From Candidatus Omnitrophota bacterium (GTDB lineage Bacteria; Omnitrophota; Gorgyraeia; Zapsychrales; JAKLDJ01): a DNA stretch of 64,000 nucleotides. Positions 1-64,000 of this stretch are shown here, piece by piece. The position numbers were made by a program, and so were the translations under genes. Within the stretch, counting starts at the first letter, position 1. The number at the start of each line of letters is the position of its first letter. Where the stretch lies: contig JAKLDJ010000001.1 of the NCBI GenBank assembly GCA_022703585.1, forward strand, positions 440,695 to 504,694, read 5' to 3'. The notes under the pieces were generated by a model. The model was not told where the DNA came from. It was given only the letters and a program-made list of their open reading frames with translations, and made no database searches.

Positions 1-539
1 TGCTTGTGGTCAATCGATGTTTTTAAAAGCAGGTTGTGGTGCCCGATAATCCCGTCCATGATAGTATGGATATCGTGGCTAACCTGCATCAAAAATACGG
101 TCTTTTCCGTATTCGATTTGTCCGACGCCTCCTTGATCCTTTTAAGGCTATTGACCTCTTGTTCTTCCTGCTTGCGCTCTACCCCGCGGTCGATGGCATT
201 TAATAAATCGTTTTTCTTGATCGGCTTTATAAGGTAATCAAAGGCGCCGGCCCGGAAACAGCGGATGGCGGATTCCGTCGATGGGTACGCCGTAATCATA
301 ATAATGGCCGTATCCTGAGCGACCTCCTGGATTTTATTGATCAGCTCGATACCGGTTGTCTCTTTTAAAACAATATCCATGAGGATCACGTTATAATGCC
401 GTTCTTTTAAATGCGCGAACGTCTCGCGTTCGTTCTCGGCGATATCAATCCGGTAGCCTTCCTTGTCCAGTAATTCCTTGAATCCGTCCAGTATGGTCGT
501 ATCGTCGTCGACAATTAGGATATTCGCTTCATACATCAT
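1..539 (-). CDS. Hybrid response-regulator/histidine-kinase, 5' portion only (N-terminal receiver domain, then the start of a HisKA H-box: VSHDIHTIMDGIIG). The 3' end runs off the window.
   Basis: Reverse-strand translation from the ATG at about 539 gives MMYEANILIVDDDTTILDGFKELL...IMDIVL...ITAYPS, a CheY-like receiver. An AGGAAAGG RBS lies upstream. No stop codon before the window edge. Confidence 0.6.
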   Translation of the reverse strand, partial: MMYEANILIVDDDTTILDGFKELLDKEGYRIDIAENERETFAHLKERHYNVILMDIVLKETTGIELINKIQEVAQDTAIIMITAYPSTESAIRCFRAGAFDYLIKPIKKNDLLNAIDRGVERKQEEQEVNSLKRIKEASDKSNTEKTVFLMQVSHDIHTIMDGIIGHHNLLLKTSIDHK

Positions 540-564
540 CCACCCGCCTTTCCTTTCGTGCCAA

Positions 565-3500
565 CTAAATCGGCAAAACCACGGTGAAAATACTGCCCTT
601 GCCGACCTCACTTTTTACTTTTATGGAGCCATTGTGTTCCTTGATAATACCCTGAGAGACAAAAAGTCCCAAGCCCGTCCCTGAATCGGTCTTGGTGGTA
701 AAAAAGGGCTGAAAGAGGTGGTCCATATCCTCCGGCCGGATTCCCTCGCCGGTGTCGGAAACTTGGACGCTGATCCATTCTTCGCCGCAGGAGGTGGTAA
801 TCGTAATCTGCCCGTCTTTTTTGATGCTGTCCTGGGAATTTAAAACAAGGTTTAAGAAAACCTGGTGGAGCTGCTGACGCCAGCCTTCAATGCGGGGGAT
901 GCCCTGGGCGAGATTTAATTTTAGCCGTATATTTCTTAAACCCAGCTGATGCTCTACCAGCGACTCGACCCGCTTGATAATTTCATTAATATCGACCTGG
1001 GTCTTCCCCTCGTCGGTGCCCCGGTAGGTATCCAGAAGCTTCATGACAATATCCTTGATCTTTTCGATATTGTTCTTAACAAATTCGTAATTTTTCATCT
1101 TTTCGAAATGCACCGGCAGGCTGTCGTGCATAATCTCCAGATGGGTCATAATTCCCTGCAGGGGATTGTTGATCTCATGGGCGATACTCGCTGCCAGGCG
1201 GCCCGTCGCTGCTAACCGTTCGGAATGCCGCAGCTCACGGGTACGCTCTTCGACTAATTCCTCGAGATGTTTGCGGTAATCGTCGAGTTCTTCTTCGACC
1301 TTTTTGCGCTCGGTGACGTCCTGCTCGACCGCCAGAAAGTGAACAATTTCATTTTTCTCATTTTTGATTGATGAAATACCCACCTGAGCCCAAAAGATTT
1401 CTCCGTCTTTCTTTTTGTTGGGAAATTCCCCCCTCCAAACGTTCCCGGAAATAATCGTTTCCCACATTTGTTGATACAGCAATTTCGGGGTTTCGTTCGA
1501 CTTGAGCAGGCGCGGATTTTTCCCAAAGACCTCATCCAGGCTGTAGCCGGTAATTTGAGCAAACCGGGGATTGACATACTCGATATTGCCTTTCGTATCG
1601 GTAATAATCACAATGCTGGGGCTTTGTTCAATAGCATGCGACAGCGTCTTGAGACTCTCCTCTTTTTCTTTGAGCTCCGTGATATCGGAAGAAACGCCTA
1701 AAACCGCCGGCGCGTTAGTGCCCAAAATCCTAAACGGGATTTTAGTTGTCTGCAGGATATGGACTTTCCCGGCAGAATCGGTAATAATTTCTTCCGGGAC
1801 AAATTTACGTTTGCCGCTTTCGATGACCTCCATGTCATCCTTTCGGAAATGGTGGACTTCCTCTTCGCTTTTTGCAAAATCGGAGTCCTTTTTCCCCAAA
1901 AGTTCCTCGACCGTCGTCCCGTAGGTATCGGCCACGGCTTTATTCACGATGACAAAATGCCCTTCGATATCTTTGGCAAAGACAAAATTGGGTGTCAGGT
2001 CAATAACCTGACGCAGCTTGGCTTCGTTGGCGCGCAAGACTTCATCCGTGCGTTTGCGTTCCATGGCATTAACAAAGATTCCCCCGACGATCTTAAGCAG
2101 AACGACAGTATCCTGCGACCATTCTTTTGGGCCGCGCACCGAATCAAATCCCAGAAATCCCATCAGTGACCCGGCGTAAACCATGGGGACAACGATAAGC
2201 GACTGCACATCCTGATCCTGAAAGAATTTCTTCTCATTGGCATATTGGGGGGGAATAGCAGAAACTTCTGGAACATAAAAGGTCTCTTGCTTTCTTATCT
2301 GTTGTTCGAATAAGGGAAATTGACGGACATCAATATCCTGCAGGATCTGTTCGGACGACACAACGCCCTGTCTGCACCATTCGTGCGTATTGACCATGAT
2401 CTTCTGATCATCTTTAAAAATAAAAATATAACTGCGATCCACTCCGGCAAATTCTCCAATAGCCCCCAGGGCATAATTGATCTCCTCGTCCATCTTTTCC
2501 GAGGACACATTAATAAAGCGGGATGAAACGTTGGTGAGCAGTTTCTCGAATTCGGCCTTGACCCGCAAAGCCTCTTCGGCTTTTTTTCGCTCGGTGATAT
2601 CGGTAATAATAGTCACGACCCGGACGGTCTTTCGGTTTTCCAGGATGGGGACTTTGCGTGTTTCGGTAACAAATTCCCTTCCTTTAACGATGTTGGTTTC
2701 TTCGGTCACAATCGCCTTGCCGGTTTCAAAGGTGCTGTGATATTGCTTGAGCACCTCATCTTTCAGGAACGGAAATACCTCAAAAACTTTTTTGCCCAAC
2801 GGATCTTTTTGCCCGCCGTAAGCCTGGCACCAGGTTGCGCAGGATTGGTTCATTAAAATAAGCTTCAGGTTTTCGTCTACCACGTGAATCGCGTCATCCA
2901 TTGCATCAATCGTGGAGCGATACCGGGATTCGCTTTCGCGCAAGGCCTCTTCCGTACGTTTTCGTTCGGTGATATTCTCAACCAAACCGTCATAACGGAT
3001 AATCCTGCCCTTTTCATCACGGTAAGGGACATGGGTGTTGCGTATCCATATGATTTCTCCGTCCCGGCGGATAATGCGGTGTTCGATGGGAAAAACTTCT
3101 TCGCCGGCCAGGAGCCGGTCAATGGACTTTTCGACCAGCTTGCGGTCATCGGGATAAATCATCTCGTGCCAGAGGTTAACCCTGCGGGCATAATCTTCCG
3201 GGCTATAGCCGGTAACCGCCAGGCATTCCTCGCTGTGGCGGGTCGATACCGCCCGGCCGGCCGAGACCTCGACCGAATACGTGTACAGGGTTACCGCATC
3301 GACCATTCTGCGGTAGCGCTCTTCGCTTTTTTTAAGCGCTTCTTCCCCTCTTACACGCGCGGTAACATCCTCATAAACCGCGACTATTTCGCCGGAGGGC
3401 AATTTGTAAACGTAATTTTCTCTCCACCCGGAAATCCTGTTGTCTTTATATAAAGCGGAAGGATGATTCGCGGGTTTACCCGTCTGCCAAACTTGTTTCA

Positions 3501-5697
3501 GGGTAACCAGAAGGCCGAATTCCTCCACGCCGGGAAACACCTCGCGAATACTTCTGCCGATAATATCCTCTTTTTTGACACTCTCCGTACGTTCAGCGGC
3601 TTTATTAAAATCCCTGATAATAAAATCGTTACCGTTCTCCTTTGCCTCGTAAACGGCAACGCAGCTGCTGATATTGTCAATTAATGTCTTGTGCCTGGCC
3701 TCACTCTCTCGCAGCGTCTCTTCTATCTTTTTACGCTCGGTAACATCACGGAAGGTCCCTTGCATAATCTTTCTTGCGCCCATATCAATAACAGCGGCGG
3801 CTATTGAGACTGTTTTTATTCTTCCCGACTTTGTAATAATCGGCACTTCGACCGGAGGCTCTTTGCCGGTGGCCTGTTTTTTAAATGCCTCTTTAACCGG
3901 GGCGCGGCTTTCGGGAGGATGCAGCATTTCCTGGTGCCGGCCGATAATCTCGTGCCTGGGTCTTTCAAACAGGTTCTCCGCTGCCCGATTACAATCAATG
4001 AGGGTTCCGGTGGTTATATCCGCCCAGACCAGGGCATCTGCCGCGTTTTCAAAAACAAGCCTGAATTTTAATTCACTCTCGGTGAGCGCTTCTTCCGCTT
4101 TTTTGCGCGCGGAGACATCCCTCCAGCCGGCCACAATACCCGTCGGCTGCCTGTTCCCATCGGTAACTAACCGCCCGGTGGCTTCGATCCACAGGTAATG
4201 CCCTTCGATATGCCGGGCCCGAAAAAGAGATGTTCCCTTTCCTTCTGCTATGATTTTTTTAAAAGTATTTTTTACGTTCTCGAGGTCTTCGGGGTGAATA
4301 AAAGGAAAAAGGTCTGTCCCTACCATCGCTTGAGGGTCGTAACCTAAAACGGACTTCATCGACGGGCTGTGGTAAACAATTTTTCCGTTTAAATCCAGCT
4401 CGGTAATCAATTCCAGGGTATTATCCGTAATCCGGCGCAGGCGTTTCTCTGAAATCTTAATCGCCTCATCCTGGCGGTAGCGTTCCTCCTCGACGCCGAT
4501 GGCGGAAGCAATAATCCCTATGGTCCGGGCATCAATTTCCTGAGGAGAAAAATCTTTTTGGTAAAGAACGCACAGGGAGCCGACATTCTTACCTGAAAAT
4601 TTGACCGCCTTGCCGACATAGGTTTGCAGCTTATAGCGGCTGACATTAGGATCCGTCTTGGCATAGATGCTGTGCATCAAATCGCGAATCACAACCAGGC
4701 CTTCTTTTTTGCTTTTGATGACATCATAACAGATATGTCCCTGCGGCCTGTCTTCGGGGACATAGTCTTTCGGGGCATTCCATTGCCCCAAAGAACACAG
4801 GGTATCGTTCTTTAGATGGTTATACAGCGCGCAGGTGGCATTGAGCATCTTGCCGCAGGAGGCGACCAGCCGGTTGATATTCTCAATCGGGTCCGGGCCG
4901 AAATTCAGGAAACACTCATTGATTTTTTCCAGGCGTTCTGCCAGCCGTTCGGGCCGGGAGATATCCCTGACAACAGCGATAACTTCCTCTTTCATTAAGG
5001 GAAGCAGGCGCGCTTCGAACTTTTTCTTCTCGCCGGAAACTGTTAAGAAATACTCAAAGCCAACGGGTGATTTTGTCTTTAAAACCCTGTGCAAGGCCTT
5101 TTTAAAAACACGGCCGACATGGGCAGGCAGGACATCCTGCATTTTTCTGTTTAAGAATTCTTCCGGCGGGACATACAGATCGTCTTCGCGGCCCGCCCCA
5201 TAGGCAAGAATGGCCCCGTCTTTAGACATGCGGAAAAAGAGGTCGGGGAATGCCTTAAAAATAGATTGCAACTCGAGGCCGGCAAGCGCCAATTCTTCCC
5301 GCATTTTTTTATACTTGAGATTAGCGCGTACAATACGTGCGAGAAGTTTTGCGTCAATTTCTTCTTTGAAAAGATAATCCTGCGCGCCGCGTTTTAATAC
5401 CTGGGGCCAGGTTTTAAAACGGACGCTGAGGATGGCCACCAGGGGGATATCGGCAGCCTGGGCATGAATGCGCGTCGTCGTATTTAACCCCTGGCTGTCC
5501 GGCAACTCGAGGCCGGCAAAGATTATGTCGACTTTTCCCCGACGGAGAAAACCAAGGCCGTGCTGGAGAGTGCGGACACATTTTACGGAAATCGAATATT
5601 CTTTTTGGGAGGTAAAGGCTTTGCGCAGCAGGCGAATTTCTTGGGCATCCGCATCAATCAATAAAATCTTTGCCCGCTGAAGAATGGTTTTCTCCAT
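565..5697 (-). CDS. Giant (1710 aa) hybrid sensor histidine kinase: N-terminal receiver domain, about 9 tandem PAS/PAC domains with a GAF-like segment, C-terminal HisKA plus HATPase_c.
   Basis: ORF-track protein. N-terminal receiver (KILLIDADAQEIRLL...DIIFAGLELPDSQG). Repeated PAS hallmarks (multiple ...ITERKKAEEAL/ERKRTEEAL linkers). H-box HSERLAATGRLAASIAHEINNPL. G-boxes DTGEGI...GTGLGLFVSQGII. Confidence 0.85.
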   Translation of the reverse strand: MEKTILQRAKILLIDADAQEIRLLRKAFTSQKEYSISVKCVRTLQHGLGFLRRGKVDIIFAGLELPDSQGLNTTTRIHAQAADIPLVAILSVRFKTWPQVLKRGAQDYLFKEEIDAKLLARIVRANLKYKKMREELALAGLELQSIFKAFPDLFFRMSKDGAILAYGAGREDDLYVPPEEFLNRKMQDVLPAHVGRVFKKALHRVLKTKSPVGFEYFLTVSGEKKKFEARLLPLMKEEVIAVVRDISRPERLAERLEKINECFLNFGPDPIENINRLVASCGKMLNATCALYNHLKNDTLCSLGQWNAPKDYVPEDRPQGHICYDVIKSKKEGLVVIRDLMHSIYAKTDPNVSRYKLQTYVGKAVKFSGKNVGSLCVLYQKDFSPQEIDARTIGIIASAIGVEEERYRQDEAIKISEKRLRRITDNTLELITELDLNGKIVYHSPSMKSVLGYDPQAMVGTDLFPFIHPEDLENVKNTFKKIIAEGKGTSLFRARHIEGHYLWIEATGRLVTDGNRQPTGIVAGWRDVSARKKAEEALTESELKFRLVFENAADALVWADITTGTLIDCNRAAENLFERPRHEIIGRHQEMLHPPESRAPVKEAFKKQATGKEPPVEVPIITKSGRIKTVSIAAAVIDMGARKIMQGTFRDVTERKKIEETLRESEARHKTLIDNISSCVAVYEAKENGNDFIIRDFNKAAERTESVKKEDIIGRSIREVFPGVEEFGLLVTLKQVWQTGKPANHPSALYKDNRISGWRENYVYKLPSGEIVAVYEDVTARVRGEEALKKSEERYRRMVDAVTLYTYSVEVSAGRAVSTRHSEECLAVTGYSPEDYARRVNLWHEMIYPDDRKLVEKSIDRLLAGEEVFPIEHRIIRRDGEIIWIRNTHVPYRDEKGRIIRYDGLVENITERKRTEEALRESESRYRSTIDAMDDAIHVVDENLKLILMNQSCATWCQAYGGQKDPLGKKVFEVFPFLKDEVLKQYHSTFETGKAIVTEETNIVKGREFVTETRKVPILENRKTVRVVTIITDITERKKAEEALRVKAEFEKLLTNVSSRFINVSSEKMDEEINYALGAIGEFAGVDRSYIFIFKDDQKIMVNTHEWCRQGVVSSEQILQDIDVRQFPLFEQQIRKQETFYVPEVSAIPPQYANEKKFFQDQDVQSLIVVPMVYAGSLMGFLGFDSVRGPKEWSQDTVVLLKIVGGIFVNAMERKRTDEVLRANEAKLRQVIDLTPNFVFAKDIEGHFVIVNKAVADTYGTTVEELLGKKDSDFAKSEEEVHHFRKDDMEVIESGKRKFVPEEIITDSAGKVHILQTTKIPFRILGTNAPAVLGVSSDITELKEKEESLKTLSHAIEQSPSIVIITDTKGNIEYVNPRFAQITGYSLDEVFGKNPRLLKSNETPKLLYQQMWETIISGNVWRGEFPNKKKDGEIFWAQVGISSIKNEKNEIVHFLAVEQDVTERKKVEEELDDYRKHLEELVEERTRELRHSERLAATGRLAASIAHEINNPLQGIMTHLEIMHDSLPVHFEKMKNYEFVKNNIEKIKDIVMKLLDTYRGTDEGKTQVDINEIIKRVESLVEHQLGLRNIRLKLNLAQGIPRIEGWRQQLHQVFLNLVLNSQDSIKKDGQITITTSCGEEWISVQVSDTGEGIRPEDMDHLFQPFFTTKTDSGTGLGLFVSQGIIKEHNGSIKVKSEVGKGSIFTVVLPI

Positions 5698-5718
5698 AAT
5701 TAAACGGCCTTTTGCAGT

Positions 5719-6090
5719 TTAGGCTGCCAGGAGATCATTAATCTCTTTAAGCAGTTTCTTTTTAGCGGCTGGTTTTGCCAGGCATCGTTCCGCGCCAAGC
5801 TTAGTAACTTTCTCGCAATTAGCCTTTGAGGGATATCCGGTTAACACCAAGATTTTTATGTTTTTCAAAAGAGGGTTGGCCTTGATCAGCCTGCAGGCGC
5901 TGAAACCGTCCAAGCCCCTCATTTTTAAATCCAAGATGATAACGTCGGGAGTTTTTTGGATAGCCAGCACCCCGGCCTCAAAACCGTCTTTGGCCGTGTC
6001 TGCCTTAAAACCGCTTGCCTCCAGCATTTCTTTTAAACCAACCCGCACCGATTCATCATCGTCGACGATAAGGATTCTTTTGGGCGCCAT
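5719..6090 (-). CDS. Single-domain CheY-like response regulator (receiver only).
   Basis: 123 aa: KRILIVDDDESVRVGLKEML...DVIILDLKMRGLDGF...KILVLTGYP. AAGGTGA RBS upstream of the ATG. Confidence 0.85.
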   Translation of the reverse strand: MAPKRILIVDDDESVRVGLKEMLEASGFKADTAKDGFEAGVLAIQKTPDVIILDLKMRGLDGFSACRLIKANPLLKNIKILVLTGYPSKANCEKVTKLGAERCLAKPAAKKKLLKEINDLLAA

Positions 6091-6113
6091 AAATTCACCT
6101 TTAAATCCTTTCT

Positions 6114-6674
6114 TTAAAGTTCCGGGTTTTTTGCCGCGCCGGGGGCAGAGAGTGTCCGGCTATGAATAAGTTCTTCCAGTTGTTTCACCGCCGCCGAATC
6201 AATCCCGCGCTCGACAGGCGCAGATTCAACAAGAGAAACTGTTGTGCGCTCGGCTTCTTTCAAGAGTTCCTGCAATATCATTACGACTTCTTGTTTTGCA
6301 AAAGTATCGGAAGGTTTCGCTAAAACCGTATCAATGGCCGATGCGACACTCTTGCGCAAAATATGCCCGCCGGATGGAGAAGCAGCGACGGGCGAGACGT
6401 TTCCTGATTTTTCCTTGATGCTATCCGATTGGTTACTGCGAACCGTTATTGTTTTGACAATATCTTTCCGGGGGGCATTCGCATCGACAGTGGAAAGAAT
6501 GCTCTTGAGGTTGTCCAGCGGTGCCTTGTCAGAATTTTTCTGAAGGCCTTGAGACGTAGGCGGATCATCGGCCGGCGAATTTTCTCGGCCTGCCATCTTT
6601 TTAACTAAGTCATCGATTTTTATAGGAAGGGCTTCTTGAGAGGACTCGGGGATAGGGCTTTTATTTTCTTCCAT
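6114..6674 (-). CDS. Hypothetical low-complexity Ser/Pro/Ala-rich protein. Start probably at the second ATG.
   Basis: ORF-track 188-aa ORF with no recognisable domain. AAGGA RBS at correct spacing for the second Met. Directly downstream of the response regulator on the same strand. Confidence 0.4.
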   Translation of the reverse strand: MEENKSPIPESSQEALPIKIDDLVKKMAGRENSPADDPPTSQGLQKNSDKAPLDNLKSILSTVDANAPRKDIVKTITVRSNQSDSIKEKSGNVSPVAASPSGGHILRKSVASAIDTVLAKPSDTFAKQEVVMILQELLKEAERTTVSLVESAPVERGIDSAAVKQLEELIHSRTLSAPGAAKNPEL

Positions 6675-6860
6675 GAGCATTCCTTAACAGATTGGCTGTA
6701 ATCAACTTAAGGAGCTAACGTAGTATAAGTGTAGCATATTTTAGACATTCAATAACAGAATCTATCCTCTACCGGATAAATATTGTATCCCTAATCATAA
6801 ATCCACACAAGATAAAAGTGTTCACGGCCGGCGGTTCGAGAAAATTTAGTTAGCGGGCCC

Positions 6861-6889
6861 TTGACAAACATTCCCTTTTGTTCCATAAT
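6861..6889 (+). promoter_or_regulatory. Near-consensus sigma70-type promoter (TTGACA, 17-bp spacer, CATAAT) with no downstream CDS.
   Basis: cttgacaaacattcccttttgttccataataag read directly. 17-bp spacer. Confidence 0.4.
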
Positions 6890-6930
6890 AAGATTATCGA
6901 TGAGGGTTAGGTTTCTACCTACTCTACGCC

Positions 6931-6960
6931 CAGATAAAAAGCTGGGCGTCTTTTTTTGTA
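6931..6960 (+). terminator. Intrinsic terminator (7-bp GC stem plus U-tract) on the + strand.
   Basis: cgcccag-ataaaaag-ctgggcg followed by tcttttttt. Functional only when read on the + strand. Confidence 0.5.
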
Positions 6961-7074
6961 CCCTTCTTATCCGTAAAATCGATAGAGTCTTAAATATTTG
7001 GAGATAAACGACTTGTGAGACTTTTATCTTGAAGAGTTCCGCCTCGACAGGTAAGAAATCTTTCTTGCTGCAGC

Positions 7075-8055
7075 CTAAACCAATCCCTTAATCGCATCAC
7101 GCTCTTCCAAGAGTTCTTTCAATGTAAGCGCAATTTTTTCCTGCCCAAAACTATCATGTTTAATATTTTGAACAATCTCCCAGTCTCGGCCGTTAGAACG
7201 CAAGGGAAAACCAAACATCAGCCCCTCGGGAACACCGTAACTTCCGTCTGAGGAAACTGCCGTCGAAAAGAAATCCTTGCCCACAGTGGGGGTATTGAGA
7301 TTCCTGACAGTATCGATAATGGCGTTAGCGGCCGAAGCCGCCGAAGAAAGTCCGCGCGCCTTAATAACGGCAGCACCGCGCTGCTGGACAGTTTCGATAA
7401 AGATTGTCTTAAGCCAAACATGGTCGGCGATGGCTTCGGGAACTAATTTTCCTTTAATAGTGGCATGAAGAAAATCCGGAAACTGGGTAGCCGAATGATT
7501 TCCCCAGATAGCCAAATTTCTGACATCGACCACGTCCACCCCGGCCTTTTGAGCCAGTTGTGCGGCCGCTCGGTTTTGATCCAGCATGGTCATGGCAAAG
7601 AAATTCTTTTGCGGAATATTCCTACAAACGGCTTTTGCAATATAGGCATTGGTATTGCAGGGATTCCCGACGACCAAAACTTTACAATCCGGCTTTGCAT
7701 TTTCATCCAGGGCCTTACCCTGCTGGATAAAAATCCCGCCGTTTATTTTAAGAAGCTCGTTGCGCTCCATGCCGGCTTTGCGGGGGACGCTTCCTACCAA
7801 CAACGCCCAGTCAGCGTCTTTAAAAGCAGCCTTTGCGTCGGCGGTCGTTGTCACCGATTCAAGAAGGGGAAAGGCGCAGTCCTCGAGTTCCATTTTAACG
7901 CCGGCCAGCGCCGGCAAGGCCGCTTCTAATTCCAAAAGATTAAGATGAACGCGCGTCTGGGAGCCAAACATCCCGCCGGCGGCGATTCTAAAAACAAGGG
8001 CGTAACCGATTTGGCCGGCAGCGCCGGTAACAGCGACTCGAACGGCTTTATTCAT
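7075..8055 (-). CDS. mdh: NAD-dependent malate dehydrogenase (LDH/MDH superfamily, cytosolic MDH type).
   Basis: [19 protein letters not shown] Rossmann motif, [10 protein letters not shown], catalytic IWGNHS. GGAGAG RBS. Confidence 0.9.
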
Positions 8056-8081
8056 TGAATATTCTCTCCGATCAATATTTC

Positions 8082-8663
8082 TTAGGAAATTTTTTCCGCG
8101 ATTGCTTTAACTTCTTCCAGCATCATTTTACGTTCTTCCGGGGTATTCGAGGTAACGCCGGCAAAATATTTATGACCCAGTACCTGAACCCCGCAAAACT
8201 CGAAAATCCCGGTATCGCTGGTTTGGTTCATGCTCTTAAACATCCCTGTGGATTCGTAAATAGCAGCGGGTGTACCGGTTGTATTCAAGATAAGGACTTT
8301 CTTCCCTTTAAGCAACCCCTTAACTCCGTCTTTGTCGACGACAAAAGCAAAGCCGTGGCTGAAGACCCGGTCAATATACCCTTTCACCCTCGCCGGAAGA
8401 CCGGTCCACCAGACAGGAAAGATAAACGTCATCACTTCCGCCCATTTTATTTCGTTTTGCTCGGCCTGGACGTCGGCGGCTGCGCGGCCTTTTTGCAGAA
8501 GCTCAAAGTCACTCGCCTTTAAAACGGGATCAAAATTATGCATGTATAAATCGCGGATGTGTACTTCGTGCTTCTTGTTTTTCAATGCAGCCACAAAGGC
8601 CTCTTTAATGGCATGATTGAAACTTTTCGGATTCGGATGGCAATAAATAACCAGATGTTTCAT
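8082..8663 (-). CDS. Flavodoxin-like-fold NAD(P)H dehydrogenase (quinone)/FMN-dependent reductase family protein.
   Basis: [18 protein letters not shown]... typical Flavodoxin_2 N-terminus. Start moved to the internal ATG preceded by GGAGG (the track's ORF begins 18 nt upstream). Confidence 0.7.
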
Positions 8664-8815
8664 GCGGCACCTCCGTTGCACCCTGGCATAGCGTATGCGG
8701 TTCGGGCTCGATTTTAAAACACTGCCCGCCCCTTTTTCAAGATAATATCATATCATTTTTGGTTTTATTTGTGAAGAAATTCTGAAATCATCGTCGAGAA
8801 TGGGCCACCGGAATA

Positions 8816-9172
8816 TTACTTCGCACCAATAGCAAGCTTTTCTTTTTTATCCTTCGGCAATAGCTTGATGTCGCATTCGCGAATAAGGGCGTGGCTGCGG
8901 CTGGGCTGGGGCTCCCGGTAAACTAATGCCACCGGCCGGTGCATGCGCGTATAGCGGGAGGCAGTGCCGGCATTGTGCATCTTAAGGCGCCGCTCTAAAT
9001 TGTTTGTGATCCCCGTATACAGCGAGCCGTCGGAACATCGCAAGATATAGACAAACCACCGCTCGCTTGAGATTGCTTTCCCTTTGCTCTTTCGGGATTT
9101 TGAGGATTTCTTGCGGGAAGATTTTTCTTTTTTCCGCAAGCAATCAATCATGCGTTTGTATTTTGGATTCAT
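8816..9172 (-). CDS. GIY-YIG nuclease superfamily protein with a Lys/Ser-rich N-terminal tail.
   Basis: WFVYILRCSDGSLYTGITNNLERRLKMHN = GIY-YIG motif. Confidence 0.7.
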   Translation of the reverse strand: MNPKYKRMIDCLRKKEKSSRKKSSKSRKSKGKAISSERWFVYILRCSDGSLYTGITNNLERRLKMHNAGTASRYTRMHRPVALVYREPQPSRSHALIRECDIKLLPKDKKEKLAIGAK

Positions 9173-9215
9173 AGAAAGCGGCGATCGTTGAAAAGCAAAA
9201 ATCCGGTGCGTGCTT

Positions 9216-10733
9216 TTAGGAGACCTCGGAAAAGCTCTTCGTCGAAAAATTCGGGTCGCAGGTTAGATTAACCCCCAACCGCCTTAAGCCCGCCTCGTCA
9301 CCCGGCGTGGGGATGTGAGTAATGTGCATCTCACAACCCTGTAGTTCTTTTAATTTCTCCATCGCCATCTGCGCTGACGGATTGGTCGCCGCGCTGATGC
9401 TCAGCGTAATCAGGGCCTCGTCCAAATCAAGGCTGATGGTCTTGGCGTTAAAAATATGTTTCTTGAAATTCGCGATCGATTCAATGATATTAGGCGACAG
9501 AATGTGCATCTTGTCGGGAATTTCCGCCAGTTTCTTTGCCACGTTCAATACCAGGCTCGAGGAGGCGTGCATGGAAGGCGAATTTTTTCCGGTGACAATA
9601 GACCCGTCTTTTAACTCGACCGCCGCGCCGCAGAAGATCCCTTCATTGCCCTTGCCGCTTTTTCGTCCCTCCCCGGCGGCCTTTCGCGCCGGCTCAACCA
9701 CGCGCCGGTCTTCGGGCTTAACACCCAATTCTTCCATCAAAAGCTTCGCCCTTTCCACGGTTTCCTTATCCGCCAACCCGACCATGTATTCACAGTTGTA
9801 GCGAAAATAGCGGCGTATAACTTCCTGCCGGGACGCATCCTGCACGGCCGCGTCGTCCACGATTCCGTAGCCGGCACGGTTTACCCCCATATCCGTCGGG
9901 GATTTGTACATCGAAGAGCCGGTAATCCTTTCCAGTATCCTTTTGAGGACCGGAAACACTTCCACGTCACGGTTATAATTGATCGCCGTCTTGCCGTAAC
10001 TCTCCAGGTGAAACGGGTCAATGAGATTAAAATCGCGGATATCCGCGGTCGCCGATTCGTAGGCCACGTTGACGGGATGTTTAAGCGGAATATTCCATAT
10101 GGGAAAGGTTTCGAATTTCGCGTAACCGCACTCTATCCCGCGTTTATGGTCATGATAGAGCTGAGAAAGGCAGGTGGCGAGTTTTCCGCTGCCCGGCCCG
10201 GGTCCGGTAACAATAATCAAACGGTTTTTGGTTTCAATATACGGATTAGCGCCGTAACCGCTCTCACTGACGATGGTGTCAATATCCGTCGGGTAACCTT
10301 TGGTAAAACGGTGGGTATATACCTTAATGCCTTTGCGCTCCAGTTTATTTTTGAAAATAGTAGCGGCGGGCTGATTGTCAAAGCGAGTAATCACAACCGC
10401 CAGGATATCAATGCCCCATTCTTTAAGATCGTCGATCTGTTTAAGTGCGTCCACGTCATAGGTGATCCCAAAGTCCGCCCTGATCTTGCGCCGTTCAATG
10501 TCGCCGGCGTAAATGCACAGGATGATATCGGATTTATCCTGAAGTTTTTTAAGCAGTCGCATTTTAACGTTAGGGTCAAAGCCGGGCAAGACCCGCGCGG
10601 CATGATAATCGTAAAGGAGTTTGCCGCCAAACTCCAGATACAGCTTCCCGCCGAATTTCTTAACCCTCTCGAGGATAGCCTCGCTTTGTTCCTTTAAGTA
10701 TTTTTCGTTATCAAAGCCGATTTTTTTGGACAT
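9216..10733 (-). CDS. Conserved uncharacterised ~500-aa protein. Resembles the UPF0371/DUF1846 family, but this is from memory only.
   Basis: 505-aa ORF with GGGAGA RBS. Size and composition match, but no catalytic motif I can name. Confidence 0.5.
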   Translation of the reverse strand: MSKKIGFDNEKYLKEQSEAILERVKKFGGKLYLEFGGKLLYDYHAARVLPGFDPNVKMRLLKKLQDKSDIILCIYAGDIERRKIRADFGITYDVDALKQIDDLKEWGIDILAVVITRFDNQPAATIFKNKLERKGIKVYTHRFTKGYPTDIDTIVSESGYGANPYIETKNRLIIVTGPGPGSGKLATCLSQLYHDHKRGIECGYAKFETFPIWNIPLKHPVNVAYESATADIRDFNLIDPFHLESYGKTAINYNRDVEVFPVLKRILERITGSSMYKSPTDMGVNRAGYGIVDDAAVQDASRQEVIRRYFRYNCEYMVGLADKETVERAKLLMEELGVKPEDRRVVEPARKAAGEGRKSGKGNEGIFCGAAVELKDGSIVTGKNSPSMHASSSLVLNVAKKLAEIPDKMHILSPNIIESIANFKKHIFNAKTISLDLDEALITLSISAATNPSAQMAMEKLKELQGCEMHITHIPTPGDEAGLRRLGVNLTCDPNFSTKSFSEVS

Positions 10734-10770
10734 GCTTATCTCCCGATTGAAAACAACTTTTTAAAAGCGC

Positions 10771-11301
10771 TCATGCTCTTTTAGAGACGCTGCTTTGCGC
10801 CAAGACCACCGACGTCTCGACCTGGCGGGCTGGAATCTTCCAGTATTTCTTTAAAAGCCGGTTTTTTTCTTCTTGGGAAACGGTTTGAAATCCGTGTTTT
10901 TCATAAAAACCAATAGCCCAAACCGCCGCAGCCCAGGTGCCGATGAGAATAGGGCGCGTGGTTTGCGCGCAAAGGTGCCTTAAAAGCCGGCCTCCTATTC
11001 CCTTGTTTCTTTTAAGCGTGCGCACATAGGCGTGGCGGATGAGGGTAACGTCTAAAACATCCTGAATACCCATTACCCCGTCGAGGATACCGTTGTCTTC
11101 GTACCCCCAAAACACAACGCCGTCATCTATTTCGCGCCTCAATTGTTCTTTGGACATGTAGGGCTCGTGCCAGCAATCGGAAGGGATAACACCTTTGTAG
11201 GCCGAGGCAGCGTCATTAATGATCGCGTAAATGACGTTAAAATCTTTTTCGTCGCAACGGCGGATGGGGCCCGTTGTTTTATCCGTGGTGAGATGACTCA
11301 T
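10771..11301 (-). CDS. GNAT family N-acetyltransferase.
   Basis: Acetyl-CoA binding motif region RHAYVRTLKRNKGIGGRLLRHL and ...FYEKHGF. Confidence 0.75.
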   Translation of the reverse strand: MSHLTTDKTTGPIRRCDEKDFNVIYAIINDAASAYKGVIPSDCWHEPYMSKEQLRREIDDGVVFWGYEDNGILDGVMGIQDVLDVTLIRHAYVRTLKRNKGIGGRLLRHLCAQTTRPILIGTWAAAVWAIGFYEKHGFQTVSQEEKNRLLKKYWKIPARQVETSVVLAQSSVSKRA

Positions 11302-11440
11302 TGTGGAATATTTTATCTTTTAGAGAGAAGGGCGGCCCTTCGGGCCGCCCTTCAGAATATTTATCTTATTGAAAACATGGGGATATTTTATCGCCGAATG
11401 CGTTCATGCGCAAGACAAATCACTGTTTAAAAGAAGAAAA

Positions 11441-12238
11441 TTATCCGTTCATTCCGGGCAATGTTTTTCGTGCCCGCTTTACTGCTTCCAAGGAAAGATC
11501 GGCGTAAATAATTTCTTCCTTTTCTCCGCCGGCGCGGGCAATCACTTTTCCCCAGGGGTCCACCGCCATGCTGTTGCCGTAAGAAACAACGCTGCCTTGT
11601 CCCTGCCCGGCCTGATTAGGTGCCAGTACGTAACAAAGATTTTCAATCGCCCGGGCCCTTAATAAAATCTCCCAGTGGGCCCGGCCCGTCGTTTTTGTAA
11701 ACGACGATGGGATGCACAGAATATTCGCGCCCTTGGCGCCGTAACCCTTGAAAAGTTCCGGAAATCGTACATCATAACAAATCGACATGCCGACTTTAAA
11801 ATCTTTGGCGCGCGTAGTTCTCGGATACCTTCCCGCTAAAAAATATTTTGACTCCTTAATCCTTTTTCCGTCAACAACGGCGTCGAATAAATGAATTTTC
11901 CGGTATTTGGCAATGATCTTGCCTCTATCGTTAATGAAAATCGAGGCGTTAAACACCCTTTTCCCGCCCGGGGCTTTTTCGTAGATTGAGCCAGCAAGGA
12001 TAAAGACTTTGTGCACCCTGGCAAGTTCTATAAAAGGCCGGGTTGATTCTCCGGGGATCAATTCCGCTATTCTATAAAACCCGTCTCTTTTATCGGCCGG
12101 CCCGCGGTAATTAAAGACTTCAGGCAGAAGAATAAATTTGGCCTTGCAAGAAATTGCCCGGCGGACAAGCATGAGGGCGCGCCGGATATTTTTCTTTTTG
12201 TCATCAGTCGGATTGGTCTGAATCAGGGCAGTCTTCAT
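11441..12238 (-). CDS. Carbon-nitrogen hydrolase (nitrilase/omega-amidase superfamily).
   Basis: Catalytic-triad context: E in FILLPEVF, K in YRKIHLFD, C in GMSICYDVRFPE. Confidence 0.85.
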   Translation of the reverse strand: MKTALIQTNPTDDKKKNIRRALMLVRRAISCKAKFILLPEVFNYRGPADKRDGFYRIAELIPGESTRPFIELARVHKVFILAGSIYEKAPGGKRVFNASIFINDRGKIIAKYRKIHLFDAVVDGKRIKESKYFLAGRYPRTTRAKDFKVGMSICYDVRFPELFKGYGAKGANILCIPSSFTKTTGRAHWEILLRARAIENLCYVLAPNQAGQGQGSVVSYGNSMAVDPWGKVIARAGGEKEEIIYADLSLEAVKRARKTLPGMNG

Positions 12239-12304
12239 GGAAAGATTTTTCCCGGTGGATTATTGGACAATCGCAAAGGGTGCGGCCGGCAGTTTTTTGT
12301 AGAG

Positions 12305-13696
12305 CTAAATTCTCGAGCTTGAGCCTTTTTTGACAAACTCTTGCATAATCTCGAAATCAAGCAGGCCCATTTCATATAGTTCTTTGAGACGGCTTTCCAA
12401 GGTATACATCCCGTACTCGCGGCCGGTTTGTATGCTTAAGGGCATCTGGATAAATTTTCCTTCGCGTATCATATTTCTTACCGCCGTGCTGACAATCAGC
12501 AGTTCCGTGGCTAAAACACGCCCTCCCATCCGTCCGGGAAGCAAACGCTGAAACAGAATCCCTATGAGGCATGAGGCGATCTGCTGACAAATGCTCGCGG
12601 CATGCTCGGGAGGAAAAAGATTGACCAGTCTTTCAATAGCCTGGGTAGTGTCGGGGGCGTGCACTGTTGAAATAACCAGATGGCCGGTCTCGGCTGCCCG
12701 GATAGAAGACAGCACGCACTCGCTGTCTAAGAGCTCGCCCACCACGACCACGTCGGGATCCTGATGAAGGCTGCGTTTTAAGGCCTCGGCATAGGAAAGG
12801 GTGTCGCTTCCCAGTTCGCGCTGCTTGATGACACCTTTCTGGCTGACATGAACATACTCGACCGGGTCTTCGATAGTAATAACGACCCTCTCTTGGGTCT
12901 TGTTGATAAAATCGATCATGGAGGCCATGGTCGTCGTCTTGCCACTGCCCGTGGGCCCGGCGACAAGAATCAACCCTGACTTTTCTTTGCAAAAACGTTC
13001 CATCGCCTCGACAGGCAAGGCCAAATCTTTAAAGCTTTTTGTCGTCGGGGGGATACTTCTTAAGGTGGCCTCCAAAAATCCTTTTTGCAGATGCATGTTG
13101 GTGCGAAAGCGGGAGCTGAGGCTGGGGGAAAAAGCAAAATCCAATTCTTTATTTTTCTCAAAGTTTGCGATTTGAGTATTGCTTAACAGCGGATAGATCA
13201 TGGCCTTGATCTGACCCTCTTCCAAGGTATCCATTTTTAGAGTTTGTATCCTGCCGTCTTTTCTTACAATAGGCGAACGGCCGACGGTTAAGTGCAAATC
13301 AGAGGCCCCAAGCTTAAGCGCCTGGTCTAGAATAGAATACAGGTTTAGTTTCTCCAGCGAGGAGGCAATGAAATTCCGGTCCTCGGGACTAATTTCGTGA
13401 AAGGCAGCCCCAATCAAATAGGCCTCTTTGCCCATGACGGTTTCGATGCGGGCTACTTTTAATTTTGTCCTGATGGGTTTTTTACTGCCGGGCAGATGAA
13501 TTTCCGTCAAGATAACAGTGTCGATAGGATAGATGCTTCTGGATTCAAAGGAAATGCCGTTGGCGCTTAAATCTTTATTGATAACCTCTATTCCCCGCCC
13601 GACGGGTTTGTTGTCGCCGGAAATCTCCCAGCAGATCATGGGGACGCGGACATTGCGCCTTTCCCAAAATCTTTTGTTTTGATCAAAATTAAGCAC
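12305..13696 (-). CDS. PilZ-domain / PilT-type twitching-motility ATPase fusion protein (GTG start).
   Basis: N-terminal ~110 aa PilZ-like (RRNVRVPMICWEI...GISFES). C-terminal PilT/PilU core with Walker A GPTGSGKTT, Asp box, Walker B VVVVGEL and His box TVHA. Confidence 0.8.
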   Translation of the reverse strand: MLNFDQNKRFWERRNVRVPMICWEISGDNKPVGRGIEVINKDLSANGISFESRSIYPIDTVILTEIHLPGSKKPIRTKLKVARIETVMGKEAYLIGAAFHEISPEDRNFIASSLEKLNLYSILDQALKLGASDLHLTVGRSPIVRKDGRIQTLKMDTLEEGQIKAMIYPLLSNTQIANFEKNKELDFAFSPSLSSRFRTNMHLQKGFLEATLRSIPPTTKSFKDLALPVEAMERFCKEKSGLILVAGPTGSGKTTTMASMIDFINKTQERVVITIEDPVEYVHVSQKGVIKQRELGSDTLSYAEALKRSLHQDPDVVVVGELLDSECVLSSIRAAETGHLVISTVHAPDTTQAIERLVNLFPPEHAASICQQIASCLIGILFQRLLPGRMGGRVLATELLIVSTAVRNMIREGKFIQMPLSIQTGREYGMYTLESRLKELYEMGLLDFEIMQEFVKKGSSSRI

Positions 13697-13821
13697 CCAG
13701 GCCTCTTTCTTAAACCGGCTGTCTTTATAGATTTTAAACGCGCTTCTCTAAAACACAACAGCTTAATTATAGAGCGCCCGTTTGAGCTTGGCAATGAAAA
13801 GCGCGATAATCCACAGCCACC

Positions 13822-15207
13822 TTATTTGTGCGCCTTTTTTGTGTGGGCCTTGGGGAACCCTTCAATAGCCTTGATGGATTTCTTTAATTCGCCATCCGGC
13901 AGCGAATATCGCTCCAGCTTGCCGGTGAGATATTTTTCGTATCCGGCCAAATCCATCAGGCCGTGGCCGCTATAGTTAAACAAGATGACTTTTTCCTTGC
14001 CCTCTTCCTTGGCCTTTTTGGCCTCTTCGATTGTCACGGCAATCGCGTGACTGGTCTCGGGGGCGCAGATAAACCCTTCGGTCTTGGCCCAAATCATGGC
14101 CGATTCGTAACATTGCACCTGATCAACCGAACGGGGCGTCAATAAGCCTTCTTCAATACCGTGGCTGACCATCGGCGCCATGCCGTGATACCGTAAACCC
14201 CCGGCGTGAATCGGCGGAGGGACAAATTGGTGCCCGAGGGTGTACATCGCCAGCAAAGGCGTCATCCCGGCCATATCGCCGAAGTCATAGGCAAAAATCC
14301 CCCGCGTCATCTTCGGGCACGACGAAGACTCAACCGGAATAATCTCGATTTTCTCGCCGTTAATCTTATCGTGCACAAACGGAAATGCGATCCCGGCAAA
14401 ATTGCTTCCGCCGCCGGCGCAGCCGATGACAATATCCGGCTTCTTCTCTCCGGCGATCTTTAGCTGCTTCTTGGCCTCAAGGCCGATAATGGTTTGATGC
14501 AAAAGGACGTGGTTTAAAACGCTGCCCAGCGAATAACGCGTCTGGCCGGATTTGTCCCCCACCGCCTCCTCAATCGCTTCGCTAATGGCAATCCCAAGGC
14601 TGCCGGGAGTATCCGGCATCCTTTTTAAAACCTCTTTTCCGAAATGCGTCTCGTGGCTGGGGCTGGCCACACACTTGGCCCCCCAGACATGCATCATGAG
14701 TTTGCGCATCGGTTTCTGGTCAAAGCTGACGCGCACCATAAAAACCTTGCACTCAAGTCCCAGCAAACTACAAGCGAATGCCAGGGCCGTGCCCCATTGC
14801 CCGGCACCGGTTTCGGTGGTGAGTTTCTTGATGCCGAATTTTTTGTTGTACCAGGCCTGGGCAACCGCGGTATTGGGTTTATGACTGCCACCGGGTGAGA
14901 CGCTTTCGTCTTTGTAGTAAATACGCGCCGGTGTTTTGAGATATTCTTCCAGATATTTAGCACGCCGTAACGGCACCGGACGCCAGCGGGCAAGGATCTC
15001 GAGAATTTCTTCGGGGATATCAATCCAGCGCTCCCGGCTGACCTCCTGCTCGATTAAATTCATCGGGAAGACCGCTGCCAGCTGGTCGGGAGAAATTACT
15101 TTCCCGTCGGGGCCTATGGGCGGCAAGCAGCCGGGCATGTCGGCGTTGAGGTTGTACCACTGGCGCGGCATTTCTTTTTCGCTTAAATTGATTTTGATTT
15201 CGCTCAT
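13822..15207 (-). CDS. trpB2: Tryptophan synthase beta-chain-like PLP enzyme, TrpB2 type (stand-alone).
   Basis: TrpB2-type N-terminus MSEIKINLSEKEMPRQWYN. PLP-lysine context HGGSHKPNTA. GGAG RBS before the internal ATG. The track's N-terminal 60-aa extension is rejected. Confidence 0.85.
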   Translation of the reverse strand: MSEIKINLSEKEMPRQWYNLNADMPGCLPPIGPDGKVISPDQLAAVFPMNLIEQEVSRERWIDIPEEILEILARWRPVPLRRAKYLEEYLKTPARIYYKDESVSPGGSHKPNTAVAQAWYNKKFGIKKLTTETGAGQWGTALAFACSLLGLECKVFMVRVSFDQKPMRKLMMHVWGAKCVASPSHETHFGKEVLKRMPDTPGSLGIAISEAIEEAVGDKSGQTRYSLGSVLNHVLLHQTIIGLEAKKQLKIAGEKKPDIVIGCAGGGSNFAGIAFPFVHDKINGEKIEIIPVESSSCPKMTRGIFAYDFGDMAGMTPLLAMYTLGHQFVPPPIHAGGLRYHGMAPMVSHGIEEGLLTPRSVDQVQCYESAMIWAKTEGFICAPETSHAIAVTIEEAKKAKEEGKEKVILFNYSGHGLMDLAGYEKYLTGKLERYSLPDGELKKSIKAIEGFPKAHTKKAHK

Positions 15208-15459
15208 AAAAACTCCTTTAATTATTTTAAAATTTTGAAAGAATACGCTGTGAAAATACGAAGTTATTTTACTGCGGATAACCAATGAAGGCAAGGGCGT
15301 AAATAAAAAACCCACAGCCTTAAATCCGCGGAGAGCGCAGCGTGAAATCCTATCTAAATAATATTTTCTCTTCTTCCCATTCAATTTCTACCGTATTATA
15401 ATTTATGGTGAGGTTCAGCCATGCGACGATCCAACGTGTAGCCATACACGAGGTTTCCC

Positions 15460-16923
15460 ATGGATAAAAAAATGAAAATAACCCCTTTTGAAGGTTCTTC
15501 GGTTTTACGAAAATTCACCATCTTCTTTATTTTAATGTCGCTGATCCCGGTTGGTGTCCTTTATTACTTGTATGCCGAGGTTAAAGAACGCGGGAAGTTG
15601 GACATCACCGCAGCTGATTTGAATTTAACCCTGATTTTTACCATGCTGGGTGTTTTAATCGGATATTTTGCTATCCGCTCTTTATTGACCAGCATCACGG
15701 GGATCGCCCGGTCAAAAGAAAATGCCCTCAAGGAAGTTTTGGGCCCGGACAAATTTCAGGAGCTCGTTGCCGGCGAACATAACGAAATCACCGTCCTGGC
15801 CAAATCCTTTAACGAGATCACATCCCGGCTTGAAGCCAATATCAAAAGCCTTGAAATCGCCAAAAAAACCCTTCATTCGGTCCTCTCCCGGGTAGGGGAA
15901 GGTATTTCGTCGATGCAAAATATCGATAATTTTCTCAATCTTATCGTCGAGACGGTCACCGACGCCCTGCAGGCCAATGTTGGGGCCCTGATGCTCTTTG
16001 ACGAACAAAAAAATGAGCTTCTTGTTAAATCGGTTTACGGCGCCAACCCGGGAGCGAGAGAAATCCGTCTTAAGGCGGACGAATGCGCGGCCGGGATCAC
16101 CATCAAGACCCAAAAGCCGCTCATGATTCCAAAATTGGCCAGCCAAAACACGACTTCTTCCAAATACGGATTTTTATTTGAAGAGCCTTTATTGTGCGCG
16201 CCTTTGATCCTGCACGATAAAACCCTGGGGGTGATTTCGGTCAGCCGAAAAAAAGACGGCGGGAATTTTGATGAAGAGGAATTAAATCTGCTTTACAACC
16301 TGGCGCTTCAAACCGCGGTGGCGGTGGAGAACGCCAAGCTCAACAAAGACGCCGAGAAAACCTATTTTGAAACCATATCCGCCCTGGCTTTGGCCGTCGA
16401 TGCCAAAGACCCGTATTCGCGCGGGCACTTGGACCGCGTGGCAAAATACGCGGTGCAAATCGCCGAGCGATTCGGGTTAAGTGTGGACGAAAAAAATACG
16501 CTGCGCGACGCCGCCCGGCTTCACGACCTTGGAAAAATCGGCGTCACCGACGAAATCTTAAGCCGCCCGGGCCCTTTGGATGCCGAGGCATGGTCGCTGA
16601 TGAAAAAACACCCCGAGATCGGGGAAGGCATTATCAAACCGATCAGCTCTTTACGGAACCTCTGCGACATCATCCGCCATCACCACGAAATGCTCGACGG
16701 CAGCGGCTACCCCGACGGACTAAAAGGCGATGAGATCAGTTTGTTTGCTCGGATTTTATCGGTCGCGGATATCTTTGATGCCATTACCACCGACCGCCCC
16801 TACCGCAAGGCCTGCACTCCAAACGAGGCCATTGCCAAATTGCGGGAGATGAAAACAGCGATCGATCAAAAGGTGGTTGGTGCCCTGCAGGATTTTGTGA
16901 ATGAAAACAGGCAGGTGATGTAG
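15460..16923 (+). CDS. Membrane-anchored HAMP-GAF-HD-GYP protein (probable c-di-GMP phosphodiesterase).
   Basis: N-terminal TM helices. HD motif RLHDLGKIG. HHHEMLDGSGYPDGL = GYP motif. Confidence 0.85.
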   Translation: MDKKMKITPFEGSSVLRKFTIFFILMSLIPVGVLYYLYAEVKERGKLDITAADLNLTLIFTMLGVLIGYFAIRSLLTSITGIARSKENALKEVLGPDKFQELVAGEHNEITVLAKSFNEITSRLEANIKSLEIAKKTLHSVLSRVGEGISSMQNIDNFLNLIVETVTDALQANVGALMLFDEQKNELLVKSVYGANPGAREIRLKADECAAGITIKTQKPLMIPKLASQNTTSSKYGFLFEEPLLCAPLILHDKTLGVISVSRKKDGGNFDEEELNLLYNLALQTAVAVENAKLNKDAEKTYFETISALALAVDAKDPYSRGHLDRVAKYAVQIAERFGLSVDEKNTLRDAARLHDLGKIGVTDEILSRPGPLDAEAWSLMKKHPEIGEGIIKPISSLRNLCDIIRHHHEMLDGSGYPDGLKGDEISLFARILSVADIFDAITTDRPYRKACTPNEAIAKLREMKTAIDQKVVGALQDFVNENRQVM

Positions 16924-16937
16924 GCCTTCTTTAAACC

Positions 16938-19724
16938 CTATTCCCGCACCCTAATCAGATAGATGCGCCCATCTTGTTGATAGACAACTTTGTCGCCGGA
17001 AATCTTTGGCGCTTCTTCCGACAGCGGATTATCCGTTAACGCGACATCCTGGAAATCAGCGTTTTGCAAATCAGTGATTCGGATATCCTTATTGCCCGCG
17101 CGGCTATCTTCCCAGACGATGCGGCTGCCGCTAATATCCGGGCTGGTCTGGCTTGAAGAATTATTAACAACCGCTGTTGTCTGGCCGCTGGCGATGTCAT
17201 AGAGCATAATGTCCTTATTGTTATTGCCGTTACGATAGTCCTCCCAGACAATCTTATTGGCGTCTATTTTCGCCCTCAGCTTGACCCAATCACCGTTATC
17301 CACCGGGATAAGACCGCCGTCATCTGGGGTGCCGTAGAGCCGATCCAAGCCCAGGTCGTAGCTAAGGATATCATAAAATGCTCCGCGTTTACTCTCCCAG
17401 ACGATATAGCGGCTCCAGATGTCGGGTCGGGCAGCTTCGGGATTCCCTTCGGCAACGCGATGGATACCGCCTGACGGCATAAGAGTCCGATTAAACGACG
17501 GGGGCGGCGGCGCATAATGAAAAACGTCTTTTAAATTGCCCCCAAGATATTCTTGCCATACGAGGGCATTATTATAAATAGCCGGGAATTGGGCATTGCT
17601 TGCCGCGGACGTGATGGCGCTGACCCCGATGTCATCGGAAGTCCCGAACAGCCCGTCACCGCCCAAGCGATAAGTGAAGAGGCGGGACTTGCTATCCGGC
17701 TGTAGCTGTGCCCAGGCAATCGTGTTGGCGTAAATAGCCGGGTCGCTATCCCGCGCGGCAGACGATGTCACCTGTCTTTGAGGATTTGTTTCCAGGCTGT
17801 CGTCTTGCGTGCCAAAAACACCGTCCGGCCCCAGATTATATAAATAAATATTCATATCCCCCCGCCGTTCGTCTTGCCAGACAATTTTGTTTCCGTCAAT
17901 GGCGGGTTTGTTTCCCGTTGCGATCATGGCCACATCTTCATAATTGGTTTCGATATAAAACGGAAGGTTCCCGGCATTATTCTCTTCATAGCGTTCGTCG
18001 ATTTCTCCGTAATTGCCATCGCCCAGGGGATCAGTATCGCGGTCGACAACACAATAAAGGTCTGTCCCGGTGCCCGGGGCCCAACCCTCCTGCCGGGGGA
18101 CACTGACTTCAACCATCTCCTCGGAATCACCCTCCATGTCAATCTCTGTTTCAGCGATACGCGTGCCTCCCTGCTCGGGATCGCCTTCAAAAAGCTCAAC
18201 CGGAGCGTTGGCGACCGCACCCAGTCCGTTATTTTCGATCCGGATGCGGAAACGATATTCTTCCGAGGAAGGGATAAAACCGCTGATTGCGCAGGACAAT
18301 TCCGGCTTCTGCGAATCCCCGATCACCATATGGAGCGCCGGATCGCCGAGTAAATTGTAACGGAAACGGTGCTCGGTATTAGTCACCATATTTGATTTAG
18401 CCGCCAAGACCGCATCACCTAAAATCAGGATGTTCTCCGTCAGAATGGCCGCTAACAATTGATCAGCCAGGTTTTCATTGGGGTTAAACTGGGTCTCCCG
18501 CGAGGCGCCGACAAAGGCAACCGCGCCATTGTTGCGGCAACCGTCATCAAAACAGCTGTTGACAAATAATTCTCCGAAACTCTGCTGGTTAGGGTCGCCG
18601 CCCCAGGTCCAGTCGTGCGGAAAATCATACGCGGCGGTCTTGCAGGCCATGCTCAAAATAACGGGAAGCTTCCCGGCGTTGGTGAGGCTACGGATATCAC
18701 TCTCGGTAAAGCTGGCGCTGCCCATAAGCCATGTCAATTGCGAGCCGTGGCTGTTGTGAGCCACCAGGCCCCGGCCGCCGTTGATGTCCGCTTTCATCTG
18801 GGCAATGGTCAATAGGCCGTTATCGCTATTGTCTTGAATGTCAATTTCATTGAACTCCTTGCGGTTCCTGTCCACCAAATTATTGATAATCTCCGGCCAA
18901 TGGCTCTGGATCTCATCATTGAGGGCAAATCCGCTGGACATTAAAACCTTGGCACTCCAATCACCGTCAGCGGGAGCGTCTTCATACGCCTTGGTCTTCA
19001 AGACAACATTGGCCAATTCATTCTGATTCTGGACGCTAAAACGGCCGATGGGAAAATCGCCGTTACGGTCGAGTTCGTTGATAGGGAGATTTCCGTTGTC
19101 GTCGGTAACACAGGAATACCAGTAATCAGTAGGTACGTCCATACTGGTGTAGTAGGCCGGCAGATACCAGGCGGCTGTTGCGGGATAGGCATCACCGACC
19201 AAAAGGACATACTGCAGGGCCGGCGCACCGTCGTTCCAGTGCTCGAAGACATATTTTAAAAAGGTCTTAATTTCCAAGGCCTGGGTATCGCCATTGTTGT
19301 CACCCGTATACACGATCTCATTGTTCTGAGGGATCACGTTGCCGACGGCCGCGTAGACCGCGTTCGTGCTGACGACCGCAACATCAAAACCGTTATAGTC
19401 GGCGCGGTGTTGGGCCAATTCCAGCAGGGCCGGGCTTGAATAAAAGGGCTGCGCGGCAATAATCAAATAATTCGCCCGGTTAGAGCCGGCGGCTAAATCT
19501 AAAGGAAAAAACACCTCTCCGGCGCCAGGGAGGACGGGACGAAGCCGGTCGCCTTGCTTGACGACGTCGAGGCCGGAAGAAACAGCGTTCCTGGAAAAAT
19601 CTTTTTGGGAGACGCCCGGCGCAGAAATGGAAACGGCCTTAGCAAAATCTTTTGCCAGCGAATAGTGGCCGCTTAAAATAAATATGGCAACAAGAATGCC
19701 GGTGCAAATCAATGTTCTTTTCAT
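16938..19724 (-). CDS. Secreted 928-aa protein: peptidase C25 (gingipain)-like domain plus C-terminal beta-propeller repeats.
   Basis: Signal peptide MKRTLICTGILVAIFILSGHYSLA. HNSHGSQLTW and LSMACKTAAYDF resemble the C25 catalytic His/Cys regions. Seven repeats of the IVW(E/Q)D.R.GN.DIY.YDL type. GGAGGG RBS. Confidence 0.6.
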   Translation of the reverse strand: MKRTLICTGILVAIFILSGHYSLAKDFAKAVSISAPGVSQKDFSRNAVSSGLDVVKQGDRLRPVLPGAGEVFFPLDLAAGSNRANYLIIAAQPFYSSPALLELAQHRADYNGFDVAVVSTNAVYAAVGNVIPQNNEIVYTGDNNGDTQALEIKTFLKYVFEHWNDGAPALQYVLLVGDAYPATAAWYLPAYYTSMDVPTDYWYSCVTDDNGNLPINELDRNGDFPIGRFSVQNQNELANVVLKTKAYEDAPADGDWSAKVLMSSGFALNDEIQSHWPEIINNLVDRNRKEFNEIDIQDNSDNGLLTIAQMKADINGGRGLVAHNSHGSQLTWLMGSASFTESDIRSLTNAGKLPVILSMACKTAAYDFPHDWTWGGDPNQQSFGELFVNSCFDDGCRNNGAVAFVGASRETQFNPNENLADQLLAAILTENILILGDAVLAAKSNMVTNTEHRFRYNLLGDPALHMVIGDSQKPELSCAISGFIPSSEEYRFRIRIENNGLGAVANAPVELFEGDPEQGGTRIAETEIDMEGDSEEMVEVSVPRQEGWAPGTGTDLYCVVDRDTDPLGDGNYGEIDERYEENNAGNLPFYIETNYEDVAMIATGNKPAIDGNKIVWQDERRGDMNIYLYNLGPDGVFGTQDDSLETNPQRQVTSSAARDSDPAIYANTIAWAQLQPDSKSRLFTYRLGGDGLFGTSDDIGVSAITSAASNAQFPAIYNNALVWQEYLGGNLKDVFHYAPPPPSFNRTLMPSGGIHRVAEGNPEAARPDIWSRYIVWESKRGAFYDILSYDLGLDRLYGTPDDGGLIPVDNGDWVKLRAKIDANKIVWEDYRNGNNNKDIMLYDIASGQTTAVVNNSSSQTSPDISGSRIVWEDSRAGNKDIRITDLQNADFQDVALTDNPLSEEAPKISGDKVVYQQDGRIYLIRVRE

Positions 19725-19962
19725 GGAACAACCCTCCGCCCTGCAACTTCAAAATTACTCTTAACCAAAAAGGCCTTATCGCCAAAAGGTCGATAAGGCC
19801 TTTGTCGTTTTATTTTAAAAGTTCTTTCGTTATAAAAAGGATATCATATGTTTTGAGGAAAACAAGGCATCCACCGCCTGAAAAAGGGAGCGCTTTCTAT
19901 CTCCTTACACGGCAAGAAACCCCCGCCAGCGGCCCGCTCGCAGGGGTTTCTATTGAATAATG

Positions 19963-20005
19963 CGCGCCCCGCCCGCCATTGGAACAATGGCGGGCGGGGC
20001 GCGCC
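19963..20005 (-). terminator. Perfect 21-bp GC-rich hairpin downstream of the glycan operon (likely terminator).
   Basis: gcgcgccccgcccgccattg-gaa-caatggcgggcggggcgcgc. Lies just past the stop of the 20029..21573 gene. Confidence 0.45.
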
Positions 20006-20028
20006 AGCACCAAGGTCATGGCTGATGC

Positions 20029-21573
20029 TTAGCGCTCCTTCCATGGAAAATAACCCATTTTCTTTTTGTGAAAAACAGCGTAAAACCCGAGCTCTTTTTC
20101 GGGCTCATAGAGGCCCCAAAACACTTCCAGCAATCCCAAGTAGGGAATAATGTCCCTCACTGCTATAAAGTCACAGACAATCCAGTCGGGCAGGTCTTTG
20201 CAAATAGCCTTCCGGACCTGGTCCAACTGCATCCCGGGAACGGGCGTAATCCCTTTGTGGAAAGAAATGACCGGAACATGTTTATAACTTTTTATCCCGG
20301 TTAAGGCGGGTAAAATCTGCATTTCAGTGATGATAAGGACAGCATCGTCTTTGGAAACCTGCCGGTTAAAAAATTCCACCAATTCGTCCAAGGCGATTCC
20401 TTCGCGCGGAATACATTTCCAGCCTTGAAGTTGTTTTGTTTTAAGAGGATAGGTATAGTCACCCGTGCGATGATCAAGCCGGGTCCAGGCCTTAAGTTCG
20501 AGGCCGCTATGAACGGATTGGGCGATCAGAAAAATCGCAAAAACCATCAACCCCGCCCGGGACAGCCGATAAATAACAGCGGCTGCTCTATTTTGAAATC
20601 CGCCCGGCTCTATGACAACCGCGGCAACGCCCCAGACAATTCCCCATAAAGCAGTATTAGCCGTCGTCACCATGTCGCCGGTAAGAACTGACAATATGCC
20701 GGCAAAAACGACTCCCAAAAAAAGGACAATTCTGCTTTTTGGGATACGGTTCTTAAAAACAAAATTGGGTAAAACTAAAATGGGGAAGATCCAATAGTAA
20801 TTTATCAGCCAGTTATGCGGACTCAGAAGACCCGGCAGCCGCTCTTGGGCCTTCGCCGAACCAAAGAGTACAATTTGGCGGAAATACTCCTGCGGCGAAC
20901 CAATCAAAACAAGGACCGCCCCCGCTGCCGCCGCAAATCCCGTGCCCAGGCCAAAAATCGAAGCCCGGCGGCAATTCCCGCTCAACAAAACCGCCGCAAA
21001 GAAAGCCGCGTACACCATTCCTAAATTCGTTTTGGTCATAAAAGAAAATGCGGCCATCGCCCCGGCGAAAAACCCCACCCGAAAAGCAACTTTGTTATTT
21101 TTAAAAGGCATGCGATTCAGCAGAACGCCGATAGCCAGAATGCTCCACACGTGCGCTGTTTGGTCATGCCAGGGATGCGATACCGGCCAGTAAAATGACG
21201 TCATGGTTAAGAGGGTACCTACCGCGGTCATAGCAAAAGGCACCGCCTTGCGCAGGAAGAGAAAGACCGTCGCGATAACCGCCGAATGACTAACGACCAG
21301 ATAGGCCAGAATAGCCGTTTTTCCGACGCCGAATATTTTTATAAACAAGGCGTGCAGATAGAAATGAATCGGCCCGGTAAAAAGGATAAAATCAACATAC
21401 GGGCGCTGGCCGCTTAAAATCCGCCATCCCCCGTCGATGGGAAAGCACATGTCGTAGAAGTTGAAACAGCGAAAGGCGTTATAGTGAAGAAAGGCGGCGT
21501 TGGCGATGAACACCGCGATGAAAAATATCCACTCCAACCGGCAGCGGGTACGCTGCCAAAGAAGATGAATCAT
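20029..21573 (-). CDS. Polytopic membrane glycosyltransferase (ArnT/PMT-like, GT39/GT83-type topology).
   Basis: About 12 predicted TM helices, 514 aa. ATG overlaps the stop of the upstream epimerase gene (ATGA). The track's TTG start 21 nt upstream is rejected. Confidence 0.55.
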   Translation of the reverse strand: MIHLLWQRTRCRLEWIFFIAVFIANAAFLHYNAFRCFNFYDMCFPIDGGWRILSGQRPYVDFILFTGPIHFYLHALFIKIFGVGKTAILAYLVVSHSAVIATVFLFLRKAVPFAMTAVGTLLTMTSFYWPVSHPWHDQTAHVWSILAIGVLLNRMPFKNNKVAFRVGFFAGAMAAFSFMTKTNLGMVYAAFFAAVLLSGNCRRASIFGLGTGFAAAAGAVLVLIGSPQEYFRQIVLFGSAKAQERLPGLLSPHNWLINYYWIFPILVLPNFVFKNRIPKSRIVLFLGVVFAGILSVLTGDMVTTANTALWGIVWGVAAVVIEPGGFQNRAAAVIYRLSRAGLMVFAIFLIAQSVHSGLELKAWTRLDHRTGDYTYPLKTKQLQGWKCIPREGIALDELVEFFNRQVSKDDAVLIITEMQILPALTGIKSYKHVPVISFHKGITPVPGMQLDQVRKAICKDLPDWIVCDFIAVRDIIPYLGLLEVFWGLYEPEKELGFYAVFHKKKMGYFPWKER

Positions 21574-22526
21574 CGGATATTTTTTTGATACCAATCCAGG
21601 GTTTTAGCGATGCCTTCATCCAGGCTGATGGTTGAATGCCACCCGAAAAGCTCTTCGGCCTTGGTTGCATCGACGCAAAGCGATGTTTTGATGGTCGGTT
21701 TGTCGGTATCGTGTTTGATGACAATATTTTTCCCGGCATGCCGGATAATCTTTTTTACGATTTCGTTAATGCTGACCGCGCAGCCGCAGCCAAGATTGAC
21801 CAATTCAAAAGGGTTTTTCTGTTTTTTCAAAACACGGTCCACAAAATCCACCAAGTCAGAGACGTAGAGTAAGTCCCTTGCCTCGTCTCCGGTGCCCCAA
21901 ACCGTTATGGCCCCTCCCTCGGCTGCCGTCATCACCTTGGCGACGGTTGCGCCAAAGACATGGGAACGTTCTAAATCATACTTGTCGTAGGGCCCGTAAA
22001 TGTTCGAGTGGCGGATAGCGGTAAATTTGGTTTGGCCCAGACGCGCATAAAACTCGCACATCTTCTCCAGGTAGACCTTGGTCCACCCTACGCCGAAATA
22101 GCTTGGCGGAACTCCTTTGTTGGCGTCAAAGTCATTTTCTTTTAACGGTTTATCGCTTGCCGGATACATGGTCGTACAGCTAAAGAAAATCACGTGCGAC
22201 ACCTTGTGTTCAAAAGCAGAGCGGTAAATCAAAGAGTTCATAACCGCGTTATCGGTGACGTGATAATAGGGTTTATACACCGTATCTTTGGCGCCCGAGG
22301 TGGTTGCCGCGGCTTGAATAATCGCGTCCATGCCGGCGACAACCTTGTCGACATTCGCGGCATCACGCAAATCCGTTTTTATTAATTTAATACCCGGATA
22401 GTCGTAGGGCTTCGAGCCGTGAAAGGTGCCGTAAACTTCAAAATCATTTTGCTTGGCAAAATATTCCGCCATATTGCGCCCGATAAAACCGGTGGCGCCG
22501 CAGATAAGCATTTTTTTCTTAGCCAT
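21570..22526 (-). CDS. NAD-dependent sugar epimerase/dehydratase (SDR family, GDP-fucose synthase/reductase-like).
   Basis: GATGFIGRN Rossmann motif, catalytic YxxxK (YGPYDKYD...). AAAGGGGA RBS. Confidence 0.85.
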   Translation of the reverse strand: MAKKKMLICGATGFIGRNMAEYFAKQNDFEVYGTFHGSKPYDYPGIKLIKTDLRDAANVDKVVAGMDAIIQAAATTSGAKDTVYKPYYHVTDNAVMNSLIYRSAFEHKVSHVIFFSCTTMYPASDKPLKENDFDANKGVPPSYFGVGWTKVYLEKMCEFYARLGQTKFTAIRHSNIYGPYDKYDLERSHVFGATVAKVMTAAEGGAITVWGTGDEARDLLYVSDLVDFVDRVLKKQKNPFELVNLGCGCAVSINEIVKKIIRHAGKNIVIKHDTDKPTIKTSLCVDATKAEELFGWHSTISLDEGIAKTLDWYQKNIR

Positions 22527-22536
22527 CGCGTCCCCT

Positions 22537-23490
22537 TTATTTTTTTATTGCATTTTGATACCACTGAATCGTCTTGCGGACGCCTTCCGCCAACGAGGTT
22601 CTCTTTCGCTTTCCAAAAAGCGATTCGAATTTTCTCATGCTGACCATACGATAACCGGCTGCCGCCGGTTGGCGGCAGTCATACACGACCTTCGGGTAAT
22701 GGCCGCATTCTTTAAGCACAACTTTGACCGCCTCCCCTATGCGCGTCGCCTTTCCGTAGGCGACATTAAGAGGCCCGTTATCGATGTCTCGTCGGGCAAT
22801 GTCTAAAAGATCACCTACAAAATCTTCAACATAAAGAAAATCCCGTATGACACCCGGCCTTCCCCAGACGACAAAAGGATTTTCTTTGGCTAGCGCCCTT
22901 TTGATCAGCGCCGGAAGAACATGCGAGCGTTTTTCTTCAAAATGGTCAAAGGGCCCGTACAAATTGGTTGGCCGAACAATGGCAATGCTCATGCCGAATC
23001 GTTCAGAATACATGTCAGCCAGCTGTTCGACATAGCGGTTGAACCCGCCCACGGCAAGGTAGCACCTGGGGGGTTGCTTTTTGAGGTCCAGCTCGTCTTC
23101 GCGGACCGGGTGGTCCGTTTGATGATAAACCGTAGAACTGCTGATCAGAATCACCTTTTTTACTTTATTTTTCCGGCAGGCGTCCAGAAGGCCGTATTGA
23201 ATTTTAAGGTTGGTGACGGTTTCATTTAAAGGGTTTTGCTGATTGCTTTGAATTCCGCCGGTAACCGCGGCGCAAAGAAAAACCAGCTCTTTGCCGCGTG
23301 TGGCGGTCAGGCAATCTTCCCGGCGGGTAAAATCAAATCTCCGGTAACAAGGCTTTAAAATACGTGGTTTGCGCGAGTAAAACGAGGCGAGAATTTTTGC
23401 TTTTTTTGCGGCAAGGGCGATGACAAGGTGAGTGCCAACCAGGCCGCTGCCGCCAGCAACAAGAATTTTTTTTCCGGCAAAAGGATTCAT
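22537..23490 (-). CDS. NAD-dependent sugar epimerase/dehydratase paralog. Start uncertain.
   Basis: VAGGSGLVGTHL Rossmann motif, YGPFDHF. Start placed at the internal ATG to avoid a 70-nt overlap with the upstream gene. Confidence 0.75.
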   Translation of the reverse strand: MNPFAGKKILVAGGSGLVGTHLVIALAAKKAKILASFYSRKPRILKPCYRRFDFTRREDCLTATRGKELVFLCAAVTGGIQSNQQNPLNETVTNLKIQYGLLDACRKNKVKKVILISSSTVYHQTDHPVREDELDLKKQPPRCYLAVGGFNRYVEQLADMYSERFGMSIAIVRPTNLYGPFDHFEEKRSHVLPALIKRALAKENPFVVWGRPGVIRDFLYVEDFVGDLLDIARRDIDNGPLNVAYGKATRIGEAVKVVLKECGHYPKVVYDCRQPAAAGYRMVSMRKFESLFGKRKRTSLAEGVRKTIQWYQNAIKK

Positions 23491-23537
23491 GCGTTTTTTA
23501 AAATGTGTGCCGGCAGACGATAAAACTTTTACGCGCT

Positions 23538-24548
23538 CTAAACGAATTGTTTTTCGTTGAAGACGTTGTAGCGCTTCGCGGTCGCATGCCGGTTGCTTTG
23601 GTACCACTCCATAGTTTCCCGGATGCCGTCTTTAAGCGATGTCTGGGGTTTAAAGCCCAGTGCCTTGGCGCGCGTGGTATCGGCCAGCCGTTTTTTATCA
23701 CCCGCCGGTTTGGATGTGTCCCAGACGACTTTGGGTTTTATATTCATGTGGCTGACGATGATATCCACCAGTTCTTTGATGCTGACTCCCACGCCGCAGC
23801 CGAGATTAACAGGCTGGGGGCAATTTTTTTCAAAAACAATCACCATCCCCCGGGCCACATCCCGGGCGTGGATAAAATCCCTGACCGGCGAGCCGTCCCC
23901 CCAGACAACAAAAGGATTTTCACCTTCTACGGCACGGCGGATAAGAGAAGGAACAACCATGGCATTTTGAGGGTCAAAATTGTCAAAAGGTCCGTAGACA
24001 TTGGTGGGGCGGACGATGGCGATTTTATCCCAGCCGTATTCTATTTTGTAGGCCTCGGCCTGCAACTCTCCCATCCTTTTGGCCCATCCGGCAAACTTGT
24101 CATACTCGGACGGGAATGTCTTCCAGACATCGTCTTCATAAAAAACCTCCGCCGGAGAATACACGCCCACGGAACTCGTATACAGATAACGGGAGACCCT
24201 GCATTGGCGGGCCGCCTCCATCACGTTGGTATTAAAGGTCACGGTGGGGACAAAAAAACTGGCCGGTTTTTTGGCCGTCATCATCGGGGAGCCTTTGATG
24301 CCGGCAAGATGAAAAACATAATCCATGCCGTCACAGGCCTTCAGGCAGTTATCCAGCGACATCAAATTGACGCGGCAGAATTCAGCGTCGGGGTGGGCGC
24401 GAGAGGCATCATCTAAAGAGGCAATCCTCACCTTCGCCCCTTTTTCGATCAGCATCTCGACTAAAAAACGGCCGATCATCCCCGTCCCGCCAGTGACCAA
24501 GATTTTTTTATCTTTAAATATTGGATTGGTGGGATGGCTTGGGGGCAT
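23538..24548 (-). CDS. NAD-dependent sugar epimerase/dehydratase paralog.
   Basis: VTGGTGMIGRFL, YGPFDNF. AGGAAG RBS before the internal ATG (MPPSHP...). Confidence 0.8.
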   Translation of the reverse strand: MPPSHPTNPIFKDKKILVTGGTGMIGRFLVEMLIEKGAKVRIASLDDASRAHPDAEFCRVNLMSLDNCLKACDGMDYVFHLAGIKGSPMMTAKKPASFFVPTVTFNTNVMEAARQCRVSRYLYTSSVGVYSPAEVFYEDDVWKTFPSEYDKFAGWAKRMGELQAEAYKIEYGWDKIAIVRPTNVYGPFDNFDPQNAMVVPSLIRRAVEGENPFVVWGDGSPVRDFIHARDVARGMVIVFEKNCPQPVNLGCGVGVSIKELVDIIVSHMNIKPKVVWDTSKPAGDKKRLADTTRAKALGFKPQTSLKDGIRETMEWYQSNRHATAKRYNVFNEKQFV

Positions 24549-24783
24549 TGATCCCGCTTCCTGTTTTGGAAAAGAAAAATTAACGACCCCAACGGGTCTG
24601 CTACGCACCAATACTTTCGTGTTGGCGCTTCGCAGGACCTCGCCGGGAGTTTCTTCGAAGCGGCCACGCGATTCTACTTCGCTAAATTGTTTTTACGTTT
24701 AGCTTCGTAGGAATCGGTCCTTCGAAGCTCTAACGTGGAAACATTAGAGCGAAGAAGACCGAAAGCATGGCCGCGAAGGAGAA

Positions 24784-24857
24784 CGACCCCAACGGGATTT
24801 GAACCCGTGCTGCGAGCTTGAAAAGCTCGAGTCCTAACCAGGCTAGACGATGGGGTC
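24784..24857 (-). tRNA. tRNA-Glu (anticodon UUC).
   Basis: Reverse complement GACCCCATCGTCTAGCCTGGTTAGGACTCGAGCTTTTCAAGCTCGCAGCACGGGTTCAAATCCCGTTGGGGTCG folds as a cloverleaf. Perfect 7-bp acceptor stem, anticodon loop TTTTCAA, T-loop TTCAAAT. Coordinates ±2. Confidence 0.85.
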
Positions 24858-24971
24858 AAAATTTTTCGAAGAAAAATTTTGACCCAGAGCCCCGATGTTT
24901 TACCGGGGCGAAGGGTCTTTATTTTGTTCGGCTATTATAATAAAGAACTATTTTCCGTCAAGAAAAACCTT

Positions 24972-27425
24972 TTACTCATCCTTCGCCGCAATGTTAGCGA
25001 CCGAGCTTACCGTATCTTTGGCGTCAAGTTTAATCAACCGCACGCCCATGGTGTTGCGCCCCGACTGGCGGATGTCCTTAACTGGACAGCGCACCATCAT
25101 GCCCTGCTTTGTAACTGCCATGATTTCGTCCTCGTCGGTCACCGAAACAACACCCACGACGATACCGGTTTTAGCTCCTACCTTCACATTGATGATTCCC
25201 TTGCCGCCGCGGGACTGTTTGCGGTATTCGTCAAACGCCGAGCGCTTAGCAAAACCTAAAGAAGTTACCGTTAAAATGGTGCTTCCGGTTTTGTCCACAT
25301 CCGGCGGAAAAACTTGCAGGCTCACCACAACATCACCTTTCCCGAGCCTGACTCCCCTCACGCCTTTGGCGCCGCGTCCCATATCGCGAATTTGCTTGGC
25401 CTCGAAACGTACCGCCTTGCCGTCTTTGGTAGCTAAAAGAATTTCGTCTTTGTCGTCGCCGATAGCGGTGCCAATAAGATAATCGCTTTTATCGAGCGTG
25501 ATCCCGACAATACCGCCTTTTCTGGGATTACTAAACGCTGAGAGCTTGGTCTTCTTTATGTTGCCCTGGGCGGTCGCCATCACCAGCGACTGCGCATCGC
25601 TAAATTCTTTGACTGCCACGATGGCACTAATAGCCTCGTCACTGGCCATAGACAGCAAGTTAACAATGGCCTTGCCCTTGGCCGTGCGTGAGGCGATAGG
25701 AATTTCATAAACCTTCAGCCAGCGCACCGTGCCCTTGCTGGAAAAAACCAATAAATAATCTTTTGAGGAGGCGATGAAAAGATTTTTGACAAAATCTTCT
25801 TCCTTGGTCTCCATTGCGGTCACGCCCTTGCCGCCGCGTTTTTGCTTGCGGTAGACATCAACGCCAAGCCGCTTGATATAGCCGGTATTGCTGATCGTGA
25901 TCGCCATGTCTTCTTCGGCAATCAAGTCTTCAATTTCGATCTCTTCGGCCTTGCCCGCGATTTCGGTGCGCCGTTCATCGCCAAAACGCTTTTTAACTTC
26001 AAGAAGCTCGTTTTTAATGATCTCGTCTATCTTTTTTTCAGATGCAAGAATGGCGCGGAACATGTCGATGTCTTTAAGCAGCTGTTTATATTCGGCTTCG
26101 ATCTTGTCTTGCTCGAGAGCGGTCAGGCGCTGTAATTGCATTTCCAGAATCGCCTGCGCCTGGATTTCGGAAAGCTTAAATTCCTTCATTAAAGCAATCT
26201 TGGCTTCAGCCGTGCTCTTGGATGATTTGATGACCTTGATAATCTGATTGATAAATTTAATCGCGATCCGCAAGCCCTCAAGGATATGCGCCCGTTTTAA
26301 GGCCTTGTCCAGGTCAAATTGGGTGCGCCGTCGGACAATTACCCGACGGTGGTCGATATAATAGGCCATCAATTGCTTCAAATTCAAAACCTGCGGCCGG
26401 CCGTTGACCAAGGCGAGATTAATAATACCGAATGTGGTTTCAAGCTGAGTGTGCTTATAAAGATAATTTAAAATAACCTGCGGCTCAACATCCCGCCGCA
26501 GCTCGATCACGACCCGGATACCGTCTTTGTCGGATTCGTCCCGTATGTCGGTGATACCTTCAACGCTTTTTTCCTGGACGAGATCGGCGATGGTTTCAAT
26601 CAAGTTGGCCTTATTAACCTGGTAAGGAATTTCGGTTACGATAATCGTGTCTTTGTTCCCTTTTTGCCGTTCAATGGAGGCCTTGGCGCGCAGCGTGATC
26701 TTCCCACGGCCGTTGGTGTAGGCGTCGGTGATCCCCTCGCGGCCGCAAATGATCCCTCCCGTTGGAAAATCCGGACCCTTAACATATTTTGTCAAATCCT
26801 TGATCGTAACTTCCGGGTCGTCGAGCAGGTGCACAACGCCTTCGACCACCTCGGTTAAATTGTGCGGCGCCATATTGGTGGCCATGCCTACCGCGATACC
26901 GCTGGAACCATTAACCAGCAAATTGGGGATAGCCGACGGCAAGATCAGGGGTTCTTTTAAGGTCGCGTCAAAATTAGGCCCAAAGTCCACGGTTTCTTTT
27001 TCGATATCGGCCATCATCTCGCCGGCAATCGAAGCCATGCGCGCTTCCGTATAGCGCATGGCCGCCGCGGAATCTCCGTCGACGGAACCGAAGTTTCCCT
27101 GCCCGTCAACCAACGGATAGCGCAAAGAAAATTCCTGCACCATCCTGACCATGGTATCGTAAACGGCCATATCACCGTGAGGATGGTACTTACCTAAAAC
27201 CTCTCCAACGATGCGCGCGCTTTTCTTATAGGGCTTGCTGTGTTCGAGCGAAAGATCCTGCATCGCGTAGAGAATGCGCCGATGGACCGGCTTTAAACCG
27301 TCCCTGACATCCGGCAGCGCGCGGCTGACAATAACGCTCATGGAATACGAGAGGTAAGATTTTTTCATCTCCTCTTCGATGTTAACGGGAATAATACGTT
27401 CTTTGGTGGTAAAGTCTTTTGACAT
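24972..27425 (-). CDS. gyrA: DNA gyrase subunit A.
   Basis: [24 protein letters not shown], active-site Tyr region [11 protein letters not shown]-terminal beta-pinwheel repeats. AGGAGAG RBS. Confidence 0.97.
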
Positions 27426-27435
27426 TGATTATCTC

Positions 27436-27508
27436 TCCTATAGGTCGTCAGCTTTCAGCCTTCAGCTATCAGCCGCTTTCAGCTGAAAGCCGAAGACTGA
27501 TGGCTGAA
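27436..27508. repeat. REP-like intergenic palindromic element (copy 1) in the gyrB-gyrA spacer.
   Basis: cgtcagctttcagccttcagctatcagccgctttcagctgaaagccgaagactgatggctgaaagc. Inverted arrays of (N)TCAGC(C) heptamers forming a long hairpin. Confidence 0.5.
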
Positions 27509-27510
27509 AG

Positions 27511-30338
<2,828 letters not shown>

Positions 30339-30418
30339 TCCAGACTCTCCGGGTTTTTAAGTTTTATTTTTTAGCACAAATCCCGGCCGGGCGCAATATT
30401 CCTTTTGTCAAACATTTG

Positions 30419-31516
30419 TCAAACATTTTGTAGGCGCATCGGTAAAGCCAAATACAGATAATCTTCCAGGCGCATGACCCCGGGTTTATCCGACCCTGAG
30501 AGTTCCCACTCGACATGCTCGGCATTGACGTTTTTTAGGACATCGATGAGAAACTGCGGGTTAAAACCAACGATAAGTTCCGGCCCGCCGTATTCGATCG
30601 CCACCTCTTCTCTTGATTCTCCGACATCAGGTGTTGTTTTGGAAACAATAAGCTTTTCTTTAAAAACCTCGAATTTGATCGCCTGAAAGTCCGGCGTTGT
30701 CAACAAATTGGCGCGCCGGATAGCTGAAAGCAAGTCCTGGGTGTTGATTTTGATTTTTGCGGCGACTGGTTCGGGAATAACCTGGCTATAATTAGGGAAT
30801 TCGCCTTCGATAATGCGGGTAGCAATTAAAATCCCTCCGATATCAAAAAGCGCCTGGTTGGCGCTTGCCACAAAGGAAAGCATCCCTTCTTCCTTTAAAT
30901 TACGGTTAATTTCGTGAATCGCTTTTATGGGGATAATGACGCTGATTTCTTTTTTGGTCGGATTGGGGAGTTTTTTCTCGATTTTCGCTAAGCGGCGCCC
31001 GTCCGTTGCCACGATCCGGATAACCTTGCTGTCAATTTCCAACAAAACCCCGTTTAAAACATACCGCGACTCCTCATGAGAAACCGCGAAAGATGTCAGA
31101 CGCAACATTTCTTTTAAAACGTTTTGCTCGATCTGCACGACTTCGGTGTCGTTAAATTCAGGGAATTTCGGAAACTCCTCTTTAGGCAAACCGCTTAATT
31201 TAAACCGGATCTTGTCCCCTTCGATTTCTATTTGATTATTTTTCTTAGTAACAATTGTAATATCCCCCGGGGGTAACTCTCTGATGATGTCGCTAAACTT
31301 TTTTGCCGGAATAGTTATCGCGCCTTCTTCAAGGATGCTCACAGGAACTTCACAGGATATTCCAATGTCCAAATCAGTCGCATTGAGTTTAATTGTGTCT
31401 TTTTTTGTTTCGATTAATAGATTGGACAAAATCGGAAGCGTGGATTTTGGATTAACGATGTTTTGGACAATTTGTATGCCCAGCAAGATGTTTTCCTTTG
31501 TTGTTTTAATCTTCAT
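30419..31516 (-). CDS. dnaN: DNA polymerase III beta sliding clamp.
   Basis: 365 aa, three-domain clamp. GGAGG RBS. Confidence 0.95.
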   Translation of the reverse strand: MKIKTTKENILLGIQIVQNIVNPKSTLPILSNLLIETKKDTIKLNATDLDIGISCEVPVSILEEGAITIPAKKFSDIIRELPPGDITIVTKKNNQIEIEGDKIRFKLSGLPKEEFPKFPEFNDTEVVQIEQNVLKEMLRLTSFAVSHEESRYVLNGVLLEIDSKVIRIVATDGRRLAKIEKKLPNPTKKEISVIIPIKAIHEINRNLKEEGMLSFVASANQALFDIGGILIATRIIEGEFPNYSQVIPEPVAAKIKINTQDLLSAIRRANLLTTPDFQAIKFEVFKEKLIVSKTTPDVGESREEVAIEYGGPELIVGFNPQFLIDVLKNVNAEHVEWELSGSDKPGVMRLEDYLYLALPMRLQNV

Positions 31517-31574
31517 TCAATCCTCCAAGTACTGTAATAATTATAATTAAAATAGCAGTAATCGTAGCAGGTTT

Positions 31575-31583
31575 TGTGGATAA
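31575..31583. promoter_or_regulatory. Perfect consensus DnaA box (TGTGGATAA) in the dnaA-dnaN intergenic region.
   Basis: gttttgtggataagttgaac read directly. Coordinates ±2. Confidence 0.5.
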
Positions 31584-31662
31584 GTTGAACACACCCAAAA
31601 CCCAAAACCCTTCAACACTTTACCGCAAAAAATCTTGTGAATTCACGGTGCATAAAACTGTG

Positions 31663-32991
31663 CTACTGTTTAATGTCAGTGGTTAACTTTTCAATAGCGT
31701 TTTTTAAACTATTGTCGGTTTTTATCTCCGCGTTAATCTTTTTCCAGGAATGCAAAACTGTTGTATGGTCTTTACCCCCAAAAGCACTCCCGATTTCCGG
31801 CAAAGAAAGATTGGTCAGCTGCCGCGTTAAATACATAGCCACCTGGCGCGGTAAAACGATGTTTTTATTACGTTTTCCGGTCTTAATATCCGCTAAGGAT
31901 ATATCAAAGAAGTTAGCCACTGCCTTCTGTATCATATCCGCGCTAACAGTTTTGATGCTTTCCTTAACCATATCCTTTAGAATAACTTGCGCCATTTCAA
32001 GCGAAACCGGCTTCTCTTCCAATAATGAATAGGCGGCGACTCGGATCAGAGCCCCCTCCAGCTCGCGGATGTTCGTCTTGATTTCCTGGGCAATAAACAA
32101 AATAACATCATCAGGAACCGGAACCGGCTCGCGCTCGATTTTTTTCCTTAATATAGCCACCCTGGTTTCAAAATCCGGCGGCTGGATATCTGCGACCAAA
32201 CCCCAGGTAAAACGCGAAACCAGGCGTTCCTCCAGATTGGGTATCTCTTTGGGCGGGCGGTCCGAAGAAACGATAATTTGCTTGCGATCATTGTGCAGCG
32301 CGTTAAAGGTATGAAAAAATTCCTCCTGGGTCGACTCCTTGCCGGCAATAAACTGAATGTCGTCAATCAAAATAACGTCGATGGTCCGGTATTTCTGGCG
32401 AAACTGCTGGCCGGAGCGATGGCGGATAGCATCAATCAATTCATTGGTGAATCGTTCAGAGGTGATGTAGGCATGCTTTAACTTGGGATTGGTCGCATGA
32501 ATTTTTTGCGCGATACTTTGCATCAAATGTGTTTTGCCCAATCCCACCCCTCCGTAAACAAAAAGAGGATTGTAGGCCTTGGCCGGGGATTCGGCCACGG
32601 CCAAAGATGCCGCATGCGCGAAACGGTTGGAAGCGCCCACCACAAAATTATCAAAAGTAAAACGCGGGTTTAAATTCGAAACATGATTTTCGGAAGACTG
32701 AAAGTTTTTTTCCAGCTGCGCCAATCGAACCTGGGTCCCCTGTTTTAAAATTTGGGCGTTTACCTGAAACTCAATCGCGACGGGTTTGGTGCTGACATTT
32801 AAGACCGAATCGGTGATGAGGTCCAGATAATGCTCGATGACCCAGTTTTTAAAAAAGTCATCAGGCGTTTGGATGATCAGCGTCTCGGGGGTTTTCTCTT
32901 CGGCCCGTAAAGGCGAGAACCAGGTTTCGTAGGCCGTTGAACCGATGCGTTCTTTGATGGGCCCTTGAATTTTTTCCCAAATGGCGGACAT
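31663..32991 (-). CDS. dnaA: Chromosomal replication initiator protein DnaA.
   Basis: Walker A GGVGLGKTHL, sensor motifs, C-terminal DNA-binding helix-turn-helix (VAMYLTRQLT). Confidence 0.97.
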   Translation of the reverse strand: MSAIWEKIQGPIKERIGSTAYETWFSPLRAEEKTPETLIIQTPDDFFKNWVIEHYLDLITDSVLNVSTKPVAIEFQVNAQILKQGTQVRLAQLEKNFQSSENHVSNLNPRFTFDNFVVGASNRFAHAASLAVAESPAKAYNPLFVYGGVGLGKTHLMQSIAQKIHATNPKLKHAYITSERFTNELIDAIRHRSGQQFRQKYRTIDVILIDDIQFIAGKESTQEEFFHTFNALHNDRKQIIVSSDRPPKEIPNLEERLVSRFTWGLVADIQPPDFETRVAILRKKIEREPVPVPDDVILFIAQEIKTNIRELEGALIRVAAYSLLEEKPVSLEMAQVILKDMVKESIKTVSADMIQKAVANFFDISLADIKTGKRNKNIVLPRQVAMYLTRQLTNLSLPEIGSAFGGKDHTTVLHSWKKINAEIKTDNSLKNAIEKLTTDIKQ

Positions 32992-33660
32992 GATAACGAC
33001 GGCTTTCTTGGTACGGGCGGCTGTTTTATTCGTTCAGCCTAAGCGATAAACGGATAATGGCTGGGCGGAGAAACGATTGAGACCCGTCGGAGGATAAAAG
33101 CGATAATTCACAGAATTAACAACTTTTCCACAGCACCCCGAAGGGGTGCTTGGTCACCGATACCGACGAGAAAAAAGAAAAATCCGGTTTTGTAAAATAC
33201 ACACTGATCTTCGCCCGTGCCTGCTCCTTTTTGGGAAACGGTTGGCAACCTAAAAGACCCGTCTACCCAAAAACGAATTTATTATAACAAAGAATGTTTT
33301 TAATGCAACGCAATTTTTTTACTCTCCTCAAAACACAAGCCCGGGGGCGCTTATTTGGAAAATACCGGCAGTAAAGAGAGCGCCGGTTTAAGCAGAATCC
33401 AAAAGACAACAAATCAACATCCGGAGAAAAGTTTCCTTTGGGCCTAAGGGCACCAAAATCCCTTTTTGTTCCGGGCTGTAACCCTTAACCGCAGCCGATG
33501 CCGGCCGGAATTTCCCAGGCCAAGGAAACCAAATCCCCCGTGCTCACTCGCGCAGCCCAAATAACGGCTCACCAAGGCCGCGAATTTATTTTGAGCAGAG
33601 CAAAAACCCTAGCCAGTACGTAAGATAAAACCGTTTCAAAACGGCACGGGCCAAAAAAAC
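32992..33660. other. Candidate oriC/DnaA-regulatory region: about 670 bp non-coding between divergent dnaA and rpmH.
   Basis: Classic rpmH<>dnaA-dnaN-gyrBA synteny. Degenerate DnaA boxes (TTTTCCACA near 33124). AT-rich stretch near 33265-33330 as a possible DNA-unwinding element. Few perfect boxes, so extent is uncertain. Confidence 0.4.
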
Positions 33661-33688
33661 TTGACTAAAAAAGTCCGTATGTTATAAT
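33661..33688 (+). promoter_or_regulatory. sigma70-type promoter for rpmH (TTGACT, 16-bp spacer, TATAAT).
   Basis: ttgactaaaaaagtccgtatgttataat about 10 nt upstream of the rpmH ATG. Confidence 0.5.
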
Positions 33689-33696
33689 TGACCACT

Positions 33697-33834
33697 ATGA
33701 AAAAACATCTAGCCATTCCTACAAACATAAAAGGCAAACGCCGCCACGGCTTCCGGAAGAGAATGAGCACTTCCGACGGGAGAAAAGTAATCAAGCGCCG
33801 GCGCGCCAAAGGCCGCAAGCGTTTAGCCAAATAA
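33697..33834 (+). CDS. rpmH: 50S ribosomal protein L34.
   Basis: 45 aa [45 protein letters not shown]. Below the 60-aa ORF-track cutoff. Coordinates ±2. Confidence 0.85.
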
Positions 33835-33878
33835 CGCTGCCACGAGCTCGGTATCGCAATCCCATCGCGCGCAAAAAT

Positions 33879-34085
33879 ATGACCCGATTATTCTGTTTGA
33901 TTATTATGTTTTATCAAAAAGTGAGCAGATTTTTCTTGCCTCCCTCCTGCCGTTTCTATCCGTCGTGTTCGCACTATGCGATAGCTGCCGTAAAGAAGCA
34001 TGGATTCTTTAAAGGGCTGGTAAAATCTTTGTGGCGTATTGTGCGCTGCTCCCCCCTGTCTCCCGGCGGATACGATCCCGCATAA
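33879..34085 (+). CDS. yidD: Membrane protein insertion efficiency factor YidD.
   Basis: [11 protein letters not shown] motif. Begins only about 45 nt after rpmH. Confidence 0.85.
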
Positions 34086-34153
34086 TAGCCCTATGAACAT
34101 GCATACTAAAAAAAACCAGAAGCGTATCATTCAACCGGAAAGATTCTAATATC

Positions 34154-35782
34154 ATGGAAAAAAGAACGCTCATAGCCGTTGCCCTATCCCTGTTTGTCTT
34201 ATTTTCGTATAATTCTTTGGTTATGCGGTACCAAGCAGCCCATCCCGATAAAAATAAGGATATTGCGTCACAAGTAGTTGCTAATAAATATGTTACAGAT
34301 ATCCAACCTCAAATACCCCCCACCGCTTCTTTCGCGGAACCTGCGATTCCGGTCGCTTCTCAGAACATAATAGAAAAGTTACAAGATATTGATACAGATA
34401 AACTTAAGATCGAGATATCGAATATAGGCGGTAATATAAAAAATATTACGTTAAAAGATTTTAAACAGAATTTTTATTTAGAGAATCTATTTAATCTGGC
34501 CGGATACGAGAATTCCGCATTTACTTTAGTTAAAGACGATAACAATCGTGTGTCGTGTTTATTCGAAGACGGAGACTTTCGAGTTATAAAGACATATGAA
34601 ATATTGCCAGGTACTTACGGTATCAGCGTTTCAGTGGATATAATTAATAAAAACAAAATGTCCAAACTGAAAACATTCAAGATATCTAATTTTACTATGA
34701 ACTTTAGCTATTTGGACAAAGATCCAGGATCGAATCGCGACAAGAGTTTATTTGAATATGCAATAAAATTTCAGGATAGCATTACTAGAAAAGGAAATGC
34801 ATTTTCTTTTAATAAGAAAGAATATACAAAGAAAGCCGGAATTATTGAATGGGTCGGGTTTAGAAATAGATATTTTTGTTTTATTTCAAAGCCGGAATTC
34901 AATACGGATTATTATTTTATAGAACCAATGGGTGACAAAGAAGCGAAGATTGGTGTTGAAGTTGGGCAGGGAGAAATAAATCCCGGAGAGCGCGTTTCTT
35001 ATAAATTTAAAGCCTATGCCGGGCCCCAAGATGAAGATTTATTGGTCAAATACGATCCAAAATTTGTAGAATTCGTAAGTTTTAGCAATTTTGGTATTAT
35101 TGATATCATATCAAAATGGACGGTAAAATCTCTTAAATTTCTTAATGGAATAATCCATAATACGGGGGTTTGTATAATATTAGTTAGCATTGGTTTTTAT
35201 TTGGCCATGTATCCGCTGACTCTAAAAGGTATGGGTTCTATGCGGAAAATGCAGCTTCTTCAGCCGGAAATAGCCAAGCTTCGGGAGCAATATAAGACTA
35301 ATCCCCAGAAGATGAATACCGAAGTAATGCAGCTTTACAAGAAGAATGGCGTTAATCCCCTAGGAGGGTGTTTTCCATTTTTGCTGCAGATGCCGGTTTT
35401 TATAGGGCTTTATCAGGCTTTATGGCGGTCTTTTTATCTAAAAGGAGGGAGCTTCTTGTGGATAAAAGACCTATCAGAACCGGACAGATTGTACATTTTT
35501 AAATACACGCTACCTGTAATCGGTAATGAATTGAATGTTTTGCCGATTATCATGATGGCAGTTATGTTCTTGCAGCAGAAGCTGTCATCCATGAATATAA
35601 AAACAACTGACCCGTCGCAGTTAATGCAACAGAAAATGATGGGGATATTTTTCCCCATATTCCTAGGGTTTATTTTCTACGGATTCTCGAGCGGTATTAC
35701 TTTATATTTCACAGTTTTTTATTCTTTATCGACGATAACACAATGGAAAATGTCCAAAATGAACGGAACGAAAAATGTTTAA
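34154..35782 (+). CDS. yidC: Membrane protein insertase YidC.
   Basis: N-terminal TM plus periplasmic domain. Conserved C-terminal 60-kDa IMP core (NPLGGCFPFLLQMPVFIGLYQAL). Confidence 0.9.
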   Translation: MEKRTLIAVALSLFVLFSYNSLVMRYQAAHPDKNKDIASQVVANKYVTDIQPQIPPTASFAEPAIPVASQNIIEKLQDIDTDKLKIEISNIGGNIKNITLKDFKQNFYLENLFNLAGYENSAFTLVKDDNNRVSCLFEDGDFRVIKTYEILPGTYGISVSVDIINKNKMSKLKTFKISNFTMNFSYLDKDPGSNRDKSLFEYAIKFQDSITRKGNAFSFNKKEYTKKAGIIEWVGFRNRYFCFISKPEFNTDYYFIEPMGDKEAKIGVEVGQGEINPGERVSYKFKAYAGPQDEDLLVKYDPKFVEFVSFSNFGIIDIISKWTVKSLKFLNGIIHNTGVCIILVSIGFYLAMYPLTLKGMGSMRKMQLLQPEIAKLREQYKTNPQKMNTEVMQLYKKNGVNPLGGCFPFLLQMPVFIGLYQALWRSFYLKGGSFLWIKDLSEPDRLYIFKYTLPVIGNELNVLPIIMMAVMFLQQKLSSMNIKTTDPSQLMQQKMMGIFFPIFLGFIFYGFSSGITLYFTVFYSLSTITQWKMSKMNGTKNV

Positions 35783-35975
35783 TGCTCCTAAAAGCATAGA
35801 ATCGGATGGGGCCACAGTTGAGGAAGCTATCGGAAAAGCTCTTAAAATTCTAGGCGTACCAAAAGAAGCTGTCAAGATCAAGATTGTCAGCGAAGAGAAG
35901 ATGGGCTTGTTTGGAATGGCTGGTTCAAAGCCTGCCCGGGTCATTGTTACACTGAAGCCATATAAAGAAAAATAA
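35775..35975 (+). CDS. Jag/KhpB N-terminal-domain-only protein (lacks KH/R3H domains).
   Basis: 66 aa. TVEEAIGKALKILGVPKEAVKIKIVSEEKMGLFG matches the Jag_N signature. Sits at the canonical position after yidC. Confidence 0.55.
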   Translation: MFNAPKSIESDGATVEEAIGKALKILGVPKEAVKIKIVSEEKMGLFGMAGSKPARVIVTLKPYKEK

Positions 35976-36029
35976 TCTTGATTTTTTGTTTTTTGGAATT
36001 AGAATAATAAACAAAAGGACGATTTAAAT

Positions 36030-36045
36030 TGTTTCACGTGAAACA
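36030..36045. promoter_or_regulatory. parS centromere site 1 (TGTTTCACGTGAAACA).
   Basis: 16/16 match to the consensus parS palindrome. Coordinates ±2. Confidence 0.8.
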
Positions 36046-36066
36046 TTAATTGTCCGATAATTGAAA

Positions 36067-36082
36067 TGTTCCACGTGAAACA
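36067..36082. promoter_or_regulatory. parS centromere site 2 (TGTTCCACGTGAAACA).
   Basis: 16-bp palindrome identical to B. subtilis-type parS, 13 nt before the parA ATG. Confidence 0.8.
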
Positions 36083-36094
36083 TTGCCTCGAATT

Positions 36095-36892
36095 ATGGGT
36101 AAAATCATTTCCATCTGCAATCAAAAGGGCGGCACAGGGAAAACCACGACAGCCGTAAACCTTTCTGCCTCATTGGCTTTGCTTGGCAAGCGTGTTCTAC
36201 TGGTTGATTCTGATCCGCAAGGAAATGCCACCAGCGGGCTAGGCGTCAACAAAAATACGATAGAAAAATCCATTTACGATGTCTTGCTGACGCACGCTAC
36301 GGTCAAAGAAATTTCCATTAAGAGTCACATTGCCAATTTGGACATTGCGCCTTGCAATATTAATTTAACCGGCGCAGAGATTGAATTAGTCGGAGCGCTT
36401 TCTCGCGAAACAAGATTGCGCCGCGCGCTTGGAGTAGTAAAAGAAGAATATGATTTTATTTTTATCGATACACCGCCGTCGTTAGGATTAATTACGCTCA
36501 ACGCTTTTGTCGCTAGCGATTCTATTGTCATCCCGATCCAATGCGAATTTTATGCGCTCGAAGGTGTGTCGCAGTTATTGAAAACTATTAATCTAATCCG
36601 GGAAGGACTGAACACCAATCTTGATATCGAAGGCGTTTTGTTGACGATGGCGGATTTCAGGACTAATTTGACGACGGAAGTAATTAACGAAATAAAAAAT
36701 TATTTTAAAGAAAAAGTTTACAAGACTATTATTCCGCGCAACGTGAAATTAAGCGAGGCGCCGAGTTTCGGGAAACCGATTGCGCTGTATGACCGCGCGT
36801 CGATCGGCGCGAAAAAATACGACGAGTTCGCCAAAGAATTTCTCGGGCAATCCGTCGAGAGAACAGAAAACATTTCCGCACACAAAGAATAG
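36095..36892 (+). CDS. parA: Chromosome partitioning ATPase ParA/Soj.
   Basis: Deviant Walker A KGGTGKTTTAVNL. The track's TTG start 12 nt upstream is possible. Confidence 0.92.
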   Translation: MGKIISICNQKGGTGKTTTAVNLSASLALLGKRVLLVDSDPQGNATSGLGVNKNTIEKSIYDVLLTHATVKEISIKSHIANLDIAPCNINLTGAEIELVGALSRETRLRRALGVVKEEYDFIFIDTPPSLGLITLNAFVASDSIVIPIQCEFYALEGVSQLLKTINLIREGLNTNLDIEGVLLTMADFRTNLTTEVINEIKNYFKEKVYKTIIPRNVKLSEAPSFGKPIALYDRASIGAKKYDEFAKEFLGQSVERTENISAHKE

Positions 36893-36901
36893 GGGGGCGT
36901 C

Positions 36902-37753
36902 ATGGAAAATAGGGCTCTGGGCAAAGGCCTTTCCGCACTCATACCCGAAAAGGTCAGTGTCGACCGGCATGAAAGTGTGACCTATGTCAGAATCGCGGAC
37001 CTTAAGGAAAATTCTCTGCAGCCGCGGCTGGATTTTGATAGCGAGAAATTATCCGAGCTGATCGCTTCCATAAAAGAGAAGGGAGTGCTGCAGCCGATTC
37101 TGGTTAGAAAAAAAGGGGAAGGCTATGAGGTTATTGCCGGCGAAAGAAGATTGCGCGCCGCCCGGTCACTTAAGATGGAAGAAGTTCCGGTTGTCGTCAA
37201 AACTGTTAATGACCAAGAAGCTTTAGTGTTGGCATTGGTTGAAAATATTCAGAGAGAAGAGCTGAATGCTATTGAAGAAGCCAAGGCTTTTAAGCGGCTT
37301 ATTGAAGAATTTAATTTTACGCAAGACTATGTGGCGCAATCAGTTGGGAAAGAGAGGACAACGGTTGCCAATATTTTGCGCTTGCTTAAACTTCCCGCGG
37401 AAATGCAAAAATGTATTTCCAACGGAACACTTTCCGTCGGGCACGGACGTGCACTTTTAAGTATTGAGAACGAGAGTTTGCAGAAAAAACTTTTTTCTAA
37501 AACAATCAAGAAGGGGTTATCCGTTCGCGAACTCGAGAATTTAGTCAATGCTTCAAGTGGGCGCGGTGCCAAACGCCGCAAAGAGGGAGCCTCTGCCGGT
37601 AAAGATATTTATCTGGCTTCGCTCGAGGAGGATTTACAAAAGGCCCTCGGGACCAAGGTCCGTATCGAGGCCAAACAGAAGAGGGGCAGAATCGTTATCG
37701 AATATTATTCCAACGAGGATTTGGACCGGATCGCCGGAATTATAAAGAAATAA
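36902..37753 (+). CDS. parB: Chromosome partitioning protein ParB/Spo0J.
   Basis: ParB box GERRLRAA, helix-turn-helix. Confidence 0.92.
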   Translation: MENRALGKGLSALIPEKVSVDRHESVTYVRIADLKENSLQPRLDFDSEKLSELIASIKEKGVLQPILVRKKGEGYEVIAGERRLRAARSLKMEEVPVVVKTVNDQEALVLALVENIQREELNAIEEAKAFKRLIEEFNFTQDYVAQSVGKERTTVANILRLLKLPAEMQKCISNGTLSVGHGRALLSIENESLQKKLFSKTIKKGLSVRELENLVNASSGRGAKRRKEGASAGKDIYLASLEEDLQKALGTKVRIEAKQKRGRIVIEYYSNEDLDRIAGIIKK

Positions 37754-37756
37754 ACT

Positions 37757-37789
37757 TTGGCGCCGCCCCGGCGCAGTGCCGGGGCGGCG
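37757..37789 (+). terminator. Perfect 14-bp GC hairpin after parB (terminator-like, no U-tract).
   Basis: ggcgccgccccggc-gcagt-gccggggcggcgcc. Confidence 0.4.
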
Positions 37790-37846
37790 CCCGATTCAAT
37801 CAAAATGAAGGCATTCTAAAAATTTTTTATTAACGCGGAGACGTTT

Positions 37847-38350
37847 ATGATCGAACAAGCACTGATACTGGTTAAGCCTGACGGGCTTTCAAAATCACTG
37901 ACCGGCAATATCCTGACCCGGCTCTCGGAAACAAAATTGGAGATTATCGCCGCGCGCATGGTCCGGGTCACCAAAAAACTCGCCGAAGAACATTACCAGC
38001 ACCTTAAAGACAAGCCGTTTTTCCCGGCGGTGATCAAATATCTTTTGGGCGAATACCATGACCGTAAGAAAGTCATGGCCATGATCTATTGGGGCGAAGA
38101 CGCCATCAAAAAATGCCGTCAGCTCGCCGGGGCCACGAATCCGGAAGAAGCCGAGCCCACCAGCATCCGGGGTTCCTACGGGCGCATCACGACGCGCGGG
38201 GTTTACGAAAACGTCATTCATGTTTCCGGTAACCCTGCGGATGCCGAGCGGGAAATCAAGCTTTGGTTTCAGCCCGACGAGATTATTGTCGATTTGTATC
38301 CGACCAAAGACATTGTTTTGAATTCTGTTACAAAAAAAACGTGGGCCTAA
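37847..38350 (+). CDS. ndk: Nucleoside diphosphate kinase.
   Basis: EQALILVKPDG...NVIHVSGNPADAEREI (active-site His). Confidence 0.92.
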   Translation: MIEQALILVKPDGLSKSLTGNILTRLSETKLEIIAARMVRVTKKLAEEHYQHLKDKPFFPAVIKYLLGEYHDRKKVMAMIYWGEDAIKKCRQLAGATNPEEAEPTSIRGSYGRITTRGVYENVIHVSGNPADAEREIKLWFQPDEIIVDLYPTKDIVLNSVTKKTWA

Positions 38351-38374
38351 GATCTTTAATGCAAGGAGCAATCT

Positions 38375-39199
38375 ATGATTAAAGGAATGACCGGTTACGG
38401 AAGCCAGGATTTCTCGTCGGGAAAAGTGAAGGGTTCCGTTGAGATTAAAAGCCTCAACCACCGCTATTTGGATTTAAGTTACTATCTTCCGCCGGGGTTT
38501 ACCTGGGTCGAAAATAAAATCCGTGATCTTCTGGCCCAGAAAATCGAGCGTGGCCGGGTTACGATCGCGGTGAAGATTACGCACAAGCCCAGCGGTGTGG
38601 CCGGATTTAACCAGGAGGCGGCGAAGGCGTATTTGAAATACGCAAAAATTTTTAAAAAAGAATTAGGTGTTAAGGGCGAATTGTCGCTATCAGATTTGAT
38701 TCAGCTGCCCGGCGTAGTCGATTCTTCCAAAGAGGCGGTTTTGGACACGGACAGCATTTGGCCGGCTATCGGAAAGAGCCTTACCGGTGCTTTAAACGGA
38801 CTTTTGGAAATGCGCCGGCGCGAAGGGAAAAGCCTTGCTGCGGATATCAACGTACAGTTAAAGCGTATGTTGTTGAAAATAAAGCAGATACAGGCTAGAG
38901 CTAAGGTCGTTCTTGCCGAGAAAAAGAAGACGCTAAATCACGAAGAGTTCGCGTCGTTTCAAAAGAGTTCTGACGTCAACGAGGAATTAACCCGAATGGC
39001 GCACCACATTGAAGAGCTGAGGCTGCTTTTGAAATCCGATGCAGCCATGGGAAAGAAAATTGATTTTATCGCCCAGGAAATGCAGCGGGAAACCAACACT
39101 ATCGGCTCGAAGTTGCAGGACAAAGTTGTCTCGCACGCGGTGATCGCGGTTAAAAGCAAGATCGAGAAGATCCGCGAGCAGTCGCAGAATATTGAATAA
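38375..39199 (+). CDS. yicC: YicC-family stress-induced protein.
   Basis: MIKGMTGYGSQDF YicC_N signature. yicC-gmk-rpoZ synteny. Confidence 0.85.
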   Translation: MIKGMTGYGSQDFSSGKVKGSVEIKSLNHRYLDLSYYLPPGFTWVENKIRDLLAQKIERGRVTIAVKITHKPSGVAGFNQEAAKAYLKYAKIFKKELGVKGELSLSDLIQLPGVVDSSKEAVLDTDSIWPAIGKSLTGALNGLLEMRRREGKSLAADINVQLKRMLLKIKQIQARAKVVLAEKKKTLNHEEFASFQKSSDVNEELTRMAHHIEELRLLLKSDAAMGKKIDFIAQEMQRETNTIGSKLQDKVVSHAVIAVKSKIEKIREQSQNIE

Positions 39200-39223
39200 G
39201 ATTTTTATCACTTCGGAGCACGA

Positions 39224-39793
39224 TTGGTGAGAAAAGGAAAGATCATTATTATCGCGGGGCCGTCGGGCTCCGGAAAAACGACGTTGCACCAGCGATTGCT
39301 TTTAAGTGGACGCTTTAAGAGAAAACTGATAAAATCGATTTCCGCCACGACAAGGGTTAGGCGCCGAGGCGAGCGCGATGGCCGCGACTACCTATTCTTA
39401 AGCCGTGCGCAGTTTTTACAAAGAATAAAATCCGGATTTTTTCTGGAGTGGAAAAAAGTGTTTAACGATTTTTACGGGACGCCCAAAAAAGCGGCCGAGA
39501 AATTGTTAAAAGCAGGAAAGAATGTTTTGTTGTGTATTGATGTTCAGGGAGCGAGGGAGGTTACTCGGCAGTATCCCGAGGCGGTTAAGATTTTTATCAA
39601 AGCCCCGTCGATGGCGGAGGTAAAAAGGCGTCTAATTGCCCGGGGCTCCGAGACAAAAAAAGACCTTGCGCGTCGGCTGGCCGTTGCCCGCCGGGAACTG
39701 CGCGAGGCCAAGCGATACGATTACGTTTTGGTCAACGACAATTTGACCGAGTGTGCTAAGAAATTAAAAGCAATTGTGAGCAGTCAAATCTAA
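39224..39793 (+). CDS. gmk: Guanylate kinase (TTG/GTG start).
   Basis: P-loop GPSGSGKTT. GMP-binding region. Confidence 0.9.
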   Translation: MVRKGKIIIIAGPSGSGKTTLHQRLLLSGRFKRKLIKSISATTRVRRRGERDGRDYLFLSRAQFLQRIKSGFFLEWKKVFNDFYGTPKKAAEKLLKAGKNVLLCIDVQGAREVTRQYPEAVKIFIKAPSMAEVKRRLIARGSETKKDLARRLAVARRELREAKRYDYVLVNDNLTECAKKLKAIVSSQI

Positions 39794-39806
39794 GGAGGAA
39801 TCACGC

Positions 39807-40064
39807 ATGGGGTATCAACCTCTAGGAACGCTTTTACCCAGGGCCGGTTGGAGTATCTATAAACTGGTTTTGCTGGCCGCCAAGCGCGCCACTGAAATCG
39901 CCGACGGACAGCCGCCGTTAATCGACCTTTTTTTGGGGCACAATAAAAAGGCCACGACCATTGCCTTAGATGAAGTTGCCGCCGGCAAGGTGGAGCTCAA
40001 GGAAGTTGCCGAAGCGCGTGAGGCCCAAGAGAAGGCCAAGGGCAAAAAGAAAGAAAAAGAATAA
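39807..40064 (+). CDS. rpoZ: DNA-directed RNA polymerase omega subunit.
   Basis: 85 aa, SIYKLVLLAAKRATEI motif. Position after gmk. Confidence 0.75.
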   Translation: MGYQPLGTLLPRAGWSIYKLVLLAAKRATEIADGQPPLIDLFLGHNKKATTIALDEVAAGKVELKEVAEAREAQEKAKGKKKEKE

Positions 40065-40078
40065 TAAGAGATTAAGTC

Positions 40079-40630
40079 ATGGCGTCCAAAAATAAAGAAA
40101 TTTTGCTTGGGGTTACGGGAAGCATTGCCGCGTACAAGGCCTGCGATATCCTGCGCCGTTTAAGAGACCGGGATTTGGGCGTTACCGTTATTATGACTAA
40201 AGAGGCGGCGCAACTGGTGACGCCGTTGACATTTGCCAGCCTTTCGGGGAGAAAAGTTTACATTGAAATGTTTGACCAGGATACAACCAGTTGGGAAATT
40301 GACCACGTGGCGTTGGCAGAGAAGGCTGAAGTTCTTTTAATCGCGCCGGCGACGGCGAATGTCATCGGGAAGTTAGCCAACGGCATTGCCGATGACCTGT
40401 TGACCTGCACTGCCATGGCGACCAAGGCAAAAATACTGATTGCCCCGGCGATGAATACCGGGATGTACGAGAATATAATCGTCCAGGAAAATATTACGAA
40501 ATTAAAAAAGCTCGGCATCGGGTTTATCGATCCAGTTAAAGGAAAATTAGCCTGCGGTACGACCGGCGCGGGACACTTGGCTGACGTTGAAACGATTGTT
40601 AAAACAGTTGAGCAGGCTCTAAAGAAGTAA
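40079..40630 (+). CDS. coaC: Phosphopantothenoylcysteine decarboxylase flavoprotein (CoaC domain only, no CoaB domain).
   Basis: ILLGVTGSIAAYKA...LIAPATANVIGKLANGIADDLL flavoprotein motifs. 183 aa. Confidence 0.85.
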   Translation: MASKNKEILLGVTGSIAAYKACDILRRLRDRDLGVTVIMTKEAAQLVTPLTFASLSGRKVYIEMFDQDTTSWEIDHVALAEKAEVLLIAPATANVIGKLANGIADDLLTCTAMATKAKILIAPAMNTGMYENIIVQENITKLKKLGIGFIDPVKGKLACGTTGAGHLADVETIVKTVEQALKK

Positions 40631-40754
40631 TTTGTTTTAAAACTATGGCGTGGTAGCCCTGCTGTCCTAAAACGATTTTGTTCTAGGAGAAGCAGGTGCA
40701 ACCCTTGACTTTTTAGGATGAAGCACTTTTCAATTTTAAGGAAGTCAAGGGCAG

Positions 40755-40790
40755 CCAAGTGGTAAGGCAGCGGTCTGTACTTCGCTTCGC
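40755..40790 (+). other. Duplicated 5'-half fragment of tRNA-Cys (D-arm plus anticodon-stem 5' strand) followed by an 8-bp hairpin.
   Basis: agccaagtggtaaggcagcggtctg is identical to 25 nt inside tRNA-Cys about 77 nt downstream. Followed by tacttcgc-ttc-gcgaagta. Confidence 0.35.
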
Positions 40791-40826
40791 GAAGTATCTT
40801 TTGACAAGTTATTCTGAGTTGATTTT

Positions 40827-40898
40827 GGCGACGTAGCCAAGTGGTAAGGCAGCGGTCTGCAAAACCGCTATTCACCGGTTCAAGTCCGGTCGTCGCCT
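40827..40898 (+). tRNA. tRNA-Cys (anticodon GCA).
   Basis: GGCGACGTAGCCAAGTGGTAAGGCAGCGGTCTGCAAAACCGCTATTCACCGGTTCAAGTCCGGTCGTCGCCT. Cloverleaf with anticodon loop CTGCAAA. Terminator hairpin ttgcccttc...gaaaagggcaa follows. Coordinates ±2. Confidence 0.85.
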
Positions 40899-41110
40899 CT
40901 TTTTGCCCTTCTTTATAAATTCTAGAAAAGGGCAAAAGAAGATCCTGCGAAGCTGAACGCCGATCGAAGATCGAGCAATTCAGCGAAGCAGGATCCAAAT
41001 ATAAGATTAAGGGCTCTGCTTCGCCAAATGCTTATCGAGTTTGGCTTCGCAGGACCCGATTCGCGCAACAAATTTATGTTCGCTTTCGCTCCATAAATTT
41101 AGCGCTCATC

Positions 41111-41193
41111 GGGCAAGTGGTGGAATGGCATACACGAAGGACTTAAAATCCTTTGGCCGTCAGGCTGTGAGGGTTCGACTCCCTCCTTGCCCA
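41111..41193 (+). tRNA. tRNA-Leu (anticodon UAA), long variable arm.
   Basis: GGGCAAG...AAGGA-CTTAAAA-TCCTT...variable arm...GAGGGTTCGACTCCCTC-CTTGCCC-A. 83 nt. Coordinates ±2. Confidence 0.8.
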
Positions 41194-41304
41194 TGTTTGG
41201 AATGTTTTAAGTTTTAAGTGTAAAGTTTTAAGTGGGTAAACTTGCGAAAGACCGAGAGGCGGCACACTTTAAACTTAACACTTTAAACGTGATAACTTAA
41301 TAGC

Positions 41305-41381
41305 GGACTCGTAGCTCAGTTGGTTAGAGCGCTTCCTTGACATGGAAGAGGTCGGAGGTTCGAGCCCCCCCGAGTCCACCA
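41305..41381 (+). tRNA. tRNA-Val (anticodon GAC) with encoded CCA.
   Basis: GGACTCGTAGCTCAGTTGGTTAGAGCGCTTCCTTGACATGGAAGAGGTCGGAGGTTCGAGCCCCCCCGAGTCCACCA. Coordinates ±2. Confidence 0.85.
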
Positions 41382-41417
41382 TATTTTGAAAATAAACAAA
41401 GAAGCAGAGAAAGAAGA

Positions 41418-43148
41418 ATGGAACAAAAAGTTGATTTAGACAAACTCCGCCATAGCTGCAGCCACGTGATGGCACAGGCGGTCAAAGAATTGTGGCCCGA
41501 CGTCAAAGTTACCATCGGCCCGTCGATCGATAACGGATTCTACTATGATTTTGACCGCAAAGACCCCTTTACGCCTGAGGATCTGGAAAAAATCGAAAAG
41601 GCCATGCGCCGGATCATCCAGGGAAAGCCGGCTTTTGTGCAAAACTTCTTGTCCAAGGACGACGCCGTCAAATTATTCTCCGGAATGAACGAAACCTACA
41701 AGATTGAACTTATCAGAGAAATTCCCGATGAGAAAGTATCGATTTATAAAACCGGCGACGGGTTTGTGGATTTATGCAAAGGGCCGCACGTGGCCAACGC
41801 CGGAGAGATCAAGGCGTTTAAACTGCTTTCGGTGGCCGGAGCCTACTGGCACGGCGATGAAAAGAACCCGATGTTGCAGCGCATTTACGGCACCTGTTTC
41901 GCCAGCCAAAAAGAATTAGACGACTATTTAAGATTACTGGAAGAAGCCAAAAATCGTGACCACCGCAAACTTGGTCCTGCGCTCGAACTTTTTGACATGT
42001 ATCCCGACCAGGCCGGGGCAGGGCTCATTTTTTATCACCCCCAGGGCGCGATGGTGCGCAAAACAATCGAAGATTATCTGCGCGAGCAAAATACCAAGCG
42101 CGGCTACGAATTTGTCATGACCCCGCATATGCTTAAAGGGCATCTGTGGGAAATTTCCGGCCACGCCGGGTATTACCGCGAGAATATGTATTTTTTTAAA
42201 GTCGACCAGGAGGAATACGCGGTAAAACCGATGAATTGCCCGGGGCATATTCTTATTTACCAATCCAAGACCCGTTCGTACAGAGATTTGCCGATCCGGT
42301 TTTTTGAGCTGGGAACAGTTTACCGCCAGGAAAAAGCGGGGGTACTGCACGGACTTTTGCGTGTCCGGGGTTTTACCCAGGACGATGCCCACATTTTTTG
42401 CCGGGAAGACCAGATCAAATCGGAAGTAATCAAGGCGGTTGATTTTGTTTTTGATGTGATGAAGGATTTTGGTTTTAAGGATATGGAAATTGAGATCAGC
42501 ACCCGCCCGGCGAAATTTATCGGTAAAGTCGAAGACTGGGATACCGCTACCCAGGCGCTTAAAGATTCTCTCGACGACAAAAAGCTTGTTTATAAAATCA
42601 ACGAAGGCGACGGCGCTTTTTACGGGCCCAAAATCGACATCAAACTAAAAGATGCCCTGAACCGCTCCTGGCAGTGCGCCACCATTCAATGCGACTTTGC
42701 CTTGCCGGAACGGTTTAAGTTGGAATATATCAGCGAGACAGGAGAGGCGCGCCGGCCGATCATGTTGCACCGGGCTATTCTAGGAAGCTTAGAGCGCTTT
42801 TTAGGGATGCTCATCGAGCATTATGCGGGCGCGTTTCCGGCGTGGCTGGCGCCGGTACAGGTGATGATTATTCCTATCAAAGACGAGCATAAAGATTTTT
42901 CCGAAAAATTAAAAGAAAATTTGGAAAGTAAAAATCTAAGGGTGAAAATTGACTCCAGCAACGAAACTTTAAGCAAGCGTATCCGGGAGGCCACGGTCAA
43001 AAAGGTTCCCTACATTCTGATCGCCGGAGATAAGGAAGTTGCCGACGGAAAAATCGCGGTCCGCAAAAGAAGCGTTGGCGATCAAGGCCGGATAGCGCCG
43101 GAGGAATTTCTTGAGCAGATTTTAGGGGAAATAAAAAACAAATCTTAA
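41418..43148 (+). CDS. thrS: Threonine--tRNA ligase, short form lacking the N-terminal TGS (N1) domain.
   Basis: Starts at the N2 editing domain (RHSCSHVMAQAVKELWP...). Class II motifs and anticodon-binding domain present. The track's ORF starting at 41337 would overlap tRNA-Val, so the ATG at 41418 is used. Confidence 0.93.
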   Translation: MEQKVDLDKLRHSCSHVMAQAVKELWPDVKVTIGPSIDNGFYYDFDRKDPFTPEDLEKIEKAMRRIIQGKPAFVQNFLSKDDAVKLFSGMNETYKIELIREIPDEKVSIYKTGDGFVDLCKGPHVANAGEIKAFKLLSVAGAYWHGDEKNPMLQRIYGTCFASQKELDDYLRLLEEAKNRDHRKLGPALELFDMYPDQAGAGLIFYHPQGAMVRKTIEDYLREQNTKRGYEFVMTPHMLKGHLWEISGHAGYYRENMYFFKVDQEEYAVKPMNCPGHILIYQSKTRSYRDLPIRFFELGTVYRQEKAGVLHGLLRVRGFTQDDAHIFCREDQIKSEVIKAVDFVFDVMKDFGFKDMEIEISTRPAKFIGKVEDWDTATQALKDSLDDKKLVYKINEGDGAFYGPKIDIKLKDALNRSWQCATIQCDFALPERFKLEYISETGEARRPIMLHRAILGSLERFLGMLIEHYAGAFPAWLAPVQVMIIPIKDEHKDFSEKLKENLESKNLRVKIDSSNETLSKRIREATVKKVPYILIAGDKEVADGKIAVRKRSVGDQGRIAPEEFLEQILGEIKNKS

Positions 43149-43186
43149 AAACCATTGCCGGCCTAACGCCGGCTAAAGAATAGGGG

Positions 43187-43714
43187 GTGGTTGATATTCA
43201 AAAATATATCAGAGTTAACGAACGGATAAATTCGCCGGAAGTACGTGTGATCGGGCCCAATGCCGAACAAATCGGCGTCCTGGTAATCAGCCGGGCGCTG
43301 GAAATGGCCCGGGGACACGGCCTGGACCTAGTCGAGGTCGCCCCGACGGCAAAACCGCCGGTTTGCCGTATTATCGATTTCAGCAAATACAAATACGAGC
43401 AGCAAAAGAAAGAGCGGCGGGTTAAAAAAAGCCAGAAGATCGTTCGCTTAAAACAAATCCGTGTCAAGCCCCATATCGACGAACACGATTACCAAAACAA
43501 GCTCAAGCAGGCCATTGCCTTTCTGGATAGAAAAGATAAGGTCAAGATTAATCTTTTCTACCGCGGCCGGGAGATGGCATTCCAAGATCTGGGACGGGGC
43601 ATTATAAATAAATTTATCGCCGACATGAGCGCGCACGGCATGATTGAGAAAAATCCGTCCATGGAAGGGCGGGTCCTTTCGGTCGTGTTTTCGCCCAAGG
43701 CGGATAAAGCATAA
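43187..43714 (+). CDS. infC: Translation initiation factor IF-3 (non-ATG start).
   Basis: INSPEVRVIGPNAEQIGVL...HGLDLVEV...PPVCRIIDF. thrS-infC-rpmI-rplT operon. Confidence 0.9.
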   Translation: MVDIQKYIRVNERINSPEVRVIGPNAEQIGVLVISRALEMARGHGLDLVEVAPTAKPPVCRIIDFSKYKYEQQKKERRVKKSQKIVRLKQIRVKPHIDEHDYQNKLKQAIAFLDRKDKVKINLFYRGREMAFQDLGRGIINKFIADMSAHGMIEKNPSMEGRVLSVVFSPKADKA

Positions 43715-43715
43715 A

Positions 43716-43795
43716 AAGGCTTTCAGCCGTCAGCTGTCAGCCTTCAGCCAAATGCTTTTTGCTGATAGCTGGTAGCTGTAAGCTGAAAGCTCCAA
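43716..43795. repeat. REP-like intergenic palindromic element (copy 2) in the infC-rpmI spacer.
   Basis: ggctttcagccgtcagctgtcagccttcagcc...gctgatagctggtagctgtaagctgaaagc. Same TCAGC(C) heptamer inverted arrays as 27436-27508. Confidence 0.5.
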
Positions 43796-43811
43796 AAGAG
43801 AGGAAAAGCAA

Positions 43812-44009
43812 ATGCCGAAACTTAAAACGAATCGTTCTGCCGCAAAACGTTTTCGATTTACCAAAAAAGGTAGAATTAAAAAAAGAAGCGCCAAGCGCGG
43901 ACATATGTTAACCAAAAAAGGAAGAAAACGCAAACGCCAGCTCAAACAGTCCGGGTATCTGAATAAAGGCGATGCCCAGAGGATGAAGCGCCTGTTACCC
44001 TACGGGTAA
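43812..44009 (+). CDS. rpmI: 50S ribosomal protein L35.
   Basis: MPKLKTNRSAAKRFRFTKKGRIKKR. Confidence 0.9.
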   Translation: MPKLKTNRSAAKRFRFTKKGRIKKRSAKRGHMLTKKGRKRKRQLKQSGYLNKGDAQRMKRLLPYG

Positions 44010-44063
44010 AAGGTAAGCTAGCACGCGTTTTATCGTCGAGTATTTACTGAAAGGGGTTATGGA

Positions 44064-44438
44064 ATGGTTAGAATCAAACACGCGGTATCAACAAAACGCC
44101 GTAAAAAACGAGTTTTAAAAAGGGCCAAGGGGCAATACGCCCAACGCAGCCGCCGTTATCAGCAGGCCAAGCGCTCGGTCATTCACTCGATGAAATTTTC
44201 CTATCGCGACCGAAAGGTGCGCAAACGGGATTTTAGACACTTGTGGATTGCTCGCATTAACGCGGCCTGCCGCCTGACCGGAATTGCCTACAGCCGTTTT
44301 ATTAGCGGCTTGACCAAGGCCAAGGTGGTGATTAACCGCAAAATGCTCGCAGACCTTGCGGTTAATTCTCCGGAGGCATTTAACGAACTCGTAAAGATTG
44401 CCAAGGCCCATATGCCGGCGGCAAAAGCAGCGGCTTAA
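44064..44438 (+). CDS. rplT: 50S ribosomal protein L20.
   Basis: MVRIKHAVSTKRRKK...RDFRHLWIARINAACR. Confidence 0.93.
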   Translation: MVRIKHAVSTKRRKKRVLKRAKGQYAQRSRRYQQAKRSVIHSMKFSYRDRKVRKRDFRHLWIARINAACRLTGIAYSRFISGLTKAKVVINRKMLADLAVNSPEAFNELVKIAKAHMPAAKAAA

Positions 44439-44495
44439 AATACGACGGCAACCGGACGCACAAAAGCGCTGGGATAAAATTTAAAAAGGCATTGT

Positions 44496-45143
44496 ATGTA
44501 TGTCGTCATCATAGGATGCGGTAGGGTCGGGGCCGAGCTCGCTCGGCTTCTTTCGACGGAAGGGCATAATGTCGTCGTCATTGACCACGACGAGGAACGG
44601 TTTTCCCGCCTGGGAGATGCCTTTAACGGGATTACTATTAAAGGTAACGGCGTCTCTACCAAGGTCCTGCAGGAAGCGGGCATCGAAAAAACCGATGTCT
44701 TTTGCGCGCTCACCAATTCCGACAATATCAACATCATGGCCTCTCAGGTGGCCAAAGGAATTTTCAAAGTCCCCCGCGTTATCGCCCGAATTTACGATCC
44801 CCAGCGAGCCCATATTTATAAAACCTTAGGGCTGGATATCTTAAGCGAGACAGTCCTCTTTGCCTCGCTTATCCGCGATAAAATCGTTGATCCGATGCTT
44901 TCAGGCTTCCTTATCGAAACCGAGGAGCTCGGTGTCTTGGAATTTCCCGTGGCCGAACGTTCTTTAGGCAAAACCGTCGCGGAAACCAATATCCCAGGGG
45001 AACTCATGATCACCGCTATCCGCCGGCCCAAGAGACCGGTCATCATCCCCGAGGCAAAAACCCTTCTGGCTAAAGGAGATACGCTGGTAGCGGTTGTCAA
45101 GATGGCAAGCGTGCCCAAGATAAAGAATATTTTCAGCTTATAG
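44496..45143 (+). CDS. trkA: K+ transport regulatory RCK protein (TrkA/KtrA-like, TrkA_N plus TrkA_C).
   Basis: IIGCGRVGAELARLL Rossmann motif. C-terminal RCK_C. Confidence 0.85.
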   Translation: MYVVIIGCGRVGAELARLLSTEGHNVVVIDHDEERFSRLGDAFNGITIKGNGVSTKVLQEAGIEKTDVFCALTNSDNINIMASQVAKGIFKVPRVIARIYDPQRAHIYKTLGLDILSETVLFASLIRDKIVDPMLSGFLIETEELGVLEFPVAERSLGKTVAETNIPGELMITAIRRPKRPVIIPEAKTLLAKGDTLVAVVKMASVPKIKNIFSL

Positions 45144-45155
45144 GAGAAAATAGGC

Positions 45156-45818
45156 GTGTACATTATTATCGTAGGCGGCGGCAAGATAGGATTTTTTCTG
45201 GCCAAAAGATTATTTAAAGATAATCACGCGGTTGTCGTTGTTGAGAAGGATGCCGAAACCGCCGATGTAATCGCCCGCGAATTTAAAGGGACTGTTATCT
45301 GCGGAGATGGCTGTGAACCCTCGGTTTTAGAGCAGGCGGGGATCGCGCGCGCGGATGTGGTCGCGGCTGTGACCGGAGTCGATGAGGATAACTTTATTAT
45401 CTGCCAGATCGCCAAGGACCAATTCAGGGTCAATCGCACCGTCGGGCGCGTCAATGACCCGGACAATGAACGCGCCTTTAATGAATTGGGTATTGATGTC
45501 CCCATCGGCGTGACCATGATTTTGGCTAAGATCATCGAAGAAGAAGTTTCATTTTCGGATTTTGTGGATCTGTTAAGTTTTAAACGCGGCAAATTAGCCT
45601 TAATCCGGGTGGATCTGCCCGAAAGCTCTCCCGTTATCAATAAAAAAGTCCAAGACCTGCAGCTTCCTCCCAGCTCTGTTCTCGTTTCTGTTGTCCGCGG
45701 CGACGACGTTATTGTCCCCAAAGGAGACACGGTTCTTAAGCCTCTCGACGATGTCGTGGCCCTGACCCTGGTTGAAAATAAACAACAGCTTTTAAGTTTT
45801 CTTATAGGGAAAATGTAA
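45156..45818 (+). CDS. trkA: Second TrkA/KtrA-like RCK protein (GTG start).
   Basis: IIVGGGKIGFFLAKRL. Tandem paralog of the preceding gene. Confidence 0.85.
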   Translation: MYIIIVGGGKIGFFLAKRLFKDNHAVVVVEKDAETADVIAREFKGTVICGDGCEPSVLEQAGIARADVVAAVTGVDEDNFIICQIAKDQFRVNRTVGRVNDPDNERAFNELGIDVPIGVTMILAKIIEEEVSFSDFVDLLSFKRGKLALIRVDLPESSPVINKKVQDLQLPPSSVLVSVVRGDDVIVPKGDTVLKPLDDVVALTLVENKQQLLSFLIGKM

Positions 45819-45821
45819 ACC

Positions 45822-45941
45822 ATGTTTCGCCTTAAAGAAATTTGCTTAGGGATCTTAGTCGAATTGGGATTTATTCTTCTGATCCTTGTGATCGGATTTC
45901 TAATCGGCTGGGGCATGCTCACCTTTTTTAACCGCTTTTAA
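45822..45941 (+). CDS. Possible 39-aa single-pass membrane peptide between trkA and trkH.
   Basis: MFRLKEICLGILVELGFILLILVIGFLIGWGMLTFFNRF. Below the track cutoff, no homology argument. Coordinates ±2. Confidence 0.25.
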   Translation: MFRLKEICLGILVELGFILLILVIGFLIGWGMLTFFNRF

Positions 45942-45944
45942 CTG

Positions 45945-47447
45945 ATGATCTTAAGACCTCAATTCAGCGATTTTAAAGTCATCGGCTTTTATCTAAGCAA
46001 GCTGGTTATCGGCGTTGCCCTTTTTATGGTCCTGCCGATGGCTGTCGCTTTTCTTGCAAAAGAATTGAATCCGCTCTACGATTTCTTCATAAGTTTCCTC
46101 GCCTGTCTTATTCTGGGCTCGATTTTGTACATCGTCTGTTACACGAAAGAAGAAGCGCGCTGGTCTCATGGAATGGTGGTGGTTTCCCTGGCATGGGCTC
46201 TAGCCGCGATTTTAGGCGCTCTACCGCTTTTCTTAAGTGGGCATTTTAATTCATTTTTAGATGCGGTATTTGAGGCAATGTCGGGTTTTACCACGTCGGG
46301 ACTTACCCTTGCCCAAGACCTGGGGCATATGTCGTATGCGCATAATTTCTGGCGGCACTTGATGATGTTTTTAGGCGGCCAGGGAATTGTGGTTATTGTC
46401 TTGGCCTATTTTGTGCGCGGGGCGACAGGTGCGTTTCGCCTTTATGTGGGAGAGGGAAGAGACGAGCGGCTGCTGCCGGATATACGCCAGACAGCGCGCT
46501 TTATCTGGATGGTAAGCGCCGTCTATTTAGTTTTAGGAACGCTGACGCTGGGCATTATTTTATTCTTTGAAGGAATGCCCTTTTTGAAATCAATTTTTCA
46601 CGGCGTCTGCATTTTTATGACTGGGTTTGATACGGGAGGCTTTGCACCCCAGCAGCAAAATGTCATGTATTACCACAGCCTAGCATTTGAAATCGGAACG
46701 CTTATGGTTATGCTTCTGGGGGCTATCAACTTCAAATTGCATTATGTTCTCTGGACGGGAAATCGAAAAGAGATCTGGCGCAATATTGAAACCCGGACAT
46801 TGTTTTTTGCGATTATGTTCGCGTTTGTCCTGGTGGCGCTGGGCTTAAGCAAAATGCACGTTTATCCGACGGCGTTGGCGCTTTTTCGCAAGGGATTTTA
46901 TCACCTTATCTCTGCCCAGACGGGCACGGGTTTCCAGGTGGTGTATTCGGATCAATTTGTCAATGAGTGGAACGGTCTTTCTCTGGCAGGGCTCATCCTG
47001 GCGATGTCCTTAGGTGGTTGTATATGCTCGACCACGGGTGCGATCAAAATGTTGCGCATCGGGATTATTACCAAGACATTTATTAGCGACGTCAAGCGTC
47101 ATATCTCGCCTGCCTTGACGGTCTTAATCGAGAAAATGCACCACATTAAAGATTCTATTCTTACTGACGCCCAGATGCGCTCGGCCTGTTTGGTAACTAT
47201 TGCCTATATCGTGGTGTATGTCACCGGCGCGGTCATCGGCATGCTCTACGGATATCCTTTTGTCGAATCGCTTTTTGAATCCACCTCGGCGGCAGCGAAT
47301 GTCGGGCTTTCCTGCGGGATTACCAATCCCGGGATGCCGGACGGATTAAAGATTGTTTATATCGTCCAGATGTGGGCGGGGCGATTGGAATTTATGTCGG
47401 TTTTTGTTTTGATCGGATTTGTGGTGGCGCTTATTAAAGGAAAATAA
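45945..47447 (+). CDS. trkH: TrkH/KtrB-family K+ uptake membrane subunit.
   Basis: 500 aa, about 10 TM, selectivity-filter-like GFTTSGLT/TGFDTGGF motifs. Confidence 0.9.
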   Translation: MILRPQFSDFKVIGFYLSKLVIGVALFMVLPMAVAFLAKELNPLYDFFISFLACLILGSILYIVCYTKEEARWSHGMVVVSLAWALAAILGALPLFLSGHFNSFLDAVFEAMSGFTTSGLTLAQDLGHMSYAHNFWRHLMMFLGGQGIVVIVLAYFVRGATGAFRLYVGEGRDERLLPDIRQTARFIWMVSAVYLVLGTLTLGIILFFEGMPFLKSIFHGVCIFMTGFDTGGFAPQQQNVMYYHSLAFEIGTLMVMLLGAINFKLHYVLWTGNRKEIWRNIETRTLFFAIMFAFVLVALGLSKMHVYPTALALFRKGFYHLISAQTGTGFQVVYSDQFVNEWNGLSLAGLILAMSLGGCICSTTGAIKMLRIGIITKTFISDVKRHISPALTVLIEKMHHIKDSILTDAQMRSACLVTIAYIVVYVTGAVIGMLYGYPFVESLFESTSAAANVGLSCGITNPGMPDGLKIVYIVQMWAGRLEFMSVFVLIGFVVALIKGK

Positions 47448-47448
47448 G

Positions 47449-47985
47449 ATGCACAAAATGTTTGTAAGAAAAATTATCGCCGGCATTGTTTGCGTGACTG
47501 TTGTTTTATCTAACGCCGGAGTTCTTTTGGCGAAGAACGATTCCGAGGATGTTCTGCGCGTCACGGCGGCTCAATTAATCCAAAAAGCAAAAGATTTTAA
47601 CGGTAAAACTGTTATAATACAAGGCGAAGTCATCGGCGACGTTATGCCGCGAGGGGAATTTGCCTGGCTTAATATTGATGACACCTCCCATGCGATTGGC
47701 GTGTGGGCGCCTAAAGCCATGGTTTCTGGTATCCGCTACACCGGAGACTATCAATATAAAGGCGATACGATTGAGGTGAGGGGAAGATTTTTTAGGGCTG
47801 ATGCAGACCTAAGCGGGGAATTGTGTATCCGCGCCCAGAAAATTATCACGCTCAAAGAAGGATACCGCACATTCCGCATCCTGCGGCCGGCTAAGGCAGA
47901 AATATCGTTGGCGCTATCGCTGGTGGTTTTTTGTTTGGGCAGTATCATTTTATTTATAAGAAAAAGAACTCCCGCAAGAAAGTAG
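47449..47985 (+). CDS. Hypothetical exported/membrane-anchored protein (N-terminal signal, C-terminal TM).
   Basis: MHKMFVRKIIAGIVCVTVVLSNAGVLLA signal. No recognised domain. Start placed at the internal ATG. Confidence 0.5.
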   Translation: MHKMFVRKIIAGIVCVTVVLSNAGVLLAKNDSEDVLRVTAAQLIQKAKDFNGKTVIIQGEVIGDVMPRGEFAWLNIDDTSHAIGVWAPKAMVSGIRYTGDYQYKGDTIEVRGRFFRADADLSGELCIRAQKIITLKEGYRTFRILRPAKAEISLALSLVVFCLGSIILFIRKRTPARK

Positions 47986-47992
47986 AAGACAG

Positions 47993-49036
47993 ATGTCTTG
48001 GGATTTTGAGAAAATAGAAAACGAAGCAAGACAGGAAATATCCATGGCGCCCGACTCGGCAGCCGTTGAGGCAATTCGCGTTAAGTATCTGGGCCGCAAG
48101 GGCTTAGTATCCGAGATTTATTCGAATCTACCTAATGTCCCCGCAGAGGAAAAGCCCTTAGTCGGAAAAAATGCCAACATCCTAAAGAATAAAGTTACCC
48201 AGTGGCTCCAAGAAAAAGGGCAGACAATCGAAGAGCAAAAACGGCAGCAGTCATCCGCTGAGAAAAGACTCGACGTTACCATGCCCGGAGCCGGCGCAAC
48301 AATCGGCCACCGCCACATCCTGACCCAAACAGTTGATGATATCTGCCGTATTTTTGAGGGGATGGGTTTTGTTACCTTTGAAGGCCCTGAGGTAGAAACG
48401 GAATTTAATAATTTTTCCGCCCTGAATATCCCCATTGATCATCCTTCGCGCGATGCCTTTGATACTTTTTACGTTGACGTCAAAGACCCGGACAAAAAAG
48501 ACAGGTTTCTTTTATTACGCAGCCATACCTCGCCGGCGCAAATCCGGGTTATGAAAAAATACACCCCGCCCTTAGCGGTTATTGTCCCGGGAAAGGTGTA
48601 TCGCCCCGACGCTGTTGACGCCAGCCATTCGTTTATGTTTCATCAGGTAGAAGGGCTTTTGGTTGACGAAAAAGTAAAATTCTCCGATCTTAAAGGGCTG
48701 CTGACGATTTTTTGCCAAAGGCTTTTCGGCGAAGAAATAAAAATGCGTTTTCGCCCGCACTTTTTTCCTTTTACCGAACCTTCCGCTGAAGTAGACATTT
48801 CCTGTTATATCTGCAAAGGAAAGGGTTGCTCGGTTTGCGGCCGCAAAGGCTGGCTCGAGATCTTAGGCTCGGGGATGGTGCATCCGAAGGTTTTTGAGGC
48901 CGTCGGCTATCCTTTAAAGAAATATACCGGGTTTGCCTTTGGCATGGGTGTTGAGCGCATCGCCATGCTTAAATATGGCATTAACGATATCCGCCTGTTC
49001 TTCGAAAACGATACACGGTTTTCGAATCAATTTTAA
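47993..49036 (+). CDS. pheS: Phenylalanine--tRNA ligase alpha subunit.
   Basis: Class II core motifs (FRPHFFPFTEPSAEVD, GFAFGMGVERIAML). Confidence 0.95.
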   Translation: MSWDFEKIENEARQEISMAPDSAAVEAIRVKYLGRKGLVSEIYSNLPNVPAEEKPLVGKNANILKNKVTQWLQEKGQTIEEQKRQQSSAEKRLDVTMPGAGATIGHRHILTQTVDDICRIFEGMGFVTFEGPEVETEFNNFSALNIPIDHPSRDAFDTFYVDVKDPDKKDRFLLLRSHTSPAQIRVMKKYTPPLAVIVPGKVYRPDAVDASHSFMFHQVEGLLVDEKVKFSDLKGLLTIFCQRLFGEEIKMRFRPHFFPFTEPSAEVDISCYICKGKGCSVCGRKGWLEILGSGMVHPKVFEAVGYPLKKYTGFAFGMGVERIAMLKYGINDIRLFFENDTRFSNQF

Positions 49037-49368
49037 TTTCCAGCAATAGCGACTCCCCTGTAAATCAATATACCCCAAGCGCTTATATAATAATTATTGC
49101 GATTTGCTCTTTCGCCAGCGTTTTTATTCAGGTAAGAAAATACGGCAAATTTTCTGAAGAAAATTTGCCGCAAGCGGGGTAAAAAACTTCCTTTAAAAAA
49201 CTGTTTTTGAGGAACCGCTTCCTTAATTTTCCAGGTTACTATTGTTTGCCTCCCCTATATAAGATATACTTTTAATAGAACAATCAGACGCATATTTTCT
49301 TCGGGAAAGGGTAAAATTTTCCGGAGAAGGGCTTTTTTTACCCCAGGGTTTATTTATAGAGGGAAACC

Positions 49369-49398
49369 GGCGGCCCCTGTTGGCAGGGGCCGCCGCCC
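49369..49398 (+). terminator. 12-bp GC hairpin after pheS (possible terminator separating pheS from the array).
   Basis: cggcggcccctg-ttgg-caggggccgccg followed by cccgaaatatttcttt. Confidence 0.4.
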
Positions 49399-49458
49399 GA
49401 AATATTTCTTTAGCGAAGATTTTTCTCCAGTTCTGTTTAGAAACAGAGAGAGGGAAAC

Positions 49459-51324
49459 ATGAAAATAATTCTATCTATTGTTACCGCAATTTTGCTGTTG
49501 GCTGTGTTTTTTTCGCCCGCCTACGCCCAGACCGAGACCATGACGCTGACCACCTACTACCCTGCGCCACTGGGATTCTACAGTCAATTAAGACTGGTGC
49601 CGCGTAGCGCGACCTTGGGCCCGCCGGTTACATGCGATAACGCAAGCAAGGCTTCTTCCTTGGGTGTGATGTGGCTTGACGGGAGTCTGGGAGTCGATAC
49701 TCTTAAAATCTGTCAAGACGATGGCACCGGTACTCTTACCTGGACAACTCTTGGTAGCGGTGGCGGCGGCAGCCTTTGGACCAGAACCGGCAGCAATCTT
49801 TATCCCATCAATATAACCGACAATATCGGCGTGGGAACACAAGCACCCCAAGCTCCCTTGCACATACGGAATGGCACTAACCCTAACATTATTCTGGAAT
49901 ATGACCTCAATCACAAATTAGAATTAACCCATAACGGCACCGATGGTGTTATCACGACAGACACGGGAGCTATTCGATTGGAGCCTAACTTGGGCGTGTC
50001 GACGTTCACCGAAATCGGCGGCACGGGCGGCCTGATGAGCACGTTACTAACGACGCGAGGGACGGCGATTCAAGGAATCTCAGAGCAAACCGCAGGCGCA
50101 GGGGATAATACGGGTGTCTATGGTAGGGCTGGCGGAGGGGGATTGACGGCCACAAAATACGGCGTTCAAGGAATCGCAGCCAGCGATGACGCGGGGCTTA
50201 AGGTCGGTGTTTACGGTGAAGCCGGCGGCATTGACGGACGAAAATATGGGGTCTACGGAAGGGTAGCTGCGGATGACTCATCTGATAAATACGCACTCTA
50301 TGCAAGAACGATAGGAGGAAATGTTAGCGCGAATATATACGGTTTAGATACCTGGGCGTTTGGCAATGCCGGTACGAAGTATGGAGTAAACGCATCGGCT
50401 ACCGGCTTGGGCGGGGATAATTATGCTGTAAAGGGCGGGTCCACCAGTGTGGGGGGCACAACAGGCTATGGCCTTTATGGTTCATCTGTGGGAGCGGGAA
50501 CAAATTATGGTGTCTACGCAACCGCCTCCGGGGGCAGCACCAACTATGCCGGGTATTTTGCCGGCGATTTAGCTATAAGCAACCAACCCGCAGGAACGCA
50601 CTCAAGACTTTTTATTAACGGCGATGGCAAGTTGCAAATCACATCCTCCAACAGCCTTAAGAATCGACTGGTTATTGGGGAGCCCCTTGCCAGCATGTCC
50701 ATGGCTAACGCTGCGGGTATGGACATCGGGACTCCCGGGTCACCCGGGGGCGCTAACGCCTTTATAACCCTGGGCACAAACAGCACTAATGAATATGGGT
50801 ACCTGGGGTGGATAGGTACTAACCCCGGGTTCGAATATATTTCACTCCTTTCGACGGGAGGTATTAATTTGATTTCCAGGCTTCCGACCAGTGTCCAGGA
50901 AAACCGTTTGCGTATTACAAACGACGGCCATATTTACCTTGACACGCTTATTTCCGGGGCCGGTAACGCCTCGATACGATACAATACGACGACAAAAGAA
51001 ATAACCTATACTCCGCTTGTTTCTTCAAAGCGCTATAAGAAAGATATCGCAAATCTCGAGTTTGATACGGACGGATTGTATTCTTTGCGGCCCGTTTCGT
51101 TTACGTGGAAAGAGAGCAGCATACGGGATTTTGGCCTTATCGCTGAAGAGGTGGATGAGGTCTTGCCCTCGCTGGTGGCCTATGATGCTCAAGGCAGGCC
51201 CGATAGCGTGGCTTATGACAAGTTACCCGTCCTACTTTTAGTCGAAATGCAAAAACTGCGCGCGGAAAACCGCGCGCTGCAAGAACGCGTCGAGAAGTTA
51301 GAGGCTGCGGTCGGCGCAGAATAA
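49459..51324 (+). CDS. Secreted fibre-like paralog 1 (621 aa): signal peptide, conserved family N-domain, Gly/Tyr-rich repeats, C-terminal Peptidase-S74 intramolecular chaperone domain (as in phage tail fibre/endosialidase).
   Basis: Signal peptide with AYA|QTE cleavage site. N-domain QTETMTLTTYYPAPLGFYSQLRLVPR...LKICQDDGTG...NLYPINITDNIGVGTQAP. YGVxG repeats. C-terminus SSKRYKKDIANLEFDTDGLYSLRPVSFTWK...GLIAEEVDEVLPSLVAYD...coiled coil = S74 signature. Confidence 0.8.
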   Translation: MKIILSIVTAILLLAVFFSPAYAQTETMTLTTYYPAPLGFYSQLRLVPRSATLGPPVTCDNASKASSLGVMWLDGSLGVDTLKICQDDGTGTLTWTTLGSGGGGSLWTRTGSNLYPINITDNIGVGTQAPQAPLHIRNGTNPNIILEYDLNHKLELTHNGTDGVITTDTGAIRLEPNLGVSTFTEIGGTGGLMSTLLTTRGTAIQGISEQTAGAGDNTGVYGRAGGGGLTATKYGVQGIAASDDAGLKVGVYGEAGGIDGRKYGVYGRVAADDSSDKYALYARTIGGNVSANIYGLDTWAFGNAGTKYGVNASATGLGGDNYAVKGGSTSVGGTTGYGLYGSSVGAGTNYGVYATASGGSTNYAGYFAGDLAISNQPAGTHSRLFINGDGKLQITSSNSLKNRLVIGEPLASMSMANAAGMDIGTPGSPGGANAFITLGTNSTNEYGYLGWIGTNPGFEYISLLSTGGINLISRLPTSVQENRLRITNDGHIYLDTLISGAGNASIRYNTTTKEITYTPLVSSKRYKKDIANLEFDTDGLYSLRPVSFTWKESSIRDFGLIAEEVDEVLPSLVAYDAQGRPDSVAYDKLPVLLLVEMQKLRAENRALQERVEKLEAAVGAE

Positions 51325-51421
51325 TCGCATTGTTATCCTCTCGCGGAGATATTCAGAATTGGTGACGCTTCCTCCGAGCTATCGGTAAAGACGGATATTT
51401 CTTTAGAAAGAAGGATCGGGC

Positions 51422-53032
51422 ATGAAAAAACTACGAATTATTATTCTTCTCGTCGTGATGGCGGCTATGGTCGCGGTTACCGCCTACGCCCAGACCGAGA
51501 CCATGACGCTGACGACATATTATCCGGCGCCACTGGGATTTTATAGCCAGTTAAGGCTGGTACCGCGTGACGGGGCCGCCTTGGGCCCACCGGTTACATG
51601 CGATAATGCAAGCCGGATTTCTGCCCTGGGCGTGATGTGGCTTGACTCAAGCTTGGGAGTTGATACTCTTAAAATCTGTCAAGACGACGGCACAGGTACG
51701 GGCACTCTTGCCTGGATGTCTGTTGGCAGTGGTGGTGGCGGAAGTCTTTGGGCCAGAACCGGAAGCAATCTTTATCCAACTAACATAGGAGACAATGTTG
51801 GGGTTGGTACTGCTGCGCCGGAACAAAAATTACACATCGAGGGTGCTTTTCCGACACTTCTTATCAAGGGTACCGGAGCTCCGGGCCTTGTTCTTCGCGA
51901 TACTGATGCTGCCGGCGGTAGCTGGCCGTATATAGCCTTCAGCGGAAATGAAGGCGCGGCTATTACTGGCGATGACAGCTCGCAGGAAATATTCGGGTTT
52001 TATAGCGCTTTCACGGATCCCCGTAGCAACGATGCGGAAATTCGTATCCACGGCAAAGGCGCTGGCTGGGGCAACTATTTATCTTTAACTCACGACGGCA
52101 CCGACGGAATTATTTCAACCGATATTGGTAATATTGCCATTAATCCAGAGCGTGGTGCTAGCCCAAAAGGTGTTGCCATTGGTGTACCGGATGCAAGCTT
52201 AAACAACGCTCAGGCTCTTACTATCGGTAACAATGTTAATGCAGTCGATTGGAGAAACAAACTCGGGTACAACAATATCCGCATTGGTGGCGCCGGAGCC
52301 TTGCCGAATAATTGGCCGATGATCATTTTTGATGATGCAAACCAGGCCAATACACTCTGGTCCCTGTCTAATACTGAGCATTCCAACTACAATGATTTTC
52401 TTATAGAAAAAATCGATACCACATCAGGTATTGGTTCTGCTGTTCTGCTATTAGGAGGTGCCAATAGTTTATCAGCGCTGTTTGGGGTGAGCGGTCCCTG
52501 GGGATTATGGGGTCATAAATTCGAAGGACTTCAGTCAGAGGTCCGGATGGACTCTACCCAACTAATGAATACCTCGAACGTCCGCATAGGCAGAATCGGC
52601 AACGTCAATAACGGCAATGGCGCGGTTATATTAGAAACAACGAGAAACGGCGGCCATCAGGTATTAATGAATATTGATGACAATGGAGTCTTGCAGGTCC
52701 AAGGGGCACTTGCGAGCACGTCATCCAGTTCGCAGTCGCTTACGAGTACGTCATTCAGTTCGAGACGGACATACGGCGTTTATATTGTATCCGATGGCGG
52801 TACCGAAGAATGGAAGACTATCGGCGCATGGGATATGTGTTTTCTTGGGACGCATGCGGAAAATCATTCCCTGGTTGGAGGTCAGTGTGATGTTTATAGC
52901 GATCAACTCCCGCCACCCGACAATACGATCTCGTTTAACCCAAATACGCAACCGACTTGGAAAATACATGCTAAGCGGAATGGAAGCAACGGCACAATAG
53001 CTTGTAGGGCAACCTGCGTGAATTTTCGATAA
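51422..53032 (+). CDS. Secreted fibre-like paralog 2 (536 aa): same N-domain, shared middle module with paralog 5, Cys-containing C-terminal knob, no S74 domain.
   Basis: AYA|QTETMTLTTYYPAPLGFYSQLRLVPR... Module LHIEGAFPTLLIKGTGAPGLVLRDTDAAG...AEIRIHGK...YLSLTHDGTDG. C-terminus ...GTIACRATCVNFR. Confidence 0.8.
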   Translation: MKKLRIIILLVVMAAMVAVTAYAQTETMTLTTYYPAPLGFYSQLRLVPRDGAALGPPVTCDNASRISALGVMWLDSSLGVDTLKICQDDGTGTGTLAWMSVGSGGGGSLWARTGSNLYPTNIGDNVGVGTAAPEQKLHIEGAFPTLLIKGTGAPGLVLRDTDAAGGSWPYIAFSGNEGAAITGDDSSQEIFGFYSAFTDPRSNDAEIRIHGKGAGWGNYLSLTHDGTDGIISTDIGNIAINPERGASPKGVAIGVPDASLNNAQALTIGNNVNAVDWRNKLGYNNIRIGGAGALPNNWPMIIFDDANQANTLWSLSNTEHSNYNDFLIEKIDTTSGIGSAVLLLGGANSLSALFGVSGPWGLWGHKFEGLQSEVRMDSTQLMNTSNVRIGRIGNVNNGNGAVILETTRNGGHQVLMNIDDNGVLQVQGALASTSSSSQSLTSTSFSSRRTYGVYIVSDGGTEEWKTIGAWDMCFLGTHAENHSLVGGQCDVYSDQLPPPDNTISFNPNTQPTWKIHAKRNGSNGTIACRATCVNFR

Positions 53033-53048
53033 TATGCCCTGAAGGACG

Positions 53049-54458
53049 GTGAGGATGAGAAAAACCTTTATGATCTTTCTTGGCGCGGTTTTAGCGATGA
53101 CAGCAACCTTTGCCCTCGCCCAAACCGAATCCATGACACTGACAACGTATTACCCTGCGCCACTGGGATTTTATAGCCAGTTAAGGCTGGTACCGCGTGA
53201 CGGGGCCGCCTTGGGCCCACCGGTTACATGCGATAATGCAAGCCGGATTTCTGCCCTGGGCGTGATGTGGCTTGACTCAAGCTTGGGAGTTGATACTCTT
53301 AAAATCTGTCAAGACGATGGCACTGGCACTCTCACCTGGGTCCCTGTTGGCGGCGGCGGTGGCGGTAGCAGTTTTTGGAATAGAACCGGTACTAATCTTT
53401 ATCCAGTCAACATAGACGACAATATCGGCATCGGGACAAATGCCCCGGCTACTAAGTTGCATGTCCAGGGAGTCGGAGACCCGACAGTAACCATCGAAGT
53501 TACGGGTGGCGGCATGGGACGGCCCACGGTTCAATTTCTCGGTAATAACGGCGTTATTGCAGCTGATGTTGGCGGAAAGGTTGCTATTACCAACAGCACT
53601 GCTATTGATGTTCCGTCCGACTTTGATGAAAATCAGGTCCAGGGTCTCACGATTGTAGGCAGAGCGACACCGATCGATGAAAATATGCATTTGACACACT
53701 CGAACGTTCGTATAGGCAGAGGAACCCTGATGAACGGGCCCATGATACTACTGGATAGCACATCGTCTGACCGCACCTGGTTTATAGAGGCAAATAAAGT
53801 GAATGGTTGGAACGGAGGCGCCACAACGTCTGACCTGACCCTTGGTTACCAGATGATTGGCGGCGCTACCTACAATGCCATGCACATCGGCGGGCCGAAT
53901 AGAAGAGCCGTGCTTTTTGGCTGGGACTCGGGCAATCCCGCCAGCCGTTCTTTTAGCGGGGTGCAATCAGAAGTGACTTTTAGTCCGGCAGCAGCGTTGA
54001 TGAATTCGGGCAATGCGCGTATCGGTGTTGTCCGGTCAGGCAGCCGCTCCGGCGGGGCGCTCATTCTGGAAAGTTATGATGCCACAAATCCCGCGCTCCA
54101 CCCCCAATTTCGGATCTATGCGGATGAAATCGGACAACTCAATTTCGGCCCTGCGGGAGCGATCAGCAAATTCGACGGTAACGTTTGGATTACTAATAGT
54201 TTAAATGTTTCTGGGGCGGGGATGGGACAGCAAACAACTCTGCAGAACACGACGGTGAACGGCGAGCTAACTGTTCCGTTCAATCGTTGGGGAACAGACC
54301 CTGGCGCTGGATCAAACGTAGCGATACCATCAAGTTGTGTTAGGGCTGCTAATAGTGCCGAACAAGGTTGTCAATGTCCCGACGGATCTTACATGGTCGG
54401 TTTCTCTATAACTAACGGCACCAATAATGGTTTTTCAATTTACTGCAGGCGACTCTAA
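53049..54458 (+). CDS. Secreted fibre-like paralog 3 (469 aa): same N-domain (about 160 nt nucleotide-identical to paralog 2), divergent body, Cys-containing C-terminal knob.
   Basis: ALA|QTESMTLTTYYPAPLGFYSQLRLVPRDGAALGPPVTCDNASRISALGVMWLDSSLGVDTLKICQDDGTG. C-terminus ...EQGCQCPDGSYMVGFSITNGTNNGFSIYCRRL. Confidence 0.8.
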   Translation: MRMRKTFMIFLGAVLAMTATFALAQTESMTLTTYYPAPLGFYSQLRLVPRDGAALGPPVTCDNASRISALGVMWLDSSLGVDTLKICQDDGTGTLTWVPVGGGGGGSSFWNRTGTNLYPVNIDDNIGIGTNAPATKLHVQGVGDPTVTIEVTGGGMGRPTVQFLGNNGVIAADVGGKVAITNSTAIDVPSDFDENQVQGLTIVGRATPIDENMHLTHSNVRIGRGTLMNGPMILLDSTSSDRTWFIEANKVNGWNGGATTSDLTLGYQMIGGATYNAMHIGGPNRRAVLFGWDSGNPASRSFSGVQSEVTFSPAAALMNSGNARIGVVRSGSRSGGALILESYDATNPALHPQFRIYADEIGQLNFGPAGAISKFDGNVWITNSLNVSGAGMGQQTTLQNTTVNGELTVPFNRWGTDPGAGSNVAIPSSCVRAANSAEQGCQCPDGSYMVGFSITNGTNNGFSIYCRRL

Positions 54459-54476
54459 ACTTTATCGAGGTGACAT

Positions 54477-56459
54477 ATGGTTGGATTAAAATATCTGATT
54501 ATCTTGGCCGTTCTTCTCATAGGAATCCCCGCCCACGCTCAAACCGAATCCATGACTATGACCACCTATTACCCGGCGCCGCTGGGATTTTATAATCAGA
54601 TGCGTTTGGTGCCTCGTATCGCGGCACCCGGCCCATGTGACCTTACCGATGCGACCTCCTCTCCAGGCCTGATGTGGTTTGACCAGGCAATCAATACTCT
54701 TAAAATCTGTCAAGACGATGGCACCGGCGCAGGTAGTATTGCCTGGATGTCTCTTGGCGGCAGCGGTGGAGGTGGCGGTCTTTGGACCAGAACGGGCAAC
54801 AATCTTTATCCAGCCAACATCGGCGACAGGGTCGGCATCGGGACCGACAATCCCGGCGTGACTCTGGATGTGGTGGGGCAAACCGGGATACGCATTAACG
54901 ATAATATTGATAATTGGCCGGCGCGGATCAGAATGGTTGATACAGTGGTCGAGGGAGCCGGAACAAGAGACGATTTGATGATGGAGACGGACGGCGGCTT
55001 ATTTGTTCAACTGGACAATAATAATAACGGGATTTCGGGCATTGTGGGTTTCGGCATTCTGGACGGGCAAAACAACGTGCTGGTGAACGTGCTCGAGGAT
55101 AATGGCAATGTCGGCATCGGGACAGGGATTGACGCCCCTACTGCCAAGTTGCAAGTTAAAGATGGAGTTGTGCTTTTTGACGGCGATATCGGATCGACTC
55201 CCGTCTCCGGCGTCGGAACACGCTTCATGTGGATACCCGAAAAACATGCGTTACGGGCAGGCCACGTGGCTGAGGAACGGCCTTTGGTGTGGGATGATGC
55301 CAACATAGGGATGAATTCATTCGCGGCCGGCCTTAATCCGGAAGCGAGCGGAGCTCAAAGTATAGCGCTTGGTCAGAACGTAACGGCGCAAGGCCAGCGG
55401 TCGGTAGCGCTAAACAGCGGAACCCAGGCGCTGGGCCTGGGCAGTCTTGCGACGGGAGGCGTCACACAAGCCACGGCAGATTGGAGTACGGCAATGGGGT
55501 TCCGCGCAAGAGCCTTGCATGAAAAGTCATTTGCCATTGGCCTAGATGTGGAAGAAAGCGAACAATGCGATACGACAGCAGAGGGGCAACTTATGCTGTG
55601 CGGTGAAGAGGTTGTTCTGGGCAATCTCAGTTTCGACGGTGCCATATTCCGGCAAGGTGCAACGCTGTATGGAAATCAGGCGGCAACGCATGTGAACTTA
55701 GGTACCGCCGGCACAACCGGTGATGAATTTCTAAATAATACCTATTGTACCGTTTCGGGAGGGCGTAGCAATCAGGCAAAAGGAAGCTTTTCGACTGTCG
55801 CGGGAGGTGAGAACAACTACACTCTTTTTAATGCGACCCATGGTACGGTCTCGGGAGGACGGTGGAATTCAGCTCAAGGTGATTATGCGACTTCTCCCGG
55901 AGGCTGGGATAACGATGCTATGGGCCAATATTCGTTTGCAGCCGGACGAGAGGCCAAGGCCGATGATGTGGGGTCTTTTGTCTGGTCCGCCAGCAGCTCA
56001 GGTGCGGAGTGCCATTCCAGCGGTGACTACAGCTTTACGGCCTGTGCGCCGGGAGGGGTTTTCTTGAGGGGGGAAGTTTTTTTGCCGAACATCCATATCG
56101 GTCCGCCGCCCGGTTCGATGTTTCAATATAGCCTGTACATGAATGAGAATTTTCAAGTATGGAGGATGGGATCCTCGAAGCGCTACAAAAAAGACATCAG
56201 TGATTTGGAAATAAATTCTGAGAAAATCTATGGATTGCGTCCGGTGTCGTTTACCTGGATCAGCGGTGGCCAGCGGGATTTTGGCCTTATTGCCGAAGAA
56301 ACAGAAGCTGTTATGCCGGAATTAGTATCGTTTGACAAAGACGGCACTCCCGAGAGCGTGCGTTATGACCAGTTGCCGGTTTTGTTGCTTAACGAAATCA
56401 AGAAACTCAACGAAAGAATAACCGTGCTTGAGCAACGGCTGGAGATATACGAGAAATAA
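54477..56459 (+). CDS. Secreted fibre-like paralog 4 (660 aa): same N-domain, divergent body, C-terminal Peptidase-S74 chaperone domain.
   Basis: AHA|QTESMTMTTYYPAPLGFYNQMRLVPR. C-terminus SSKRYKKDISDLEINSEKIYGLRPVSFTWISGGQRDFGLIAEETEAVMPELVSFD...LEQRLEIYEK. Confidence 0.8.
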   Translation: MVGLKYLIILAVLLIGIPAHAQTESMTMTTYYPAPLGFYNQMRLVPRIAAPGPCDLTDATSSPGLMWFDQAINTLKICQDDGTGAGSIAWMSLGGSGGGGGLWTRTGNNLYPANIGDRVGIGTDNPGVTLDVVGQTGIRINDNIDNWPARIRMVDTVVEGAGTRDDLMMETDGGLFVQLDNNNNGISGIVGFGILDGQNNVLVNVLEDNGNVGIGTGIDAPTAKLQVKDGVVLFDGDIGSTPVSGVGTRFMWIPEKHALRAGHVAEERPLVWDDANIGMNSFAAGLNPEASGAQSIALGQNVTAQGQRSVALNSGTQALGLGSLATGGVTQATADWSTAMGFRARALHEKSFAIGLDVEESEQCDTTAEGQLMLCGEEVVLGNLSFDGAIFRQGATLYGNQAATHVNLGTAGTTGDEFLNNTYCTVSGGRSNQAKGSFSTVAGGENNYTLFNATHGTVSGGRWNSAQGDYATSPGGWDNDAMGQYSFAAGREAKADDVGSFVWSASSSGAECHSSGDYSFTACAPGGVFLRGEVFLPNIHIGPPPGSMFQYSLYMNENFQVWRMGSSKRYKKDISDLEINSEKIYGLRPVSFTWISGGQRDFGLIAEETEAVMPELVSFDKDGTPESVRYDQLPVLLLNEIKKLNERITVLEQRLEIYEK

Positions 56460-56501
56460 CATTGCTAGTGCGATAAGAAAGATTTTAAAAAAGTAAAAAC
56501 C

Positions 56502-58241
56502 ATGAAGAAACTATTTCTCGCCGTTTTAATTTCGACATTGGTGACAACTGTCACTCATGCCCAGACCGAGTCTATGAATCTAACCACCTACTACCCGGCG
56601 CCGATGGGAAATTATAACCAGTTGCGCTTGGTCCCGCGCGGAGGTGCACCGGTAACCTGCAATAACGCCAATCCGGATTCCGCGGGTGTGATGTGGTTTA
56701 ATCAGGCAACCAATAGTTTTCATATCTGTCAAGACGATGGCACAGGTGTTATTACCTGGGTATCTATCGGCGGCGTTGGCGGCGGCAATCTTTGGGCCAG
56801 AACCGGCAATAATCTTTATCCAGCCAACCTAGGCGATAATGTCGGCATCGGAACCCAAACACCGCAACAAAAACTGCATATCGAAGGCGCTTTTCCAATA
56901 CTGCTTATCCGCGGTACCGGAGCCCCGGCCCTTGTCCTTGACGATACCGATGCTGCCGGCAGCCGGCCTTTTATAAAATTCGGCGGAAACAGCCTGGGAG
57001 CTTTCATCGGACAAGACTCCTGGCATCAGACATTTGAATTTTATAGCGACTTTCAGCTTACCCGCGCTCACGACGCGGAAATCCGCGTCCACGGCAAAGC
57101 CCCCGGCGGCAGTTGGGATAGATATTTATCATTAACCCACGACGGGACAGACGGGTACATTGAAACAGATGTCGGCGACATTGTTATTAATCCGAAAGAG
57201 ACGGATGTAGCCATACCCGAGCCGGCATTATCCATTGATGCTGCCTCAAAAAATATAGGAATACGCACCAGCGACGTGACTCCTCAGGCAACTGTTCAAA
57301 TCGGCAATAACCTGGGTTTTGGATGGGCTCCGCATGCCCTGACTGTCGGAGGTGCGGGTTCGGTCGGGGGCTCGGTGGCGGTCGGTGTAAACAGCAGCAA
57401 AATGGGGGTTTTCCAGCATTCTGCCGCAGGCACTTCGACCGACGTTAGCTCTACGGATGACCTGCGCTTAGGGGCAGCCGGTTCTATTTATCAATCTACG
57501 GCAGGATTAAATCGCATGAAAATCGATACCGGCGGTTCTATTGCTATGTATGCGAATGATGGCGCACTAACGGCTTTTCAAATGGCCAGTACAGGGTCAA
57601 TGTTTTTTCAGGGCCCGGCTTCTTTTAGCCAGCCTCTGAGTATCGGCAACAGTATTGACGATGACGTGGATGTTAGCTTGGGAGAGCACAATACTGTTTG
57701 TTGGGATTCGAAATGTATTCGCGGGATCAATTCGCCCGGCGGCAGCTGGCTTCAGTTCGGGCACTTTGTTTCCGGGGCATGGGATACCGTAATGTCTTTG
57801 GCGACTGCGCCGTCTACAGGATTGGGTATTAGCGGCTCTTTGAATATATCGGGCACAGCCACTAAACCGGGCGGCGGGCCCTGGAGCGCTTCTTCTGATG
57901 CCCGTCTTAAAAAGAATATTGCGTCGATCGATAATGCACTTGACACCATGCTTTCTCTTCGCGGAGTTACCTTTGAGTGGAGAGAACCGGAAAAGCAAGG
58001 CAATCTGACCGGGCCGCAGATGGGCCTGATTGCCCAAGAAGCAGAAAAGGTGTTTCCTCAGTGGGTGACGACCGGAGAAGACGGTTATAAGATTTTGTCG
58101 ATCCGGGGATTCGAAGCCCTCGCCATCGAGGCCATGCGCGACATGAAAAAAGAGATCGATCAGCTAAAACAGGAAAATCAAGAGTTGCGCCGGGAACTTG
58201 ATACGCTTAAGAAAGTTCCCGACGGAGATTCTCCTATTTAG
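56502..58241 (+). CDS. Secreted fibre-like paralog 5 (579 aa): same N-domain, paralog-2-type middle module, C-terminal Peptidase-S74 chaperone domain.
   Basis: THA|QTESMNLTTYYPAPMGNYNQLRLVPR. Module LHIEGAFPILLIRGTGAPALVLDDTDAAG...AEIRVHGK...YLSLTHDGTDG. C-terminus SSDARLKKNIASIDNALDTMLSLRGVTFEWRE...GLIAQEAEKVFPQWV...coiled coil. Confidence 0.8.
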   Translation: MKKLFLAVLISTLVTTVTHAQTESMNLTTYYPAPMGNYNQLRLVPRGGAPVTCNNANPDSAGVMWFNQATNSFHICQDDGTGVITWVSIGGVGGGNLWARTGNNLYPANLGDNVGIGTQTPQQKLHIEGAFPILLIRGTGAPALVLDDTDAAGSRPFIKFGGNSLGAFIGQDSWHQTFEFYSDFQLTRAHDAEIRVHGKAPGGSWDRYLSLTHDGTDGYIETDVGDIVINPKETDVAIPEPALSIDAASKNIGIRTSDVTPQATVQIGNNLGFGWAPHALTVGGAGSVGGSVAVGVNSSKMGVFQHSAAGTSTDVSSTDDLRLGAAGSIYQSTAGLNRMKIDTGGSIAMYANDGALTAFQMASTGSMFFQGPASFSQPLSIGNSIDDDVDVSLGEHNTVCWDSKCIRGINSPGGSWLQFGHFVSGAWDTVMSLATAPSTGLGISGSLNISGTATKPGGGPWSASSDARLKKNIASIDNALDTMLSLRGVTFEWREPEKQGNLTGPQMGLIAQEAEKVFPQWVTTGEDGYKILSIRGFEALAIEAMRDMKKEIDQLKQENQELRRELDTLKKVPDGDSPI

Positions 58242-58252
58242 TTTCTTGCCAA

Positions 58253-58282
58253 AACTCTTCGCAGGCGAGAGATTTTTTTGTT
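58253..58282 (+). terminator. Intrinsic terminator after the paralog array.
   Basis: ctcttcgc-agg-cgagag followed by attttttt. Confidence 0.45.
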
Positions 58283-58451
58283 TTATTTGAATATTTTCCT
58301 TGCATTCTGCTTTCAGCCGCCCCCGCGAGAGGCTGTGGCTCTTATTGCGTGCCACCGCGCACTCTTTCCATAAAATATTTCCTTTTCAATTCCCCTTCGA
58401 TACGCTAATATAGAATGTCACTTTCTTCTTGATCCAAAAAATAATTTTAAA

Positions 58452-60491
58452 ATGAAATTATCCTATAACTGGCTTAAAAATTATATCGCGGTCAACGTGA
58501 ACGCCGAAACCCTAGCCCACAAACTCACCATGGCGGGCTTGGAGGTTAAGGCGATTGACACGGTTGACAGCGACAGCGTATTTGAAATAGAAATCACGCC
58601 TAACCGTCCGGATTGCTTAAGCGTCCTGGGCATTGCCCGTGAGGCGTCGGCGATTTTTAATAAGCCTCTCAAGATCCCCGCTGTTAAGAACTTAAAACTT
58701 CCCAAACAAAAATGTGACCTGGCGATCCTGGATAAAAAGGATTGTTTGCGCTATATCGGCTGTCTCATAAATAATGTTTCGGTCAGGCAATCCCCTGAAT
58801 GGATCAAAAAACCTTTAACCGCCGTAGAACTGCGCACCATTAACAACGTTGTCGATATTACGAATTTTGGCCTTATGGAAACCGGCCAGCCCATGCACGC
58901 CTTTGACTTTGACAAGTTAGCCGGGGGAAAGATTATTGTCCGCCGCGCCAAGGAGGGCGAAAAAATCATTACCATCGATGGTATTGAGAGAAAACTTGAT
59001 CCCTCGATTTTGGTTATTGCCGACGAGAAAAAGACAGTGGCCATTGCCGGTATCATGGGCGGGAAGGAAACCGAGGTTACCGAATCGACAAAAAATATTC
59101 TGTTGGAAAGTGCCTACTTTGAACCGATTTTGATAAGGCGCGCCGGGCGTAAGCTGGGCTTGAGCACGGACGCGTCGTATCGTTTTGAGCGCGGGGTTGA
59201 CATGGAGGGGGTTGAGCAGGGTGCCCGGCGCGCCACTGCGCTTATCTGCCAAGAAGCGGGCGGCAGCATTCAGGGGTATTTTGATTTATATCCCGGTAAA
59301 CGAAAAGATGTAAAACGCCAAACCAGCATTACCAAAAATCAAATTGACGAATTTTTAGGTGCCCCCATTTCGCTTGAGCGGGGCAAGGCTATTTTAAACA
59401 GGCTCGGGTTTAAAACCGCCAACGGCGCCAAAGGTGCGTTAAAGATTTCTATTCCCCCTTTTAGAAACGATGTCAAAGGCGATGTCGATATCATCGAGGA
59501 GATTGCCCGGGTCGTGGGTTATGATAATTTGCCCGTGACCTTGCCCGAGGTAAAATTTTCTAATGTGGCTGTGAATCCGAATCGGATTCTAAGAAAGAGG
59601 GTAACGGACAGCCTTCTGGCCTTAGGGCTTAACGAAGCCGTCAGCTATTCGATGACCAGCCGAAAGAATATTGAGGCCGCAAAGCTTGACTCTGCGCTTG
59701 CCGTCAAAGTCAAAAACCCCTTAACCCTCGAGCAGGAATGTTTAAGATTTTCGATGCTGCCCAGCTTATTGGAACTGATATCGATTAATCTCAACCGCGG
59801 GCAGAGGGATATAAAATTCTTCGAGGCCGGAAAAACCTATTTTACCGACGGAGAGAAAGAAACCTTGGGGATTATCATGTCGGGGCACCTATCGGTCGAC
59901 TGGCGAAAAGGCATCAAGGCCGAGGCAGATTTTTATGACATCAAGGGCGTGATTGAAAATACCCTCGAAAAAATCGGCGTTACACCTGTTGAATGGGTAC
60001 CGAACAAGTCTCCCGTATTCGAACCGGGGCAGGGTGCCGAGATTATTTTAAATGGCGAGGCTGTCGGCGCCTTAGGGGCAATAGCCGCCGAGATTTTGCA
60101 CCGGTGGGACATAAAGCAAAAGGGTATTTTGTTTGCCGAACTTGATTTGGAAACAATATATGCCCAGGCGGCTAAAAAAACCGCCGGACGAAAATACTGC
60201 CCCCTGCCGACTTTTCCGGCGGTGGTACGAGATTTAAGCCTGGCTATTAAAAGCGAAGTCAGTTTTCAACAGGTCCGCGAAACAATCCAAAAGACCGCCG
60301 GAGACCTTTTAGCCTCGGTTAAATTAATAGAACAGTATTTAGGCGAAAAAATTCCGCCGGGTCAGCGCGGATTAGTCCTTTCCTTGACTTATCAATCCTC
60401 GGCACGGACGCTGCGCGAAGATGAAGTGAATCAAGCTCACGAGAAAATCTGCAAAGCCCTGATTGACACCTTCGGCGCTGTCCGACGATAA
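58452..60491 (+). CDS. pheT: Phenylalanine--tRNA ligase beta subunit (short form lacking the EMAP-like tRNA-binding insert).
   Basis: MKLSYNWLKNYI... B1 N-terminus, B3/4 and B5 domains, C-terminal anticodon-binding. 679 aa. Confidence 0.95.
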   Translation: MKLSYNWLKNYIAVNVNAETLAHKLTMAGLEVKAIDTVDSDSVFEIEITPNRPDCLSVLGIAREASAIFNKPLKIPAVKNLKLPKQKCDLAILDKKDCLRYIGCLINNVSVRQSPEWIKKPLTAVELRTINNVVDITNFGLMETGQPMHAFDFDKLAGGKIIVRRAKEGEKIITIDGIERKLDPSILVIADEKKTVAIAGIMGGKETEVTESTKNILLESAYFEPILIRRAGRKLGLSTDASYRFERGVDMEGVEQGARRATALICQEAGGSIQGYFDLYPGKRKDVKRQTSITKNQIDEFLGAPISLERGKAILNRLGFKTANGAKGALKISIPPFRNDVKGDVDIIEEIARVVGYDNLPVTLPEVKFSNVAVNPNRILRKRVTDSLLALGLNEAVSYSMTSRKNIEAAKLDSALAVKVKNPLTLEQECLRFSMLPSLLELISINLNRGQRDIKFFEAGKTYFTDGEKETLGIIMSGHLSVDWRKGIKAEADFYDIKGVIENTLEKIGVTPVEWVPNKSPVFEPGQGAEIILNGEAVGALGAIAAEILHRWDIKQKGILFAELDLETIYAQAAKKTAGRKYCPLPTFPAVVRDLSLAIKSEVSFQQVRETIQKTAGDLLASVKLIEQYLGEKIPPGQRGLVLSLTYQSSARTLREDEVNQAHEKICKALIDTFGAVRR

Positions 60492-60843
60492 ATTTATCCT
60501 CTTTAGTCATTGAAAGCCCTTAGGGGGCTGTGTTATAATCCATTATCGATTGATAAAAATCCCTGCTTTGTTCGTTGGGGAACAGATGTAATGAACCAAC
60601 ACATTACAATCGGGCGCCGGACTTCTAATTGCCTGAGGGCAATTTAGAGAGGCACCCACGTTAACGATGGGGTTCACTTACCCTTTACCTAACGGCACGG
60701 TGGGGACTTAATAAGCACGCGGCTTATGGACTGCGGCCTTAAGGCTCAGGAACATAAGTTGCTGTGTGCATTAGCACCGCCGCTAGCATCGGCTGCCTGC
60801 TAACAGGCAGACGATGCGGCGGTGTAAATCCTCGGCATCCCCC

Positions 60844-62262
60844 ATGAAACCCAAACCCAATTCGTCCAGCGCACCCCAAAATCTTTTTTCGCCCACTTTT
60901 AATACCAAAGAACCGCAGCCGGGATTATTCGAATGGTCTTCCAAGGTCTCCTTAAAAGATTTTCCTTTAAGCGTGCGGATGCGCCCGCAAAAACTCGAAG
61001 AATGTGTGGGCCAAGGCCATATTTTGGGTGAGGGAAAACTTTTAACCCGCGCCATCGAGGCCGACCGGATTAACTCCTTGATCCTTTACGGGCCTCCGGG
61101 CTGCGGAAAAACTACCATTGCCTACTGTGTCAGCAAAAAAACACAATCCCATTTTGAAGCGGTCAACGCGGTTTCTTCCAACGTTGAAGAATTAAGAAAA
61201 ATCACCGCATCGGCCAAACATCGCTGGCAGTCAACGGCTATTAAAACCATCCTTTTTATTGACGAGATTCACCGTTTTAATAAAGCCCAGCAGGAAGTTT
61301 TGATGCCCGACCTTGAGGATGGCTATATTATCCTGATCGGCGCGACGGTTTTAAATCCGTTTTTTTCTCTTATCGGCCCGCTGTTGTCACGGTCGCTTAT
61401 TTTTGAACTGCAGGCTTTGACCAAAGAAGATATCGTTTCTGTCTTACAACGCGCTCTCAACGATAAAGAGCGTGGGCTGGGGAATCTATCGATTAAGGCC
61501 GATAACAAGGCGCTTGAATTCTTAGCTGCTATTTCCGACGGGGACGCGCGCCGGGCGCTCAATGCCCTGGAGGTCGGTTGCCGGACAACCCCCAAAGACA
61601 AAGAAGGCATTATCCGTTTTACTCTGGATGTAGCCCAGGAATCCATTCAAAAGAAACAGGTCAATTATGACCGGGACGGCGACGCCCATTATGATACTAT
61701 TTCTGCATTTATAAAATCCATGCGCGGCTCGGATCCCGATGCCGCATTGTACTGGCTGGCCAAAATGATTTATGCCGGCGAAGACCCGCGGTTTATCGCC
61801 CGGCGGATCTGTATCTGTGCGGCCGAGGATGTAGGCAATGCCGATCCCCAGGCGCTTATTTTAGCTAACGCGGCTTTTCAGGTCTGCGAATTTATCGGCA
61901 TGCCCGAGGCCCGGATTCCCCTGGCCCAAGCAGCTGTTTATATTGCCTGCGCTCCAAAATCCAATGCCGCTTACACGGGACTGGAAAAGGCTTTATCCGA
62001 CGTGAAAGAAAACCGCACCAAACCGGTCCCGGCACATTTAAAAGACGCTTCCTATCCCGGCGCCAAGCAGTTAGGCCACGGCCAGGGCTATAAATACGCC
62101 CACAGTTACGAAGGCCATTACGTCGAGCAGGAATATGTTCCGGGCAAGAATGTTTATTACCGGCCGACTGATTTGGGATTTGAGAAAGAGATCAAAAAAA
62201 GACTGCAGGATTTGCGCCAGGGTTTAGGATTGGGAAAAAAAGAGCCAAACCGGGCCCCCTAA
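60844..62262 (+). CDS. rarA: Replication-associated recombination protein A (RarA/MgsA AAA+ ATPase).
   Basis: VRMRPQKLEECVGQGHILG, Walker A GPPGCGKTT, Walker B FIDEIHRFNK, C-terminal MgsA domain. The track's ORF starts 30 nt earlier. The ATG at 60844 is used. Confidence 0.88.
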   Translation: MKPKPNSSSAPQNLFSPTFNTKEPQPGLFEWSSKVSLKDFPLSVRMRPQKLEECVGQGHILGEGKLLTRAIEADRINSLILYGPPGCGKTTIAYCVSKKTQSHFEAVNAVSSNVEELRKITASAKHRWQSTAIKTILFIDEIHRFNKAQQEVLMPDLEDGYIILIGATVLNPFFSLIGPLLSRSLIFELQALTKEDIVSVLQRALNDKERGLGNLSIKADNKALEFLAAISDGDARRALNALEVGCRTTPKDKEGIIRFTLDVAQESIQKKQVNYDRDGDAHYDTISAFIKSMRGSDPDAALYWLAKMIYAGEDPRFIARRICICAAEDVGNADPQALILANAAFQVCEFIGMPEARIPLAQAAVYIACAPKSNAAYTGLEKALSDVKENRTKPVPAHLKDASYPGAKQLGHGQGYKYAHSYEGHYVEQEYVPGKNVYYRPTDLGFEKEIKKRLQDLRQGLGLGKKEPNRAP

Positions 62263-62279
62263 AGGGGTCAACGGCATTT

Positions 62280-62500
62280 TGGTTGTGCATTTTTAATAAA
62301 GGTGGTAAAATAACCATCTAATGTCCGTTTCGTAGATAGGACGCAGAGTTTTTTTATTGGTTTAAAAGTTTATTGTTTTAAATAGGTTGCAAACCTTTGT
62401 CTTCGCGGTGAGTCCTGTTCTTTCATCTCATCGGACGCCGGCAAAGACGGTTGCGGACAACTATTGTATCAATTGCATAAGTATTGTTTAAGGAAAAGTC
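62280..62500 (+). ncRNA. ssrS: Candidate 6S RNA (ssrS) upstream of the 5-formyltetrahydrofolate cyclo-ligase gene.
   Basis: About 220-nt non-coding region immediately 5' of the MTHFS (ygfA) homolog. ssrS-ygfA linkage is widely conserved. Partial self-complementarity (gtccg...cggac ends). Not foldable by eye, so weak. Confidence 0.3.
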
Positions 62501-62508
62501 AACGCTCC

Positions 62509-63081
62509 ATGGTTCAGGTTAAACAAAATCTAAAAAACGCTATTCGCACCAAGCTCTTAAATCTGTTAAAAAATCAAAAGGAGGAAGACAGGTTTAGAAA
62601 AAGCAGGGTTATTTTAAAGAAACTTTTCACAACCAAAGAGTTTAAGAAGGCAAATGTTGTTTTGTTTTATGCGTCGTTTGATGGGGAAGTGGATACTTTT
62701 GAGATGATCAAGCAAGCGCAAAGATTGGGAAAAAGAATTGCATTACCGACGATTATAAAGGAAAAGCGAGCATTGATTCCTTGTCTGGTGGAAAACCTTC
62801 AAGAAGAGCTGGTCCTCGGTCCCTACGGGATTAAGCAGCCGTGTCCAAAGTCCATGCGGCCTTTAAATCCCCAGGAGATCGATCTGGCTGTGGTGCCGGG
62901 TGTCGCCTTTGACGAACAGAATAACCGCCTCGGGCGGGGCAAAGGTTACTATGACCGGTTTCTGGGGAATTTCCCGTCGTATATGCCCATTTTTGGCCTT
63001 GCCTTTGATTTCCAAATCGTTAAACGCCTGCCCCATCAAAAAGGTCTCGATGTGCCGGTTTCACGCGTCATTGTTAACTAA
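62509..63081 (+). CDS. ygfA: 5-formyltetrahydrofolate cyclo-ligase (MTHFS).
   Basis: VVPGVAFDEQNNRLGRGKGYYDRFL signature. Start at the internal ATG with AAGGAAAAG RBS. Confidence 0.85.
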   Translation: MVQVKQNLKNAIRTKLLNLLKNQKEEDRFRKSRVILKKLFTTKEFKKANVVLFYASFDGEVDTFEMIKQAQRLGKRIALPTIIKEKRALIPCLVENLQEELVLGPYGIKQPCPKSMRPLNPQEIDLAVVPGVAFDEQNNRLGRGKGYYDRFLGNFPSYMPIFGLAFDFQIVKRLPHQKGLDVPVSRVIVN

Positions 63082-63164
63082 ATAAAAATTAACCGGGCGT
63101 CCGCAGACAATCTATAACTTTATACTTTAAAAAAGTTTTTCATATTCTTAAGGGGGTACGATCC

Positions 63165-64000
63165 ATGTTTAACGAAACCAGCACGCTCGTCAGGAGCCTT
63201 AGCTACTCGGTCACGGCCGTTATATTAATCCTCTCGGGGTATTTCTTAAGTAAATTTTTCGCTAGCAAAAAGATAAAACAGGCCGAACACCTGGCTAAAG
63301 AATTGAGGGAAACCGCCCAGAGAGAAGTCGAGCACCGCAAAAAAGAGGCGGAACTTGCCGCTAAAGATTTGATGATCAAAATCCGGCAGGATTTTGAGAA
63401 AGAGACTAAGGAACGACGGGAGGAGATGAGCGCCTCCGAAAAAAGGATCCTGCAGAAAGAGGAGAATCTCGAGCGGCGCGCCGATTTACTGGAGAAGAAA
63501 GAAAAAGACACGAACGCCCGGCTCAACACCCTTCATCAGGATGAATTGGTTTTAAAGCAGAAAAATGAACAGCTGGAAAAACTCATTGCCGAGGAAAAAC
63601 AACGCCTGCAGACCATTTCTTCCCTAACACCCGAAGAGGCCAAGAAAATCCTTCTTTCCCGCTTGGACGAAGAGTTGGTCCACGAAAAGGCCGCGGTTTT
63701 AAGAAAGATGGAAGAGGAAATCAGGGAAGAGTCTGACAAGAAAGCGCGCGAAATTATTACCACTGCTATCCAGCGCTGTGCCAGTGATCACGCCTCGGAA
63801 ACGACGGTGAGCGTGGTCAGCCTTCCCAGCGACGAAATGAAAGGCCGCATTATCGGGCGCGAAGGCCGCAATATCCGTGCTCTGGAAATGGCCACGGGCG
63901 TTGATATCATTATCGACGACACTCCCGAAGCGGTAACAATCTCCGGCTTTGACATGATGCGCCGAGAAATTGCCCGCATGGCGCTTGAAAGCCTTATTAC
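63165..64000 (+). CDS. rny: Ribonuclease Y, 5' partial (N-terminal TM, coiled coil, start of KH domain). Continues past the window.
   Basis: [23 protein letters not shown]... Lys/Glu-rich coiled coil. KH region [45 protein letters not shown]. No stop in window. Coordinates ±2. Confidence 0.88.

Follow-up and report, generated by a model that had tools for sequence, protein, structure and literature searches.

Control of type IV pili by c-di-GMP is exerted through the extension motor, by way of MshEN domains or of PilZ-FimX-PilB, and through transcription. In ATPases of the MshE/PilB2/PilF type, the N-terminus of a hexameric ATPase of the PilT/GspE superfamily carries a receptor domain for c-di-GMP in cis, which makes pilus dynamics responsive to c-di-GMP (PMC5013675; PMC4624772; PMC11731258); the receptor is a helical MshEN (or GSPII) domain, and the motor belongs to the PilB/GspE extension clade. 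In the PilZ-FimX-PilB system of Xanthomonas and Pseudomonas, a PilZ-fold protein likewise contacts a type IV pilus ATPase, with a link to c-di-GMP (PMC8389850), but PilZ is there encoded separately, its binding motifs and part of its barrel having been lost, the EAL domain of FimX does the sensing of c-di-GMP, and the target is PilB (10.1101/814665). In BcsA and Alg44 (in cis) and in YcgR and MotI (in trans, as a flagellar brake), binding of c-di-GMP to PilZ serves to gate the enzyme to which the domain is attached or to bring a motor to a halt; the outputs are a glycosyltransferase, an alginate polymerase and the flagellar stator/rotor, none of which is a T2SSE-family ATPase. A census of PilZ architectures records fusions with PilZN, HlyD, REC, GGDEF, EAL, HD-GYP, MCP and CheC, PilT/T2SSE not being listed, and PilT appears in a 2023 review as not binding c-di-GMP (PMC10333796).

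The gene described here, from a Candidatus Omnitrophota bacterium, occupies positions 12305–13696 on the minus strand of the window, that is, of the whole 64-kb stretch of DNA that was analyzed. It encodes 463 aa from a GTG start (stop codon included in the coordinates), and the ORF list matched exactly the fusion ORF reported by the initial annotation. NCBI nr holds the identical 463-aa protein (P0279), whose annotation says no more than PilT/PilU family ATPase, from Candidatus Omnitrophota. The gene has its own Shine-Dalgarno and promoter-like signals. AGAGG was read at 13702–13706 (minus strand), 5 nt ahead of the GTG, a spacing that favors the long 463-aa start, with its RxxxR motif; a public gene call of identical sequence (P0280) begins instead at Met20, so that RxxxR is absent from it. 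The region coding for residues 1–19 showed conservation at the amino-acid level among homologues. A sigma-70-type promoter-like site, TTGCCA-17-TATAAT, was found by consensus scan at 13766–13794 (minus strand; 11/12 matches, a consensus match only), within the 125-bp gap that follows the upstream TrpB-like gene.

The first part of the protein is a PilZ domain (residues ∼7–116; 13349–13678, minus strand), delimited by Pfam, AlphaFold2 and comparison with the PDB using Foldseek. PF07238 matched residues 21–112 with 27.6 bits (E = 3.9e-6), modestly above the gathering cut-off of 22.5, and the PilZ domain proposed by the initial annotation was thereby recognized. AlphaFold2 predicted six strands (19–25, 31–43, 47–52, 61–66, 75–86, and 93–100), preceded by an N-terminal loop with RxxxR and followed by a C-terminal helix (104–116), with a pLDDT of 94.7 for the full-length protein and 86.2 for the PilZ domain alone. 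The Foldseek matches of this model at E ≤ 0.001 were PilZ-domain chains, nearly all from c-di-GMP-binding PilZ proteins. They include MotI (5vx6; E = 2.8e-6, TMq 0.74–0.77), Alg44, BcsA, MrkH, YcgR and VCA0042, with BcsA, Alg44, YcgR and MotI among the best structural matches of the domain; the match probability was 1.00 for MotI, Alg44, BcsA, MrkH and YcgR.

Both c-di-GMP motifs were found in this domain, as its assignment to the receptor type had implied. The RxxxR region (residues 9–17, R9-FWE-R13-R14-NV-R17; 13646–13672, minus strand) contains the family-conserved pair R9/R13 and a second RxxxR reading, R13-RNV-R17. The (D/N)xSxxG motif is DLSANG (residues 42–47; 13556–13573, minus strand), at a normal spacing from RxxxR, canonical PilZ domains being defined by a (D/N)xSxxG ∼20–30 residues after RxxxR. 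Both assignments came from alignments, in which R9, R13, S44, and G47 vary less than most other residues of the domain: all four are invariant in alignment A2, and R13 and G47 are at least 90% conserved in alignment A1. The type II, non-binding state of PilZ, with motifs lost and barrel incomplete, does not describe this protein, in which the motifs and six predicted strands are present, and Pfam gave no match at E ≤ 1 to MshEN/T2SSE_N, the domain characterized by RLGxx(L/V/I)(L/V/I)xxG. Neither of the outcomes that would have refuted the initial annotation, a failed PilZ HMM or absent binding motifs, was observed. The motifs and the model thus point to a canonical PilZ domain of the c-di-GMP-binding type, which would be expected to bind the second messenger. 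It differs from the receptor of MshE-type ATPases in being a β-barrel, and from the PilZ of PilZ-FimX-PilB in being canonical, motif-bearing, and covalently attached to PilT.

The remainder of the protein is a PilT core. TIGR01420, ‘PilT/PilU family type 4a pilus ATPase,’ matched residues 119–450 with 383.6 bits (cut-off 319.1), the alignment spanning model positions 2–333 of 343, and T2SSE (PF00437) matched residues 229–387 with 139.8 bits. Together with the PilZ match, these results uphold the order given by the initial annotation, a PilZ domain N-terminal to a complete PilT core. The N-terminal domain of PilT (N2D, residues ∼119–215; 13052–13342, minus strand) begins 2 residues past the PilZ helix, as placed by TIGR01420 (from residue 119) and by alignments with PilTs of the PDB (from residue ∼115–121). 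Two of its residues, R198 (invariant) and R213 (at least 90% conserved), are the presumed arginine fingers, and their spacing of 15 residues resembles that of R271/R286 in G. metallireducens PilB (PMC5424180), spacing and conservation being the grounds for the putative equivalence. The C-terminal ATPase domain (residues ∼229–450; 12347–13012, minus strand) was delimited by T2SSE and by superposition of the model. Its motifs, all on the minus strand and mostly read directly from the sequence, are Walker A GPTGSGKTT (residues 247–255; 12932–12958), with G247, G252, K253, and T255 invariant in 115 homologues; the Asp box ITIEDPVEY (residues 273–281; 12854–12880), with E276, P278, and E280 invariant in the same set; the atypical Walker B and catalytic Glu, DPDVVVVGE321-L-L323-D (residues 313–324; 12725–12760), in which the stretch DPDVVVVGE (313–321) includes the atypical Walker B Gly, G320, and a catalytic E321 that is invariant across the family; and the His box ETGHLVISTVHA (residues 336–347; 12656–12691), with H339 in 106 and H346 in 112 of the 115 homologues. 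A PilT-type signature, AVRNMIREGK (residues 405–414; 12455–12484), follows; within AVRNMIRE (405–412), A405 is invariant and I410, R411, and E412 are at least 90% conserved. The corresponding AIRNLIRE motif reportedly distinguishes PilT from PilU (Aukema et al. 2005). The set of features described as universally conserved in PilT-like ATPases, namely Walker A, the atypical Walker B Gly and catalytic Glu, the ASP-box Glu and the HIS-box His (McCallum 2017; PMC5424180), is present without exception.

Residues ∼115–452 aligned with the PilTs of solved structure, from A. aeolicus (2EWV/2GSZ), P. aeruginosa (3JVV/3JVU), and G. metallireducens (PilT4, 6OJX–6OLM), at 40–45% identity and with sequence scores of 260–298 bits. 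The N2D and C-terminal fold is the same, superposition of the model on G. metallireducens PilT4 and P. aeruginosa PilT giving an rmsd of 1.5–2.0 Å and TMt values that reach 0.92, and Walker A, the atypical Walker B, the catalytic Glu, the Asp and His boxes and the AIRNLIRE-like motif are shared, with R198 and R213 as candidate arginine fingers; in contrast, the N-terminal PilZ domain of ∼116 residues occurs in none of these solved PilTs. The MshE-type ATPases have a motor of the PilB/GspE extension clade, whereas the motor here belongs to the PilT retraction clade, so that retraction rather than assembly is predicted as the output. In the AlphaFold2 monomer, the first PilT helix (119–128) starts 2 residues after the PilZ helix, and the pTM of 0.89 with the high full-length pLDDT indicates a defined arrangement of the two domains. 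The junction between PilZ and N2D is thus predicted to be rigid, with no flexible linker, the packing being that of a monomer prediction.

The protein is probably, with moderate confidence, a hexameric ATPase of the PilT type that retracts pili and that c-di-GMP gates in cis through the fused PilZ domain. In such a protein, c-di-GMP would be clamped between the RxxxR loop (R9/R13) and the DxSxxG strand (D42–G47) of the PilZ barrel. As the PilZ helix (104–116) runs almost directly into the PilT helix (119–128), the ordering of the loop would pass to N2D, which would contribute the arginine fingers and the open/closed subunit interfaces on which the motor cycle depends. This could lead to an altered ATPase turnover, or an altered docking of the hexamer on the PilC/PilM platform, and pilus retraction would become a direct output of the c-di-GMP level. 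The favored sign is that high c-di-GMP would inhibit retraction, as suggested by the YcgR and MotI brakes and by the promotion of piliation by c-di-GMP through MshE, and the data do not decide it. The partner machine would be the type IVa pilus, which most genomes of every Omnitrophota class encode (PMC10066038).

The neighborhood of the gene bears on this last point. The initial annotation had noted no other pilus genes in the window, and this held in the Pfam scans of all ORFs of at least 150 aa, in a six-frame scan for prepilin N-termini, and in searches of all ORFs of at least 50 aa with family HMMs, each of which returned none besides the fusion. Across ten loci, the query window included, pilB, pilC, and pilMNOPQ never adjoined the fusion gene, which is an orphan throughout; the partner machine is therefore assigned by inference, and this counts against gating of a type IVa retraction motor as the explanation. 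An ordinary PilT paralogue in another member of the Omnitrophota (locus L017) sits among metabolic genes, with no type IVa cluster at the locus.

A gene for a membrane-anchored GAF-HD-GYP protein lies at 15460–16923 on the plus strand (Pfam HD_5, 130.5 bits, and GAF), its translation containing the HD-GYP motifs HDLGK and HHHEMLDGSGYP. It had been remarked upon as an HD-GYP phosphodiesterase gene 1.7 kb away; the gene is real, its start lying 1764 bp away from the fusion gene's start codon, but it is not a conserved neighbor. It is on the opposite strand, a TrpB-like gene lies between, and nine homologous loci contained no conserved HD-GYP, GGDEF, or EAL neighbor of the fusion gene. A functional linkage was consequently rejected and the proximity treated as coincidental, although a canonical HD-GYP gene indicates that c-di-GMP turnover exists in this genome.

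The same c-di-GMP-sensing ATPase might instead serve a machine that is not of type IVa, either a Tad-type pilus, which to our knowledge normally has no dedicated retraction ATPase, or another secretion or uptake system. Besides the constant separation from type IVa pilus genes, this alternative draws on three related Omnitrophota loci in which the fusion gene is part of a conserved block and lies five genes upstream of a Tad-like cluster of the same strand (RcpC-secretin-(CbiA+T2SSE)), and on the residue following GE(M/I) in the GE(M/I)RD motif, at which the clade is set apart from ordinary PilT. Tad complexes are also common in Omnitrophota (PMC10066038). However, the five genes in between have metabolic functions (2-hydroxyacid dehydrogenase, GST, CN hydrolase, MDH and rotamase), the three loci are syntenic and hence not independent observations, and there are no Tad genes near the fusion gene in the query window and five other loci. 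The score against TIGR01420, a type 4a PilT/PilU model, and the AIRNLIRE-like PilT signature also argue against it, and a Tad or other non-type-IVa machine appears fairly unlikely.

Returning to a c-di-GMP-gated retraction motor, its conservation was assessed among homologues. More than 115 proteins of the same architecture were found at 49–70% identity, those named being from Omnitrophota, so the fusion is not peculiar to the query genome and, judged by sequence, defines a conserved protein clade that is mainly from this phylum. The taxonomic range rests on incomplete sampling, and the family is not claimed beyond Omnitrophota. One cluster of divergent fusions is labeled ‘Patescibacteria group’ at NCBI, and its gene context speaks neither for nor against this. 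Both c-di-GMP motifs are kept in 81 of the 108 full-length members at 49–70% identity, as well as in all nine divergent PilZ-PilT fusions (31–45% identity). An apparent PilZ-less relative of 372 aa (P0108) was rejected as such, because its PilZ domain was found upstream in another frame, indicating a frameshift that is probably an assembly error. As this was the lone apparent PilZ-less close relative, PilZ seems obligatory in the clade.

In the other 27 full-length members one or both motifs are lost. These losses cluster in sublineages, with the N-terminal domain still full-length, and the minority subclade resembles the non-binding (type II) PilZ state; individually, 92 of the 108 members matched PF07238 and 16 did not. 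That a coherent motif-less subclade keeps the domain implies some value independent of c-di-GMP, and PilZ might therefore be a structural or adaptor module throughout, acting in localization, partner binding or hexamer stability without c-di-GMP, like the non-binding PilZ proteins of Xanthomonas and Pseudomonas, for which an action on pilus ATPases is a precedent (10.1101/814665; PMC8389850). Against this, the query and 75% of the clade have both motifs intact, the four key residues do not vary in alignment A2, and every divergent fusion lineage retains both motifs. In the Xanthomonas-type PilZ, moreover, the N-terminal loop is missing and the barrel incomplete (10.1101/814665), whereas the query model has the loop and six strands. 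A c-di-GMP-independent role of the domain is thus considered improbable.

The PilT core departs from canonical PilT at one position. The claim that Walker A and B, Asp and His boxes are intact stood, but the Arg beside the catalytic Glu is replaced by Leu: the canonical GE(M/I)RD is GE(L/I)LD in the PilZ-PilT clade and GELLD in the query, with Leu at position 323 in 99 of the 115 family members. Control PilTs without PilZ were taken from a full-length-alignment search of genome contigs, dominated by the generic PilT N-terminal pattern and with at least three fusions among the matches listed; every PilZ-less PilT ORF of these loci has Arg, whereas the three PilZ fusions have Leu, so the change is absent from all control PilTs. 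The Arg is not a formal criterion of the family, although shared by all PilZ-less control ORFs. A literature search found no role for it, and the McCallum papers assign none. At position 318, which is equivalent to L201 of PilT, 70 of the 115 members have Cys, and the query has Val; an L201C change is cited as making N. gonorrhoeae PilT ∼2-fold slower (PMC6821130).

Loss of the Arg beside the catalytic Glu could mean an altered or weak ATPase activity. The protein might then be an attenuated or inactive motor that acts mainly as a c-di-GMP-dependent competitor or brake at the motor docking site, excluding PilB or ordinary PilT. The substitution itself, the frequent Cys at the position where Cys slows PilT (though the query has Val), and the coexistence of ordinary PilT paralogues in the phylum are consistent with such a role. 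However, the Walker A Lys, the Asp-box Glu residues, the catalytic Glu, the His box and the arginine fingers are invariant or nearly so, which argues for selection on ATP hydrolysis, and the missing Arg has no catalytic role in the literature searched; a brake of this kind is quite improbable. The PilZ-less PilT paralogues that Omnitrophota also carry could be the main retraction motor, which likewise counts against a c-di-GMP-gated retraction ATPase. Low probability is also given to a more speculative proposal, in which the clade would be a pilus motor class of its own and the catalytic cycle itself would depend on c-di-GMP, loss of the Arg disabling autonomous cycling and the bound PilZ restoring or blocking the interface where N2D meets the C-terminal domain, with a possible function as a Tad retraction ATPase or in changing over between holding on to host cells and pulling on them.

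An artefact, whether from chimeric assembly, from miscalling of the start or from a PilZ-like match arising by chance, as the Met20 start of P0280 without RxxxR and the modest PilZ bit score might suggest, was rejected and is in effect refuted by the identical architecture of more than 115 homologues from independent assemblies, the conservation of residues 1–19, the AGAGG 5 nt before the GTG, and the Foldseek probability of 1.00 to PilZ.

The PilZ feature is easily overlooked, because members are annotated as plain ‘PilT/PilU family’ proteins and some are given Met20 starts that delete RxxxR, and the published genomic survey of Omnitrophota makes no mention of PilT or c-di-GMP. Omnitrophota is an uncultured phylum of ultra-small bacteria that may be predators or parasites, and their type IVa and Tad pili are regarded as central in attaching to hosts. 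In a conserved family with a canonical PilZ domain on PilT, retraction would answer directly to the second messenger. Such a family would also offer a single-polypeptide system for learning how a small-molecule sensor gates a hexameric motor of the PilT/VirB11 type, with the linked Leu substitution that marks the clade as a second handle on the mechanism.

The PilZ-PilT fusion gene was found on the reverse strand at positions 12305–13696, in exact agreement with the initial annotation, and encoded a 463-aa protein beginning with GTG. This start was supported by a Shine-Dalgarno sequence (AGAGG) 5 nt 5′ of the GTG, by conservation of aa 1–19 at the amino-acid level among homologues, and by the same 463-aa protein in NCBI nr (P0279). 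The NCBI call, from the GTG at position 13696, retained the RxxxR motif, while the JGI/ENA call of the same sequence (P0280) began at Met20 (position 13639), giving 444 aa and removing it; automated start calls can mask a c-di-GMP motif. A 1.27-Mb JGI contig recovered in the homologue search encoded the identical protein. A site close to the sigma-70-type consensus (TTGCCA-17-TATAAT) within the 125-bp gap 5′ of the gene suggests that it may have its own promoter.

The N-terminal domain scored 27.6 bits with PF07238 (PilZ) over aa 21–112, above the gathering score of 22.5, ruling out an HMM failure. Both c-di-GMP-binding signatures were present, RxxxR as R9-x3-R13, with R14 and R17 after it, and DxSxxG as D42-L-S44-A-N-G47 (DLSANG, aa 42–47). 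A 26-sequence PilZ-domain alignment showed no variation at R9, R13, S44, and G47, and the N-terminal consensus of 115 homologues read EKRxxxRRxIxIP…DLSxxGxxF. An AlphaFold2 model of the full-length protein built with the family alignment (pLDDT 94.7, pTM 0.89) placed six PilZ strands at aa 19–25, 31–43, 47–52, 61–66, 75–86, and 93–100, and a C-terminal PilZ helix at aa 104–116, with the first PilT helix (aa 119–128) starting two residues on. When a domain-only model (pLDDT 86.2) was compared with the PDB by Foldseek, all matches at E ≤ 0.001 were PilZ-domain chains, nearly all of c-di-GMP-binding proteins, with probability 1.00; they included MotI/DgrA (TMq 0.74–0.77), Alg44, BcsA, MrkH, PA0012, YcgR, and VCA0042. 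PlzA and the non-binding Xanthomonas PilZ fell slightly short of this threshold. The domain is a canonical PilZ, not one of the Xanthomonas non-binding type, and binding of c-di-GMP by it is quite likely.

The remainder of the protein matched PF00437 (T2SSE; 139.8 bits) and TIGR01420, the “PilT/PilU family type 4a pilus ATPase” (383.6 bits, cut-off 319.1), at aa 119–450, spanning model positions 2–333 of 343. Of the solved structures, those of PilT from Aquifex aeolicus (298 bits), P. aeruginosa, and Geobacter matched the sequence best, in each case from aa ∼115–121. The complete retraction-ATPase core described initially was borne out, with Walker A (GPTGSGKTT, aa 247–255), the Asp box (ITIEDPVEY, aa 273–281), an atypical Walker B with the catalytic Glu (DPDVVVVGE, aa 313–321), and the His box (ETGHLVISTVHA, aa 336–347) intact, together with an AIRNLIRE-like motif (AVRNMIREGK, aa 405–414). 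Across the family, key residues of the standard ATPase motifs varied little or not at all. Universal features of PilT-like ATPases are Walker A/B, the catalytic Glu, two arginine fingers, the ASP-box Glu, and the HIS-box His (McCallum et al., 2017; PMC5424180), and each could be matched here, the arginine fingers tentatively; the putative fingers, R198 and R213, are both conserved, with the 15-residue spacing of R271/R286 of PilB. HMM and motifs place the protein in the PilT/PilU family. The full-length model superposed on PilT4 of G. metallireducens and PilT of P. aeruginosa (TMt up to 0.92, rmsd 1.5–2.0 Å over ∼335 columns), and no solved chain matched by that model covered the PilZ part. 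A canonical, motif-bearing PilZ is fused, with no flexible linker, to the N-terminal domain (N2D, aa ∼119–215) of a catalytically complete PilT, and the architecture itself is near-certain.

On balance, we regard the protein as probably a c-di-GMP-gated PilT motor in which the PilZ domain senses c-di-GMP in cis. As in other PilZ domains, c-di-GMP would be held between the RxxxR loop and the barrel, and the change on binding would be relayed through helix 104–116 into N2D. This domain bears the putative arginine fingers and forms the hexamer interfaces, both open and closed (PMC6858323, PMC5424180), and a change in it might affect ATP turnover or the docking of the motor on the PilC/PilM platform. 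The favoured direction is that high c-di-GMP would act as a brake on retraction, the analogies being YcgR/MotI and the promotion of piliation by c-di-GMP through MshE (PMC7096442).

The window spanned the chromosomal origin, with gyrA, gyrB, dnaN, and dnaA on the reverse strand and yidC on the forward strand (24972–35782), and parA and parB further on; GC skew changed sign near 33–34 kb, and GC fell to 0.37 at 34–36 kb. The fusion gene lay between an upstream TrpB-like PLP enzyme and a downstream CN hydrolase, all on the reverse strand. The TrpB-like ORF (13822–15384) is listed as 520 aa from TTG with a PALP domain only from aa 134; translation probably begins at a later codon, in which case the distance to the divergent HD-GYP gene would be greater. 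The latter (15460–16923, forward strand) encoded a GAF domain, two N-terminal hydrophobic segments, and canonical motifs (HDLGK and HHHEMLDGSGYP, of the HHExxDGxGYP type), and is plausibly a membrane-bound c-di-GMP phosphodiesterase. As first noted, it is a neighbor of the fusion gene, its start being 1764 bp from the fusion start codon, on the opposite strand and with the TrpB-like gene in between; this proximity is not conserved and is treated as coincidental, because no HD-GYP, GGDEF, or EAL gene occurred near the fusion gene in nine homologous loci. Its presence does show that c-di-GMP turnover exists in this genome. Elsewhere in the window were a 1710-aa signaling protein (565–5697) with an N-terminal receiver domain, many PAS domains, one GAF domain, and HisKA and HATPase_c, and a 928-aa Peptidase_C25 (gingipain-family) protein (16938–19724) with a long C-terminal region lacking a Pfam match, its gene lying between the fusion gene and the origin-proximal block, at a place where relatives have nothing. 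The usually adjacent pheS (47993–49036) and pheT (58452–60491) were split by five forward-strand ORFs of 469–660 aa (49459–58241), three ending in a Peptidase_S74 intramolecular-chaperone domain, which is typical of phage tail fibers and endosialidases, and two without a Pfam match.

The window was confirmed to hold no other pilus genes by Pfam on all ORFs of at least 150 aa, a six-frame scan for prepilin N-termini, and family HMMs against all ORFs of at least 50 aa. Type-4a pili occur in most genomes of every class of Omnitrophota and Tad complexes in many, in a survey that mentions neither PilT nor c-di-GMP (PMC10066038). The partner of the fusion is most likely a type IVa pilus. It is unlikely that the same sensor-motor works for another machine such as the Tad pilus, for which synteny with a Tad-like cluster in three loci could argue; this synteny is weak and the three loci are not independent. 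A block common to three related loci ran (dnaA-dnaN-dciA-gyrB-gyrA)-PilZ-PilT-2-hydroxyacid dehydrogenase-GST-CN hydrolase-MDH-rotamase-RcpC-secretin-(CbiA+T2SSE). The window had gyrA…PilZ-PilT-CN hydrolase…MDH in this same order, interrupted by insertions and without Tad genes. In the remaining loci, the fusion gene sat amid unrelated housekeeping genes. The Tad-like clusters of Omnitrophota loci L003 (16093–20800), L005 (9722–14537), and L006 (16238–21151), five genes downstream of PilZ-PilT within this origin-proximal block, contained RcpC, a secretin, a ∼720-aa CbiA/ParA-like and T2SSE fusion resembling TadZ joined to CpaF, and then DUF192. A small dciA lay between dnaN and gyrB in L003, L004, and L006.

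The homologue search revealed more than 115 proteins of 425–500 aa with 49–70% identity, most annotated PF07238 + PF00437 and all named ones being “Candidatus Omnitrophica/Omnitrophota”; scanned one by one, 92 of 108 members matched PF07238. A profile of the PilZ part only, searched exhaustively against 1.84 billion representatives, added eight proteins of 453–506 aa, all PilZ + T2SSE by Pfam and all with RxxxR and (D/N)xSxxG, at 31–45% identity over the whole length. One of these divergent fusion clusters is labeled Omnitrophota and one bears the database label “Patescibacteria group”. The arrangement has been under purifying selection across a deep clade. Omnitrophota also have ordinary PilZ-less PilT paralogues with GEMRD (44–49% identity to the core). 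P0108 (372 aa), the single apparent PilZ-less close relative, proved to be a frameshifted fusion, as PilZ lay upstream in another frame (L008, 9655–11119, a long-contig assembly); the frameshift is probably a sequencing or assembly error. The representative library contained a giant poly-PilZ protein (P0126, 4841 aa) with 22 separate PilZ-profile stretches. Three proteins of 722–746 aa (P0107, labeled Alphaproteobacteria, P0111, and P0119) had two GEMRD motifs each, P0111 and P0119 also having two Walker A motifs, and appear to be double-PilT proteins fused in tandem.

Of 108 full-length members, 81 had both motifs, 15 RxxxR only, two DxSxxG only, and 10 neither. In a tree from the ATPase part alone, losses gathered in one subtree and one small group, and the protein under study fell in a clade with both motifs intact. 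That PilZ is an adaptor independent of c-di-GMP, as the motif-less subclade might indicate, is quite improbable given motif conservation in this lineage. The motif-losing subclade (for example P0064, P0067, P0071, P0082, P0089, P0103; P0050, P0101, P0112) keeps a full-length N-terminal domain, suggesting that there the domain may act independently of c-di-GMP or that c-di-GMP signaling was lost.

Beside the catalytic Glu, within aa 313–324 (12725–12760), the protein has GELLD where ordinary PilT has GE(M/I)RD. Of 115 family members, 99 had Leu in place of the Arg, the clade form being GE(L/I)LD. In a control set of PilT-like ORFs from 80 loci of species-representative genomes, among the matches listed, every PilZ-less PilT kept Arg and only the three PilZ fusions had Leu, a fourth pattern match being false; the substitution thus marks the PilZ-PilT clade. 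No published role for this Arg was found in the literature. The R-to-L change, and the frequent Cys at the equivalent of PilT L201 (70 of 115 members; Val here), would suit an attenuated motor serving as a competitive brake, L201C of N. gonorrhoeae PilT being cited as having ∼2-fold slower ATPase activity (PMC6821130); with all known catalytic residues invariant, this is very doubtful. An artefactual fusion is in effect excluded by the family data.

The preferred c-di-GMP-gated motor resembles MshEN-PilB/MshE in carrying its receptor in cis on a pilus ATPase, but differs in having another receptor fold, on the opposing motor; Pfam found no T2SSE_N/MshEN domain, so the protein is not an MshE-type ATPase. 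No paper describing a PilZ-PilT fusion was found in the literature, including by full-text search. A census of PilZ architectures lists many fusion partners, neither PilT nor T2SSE among them, and a 2023 review gives PilT as not binding c-di-GMP (PMC10333796). The fusion is not undiscovered data, since Pfam domain strings in public annotation show the architecture; it appears to be undescribed and uncharacterized. For this family, it offers a clean, testable prediction inferred from domains, and the Arg loss specific to the clade is a second feature, as yet unexplained.

Follow-up and report, generated by a model that had tools for sequence, protein, structure and literature searches.

The closest known system to the locus described here is, to judge by its predicted proteins, the mosaic adhesive trimer (MAT) fibre superfamily of Bdellovibrio bacteriovorus (Caulton et al. 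2024, PMC10769870). MAT proteins are defined by a signal peptide and a conserved ∼ 130-residue N-domain without PDB homologue, and the superfamily comprises 13 members with and 8 without an S74 domain (PMC10769870). The host of the MAT fibres is predatory, as is the Omnitrophota member that has been studied, and host dependence has been proposed for that phylum (PMC10066038).

We analysed a 64,000-nt stretch of DNA (the window) from a tiny uncultured Omnitrophota bacterium whose genome derives from anaerobic digesters. ORF calling places five same-strand paralogs (P1–P5) between pheS and pheT, all on the + strand, and annotation of the neighbours identifies the setting as an origin-proximal housekeeping region (oriC region). 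The upstream boundary, pheS (47993–49036, +), encodes the phenylalanyl-tRNA synthetase alpha subunit [Pfam tRNA-synt_2d (E = 8.9e-99) and Phe_tRNA-synt_N; named phenylalanine--tRNA ligase subunit alpha by NCBI], and the downstream boundary, pheT (58452–60491, +), the 679-residue beta subunit (Pfam B3_4, B5, tRNA_synthFbeta and FDX-ACB). Since the ORFs agree and Pfam confirms both flanking genes, the gene order proposed in an earlier sequence-only reading holds.

P1 (49459–51324, +, 621 aa) carries a signal peptide, an N-domain with its N-terminal tag (49459–49878), a Gly-rich 'YGVYG' repeat shaft and an S74 domain (∼ 51022–51324). In P4 (54477–56459, +, 660 aa) the N-domain (54477–54890) is followed by UspA1/YadA-type head repeats (∼ 55293–55979) and S74 (∼ 56172–56459), and in P5 (56502–58241, +, 579 aa) the N-domain (56502–56906) is followed by a module shared with P2, a shaft, and S74 with a C-terminal coiled coil (∼ 57894–58241). 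P2 (51422–53032, +, 536 aa; N-domain 51422–51850) and P3 (53049–54458, +; N-domain 53049–53477) lack S74, and each ends in a unique tip with four Cys residues. The lengths read earlier agree with all ORFs, save that the 469 aa given for P3 are reached only from a GTG start; gene callers begin at the ATG at 53055, which has a GAAGGA box upstream, and the true length is probably 467 aa. Module sharing is pairwise (P2 versus P5, 58% identity over 125 aa; P2 versus P3, 31% over 218 aa), and the N-domain DNA is 67–94% identical among the copies, the N-domains of P3 and P2 reaching 94% over 218 nt. Two Cys residues are invariant in the N-module, with additional ones in the tips.

S74 had been predicted at the C-termini of P1, P4 and P5, and at the Pfam cut-off of 22 bits PF13884 (Peptidase_S74) was found in exactly these (P1, residues 522–573, 41 bits; P4, residues 566–617, 44 bits; P5, residues 465–522, 63 bits), with no match in P2 or P3. 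The motif S-[SD]-x3-K is present in all three S74 paralogs, as VSSKRYKK at residue 522 of P1 and GSSKRYKK in P4; in P5 the alignment with a phage long tail fibre chaperone (PDB 6f45, E = 1.3e-9) spans SSDARLKK. A PDB sequence search related the P4 head to UspA1 (3pr7, E = 7.6e-12) and also to 3wp8 and 7o23, while its YadA_head and UspA1_rep matches in Pfam were sub-threshold. These features, together with a shaft repeat common to the solved Bdellovibrio fibres, support the view that the proteins are trimeric fibres or adhesins. For P2, which has no match in Pfam, PHROG or NCBIfam and no PDB relative, and for P3, whose full-length AF2 monomer model is poor (mean pLDDT 48), the fibre fold is putative.

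The N-terminal ∼ 135 residues are common to all five paralogs, with 55 invariant columns and 56–73% identity to P1; each protein scores E = 1e-23 to 1e-27 with the family HMM, and thus the resemblance is far beyond chance. A hydrophobic helix and an AxA site are found in all five, as expected of the Sec signal peptides that had been proposed. The claim of a near-invariant ∼ 110-residue N-domain requires qualification: the conserved region is real and somewhat longer, but true invariance is confined to a 26-residue tag after the AxA site, so that the mature N-terminus reads QTE[ST]MxxTTYYPAPxGxYxQxRLVPR. In the wider family the tag occupies ∼ 25 residues at the mature N-terminus, with the consensus ExITITTYYP[SA]PxGxYxxLRLxP. 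It has no counterpart in Pfam, NCBIfam or the PDB and is disordered in the AF2 monomer (pLDDT 60–66). When the N-domain profile was compared with the PDB, the only meaningful matches were MAT structures (8ond, Bd2133, E = 5.4e-8; 8oml, 8ojn, 8ol4 and 8on4), none of which covered the tag.

The likeness to the MAT fibres extends over the whole architecture. In both, the signal peptide leads directly into a conserved N-domain; the shaft contains the repeat NVGIGTxxPxxKL, known in MATs as the capping loop (PMC10769870, Supplementary Fig. 18); S74 members (SDxxxK-type motif) are mixed with non-S74 members (3 + 2 here); and several paralogs per genome have mosaic tips, apparently swapped between them. 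The two differ in phylum (Bdellovibrionota versus Omnitrophota), in size (469–660 aa here, the shortest in the wider family having ∼ 140 aa, versus up to ∼ 1000 aa in MATs, Bd2133 having 1031 aa) and in the TTYYP[SA]PxGxY tag and Cys-Cys-W unit at the Omnitrophota mature N-terminus. The Omnitrophota genes also form tandem arrays in core operons. Thus 'undescribed system', as the locus had been termed, is too broad for an architecture already known from Bdellovibrio and remains apt for the tag; the tag, the varied cargo behind it and the recurrent location within core operons look new.

Other systems resemble the array in part. Phage tail fibres, tailspikes and endosialidases with S74 (K1F endoNF, T5 pb1, S16 gp37 with PDB 6f45) have the same above-threshold C-terminal domain with its Ser...Lys motif and the same modular plan, in which attachment falls to a conserved N-terminal part while the distal part varies; the window proteins, however, carry Sec signal peptides, have no virion or baseplate context and are encoded by conserved, operon-embedded chromosomal genes. 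Trimeric autotransporter adhesins (YadA, UspA1, BpaC) share with P4 the UspA1-like head and YadA-like head repeats, with matches under the curated cut-offs in both Pfam and NCBIfam, and probably share the trimeric state with all array proteins. In contrast to these adhesins, the window proteins possess neither a C-terminal YadA-type membrane-anchor β-barrel nor an extended signal peptide, and their polarity would be reversed, with a cell-proximal N-terminus and a distal, S74-capped C-terminus. Finally, the unit LYPxNxxxNVGIGTxxPxxKLxV is shared with giant or long environmental 'tail fiber domain-containing' repeat proteins (2–6 kaa, many S74-ended), which hold it in tens of copies, whereas the window proteins hold just one to few. 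An HMM search gave 13,290 matches; 97 of the top 150 exceed 1000 aa, and the TTYYP tag is absent from the long proteins among these best 150.

The pheS–P1 spacer (49037–49458, +, 422 nt) contains, by sequence reading and folding, three hairpins: 49143–49170 (−15.7 kcal/mol, z = −3.6), 49297–49328, followed by a T-run (−17.1 kcal/mol, z = −1.7), and the GC-rich 49368–49395 (−32.2 kcal/mol, z = −3.5). Two of the three are significantly stable when compared with shuffled sequence (z about −3.5). A promoter/terminator scan gave no sigma-70 consensus promoter on the + strand of this spacer, and its counterpart in relatives measures 20–197 nt and is not conserved. The array had been described as bracketed by a hairpin and an intrinsic terminator; the hairpins after pheS bear this out, but the terminator-like element after P5 (58262–58290, +) is weak, consisting of an imperfect short stem (CTCTTCGC/GCGAGAG) and a T7 run, with a folding energy not better than that of shuffled sequence (z = −0.34).

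The tagged family is widespread in the phylum and comprises 281 confirmed loci, with tandem arrays of two to five genes common, and all organism-labelled members belong to the Omnitrophota except for one MAG labelled Planctomycetales. Family genes (1–3) lie directly after pheS in five other Omnitrophota genomes, and pheT is next in all four whose contig reaches that far; with the window genome included, one to five family genes lie directly 3′ of pheS in six genomes (pheS identity 60–71%), five of which continue into pheT. Spacers are as short as 4–60 nt in two such loci (L046 and L060). Comparison of pheS–pheT spacing in relatives, as had been suggested, therefore speaks against a recent insertion: the pheS-linked array is an old, conserved feature of the clade, and the family generally lies embedded in core operons. 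At another locus (L005) two paralogs are identical over ∼ 540 aa and differ in their tips.

We consider it probable, with some reserve, that the array encodes a set of Sec-exported adhesins, each a homotrimeric fibre, and that these correspond in the Omnitrophota to the MAT fibres of Bdellovibrio. Tail-fibre genes left by a decayed prophage or tailocin would account for the PGAP label 'tail fiber domain-containing protein' on P1 and P5 and for the 36 PHROG tail-fibre families matched by P5, chiefly via its C-terminal chaperone region. This origin is effectively refuted. Proteins that all carry a Sec signal peptide could not take part in virion assembly in the cytoplasm, among 2.9 million viral contigs in IMG/VR the N-module found no confirmed match, and codon usage is host-like [relative synonymous codon usage (RSCU), r = 0.73 versus 0.87 for the housekeeping control]. 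Annotation of the 64 kb shows neither an integrase nor any phage structural gene nor a reverse transcriptase, the three absences that the sequence-only reading had noted, and capsid, tail, terminase or att-like repeats were not found there either. The housekeeping setting and the conserved position after pheS in diverged genomes likewise bear out that reading's view of a cellular rather than a prophage system. It is very unlikely that the S74 paralogs are instead secreted, endosialidase-like depolymerases degrading glycans of other cells' capsule or wall or of biofilm matrix: Pfam, NCBIfam and PDB sequence searches revealed no catalytic domain (glycosidase, lyase or other) in P1–P5, and the recognizable P4 module is an adhesin head. 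Such a role would suit the history of S74, originally described from endosialidases and tailspikes, the PHROG matches to tail fibre and tailspike families, and the MAT tip Bd3182, whose nearest structural relative is the P22 tailspike (PMC10769870).

Other readings concern the tag. It may have a broader role than anchoring fibres, and many family members of only 140–250 aa are short for a fibre. Among 200 distinct tagged proteins sampled, the tag is single-copy at residues 25–39 in 170, the Cys-Cys-W module accompanies it in only 95, and the cargo behind it, 62–769 aa long, has C-terminal parts that are unrelated to one another. Together with the lack of any covering Pfam or NCBIfam model and the unstructured AF2 prediction for the tag alone, this is what a general, phylum-specific sorting signal would look like, a mature-N-terminal address that would send many unrelated proteins through the outer membrane or to its surface, with the five paralogs as its S74-fibre cargo. 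A comparable logic underlies the targeting of CsgA to CsgG by the N22 segment. We regard this proposal, which overlaps with that of MAT-like adhesins, as rather unlikely; the MAT-N-domain-like conservation over ∼ 135 aa in the window's five proteins fits a folded docking domain, and neither an outer-membrane export or anchoring component nor a conserved candidate machinery gene was identified in the array neighbourhoods. The first of these negatives weighs against the MAT-like adhesins too. Small, pilin-sized members, common tandem arrays, which might encode major and minor subunits, and placement in housekeeping operons, fitting an abundant structural protein, could also suggest a polymeric appendage or coat (pilus-like fibre, cell covering). 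The invariant tag has a β-strand-like alternating pattern, and its I-T-L-T-T-Y-Y strand would be donated between subunits. We doubt this strongly: chaperone-usher, sortase and pilus-assembly genes are absent next to the arrays, the AF2 N-module (a low-confidence model) contains no unfinished fold that a donor strand would complete, and S74 chaperones and trimeric autotransporter-type heads typify fibres that are self-contained homotrimers rather than polymers joined head to tail.

For the favoured MAT-like adhesins we propose the following model. After export, removal of the signal peptide at the AxA site would expose the invariant mature N-terminus and a small disulfide-braced β unit. This N-module may act as a common 'foot' that docks every paralog to the same receptor in the cell envelope or routes it across the outer membrane, the Omnitrophota being presumed diderm. 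The remainder of each protein would form a trimeric shaft of NVGIGTxxPxxKL capping-loop repeats ending in variable binding tips, namely the UspA1/YadA-type head in P4 and the unique Cys-rich tips in P2 and P3. In P1, P4 and P5 the S74 intramolecular chaperone is predicted to drive trimerization and then to cleave itself at S-[SD]-x3-K, exposing the mature tip. The repertoire would diversify by duplication, module swapping and gene conversion, and placement in a core operon would couple its expression to housekeeping transcription. We speculate that these surface fibres would serve an ultra-small, presumably host-dependent bacterium in recognizing and attaching to other cells, be they host or prey.

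Five secreted fibre-like paralogs, P1 to P5, lie in tandem on the forward strand between pheS (47993-49036, 347 aa) and pheT (58452-60491, 679 aa): P1 at 49459-51324 (621 aa), P2 at 51422-53032 (536 aa), P3 at 53049-54458 (469 aa), P4 at 54477-56459 (660 aa) and P5 at 56502-58241 (579 aa). This is the arrangement described by the sequence-only reading, and it is borne out by the open reading frames and by Pfam, which recognizes synthetase subunits in both flanking genes. For P3 the ATG at 53055 is the more likely start (467 aa): the gene callers chose this codon and a GAAGGA box precedes it. NCBI lists the proteins under Candidatus Omnitrophota bacterium; the PGAP name is 'tail fiber domain-containing protein' for P1 as well as P5, and 'hypothetical' for P2. 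The array sequence is 100% identical in two other samples, with no strain variation seen there, and several anaerobic-digester metagenomes have the identical sequence, on contigs of 0.8-1.6 Mb. The PheT protein is short; among the Pfam matches the B3_4, B5, core and FDX-ACB domains are present, B1 is faint and tRNA_bind (B2) is missing.

Folding of the 422 nt spacer between pheS and P1 gave three hairpins, two of them significantly stable; a hairpin had been noted after pheS. Some 60 nt ahead of the P1 start codon stands a very stable GC-rich hairpin of 12 bp (49368-49395, +; -32 kcal/mol, z = -3.5). It may terminate pheS, or act in the P1 5' UTR as a stabilizer or regulator, and it is not conserved in the shorter spacers between pheS and the family gene in relatives. 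The intrinsic terminator claimed after P5 fared less well: it consists of a weak imperfect stem with a T7 run and folds no better than shuffled sequence. No Rfam element (e.g. T-box or leader) was found in the pheS-pheT interval.

The array belongs to a region that is otherwise the classical thrS-infC-rpmI-rplT-pheS-pheT cluster. Between rplT and pheS stand two trkA genes, trkH and a gene for a 188-aa membrane protein (44496-47985, +), so that the cluster is interrupted twice in this genome; among the metagenome contig loci that carry tagged family genes (see below), the trk insertion is also found in L005, L017 and L046 and is missing from L012. Just upstream of thrS is a cluster of tRNA-Cys, tRNA-Leu and tRNA-Val (40827-41381, +); the mechanical ORF start of thrS (41337) overlaps tRNA-Val, and the 576 aa reported by the gene callers imply an ATG near 41418. 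Between pheT and rarA lies a 6S RNA (60557-60710, +; Rfam RF00013, 56.1 bits against a gathering threshold of 46.4), preceded at 60510-60539 by the best sigma-70-like promoter of the region, TTGAAA-18-TATAAT with extended TG. The chromosomal origin region (24972-35782) is also in the window: dnaA (31663-32991, -), dnaN, dciA, gyrB and gyrA are transcribed away from yidC, jag, parA and parB, the sign of the GC skew flips at ∼ 33-34 kb, and the GC content is as low as 0.36-0.38 between 34 and 36 kb. Other genes include a T2SSE-family secretion or pilus ATPase with a weak PilZ domain (12305-13696, -), a 1710-aa multi-PAS response-regulator protein followed by a histidine kinase (565-5697, -), and a 928-aa protein with Peptidase_C25 (gingipain-type) and Tricorn_N domains (16938-19724, -), which may act as a protease, secreted or at the cell surface, of use in a predatory or parasitic way of life. 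Across the 64 kb no integrase, capsid, tail, terminase, reverse transcriptase or lysis gene is annotated, in agreement with the lack of phage genes and reverse transcriptase reported from the sequence. Codon usage in the array follows that of the housekeeping genes around it (relative synonymous codon usage, RSCU, r = 0.73, versus 0.87 between two halves of the housekeeping set).

All five paralogs begin with a hydrophobic leader with an AxA site, followed by a shared N-domain of ∼ 135 aa. AF2 models the leader as a helix and places a confident three-stranded beta unit in the N-domain. The domain had been called near-invariant; it is indeed shared, but 55 invariant columns and 56-73% identity to P1 among the paralogs fall short of near-invariance. 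A word-index homology search with a single N-domain sequence found no match, and searches of the same type with alignments returned short proteins only (≤ 217 aa), which served for multiple alignments and not as estimates of distribution. An N-domain profile searched against 1.84 billion representative proteins gave 13,290 matches of two very different kinds. Profile positions ∼ 100-139 (LYPxNxxDNVGIGTxxPxxKLHV) are a repeat unit that recurs tens of times within proteins 2-6 thousand residues long, and many of these proteins terminate in a Peptidase_S74 intramolecular chaperone (S74, PF13884). For positions 1-95, the N-module, every match is at the N-terminus of a small or medium-sized protein, and all these proteins have TTYYP[AS]PxGxY, the core of a ∼ 25-residue stretch of the mature N-terminus that we call the tag. 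In 200 distinct tagged proteins the consensus is E-x-[IL]-T-[IL]-T-T-Y-Y-P-[SA]-P-[YF]-G-x-Y-x-x-L-R-L-x-P; the tag is single-copy in every one and in 170 lies at residues 25-39, directly after the signal peptide. The Cys...GxMYYD...Cys...W unit of the window proteins follows it in only 95 of the 200, and elsewhere the tag is joined to other sequence.

Behind the common N-terminus the paralogs differ. PF13884 was expected at the C-termini of P1, P4 and P5 and was found exactly there, at 41.2, 44.4 and 63.2 bits against a gathering cut-off of 22; Pfam gave no PF13884 match in P2 or P3. The S-[SD]-x3-K motif, which holds the catalytic Ser-Lys dyad at the cleavage site of such chaperones, reads VSSKRYKK in P1, GSSKRYKK in P4 and SSDARLKK in P5, whose chaperone aligns with that of a solved phage long tail fibre (6f45), placing SSDARLKK opposite SSDRRIKK. 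The centre of P4 aligns with the UspA1 head (PDB 3pr7, E = 7.6e-12) and with other trimeric-autotransporter heads, and stays below the Pfam cut-offs (YadA_head 22.8 bits versus 25; UspA1_rep 22.6 versus 27). Outside the N-domain, P2 and P3 have no match in Pfam, PHROGs, NCBIfam, PADLOC or the PDB sequence search. Their tips contain four extra cysteines each, in keeping with disulfide-stabilized extracytoplasmic domains. The AF2 monomer model of full-length P3 has a mean pLDDT of 48.

The paralogs are mosaics. Right behind the N-domain, P2 and P5 have a common module (58% identity over 125 aa); a middle module is common to P2 and P3 (31% over 218 aa), and the S74 domains of P1 and P4 are 56% identical. 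The head module of P4 recurs in the arrays of other genomes, and the tips of P2 and P3 are unique. At the DNA level the N-domain copies are 67-94% identical to one another (94% over 218 nt for P2 and P3), a similarity suggestive of gene conversion. At L005 (7612-12310) two adjacent paralogs of 740 and 769 aa, again between pheS and pheT, agree fully over ∼ 540 residues and differ from there on, only one of them having an S74 C-terminus; the pair looks like a recent duplication with exchange of the tip. Diversification by an invertible element or a diversity-generating retroelement (DGR) is not supported, as neither inverted repeats of ≥ 25 nt nor template/variable repeat pairs were found.

At least 281 family loci were confirmed among the 599 tag-pattern matches listed from metagenome contigs. 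All organism-labelled members are Omnitrophota, except for one MAG (L005) labelled Planctomycetales. In the 80 loci retained, tandem arrays of two to five genes are common, members range from ∼ 60 to 770 aa, and 18 of the 115 have an S74 C-terminus. Five of these loci (L005, L012, L017, L046 and L060) have a pheS whose protein is 60-71% identical to that of the window, directly followed by one to three family genes; in the four whose contig reaches that far (L005, L012, L046 and L060), pheT comes next. In L017 a 424-aa secreted protein (10434-11708) follows the family gene and the contig stops before any pheT. The spacers in L046 and L060 are 20-60 nt between pheS and the family gene and 4-15 nt between the family gene and pheT, so here the family genes are plainly within the pheST operon. 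Among the six genomes with pheS-linked family genes, that of the window has the largest array and the longest spacers. L012 was considered as a second locus of the window's genome and rejected (GC 0.434 versus 0.484; the proteins of the syntenic thrS...rarA block are only 55-71% identical). A comparison of pheS-pheT spacing in related genomes had been proposed, and it showed that the separating genes belong to the same family. The position between pheS and pheT is an ancient trait of the clade, and the array is not a recent insertion there.

Embedding in core operons is typical of the family. Family genes are found, always on the same strand as their neighbours, between gyrA and glmS (with one further gene before glmS), argH and a lysA-like decarboxylase gene, a lysA-like gene and dapA, dnaE and, at some distance, hisS, an ABC ATPase gene and rplM, and a phosphoglycerate-mutase-like gene and mnmG, as well as adjoining pyrR, pyrB and pyrC. 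At L042 (5088-11595) four paralogs (446, 455, 447 and 368 aa; S74 in three; intergenic gaps of ∼ 0-55 nt) separate the same-strand genes for the TPP-binding and gamma subunits of a 2-oxoacid:ferredoxin oxidoreductase. Thus, pheS/pheT is not the only case in which the family splits the subunit genes of a heteromeric enzyme. No conserved partner gene was found next to the arrays, where clustering of the neighbours gave housekeeping genes only, and small ORFs interleaved in the arrays are unrelated. Secreted proteins lacking the tag adjoin family genes in L009 (10480-11190), L017 (10434-11708) and L022 (4328-5098); they share the motif 'PL[RK]I..(D)G.YG[IV].LV', and those of L009 and L022 are Cys-rich.

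The closest described counterparts are the mosaic adhesive trimer (MAT) fibres of Bdellovibrio bacteriovorus, a superfamily of 21 paralogs. All have a signal peptide and, beside it, an invariant N-domain, beta-rich, ∼ 130 aa long and without PDB homologue, which the authors presume to bind an unidentified surface element of the predator (PMC10769870). The MAT shaft is trimeric, with the capping loop V-G-x-G-x-x-P-x-x-x-L; 13 members end in S74 (SDxxxK) and eight have tips of another type; the study demonstrated the fibres on the surface of the predator, and one of them binds a prey glycan (PMC10769870). When the N-domain profile was compared with all PDB sequences, the only meaningful matches were to MAT proteins: 8ond (Bd2133, E = 5.4e-8), 8oml, 8ojn, 8ol4 and 8on4. 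All five run through the repeat unit and none through the tag. NVGIGTQTPQQKLHI and similar capping-loop units are present in P1-P5, and the MAT capping loops NVGIGATAPTAKLE, NVGIGATSPSAKLQ and others (Supplementary Fig. 18, PMC10769870) match the repeat unit of the window. The sequence of signal peptide and conserved beta-rich N-domain in all paralogs is also MAT-like, a likeness of architecture only, as is the mixture of S74 and non-S74 members (three and two in the window) with modules shared between paralogs. The array shares shaft and chaperone modules with the MAT fibres, and these similarities lead us to propose that it works like a MAT repertoire. We do not file it as a proven MAT member, since its N-module can be set beside the MAT N-domain by description only. 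The array is not a trimeric autotransporter, because the C-terminal anchor is absent: Pfam finds no YadA_anchor in any paralog at E ≤ 0.1, P4 ending in S74 instead, and the NCBIfam models of such proteins score the paralogs at 16-22 bits versus cut-offs of 750-3000. A PADLOC defence protein was ruled out as well (no match for P1-P5 at E ≤ 0.01).

What is known of S74 chaperones and of MAT fibres suggests how the proteins would work. Sec would export them, the C-terminal chaperone is predicted to control trimerization and, in P1, P4 and P5, then to cleave itself off, and the variable tips would project from a common N-terminal foot. More speculatively, the invariant tag may dock the fibres to one envelope component or direct them across the outer membrane, and the tips may bind the surfaces of other cells. 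Binding of this kind would be in keeping with the way of life, predatory or parasitic, that has been put forward for much of the phylum (PMC10066038). Taken together, this reading of the array, as Sec-exported trimeric fibres with a common foot, a docking tag and cell-binding tips, is probably correct, though we hold it with reserve.

Several other explanations were weighed. There is a modest chance that the tag serves as a general signal for sorting varied cargo, an idea that overlaps with the fibre reading. It is unlikely that the proteins build a polymeric appendage or coat as its subunits, and a little less likely still that the S74 paralogs are secreted depolymerases. A prophage remnant is the most improbable origin and is rejected. 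Against it stand the signal peptides of the paralogs and the conserved chromosomal synteny, the arrangement after pheS being common to six genomes; the family is also absent from viral contigs, the tag pattern having matched 11 stretches in 2.9 million IMG/VR contigs, none of them confirmed.

Omnitrophota are abundant, ultra-small and uncultured, and are thought to live as predators or parasites. Discussion of how they recognize and hold other cells has centred on type IV pili and giant proteins, and the genomics and giant-protein papers do not mention an S74/tail-fibre family (PMC10066038; bioRxiv 10.1101/2023.11.21.568195). We found no literature linking Omnitrophota to tail fibres or S74, nor usable proteome data for OP3 LiM. 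The sequence-only reading, of a cellular fibre or adhesin family, holds for the most part and is corrected on two points. The array had been put forward as an undescribed system, but in kind it is already known from the Bdellovibrio MAT fibres, and its place between pheS and pheT is old. What appears to be new is the N-terminal tag and module, so far almost confined to Omnitrophota, together with the varied cargo behind the tag and the operon-embedded tandem arrays. Exchangeable MAT-like tips are concrete candidates for host or prey recognition, in proteins of tractable size (470-660 aa), and would suggest that the same phage-derived fibre toolkit is present in two unrelated lineages with predatory members, Bdellovibrionota and Omnitrophota. 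That family genes repeatedly stand between the genes for subunits of essential enzymes (pheS/pheT, two POR subunits) is, as a pattern of genome organization, unusual and in itself worth explaining.

The invariant tag provides a simple sequence handle for listing the repertoire of any Omnitrophota genome and for seeking its envelope partner. We tentatively raise the possibility that ExITITTYYP[SA]PxGxYxxLRLxP marks a hitherto unrecognized, Omnitrophota-specific system for surface display or outer-membrane targeting, in which one envelope receptor or translocon would serve hundreds of cargo proteins, among them S74 fibres, adhesin heads and small Cys-rich lectin-like domains. If this were true, the tag would, as a sorting signal, have a standing comparable to LPXTG, PEP-CTERM or the T9SS C-terminal domain, and its cargo would be the exchangeable, operon-embedded arsenal with which host-dependent nanobacteria recognize their host or prey.

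Follow-up and report, generated by a model that had tools for sequence, protein, structure and literature searches.

A tandem array of five putative tail-fibre-like surface proteins with mosaic shafts and tips between pheS and pheT of an Omnitrophota bacterium

Our analysis concerns a window of 64,000 nucleotides, the whole stretch of DNA that was analysed, from Candidatus Omnitrophota bacterium. ORF calls place five tandem genes, P1 to P5, on the plus strand at 49459-58241, and these encode proteins of 469-660 aa (Table 1). The surrounding gene order is thrS-infC-rplT-trkA-trkA-trkH-x-pheS-(array)-pheT-rarA, some 16-25 kb from dnaA/oriC. The leader between pheS and P1 (RNA fold z-score = -4.06) has one hairpin at 49295-49330 followed by a T-run, a terminator-like match, and a second at ~49369-49395; an Rfam search of this leader found no Rfam family or riboswitch upstream of P1.

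Table 1. Genes and features of the pheS-pheT slot, in positions of the window.
Feature	Position	Strand	Description
pheS	47993..49036	+	upstream border of conserved slot
pheS-P1 intergenic leader	49037..49458	+	422 nt, AT-rich, two strong hairpins
P1	49459..51324	+	621 aa
P1 parts			signal peptide aa 1-22; N-domain aa 23-136; middle-module remnant aa 152-176; shaft aa ~177-521, rich in Gly and with YG-containing repeats; S74 chaperone aa 522-621
P2	51422..53032	+	536 aa
P2 parts			signal peptide aa 1-22; N-domain aa 23-139; middle module aa 140-245 (51839-52156); P3-like body about aa 246-406; unique 4-Cys tip aa 407-536
Gene-conversion tract, P2 copy	51527..51687	+	161 nt, identical to P3 53157-53317
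P3	53049..54458	+	469 aa; public gene call begins at 53055
P3 parts			signal peptide; N-domain aa 24-139; P2-like body about aa 179-342; Cys-knob tip aa ~425-469
Gene-conversion tract, P3 copy	53157..53317	+	161 nt
P4	54477..56459	+	660 aa
P4 parts			signal peptide; N-domain aa 21-132; YadA-head/UspA1-like repeats (sub-threshold) in the shaft; S74 chaperone aa 566-660
P5	56502..58241	+	579 aa
P5 parts			signal peptide; N-domain aa 20-127; middle module about aa 128-233 (56883-57200); unique shaft; S74 chaperone aa 465-579
pheT	58452..60491	+	downstream border of conserved slot

All five proteins begin with an n-h-c signal peptide whose A-x-A end precedes QTE. Directly after it stand the consensus QTE[ST]M.LTTYYPAP.G.Y..[LM]RLVPR and a common N-domain of ~115 aa, which is 64-86% identical in amino acids among the paralogs and has two conserved Cys. 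The most conserved element of the family is the arm T-x-T-T-Y-Y-P-A-P-x-G-x-Y, located 2-5 residues past the signal-peptide cleavage site. In an AF2 monomer model of moderate confidence (pLDDT 74.6) the N-domain is beta-rich and this N-terminal arm is unstructured. Pfam and NCBIfam hold no model for the N-domain; more generally, searches of P1-P5 against Pfam, NCBIfam and PHROGs recognised only S74 and weak YadA-like repeats, and neither the N-domain, the middle module nor the tips. We also considered and rejected a relationship to PQQ or designer beta-propellers, whose blades the N-domain profile matches, taking the match as a short beta-hairpin resemblance summed over repeats.

Relatives of the N-domain numbered 110 in a genome scan, almost all of them from Omnitrophota or Elusimicrobiota, and a protein search returned 213 N-domain proteins, every named one of which is called 'hypothetical'. 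Most database members are 130-210 aa long, and proteins of this size are no less compatible with a pilin-like subunit than with a fibre adhesin. The tips seen in 105 members include S74 (13), beta-roll (6), YadA head (4), tail collar, C1q and dockerin, and one family member has a gp53-like/H-type lectin tip. Judged from these sequences, the T-x-T-T-Y-Y-P-A-P-x-G-x-Y N-terminus marks out a large family of Omnitrophota and Elusimicrobiota that is unannotated and whose tips are swappable.

Downstream of the N-domain, P2 and P5 share a middle module of ~105 aa (P2 aa 140-245 against P5 aa 128-232; 67/103 identities, phmmer E ~1e-37), of which P1 has just the last ~25 aa (aa 152-176, LTHNGTDGVITTDTGAIRLEPN; E 4e-4). 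Comparison of the paralogs did not find the module in P3 or P4 and, the P1 remnant aside, it is confined to P2 and P5. This agrees with the original prediction, which had given P2 and P5 an extended middle module that the others lack and P1 a related piece. A body module that was absent from that prediction's list is common to P2 (aa 250-406) and P3 (aa 183-342; E 1e-11). Compared as sequences, these modules are similar between paralogs far above chance. The middle module has 176 matches among 1.84 billion representative proteins, its position varying from one to another; among the 150 of these 176 matches listed, 3 have the TTYYP N-terminus and 35 have S74, and the module is present in proteins with unrelated N-termini.

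It had also been claimed that P1, P4 and P5 end in S74 chaperones and that P2 and P3 end instead in short Cys-containing stretches, and both classes of C-terminus are indeed found. Pfam Peptidase_S74 (PF13884, gathering cut-off 22 bits) scores above threshold in P1 (522-573, 41.2 bits), P4 (566-617, 44.4 bits) and P5 (465-522, 63.2 bits), and Pfam gives no Peptidase_S74 match in P2 or P3. The catalytic Ser-Lys dyad motif, S[SD].R.K, opens the domain, as SSKRYK at aa 522 of P1 and aa 566 of P4 and as SDARLK at aa 465 of P5, and the chaperone is predicted to release itself by autoproteolysis at this conserved residue (P1 S522, P4 S566, P5 S465). The nearest solved S74 relatives are phage S16 gp37 (6F45, E 9e-12), the T5 L-shaped fibre (8HQZ) and MyRF (7DC3), and the S74 of P5 belongs to another lineage than those of P1 and P4. 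The C-terminus of P2 reads ...IACRATCVNFR and that of P3 ...GCQCPDGSYMVGFSITNGTNNGFSIYCRRL, the knob of P3 having the pattern C..C.CP.G..YC.RL. A protein search found no detectable homologue of the P2 tip, and therefore nothing backs a lectin function for it. Alignments of the P2 and P3 tips lack usable depth. All the sequence features of the original prediction lie where it had placed them.

That prediction further held that the module combinations defy a single tree and imply domain-level recombination, and three lines of evidence uphold this. First, P2 and P3 share an identical tract of 161 nt whose flanks are 47-85% identical, and the run of 60 concordant polymorphic sites that it contains was equalled in 0 of 5000 permutations. 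Second, P2 is a mosaic: the 5' part of its N-domain is P3-like (68/69 aa), its middle module P5-like, its body P3-like and its tip unique. Third, the domain-wise phylogenies proposed as a check are strongly incongruent, since in neighbour-joining trees with outgroups, built from alignments of ~110-135 columns, the N-domains of P1, P4 and P5 fall together (98% bootstrap), whereas the S74 of P5 joins proteins of other genomes (95%). By identity, the S74 of P5 is 55% identical to that of L026, from another genome, and only ~30% to those of P1 and P4, yet the N-domain of P5 shares 64-69% with the window paralogs as against 37% with L026. In a second pheS-pheT slot, L004, two paralogs agree in every one of their first 1575 nt, after which they are unrelated, with S74 in one only, and these twins differ only in their final ~215-245 aa; the paired paralogs of L007 and of L046 can be aligned (50-55% identity) just over the N-terminal ~205-265 aa, beyond which they diverge. 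For part of the incongruence, concerted evolution that homogenises the 5' ends is a better explanation than tip swapping alone.

Could it be that the modules never moved, that P1-P5 are old, differently built paralogs with gene conversion acting only on the 5' anchor, and that their 3' parts merely look shuffled? The sole directly visible tract does sit inside the conserved N-domain. Moreover, the window N-domains form one clade (98% bootstrap) and the S74 domains are anciently split, and at the other loci the L007 and L046 pairs are alike just N-terminally and the L004 prefix is identical. We nevertheless consider this account unlikely, since the alternation of P3-like, P5-like and again P3-like stretches in P2 continues beyond the N-domain and cannot arise without one or more exchanges in the 3' part, since the middle module occurs on unrelated N-termini, and since the L004 twins are distinct at their C-terminal ends only. 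Plain duplication and divergence with differential deletions from a long all-module ancestor, without recombination, could suit the presence and absence of modules alone (the remnant in P1, the missing middle module in P3 and P4), but it is already contradicted by the exact P2/P3 tract and by the opposite affinities of the two ends of P5, and we give it hardly any credence.

A diversity-generating retroelement and an invertase or shufflon were also tried as origins and rejected: there is no reverse transcriptase or recombinase among the window ORFs scanned, the only repeats within 49000-58500 are the paralogous 5' regions, and no template/variable repeat pair was found. As for strain variants of the array, a search of other assemblies yielded nothing but contigs interrupted within the repeated 5' regions.

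How might such proteins be used by the cell? The mosaic adhesive trimer (MAT) fibre family of Bdellovibrio bacteriovorus consists of proteins with a signal peptide, a conserved beta-rich N-domain of ~130 aa, a trimeric fibre and swappable S74 or non-S74 tips (Caulton et al. 2024, PMC10769870). By analogy, we propose that P1-P5 are probably Sec-exported, cell-surface trimeric fibre adhesins, and we infer that they form trimers, are displayed on the surface, are anchored there and bind ligands; the term 'receptor-binding proteins' would likewise follow from their architecture, and the diversifying selection named in the original prediction is putative. The N-terminal module, comprising a free arm, the two-Cys beta-rich domain and then the first fibre repeat NVGIGT..P..KLH, would dock every paralog onto the same cell-surface partner. 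The shaft would be made of variable, interchangeable modules of triple-beta-helix type leading to a variable distal tip, which in P1, P4 and P5 would be folded by the C-terminal S74 intramolecular chaperone and which in P2 and P3 would end in a small Cys knob. The repertoire probably originated when genes in the pheS-pheT slot were duplicated in tandem and then recombined homologously in two directions, with gene conversion keeping the 5' anchor region alike and with exchange or acquisition of 3' modules giving varied combinations of shaft and tip. The array could then serve as an adhesin set for different host or prey surface structures, in the manner of MAT fibres and phage tail fibres.

The likeness to MAT proteins is one of architecture as regards the signal peptide directly followed by a conserved beta-rich N-domain, and it extends to the presence of both S74 and non-S74 classes of C-terminus, to chimeric tips (to which the wider Omnitrophota family adds C1q/TNF-like and lectin domains), to the number of paralogs and to a host organism thought to attack other cells. 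The long fibre with VG.GT..P...L capping-loop repeats also brings a sequence match to the Bdellovibrio Bd2133 fibre structure 8OND (E ~4e-5). P5 aa 88-278 matches it at E 4.8e-5 over three 8OND copies of VGIGT..P..KLH, the second of these alignments continuing into the first residues of the middle module, and the N-domain profile matches it at 3.9e-5 and, more weakly, 8OJN (Bd3182) and 8OML (Bd1334). PDB sequence searches with P2 and P3 gave no match. The capping-loop motif V-G-x-x-x-x-P-x-x-x-L is present, but it occurs in phage S74 proteins as well and is not MAT-specific. A 72-aa piece of Bd2133 from the 8OND alignment returned an 85-aa fragment in a protein search and, in a metagenome scan, generic '...GIKFPDG...' fibres, none with a TTYYP head. 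The two sets of proteins differ in phylum, Omnitrophota versus Bdellovibrionota, and the genome scan and protein search with the N-domain had no Bdellovibrio protein among their matches. P1-P5 are also shorter (469-660 aa versus ~1000 aa), their genes are clustered as one tandem array inside the pheS-pheT slot, and their family has many very small members of 130-210 aa.

Two other systems invite comparison. Trimeric autotransporter adhesins such as YadA and UspA1 resemble P1-P5 in the weak YadA-head/UspA1-like repeats of the P4 shaft, which stay below Pfam gathering thresholds, in the clear YadA_head matches of other family members and in forming trimeric surface fibres, as P1-P5 would. They differ in that a C-terminal beta-barrel for translocation or anchoring is absent from P1-P5, whose conserved and presumably anchoring end is N-terminal; Pfam and NCBIfam gave no YadA_anchor match in P1-P5, and P4 ends in S74. 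In Neisseria, the pilE/pilS paralog arrays generate surface variation by gene conversion. These too are tandem or dispersed paralogs that have a conserved 5' part, variable 3' parts and patchy tracts of identity, but here there is no sign of a programmed donor/expression-locus system, and each of P1-P5 is a complete gene that has a start codon and encodes a signal peptide of its own.

P1-P5 might instead be subunits of a polymeric appendage, a pilus or thread, in which the arm TLTTYYPAP.G.Y acts as donor strand or propeptide in head-to-tail assembly and the long paralogs are tip or accessory subunits. An arm that is the most conserved element, closely follows the cleavage site and has no structure in the monomer model would fit such a role, as would the small size of most database members, the conserved Arg after the arm (LRLVPR) and a gene for a C25 (gingipain-type) peptidase in the window. 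However, this gene is ~30 kb off, genes for an usher, chaperone, sortase or pilus assembly neither flank the array nor recur at other loci, and S74 chaperones are known only on trimeric fibres and spikes (PMC10769870). We regard polymeric subunits as quite improbable.

Phage S74 tail fibres and tailspikes (K1F endosialidase, T5 pb1, S16 gp37) share with the window proteins the S74 domain with its Ser/Lys motif, shaft modules like triple beta-helices, a conserved N-terminus with a variable C-terminus, and mosaic evolution. Is the array, then, a prophage or tailocin remnant, tail-fibre genes left in the chromosome? PHROGs tail-fibre families do match the C-terminal parts, and NCBI names P1, P4 and P5 'tail fiber domain-containing protein'. 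Such an origin is nonetheless extremely improbable. Apart from one weak match in the N-terminal region of P4 (E 0.007), the PHROG matches are limited to S74 and the adjacent C-terminal fibre, whereas Sec signal peptides are present on all five proteins and the chromosomal neighbours are housekeeping genes. Among the ORFs scanned in the 64-kb window, none was a phage, integrase, baseplate or sheath gene. The pheS-pheT position is kept across deep divergence: among loci picked for containing a family gene, the slot holds 1-2 such genes in 10 other, deeply diverged genomes (PheS identity 54-68%). The N-domain is encoded on none of 2.9 million viral contigs and has no viral structural match in BFVD. 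A role as phage receptor-binding proteins is ruled out by the signal peptides, the housekeeping-operon slot and the absence of the N-domain from viral contigs.

More generally, it is conceivable, if tentative, that the arm, alone or with the two-Cys domain, is the signature of an undescribed surface-appendage system of Omnitrophota and Elusimicrobiota, a universal N-terminal docking or polymerisation module that bears tail-fibre-type shafts and tips (S74, lectin, C1q, collar, Cys knobs) and whose founding copy lies in the pheS-pheT operon phylum-wide.

The Omnitrophota are uncultured, ultra-small and thought to live on other cells. They have been proposed as predators or parasites (PMC10066038), and the literature on them compared here discusses giant ORFs and pili, not fibres. 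An exported, tail-fibre-like family with exchangeable tips would supply concrete host-recognition candidates for the phylum, and it would extend the idea of cellular tail-fibre adhesins, established for Bdellovibrio MAT, to a second, unrelated lineage. The evolutionary mechanism is directly visible in the sequence: within one fixed slot of the chromosome, 5' ends are homogenised and 3' modules exchanged. Should the arm indeed mark a surface-appendage system, this window would be its most expanded example seen here, and fibres, beyond giant proteins and type IV pili, would be host- or prey-recognition organelles of these nanobacteria.

Our analysis indicates that P1-P5, five tandem paralogs separated by gaps of just 16-97 nt (see table), encode exported proteins with a common N-terminal module and tail-fibre-type shafts, whose modules form a mosaic generated by recombination and whose genes occupy a fixed chromosomal slot. 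Four of them (P1, P2, P4 and P5) exactly match proteins from metagenome-assembled genomes (MAGs) of Candidatus Omnitrophota (HOW35345-49 and others), where P2 is listed as a 'hypothetical protein' and the other three carry the name 'tail fiber domain-containing protein'. All five open with a signal peptide of classical type (A-x-A ends listed as AYA, AYA, ALA, AHA and THA), and the mature N-terminus reads QTE[ST]M.LTTYYPAP.G.Y..[LM]RLVPR. Next comes the N-domain of about 115 aa, for which neither Pfam nor NCBIfam has a model. Two of its Cys and some of its Trp residues are conserved, and it contains a run of Gly as well as the motif LW.RTG.NLYP.N..D.[VI]G[VI]GT..P...L. Its pairwise amino-acid identity among the paralogs is 64-86%, the closest pair being P2/P3, followed by P1.

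Features of the window and of two loci in other genomes (L-numbers denote loci of other genomes or assemblies)
Feature	Position (nt)	Strand	Description
Hybrid histidine kinase	565-5697	-	1710 aa; receiver domain, many PAS domains, GAF domain
T2SS/T4P-type ATPase	12305-13696	-	PilZ domain
Peptidase C25 (gingipain-type)	16938-19724	-	928 aa
Origin region	24972-37753	- and +	dnaA, dnaN, gyrB, gyrA (-); yidC, parA, parB (+)
Leader upstream of P1	49280-49460		MFE -66.5 kcal/mol, z -4.06
Fibre array	49459-58241	+	five tandem ORFs: P1 621 aa, P2 536 aa, P3 469 aa, P4 660 aa, P5 579 aa
Blade-like N-domain segment	51488-51838 and equivalents		profile positions 36-64
Identical tract, P2 copy	51527-51687	+	161 nt
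Identical tract, P3 copy	53157-53317	+	161 nt
Tandem family pair, L004	9273-13971		other Omnitrophota MAG, pheS-pheT slot
Alternating genes, L001	6919-14320		TTYYP and Cys-rich repeat proteins
Loci with an occupied slot			L004, L021, L026, L029, L032, L040, L046, L054, L066, L076

Within the N-domain, the segment G.[LM][WY]........L..C.DD....W matched beta-propeller blades of PDB entries, both PQQ-like and designer (Cake/Scone), when HMM scores were summed, which suggests a blade-like beta-meander. The arm that precedes the N-domain could also be read differently, as the donor strand or propeptide of a pilus-like polymer. Many members of the family have the size of a pilin, the monomer model shows the arm as disordered, and there is a conserved Arg after it; we nevertheless regard such a polymer as rather improbable. 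Gingipains process type V pilins after Arg, and the window encodes a C25 peptidase of this type; tying that enzyme to the conserved Arg (LRLVPR) just after the arm is speculative.

Scanning genomes at one per species, we found 110 relatives at 78 loci, almost all of them in Omnitrophota (some records with the public title Planctomycetales); Elusimicrobiota and a few other lineages have mainly the first ~20 residues in common. Because 105 aligned members show no variation in its P, G and Y and at least 90% conservation of T.TTYY.AP, T-x-T-T-Y-Y-P-A-P-x-G-x-Y, which sits 2-5 residues past the signal-peptide cleavage site, can be taken as the family hallmark. Searching 5.8 billion proteins with a profile gave 213 matches, every named one 'hypothetical'; the motif TTYYPAP is absent from the searchable literature, and the papers on the phylum that we consulted make no mention of S74, fibres or tail fibres. 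Family genes commonly stand in tandem arrays of 2-4. By Pfam, the 105 members carry S74 (13), antifreeze-type beta-rolls (6), YadA heads (4), Gly_rich_2 (3) and, once each, phage tail collar, C1q, dockerin and Hint, while one small member has a gp53-like/H-type lectin tip; the C-terminal parts of the family are thus interchangeable. At L001, L014 and about 5 more loci, TTYYP proteins of ~190 aa alternate with signal-peptide-bearing, Cys-rich repeat proteins 1000-1270 aa in length, which may be a partner family.

Past the N-domain P1-P5 diverge, yet not independently. As originally predicted, P2 and P5 have in common a middle module of ~105 aa (P2 aa 140-245, P5 aa 128-232; 67/103 identities, phmmer E ~1e-37), of which P1 retains only the last ~25 residues. 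P2 and P3 share a body (aa 250-406 and 183-342, respectively; E 1e-11). The C-terminal Peptidase_S74 intramolecular chaperone scores above the Pfam threshold in P1, P4 and P5 and was not found by Pfam in P2 or P3, again as expected, and the Cys-containing ends of the latter two read exactly as first quoted. The S74 ends of P1 and P4 are close kin (E ~1e-30) and that of P5 is distant from both (E ~1e-5); all three have the catalytic Ser/Lys motif intact (SSKRYK in P1 and P4, SDARLK in P5). The P3-type knob, C..C.CP.G[YS]...YC.[KR]L at the extreme C-terminus, recurs in one Elusimicrobia member and one 209-aa metagenomic member.

With P2 aa 140-536 as the query, an exhaustive HMMER search detected no relative of the P2 tip and returned 176 proteins, 132 with E <= 1e-10, nearly all matching just the first ~120 query residues, at positions from the N-terminus to past residue 1100 of the matched protein. 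Among the 150 matches listed, 3 have a TTYYP head and 35 an S74 end. Judged by this distribution, the middle module is a widespread mobile fibre element. Five of the matched proteins, otherwise unrelated fibre proteins (P0140, P0179, P0192, P0212 and P0266), end in a '...GICPDGWHLP...' domain, which we take to resemble the Fibrobacter-type (FISUMP) lectin-like domain; such ends would be further tip diversity on one shaft module.

Could simple duplication and divergence, with deletions and no recombination, have produced this pattern? Several results contradict it. P2 and P3 have a tract of 161 nt without differences, flanked by signal-peptide DNA just upstream that is ~47% identical and by downstream sequence of ~72-85% identity; its 60 concordant polymorphic sites form a run that 0 of 5000 site permutations reach, and a weaker signal links P1 and P2 (run of 16, p ~0.004). 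P2 is itself a mosaic, with the 5' part of its N-domain nearest P3 (68/69 aa), a middle module nearest P5 to which P3 has nothing comparable, a body nearest P3 and a unique tip. Finally, the domain-wise phylogenies called for by the original prediction (neighbour-joining, 300 bootstraps, outgroups from other genomes) conflict: the N-domain tree unites P1, P4 and P5 with 98% bootstrap, whereas in the S74 tree that clade receives 0%, P1 and P4 pair at 100% and P5 groups at 95% with L026 and L030, loci of other genomes. The P5 S74 is 55% identical to L026, 46% to L030 and only ~30% to P1 and P4; for the N-domains of P5 and L026 the figure is no more than 37%. Because these three independent lines agree, duplication and divergence with deletions are insufficient, and the predicted domain-level recombination is borne out. 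Both 5' homogenisation (concerted evolution) and 3' module exchange appear to operate, their relative shares being inseparable in these sequences. In L004, the two genes of the tandem pair agree at every one of their first 1575 nt (525 aa; 0 mismatches) but are unrelated from there on, an S74 end in one twin facing a non-S74 tip in its partner; this is a second, cleaner case of the same process.

The gene order in the window is thrS-infC-rplT-trkA-trkA-trkH-orf-pheS-[P1-P5]-pheT-rarA, and the genes that most often lie beside family members elsewhere, at the other loci, are pheS, infC, pheT, trkH, trkA, rplT, thrS and rarA. Of 11 other loci with pheS, 10 have 1-2 family genes (148-769 aa) directly after it, and wherever the locus also includes pheT they are enclosed by the two, so that the slot looks conserved across the phylum, although the sample is biased, its loci having been chosen for containing a family gene. 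The exception is L077, where pheS adjoins pheT with no insert; the gap between the two genes ranges from 16 nt there to 9415 nt in the window, the largest array seen, and PheS of these other genomes shares only 54-68% identity with the window's PheS. A prophage remnant is contradicted by several results, among them that no phage, integrase, reverse-transcriptase or invertase genes were found among the window ORFs scanned.

Since the dnaA-parB genes and a switch in GC-skew sign at ~33-34 kb (GC minimum 0.37 at 34-36 kb) lie 16-25 kb upstream, the array is close to the origin and, on the leading strand, co-oriented with replication. The P1 leader has an unusual degree of structure, with a hairpin and U-run followed by an 11-bp G+C-rich hairpin ~60 nt before the start codon, and has no Rfam match. 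In other assemblies or samples of the same organism (L164-L166), contigs stop within the 5' region of either P3 or P4, as expected if assemblers break at repeated N-domain DNA; this also means that public MAGs often have the array in pieces.

We compare the array with the mosaic adhesive trimer (MAT) fibres of Bdellovibrio bacteriovorus (PMC10769870). The Bd2133 fibre structure 8OND aligns with the N-domain end and middle-module start (whole-sequence E 4.8e-5; NVGIGTQTPQQKLHIEGAFPILLIRGTGAPALVLDDTDAA versus LVGINTAAPLQKLHVENGN-MVITGT-APAYQLKENDTT), and besides this fibre-repeat match every architectural feature that could be tested is common to both. By analogy, the array would work like the MAT family, a likeness of architecture and fibre repeat, the decisive criterion of N-domain homology apart. 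The array is properly framed as a surface organelle of a bacterium and not as part of a phage, and P1-P5 are best read as cellular, exported, tail-fibre-like mosaic adhesins.

From what is known of S74 proteins and MAT fibres, we propose that the fibre proteins trimerise and that the S74 domains of P1, P4 and P5 would help folding and then self-cleave, so that a new distal end becomes exposed. Through their common N-terminal module all paralogs would dock to one cell-surface partner, and the differing distal ends may bind differing ligands on other cells, in a phylum whose members have been proposed as predators or parasites (PMC10066038).

Follow-up and report, generated by a model that had tools for sequence, protein, structure and literature searches.

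A motif of ~23 residues, previously undescribed in the databases and literature searched, was found directly behind the signal peptide of five tandem fibre-like proteins encoded in the window (the whole stretch of 64,000 nucleotides that was analysed). It is most likely an attachment or sorting handle common to a family of secreted proteins. The family consensus, E-x-[ILV]-T-[IL]-[TS]-T-Y-Y-P-[SA]-P-x-G-x-Y-x-x-L-[RQK]-L-x-P, covers approximately the first 23 mature residues. The position of this module is fixed, purifying selection acts on it, and it is portable; phage data do not contain it, and monomer models leave it unstructured.

Gene cluster between pheS and pheT

As the ORF listing and translations showed, five tandem paralogs lie on the forward strand at 49459-58241, between pheS (47993..49036, +) on the left and pheT (58452..60491, +) on the right. 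There were no phage genes around the cluster. Paralog 1 (49459..51324, +; 621 aa), named by NCBI as a 'tail fiber domain-containing protein' of Candidatus Omnitrophota, consists of a Sec signal peptide, the N-terminal motif, a Cys-hairpin module, a shaft, and a C-terminal Peptidase_S74 chaperone. Its Sec-type signal peptide, MKIILSIVTAILLLAVFFSPAYA before Q (49459..49527, +), was predicted by inspection and a simple -3/-1 rule. The core motif, ETMTLTTYYPAPLGFYSQLRLVP, occupies residues 26-48 (49534..49602, +). It is followed by the Cys-bridged hairpin module (C59...G.MWLD...LKIC85QDDG...W95..LG; 49603..49755, +), whose core was modelled by AlphaFold2 with pLDDT 83-93, and by the first generic shaft repeat (W..tG.NLYP...N[IV]G[IV]GT..P...LH[IV]; 49756..49866, +). 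The repeat may correspond to the 'capping-loop' motif of the mosaic adhesive trimeric (MAT) fibres of Bdellovibrio bacteriovorus (Caulton et al. 2024, PMC10769870). The Peptidase_S74 intramolecular chaperone domain, with the sequence SSKRYK, lies at residues 522-573 (51022..51177, +). The region singled out in the earlier note, 49525-49860, corresponds to residues 23-134 of this protein.

The other four paralogs have the same N-terminal region and differ at the C-terminus. Paralog 2 (51422..53032, +; 536 aa; core motif 51497-51565) and paralog 3 (53055..54458, +; 467 aa from the ATG; core motif 53127-53195) have Cys-rich tips at the C-terminal end and lack S74; an alternative GTG start at 53049 would give paralog 3 a length of 469 aa. 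Paralog 4 (54477..56459, +; 660 aa; core motif 54546-54614) carries sub-threshold YadA-head-like repeats and an S74 domain at 56172-56327, and paralog 5 (56502..58241, +; 579 aa; core motif 56568-56636) carries an S74 domain at 57894-58067 (SSDARLK) and a C-terminal coiled coil. In a promoter scan, promoter-like sites in the cluster showed no excess over shuffled sequence. Terminator-like sites were in modest excess, with 18 found and 11.1 +/- 2.9 expected.

Conservation of the N-terminus among the five paralogs

All five paralogs have a Sec leader followed by QTE[TS]M.[LM]TTYYPAP[LM]G.Y.Q[LM]RLVPR, as the earlier note had described, with two corrections of detail. The cleavage site AxA before Q was found in all but paralog 5, which reads THA before Q, and the stretch M.LTT is present in paralogs 1-3 and 5, whereas paralog 4 reads M-T-M-TT. 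The mature N-terminus is Q in 5/5 paralogs, and the Cys of a lipobox is absent from position +1. A class III prepilin leader (cleaved after G, before F-T-L-x-E) is also absent, the hydrophobic segment preceding the motif and ending in A/T-x-A before Q, and no prepilin family of Pfam or NCBIfam was matched in the paralogs.

The first ~116 mature residues contain 53 invariant columns, and paralogs 2-5 are 61-82% identical to paralog 1 over this region. Full-length identity among the paralogs is 35-42%, and the C-terminal halves are unalignable. A comparison of paralogs 1 and 2 over the 26 codons of the motif gives 11 synonymous and 0 non-synonymous codon differences, and the remaining pairs show 7-14 synonymous and 1-5 non-synonymous differences. 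These codon differences indicate that strong purifying selection acts on the N-terminal segment; since the synonymous sites have diverged, the identity of the motif is maintained by selection. Recent gene conversion as a source of the identity was ruled out by the same diverged sites. At the DNA level, a 98-nt repeat covering the motif is 67-85% identical to that of paralog 1, and a 218-nt tract of 94% identity was found in paralogs 2 and 3 only.

Generic modules behind the motif

The conserved ~115-aa stretch right behind the signal peptide is made up of the motif, the hairpin and the first shaft repeat. The entire stretch was ruled out as an N-terminal signal, the hairpin and the GIGT..P...LHV block being generic internal repeats, and by sequence comparison the N-terminus-specific part amounts to ~23 residues only. 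The blocks located further in by the earlier note (C..G.MW.D, LKICQDDGTG and GGGG.LW.RTG.NLYP...GIGT..P...LH) are present as described, but they are first copies of generic fibre repeats and are not specific to the N-terminus. Profile hits to the regions after the motif numbered 11,092, with as many as 49 copies in a single protein, and the hairpin module recurs 7 times inside one protein (P0126). Thousands of proteins, apparently the Bdellovibrio MAT fibres among them, contain the blocks as internal repeats. Matches of the window shaft-repeat profile to MAT crystal structures were weak, both for 8ond_A (bd2133; E = 0.005 in three repeats) and for 8ojn_C (E = 0.41). By inspection, NVGIGT..P...LHV may be compared with the MAT capping-loop motif V-G-G/N-pi-x-x-P-x-x-x-L.

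Peptidase_S74 scored 41.2, 44.4 and 63.2 bits in paralogs 1, 4 and 5, respectively, against a Pfam gathering cut-off of 22, and no Pfam match to this domain was found in paralogs 2 and 3. Inspection suggested a Ser/Lys dyad with S-D-x-x-x-K spacing, SDARLK in paralog 5; in paralogs 1 and 4 the predicted dyad lies in SSKRYK, with S and K five apart and D replaced. The C-terminal parts of the S74 paralogs match PHROG tail-fibre families. The YadA-type C-terminal membrane-anchor barrel is absent from all five paralogs, and matches to the head repeat were sub-threshold and confined to paralog 4.

A family of secreted proteins headed by the motif

Beyond the five genes, the motif heads at least 170 other distinct metagenomic secreted proteins of 65-736 aa with varied C-terminal parts; the named members belong to Omnitrophota and to two Planctomycetota-labelled MAGs. 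Among the best 150 matches of an exhaustive profile search, 17/17 non-window proteins matching over the whole N-domain carry [ST]YYP[AS]P.G.Y at residues ~20-31, with the exception in position of P0146, where the motif is found at 138-144 behind an apparently over-extended start. Because all 17 of these proteins carry the motif, its family-wide occurrence, as judged from these sequences, is not forced by the search pattern. A word-indexed search with the alignment as query returned 66 further members, and the same search with the N-domain of paralog 1 as query returned no match. A metagenome DNA scan with a hand-built degenerate DNA pattern yielded at least 117 contig stretches containing at least 152 motif ORFs and at least 104 unique complete proteins. 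This pattern itself accounts for part of the invariance of TYYP.P.G.Y..L.L in the metagenome set, but positions that the pattern left free were still conserved (E at -6 in 85%, T at -3 in 87% and P at +16 in 92%).

The motif stands directly behind the signal peptide in every complete member. The leader has a median length of 29.5 aa, and the motif begins 5-10 residues past the predicted cleavage site in 95/102 proteins with a predicted site. The portability of the motif across very different proteins shows in the differing sizes and in the differing domains after the motif: among 107 members, Pfam domains were limited to S74 (15), YadA_head (8) and Hint (2), and the rest had none. In L089, L064, L068 and P0213-215, a shaft repeat or an unrelated segment replaces the hairpin after the motif. 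Many members are pilin-sized, and small members of 65-100 aa without a fibre are also headed by the motif. The genes occur in tandem arrays of 2-6, as in the window, at L064 (6 genes), and at L052, L068, L115 and L125 (3 each).

Two AlphaFold2 monomer models gave pLDDT 83-93 and 75-86 for the hairpin core, a small three-stranded sheet, and placed motif residues 1-20 in a coil with pLDDT 51-63. Neither of the two findings that would have refuted the earlier note, a motif confined to the five genes and a structure prediction of it as the first strands of the fibre shaft, was made: the motif heads at least 170 other proteins and lies outside the folded core of the monomer models. Pyroglutamate and Thr glycosylation, which the earlier note had offered as possibilities, gained no support as causes of the conservation. 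The residue at mature position +1 differs between members, so pyroglutamate is not characteristic of the family. Along the motif, Thr and hydrophobic residues take turns, a pattern that would resemble a beta-strand more than a glycosylation site.

Search for a phage origin and a partner gene

In agreement with the earlier note, the N-terminus corresponds to nothing named in Pfam, NCBIfam, PHROGs, the PDB or the searched literature, whether signal or domain. The motif had no match in phage or viral collections: the N-domain alone gave 0 hits against PHROGs, the N-terminal region had no match by tblastn against 50,697 GenBank phage records or in IMG/VR, and the N-terminal fold had no match in BFVD at E <= 0.001. 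A phage origin of the N-terminus is therefore unsupported.

The partner or processing enzyme envisaged earlier was not found among conserved neighbours. In ORF clustering of ~113 loci, the top neighbour family occurred in 8 and was housekeeping, and the recurring neighbours were housekeeping genes only (pyrimidine synthesis, recA/recX and a MiaB-like enzyme). A co-located partner gene thus found no support at these loci. Contexts seen at single loci included recA, pyr genes and radical-SAM genes. Among these loci, no chaperone, usher or sortase-like gene was found near the motif genes.

Proposed function of the motif

We tentatively favour, with somewhat less than even confidence, a docking peptide common to all members, by which exchangeable passenger domains would be mounted on a single common partner. 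The five genes would encode Sec-exported, phage-tail-fibre-like surface proteins of the Candidatus Omnitrophota bacterium, and the invariant start of the paralogs would be the local form of the family-wide ~23-residue module. Once signal peptidase I had cut off the leader, the module would stand 5-10 residues behind the new N-terminus. Unstructured on its own, the module would then bind the common partner, probably contributing a beta-strand or hairpin to it; a platform in the cell envelope or the base of a common assembly would serve as this partner. Because the module would bind one common partner, every paralog would be mounted in the same way and the C-terminal 'passenger' would be free to vary, from S74-matured trimeric fibres, YadA-like heads and Cys-rich knobs to Hint modules and small domains. 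Such docking has precedents in the N-termini of phage fibres and in the fibre tail of adenovirus, and a like role has been proposed for the conserved N-terminal domain of the Bdellovibrio MAT fibres (PMC10769870). We infer both the docking and the sharing of a partner. The dedicated anchoring, docking or processing that the earlier note drew from the N-terminal conservation fits the selection, the fixed position and the portability, but neither a partner nor a processing enzyme was found among the ~113 loci.

A broader proposal, which we regard as possible but doubtful, is that the motif is a new N-terminal sorting or attachment tag of narrow taxonomic range, a counterpart of LPXTG, PEP-CTERM and the T9SS CTD, read by a dedicated Omnitrophota machine that exports or mounts a large and varied set of surface proteins for contact with host or prey. 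In an alternative that we consider unlikely, the motif would be a periplasmic export or sorting signal, read after Sec export by a dedicated outer-membrane translocation or processing machine, and might or might not stay in the mature protein. In curli, the first 22 residues of mature CsgA direct the subunits to CsgG in this manner. The strict position beside the signal-peptidase site in every complete member, the lack of structure in the monomer models, and passengers unrelated in size and fold, including the 65-100 aa proteins without a fibre, are all consistent with such a signal. So is the range of the named members (Omnitrophota and the two Planctomycetota-labelled MAGs), since narrow ranges are typical of dedicated sorting systems such as PEP-CTERM, T9SS CTD and LPXTG-type signals. 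However, no machine and no conserved neighbour were found across the ~113 loci, and known dedicated sorting signals are mostly C-terminal. Furthermore, most export signals would be shorter than this motif of 23 residues and would look less structured than its invariant aromatic/proline core.

The motif could also act without an external partner, as an intrinsic N-terminal nucleus of trimerisation or folding in which three hairpins form a cap; we consider this unlikely. Inspection suggested an amphipathic beta-hairpin, with a strand E.ITITTYY, a turn P[SA]P.G and a strand [VA]Y..L[RK]L.P. An S74 chaperone implies a trimer, and the S74-bearing members must therefore be trimers. Because the predictions are of monomers, to which an inter-chain strand is invisible, the motif could simply be an inter-subunit strand of a trimer. 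The MAT models are trimeric over their full length, N-domain included (PMC10769870). However, the motif is near-invariant across the paralogs and the family beside a domain that varies or gives way to another, which would be unexpected for a self-contained interface, and divergence would help the paralogs to avoid mixed trimers. The interface of a homotrimer need not stay identical across paralogs and across a phylum, whereas a surface for a shared partner would have to, and small non-fibre proteins are also headed by the motif.

Polymerisation by a donor strand inserted into the next subunit, with the small members as the filament and the fibre-bearing members decorating it, appears improbable. 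Polymers of this kind, built through N-terminal extensions, include chaperone-usher pilins, TasA fibres and Bacillus endospore appendages. An N-terminal strand that is unstructured in monomer models, as here, is typical of donor strands, the three-stranded core sheet could take extra strands, many members are pilin-sized, and the genes stand in tandem arrays of 2-6. However, genes of the chaperone, usher or sortase-like kind were absent from the neighbourhood of the motif genes, and the trimeric S74-fibre members would be ill-suited to a linear donor-strand polymer.

Least of all do we expect the first seven residues, E-[TS]-[IL]-T-[IL]-T-T, to be a TonB-box-like strand that pairs with TonB of the own or the prey cell: they resemble the consensus [DE]-T-[ILM]-[TV]-V-[TS]-A of TonB-dependent transporters and colicins at a similar distance from the mature N-terminus, and translations inspected at L001 suggest ExbB/ExbD-like ORFs adjoining the homologue, but this adjacency is confined to one locus and does not recur, YYP.P.G.Y, the most invariant part, is not known from any TonB box, Pfam found no Plug or TonB_dep_Rec domain in paralogs or family members, and the resemblance may merely be that of a polar/hydrophobic beta-strand.

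Significance of the motif

Omnitrophota are widespread, ultra-small and uncultured, and are thought to be predators or parasites (PMC10066038). Many of their secreted proteins bear the motif, phage-like fibres with exchangeable tips among them, and the motif is therefore a simple means of cataloguing by sequence what the phylum probably uses for attachment. Should the motif be read by a dedicated machine for anchoring or export, finding this machine would define a new surface-display pathway and could also help to explain what holds the Bdellovibrio MAT fibres on the cell. If the motif is a trimer cap only, the finding shrinks to a family signature for annotation.

Comparison with known fibre systems

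Like the S74 phage tail fibres and tailspikes (endosialidase K1F and the T5 L-shaped fibre), paralogs 1, 4 and 5 carry S74 with the Ser/Lys spacing kept, and both groups combine a conserved N-terminus for attachment, putatively so in the window, with a C-terminus that serves recognition and varies. A signal peptide is present in the window paralogs and absent from phage fibres; the window cluster lies between pheS and pheT without phage genes, and its N-terminal region has no phage match. As putative surface fibre adhesins, the window proteins may also be compared with the trimeric autotransporter adhesins of the YadA family, YadA-head-type repeats being found in paralog 4 (sub-threshold) and in 8/107 family members. 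However, trimeric autotransporters are anchored by a C-terminal beta-barrel; the window proteins lack it, end in S74 or other tips, and have their conserved element at the N-terminus.

In adenovirus, the N-terminal tail of the fibre docks on the penton base through an FNPVYPY motif, and the N-terminus of Bacillus BclA targets it to the exosporium. The likeness is one of analogy only: a short, invariant, aromatic/proline-rich N-terminal peptide, extended, docks a trimeric fibre whose distal end varies. The hosts and assemblies differ from those of the window, and the base is known in the adenovirus and BclA systems.

The closest description is that of the Bdellovibrio MAT fibres, of which 21/21 share a conserved ~130-aa domain right behind the signal peptide that 'would presumably tightly bind a surface element' (PMC10769870). 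In both systems, chromosomal phage-like fibre genes of a small host-dependent or predatory bacterium encode a Sec signal peptide and then a region conserved in all paralogs. Capping loops of the form V-G-x-G-x-x-x-P-x-x-x-L may be common to the two shafts, the match of the window repeat to 8ond and 8ojn being weak. Both have many paralogs with swapped tips, S74-terminated and non-S74 tips being mixed, and in both the N-terminal region has no PDB homologue, the MAT one being presumed to bind a surface element (PMC10769870). The two N-terminal regions are compared here by description, and a search of the MAT paper's text and supplement turned up no mention of the motif (PMC10769870). The window proteins belong to another phylum (Omnitrophota) and are shorter (467-660 aa). 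Furthermore, their conserved unit is the ~23-residue motif, which is separable from the domain that follows it and is also found on many small non-fibre proteins.

Organization of the Fibre Gene Cluster

The five fibre-like surface-protein genes (paralogs 1-5, numbered 5' to 3') are arranged head to tail on the + strand at 49459-51324, 51422-53032, 53055-54458, 54477-56459 and 56502-58241, between pheS (47993-49036, left flank) and pheT (58452-60491, right flank). pheS and pheT are normally neighbours; here the five-gene fibre cluster keeps them 9.4 kb apart (49037-58451), and terminator-like hairpins were seen 3' of pheS at about 49295-49340. By exact look-up, the paralog proteins are named 'tail fiber domain-containing protein' or 'hypothetical protein' at NCBI in Candidatus Omnitrophota MAGs. 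The genes thrS, infC, rplT, two trkA genes and trkH were found 5' of the cluster, and dnaA, dnaN, gyrB, gyrA, yidC, parA and parB farther 5'; the surroundings of the cluster are therefore of the housekeeping kind, with the dnaA/oriC region about 17 kb away. Within the replication-origin neighbourhood (24972-37753), the - strand carries gyrA, gyrB, dnaN and dnaA and the + strand carries yidC, parA and parB, and oriC is probably located at the strand switch near 33-34 kb.

The - strand of the window also encodes a possible secreted protease of 928 aa (16938-19724) that contains a gingipain-type domain, Peptidase_C25 (E = 7e-65). Peptidase_C25 is unusual outside Bacteroidota. Other genes on this strand encode a 1710-aa hybrid sensor kinase with receiver, many PAS, GAF, HisKA and HATPase domains (565-5697), and a type II/IV secretion ATPase (T2SSE) fused to a PilZ domain (12305-13696), a fusion that suggests a pilus or secretion motor under c-di-GMP control.

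Conservation of the Mature N-Terminus

As the earlier note had claimed, all five paralogs share the mature start QTE[TS]M.[LM]TTYYPAP[LM]G.Y.Q[LM]RLVPR after the signal-peptidase site; the note had L alone before TTYYPAP, where paralog 4 has M. The AxA site ascribed to all of them was present in four Sec leaders (ending in AYA, AYA, ALA and AHA), but the remaining leader ends in THA. An alignment of the first ~116 mature residues had 53 columns invariant in paralogs 1-5, and paralogs 2-5 were 61-82% identical to paralog 1; full-length identity was 35-42%, and the C-terminal halves did not align. For each pair of paralogs, the 26 motif codons showed 7-14 synonymous and 0-5 non-synonymous differences (11 differences for paralogs 1 and 2, none of them non-synonymous), and the 98-nt repeat covering the motif had 67-85% nucleotide identity to paralog 1. 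Since the motif codons have diverged synonymously, it is selection at the protein level that has kept the motif identical. A 218-nt tract at 94% identity was found only in paralogs 2 and 3 (51482-51699 vs. 53112-53329), with other pairs far lower, which points to recent duplication or local gene conversion. These two non-S74 paralogs have differing Cys-rich C-terminal tips (52900-53032 and 54300-54458), such as ...GQCDVYSDQ...ACRATCVNFR and ...CVRAANSAEQGCQCPDGSYMVGFS...IYCRRL, which are probably binding knobs with stabilising disulfides.

The 116-residue region, used as query in an exhaustive profile search (1.84 billion representative proteins, E ≤ 0.001), gave 11,092 matches, nearly all covering profile positions ~60-116 alone, often repeatedly per protein (49 copies in one 5,875-aa protein). 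This segment, W..tG.NLYP...NVGIGT..P...LHV, appears to correspond to the 'capping loop' motif of Bdellovibrio MAT fibres and matched MAT crystal structures weakly (Bd2133 (8ond), E = 0.005; 8ojn, E = 0.41). The Cys-bridged hairpin preceding this shaft segment (G.MW.D.....L.IC.D..G..W..I) was repeated seven times within protein P0126 and was found in others. Among the best 150 of the 11,092 matches, whole-region matches (from profile position 1-3) were confined to residues ~20-31 in smaller proteins, right after the leader, except in P0146, where the match was at 138-144 and the start call is apparently over-extended. The motif was not found in the remaining proteins among these 150, giant repeat proteins included. 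The later conserved blocks listed in the earlier note thus recur as internal repeats elsewhere and are first copies of generic fibre modules. The N-terminus-specific part is about the first 23 mature residues only.

No Pfam or NCBIfam family covered the N-terminus of the paralogs. PHROG matches fell in the S74-bearing C-terminal parts, with one weak exception, where the shaft of paralog 4 matched in its first repeat (E = 0.0074); with the N-domain (the ~116-residue region) alone as query, no PHROG match was found. For the N-terminus, tblastn against 50,697 phage genomes gave no match, IMG/VR had no relative, and PDB had no sequence match, even at E ≤ 10. A prepilin leader, a lipobox and an autotransporter anchor were each rejected as its identity. 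No full text among 8 million contained the motif strings, and related terms had no match in two Omnitrophota papers.

Distribution and Gene Context of the Motif Family

A search for further secreted proteins bearing the motif showed a family well beyond the five window genes. With the alignment as query, a word-indexed database gave 66 further members, most of them 80-140 aa long, with little beyond a leader, the motif and the hairpin; some also have a small Cys knot. A degenerate DNA pattern for [ST]-T-Y-Y-P-[AS]-P-x-G-x-Y-x-x-L-x-L, scanned over metagenomes, gave at least 117 contig stretches, at least 152 motif ORFs and at least 104 unique complete proteins. Among the matches listed, the leader before the motif had a median of 29.5 aa in complete ORFs (IQR 28-33), and of the 102 proteins with a signal-peptidase site predicted by rule, 95 had the motif 5-10 residues past it. 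ORFs without a usable start codon were cut at a contig end or had an unclear start; one of these ORFs (L080) had no upstream signal-like stretch. Positions left free by the pattern were also conserved among the matches listed: E at -6 (85%, plus D in 8%), I/L/V at -4 (92%), T at -3 (87%), I/L/F/V at -2 (98%) and P at +16 (92%). The family consensus is E-x-[ILV]-T-[IL]-[TS]-T-Y-Y-P-[SA]-P-x-G-x-Y-x-x-L-[RQK]-L-x-P.

Family members are 65-736 aa long. Pfam domains in 107 scanned members were Peptidase_S74 (15), YadA head repeats (8) and Hint modules (2), and the great majority had none. In P0145 and one other of the 107, a Hint/intein-type autoprocessing module replaces S74 at the C-terminus (alignment A6); judging from sequence, the N-terminal handle would thus be combined with a second self-cleaving end. 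The minimal members fall into two tight subfamilies, P0160-type (102 aa) and P0154-type (137 aa); one ends in ...WVPVSGQYY (aromatic C-terminus) and the other in the Cys knot VVC.K..G.FG.C.NN.S.DGTC.C. In several members the hairpin is replaced after the motif, directly by a shaft repeat (L089) or by unrelated segments (L064, L068, P0213-215), which shows that the motif is portable.

Tandem arrays are common, with six genes at L064 and three each at L052, L068, L115 and L125. The named source organisms are Omnitrophota, except for one Planctomycetota- and one Planctomycetales-labelled MAG, and the motif family is large, undescribed and, to date, mostly an Omnitrophota one. The sole match in a scan of 185,579 species' genomes (L001, 1818-4028) is a 736-aa homologue that has YadA-like repeats and ends in S74; it comes from a Planctomycetales-labelled MAG and adjoins ExbD-/ExbB-like genes (4108-5162; by inspection of translations).

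All ORFs ≥ 90 aa from ~113 motif loci among the matches listed were clustered, and no neighbour family was found in more than 8 of these loci. The recurrent neighbours (pyrimidine synthesis, recA/recX, a MiaB-like radical SAM enzyme, and a fused Lnt-like N-acyltransferase and response-regulator receiver) are housekeeping genes that recur because of synteny among related genomes, and individual locus contexts agree. The gene neighbourhoods of these ~113 listed loci pointed to no dedicated enzyme or receptor. At L006 (8001-8384), P0210 (127 aa) lies among several radical SAM/SPASM genes, an HxsD-like gene and GT4 glycosyltransferases, which, at this locus only, looks like a peptide-maturation or glycosylation neighbourhood.

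Predicted Structure and Comparison with MAT Fibres

Two AlphaFold2 monomer models were made, each with a family alignment supplied. In paralog 1 (mature residues 1-116), core residues 21-70 had pLDDT of 83-93 and contained a helix (38-44) and three strands; in the minimal member P0160 (78-residue mature form), the core (~31-70) had pLDDT of 75-86 and three strands. Motif residues 1-20 were coil in both models (pLDDT 60-63 and 51-58, respectively), and the motif was thus not modelled as the domain's first strands; had it been, the idea would have been refuted by the earlier note's own criterion. Inter-chain roles are beyond the reach of monomer models.

The motif has two strands joined by a P-x-P-x-G turn, the sequence pattern of an amphipathic hairpin. 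This pattern, the fixed place near the free N-terminus, the near-invariance among paralogs and family members alike and the portability best fit a peptide binding one common, putative partner. In its general form, the earlier note's idea of recognition by a common system has partial support; no partner was found. As alternatives, the motif may be a periplasmic sorting or export signal, a self-contained trimerisation cap or a strand donated between subunits in polymerisation; a further one, suggested only by resemblance, is a TonB-box-like strand. There is a modest chance that the motif is a truly novel signal for sorting or attachment at the N-terminus.

With the motif read as a partner-binding peptide, the closest described case for the paralogs is the Bdellovibrio MAT family. 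All 21 MAT members have a conserved ~130-aa region past the signal peptide, without a PDB homologue, which the authors presumed to bind a surface element (PMC10769870). The paralogs are like MAT fibres in having the same architecture, a shaft with a candidate capping-loop motif and a mixture of S74 and non-S74 tips. By analogy, they may work like a MAT fibre, the likeness being one of architecture and not proven membership, and would be MAT-like surface fibres in which the N-terminal handle is conserved.
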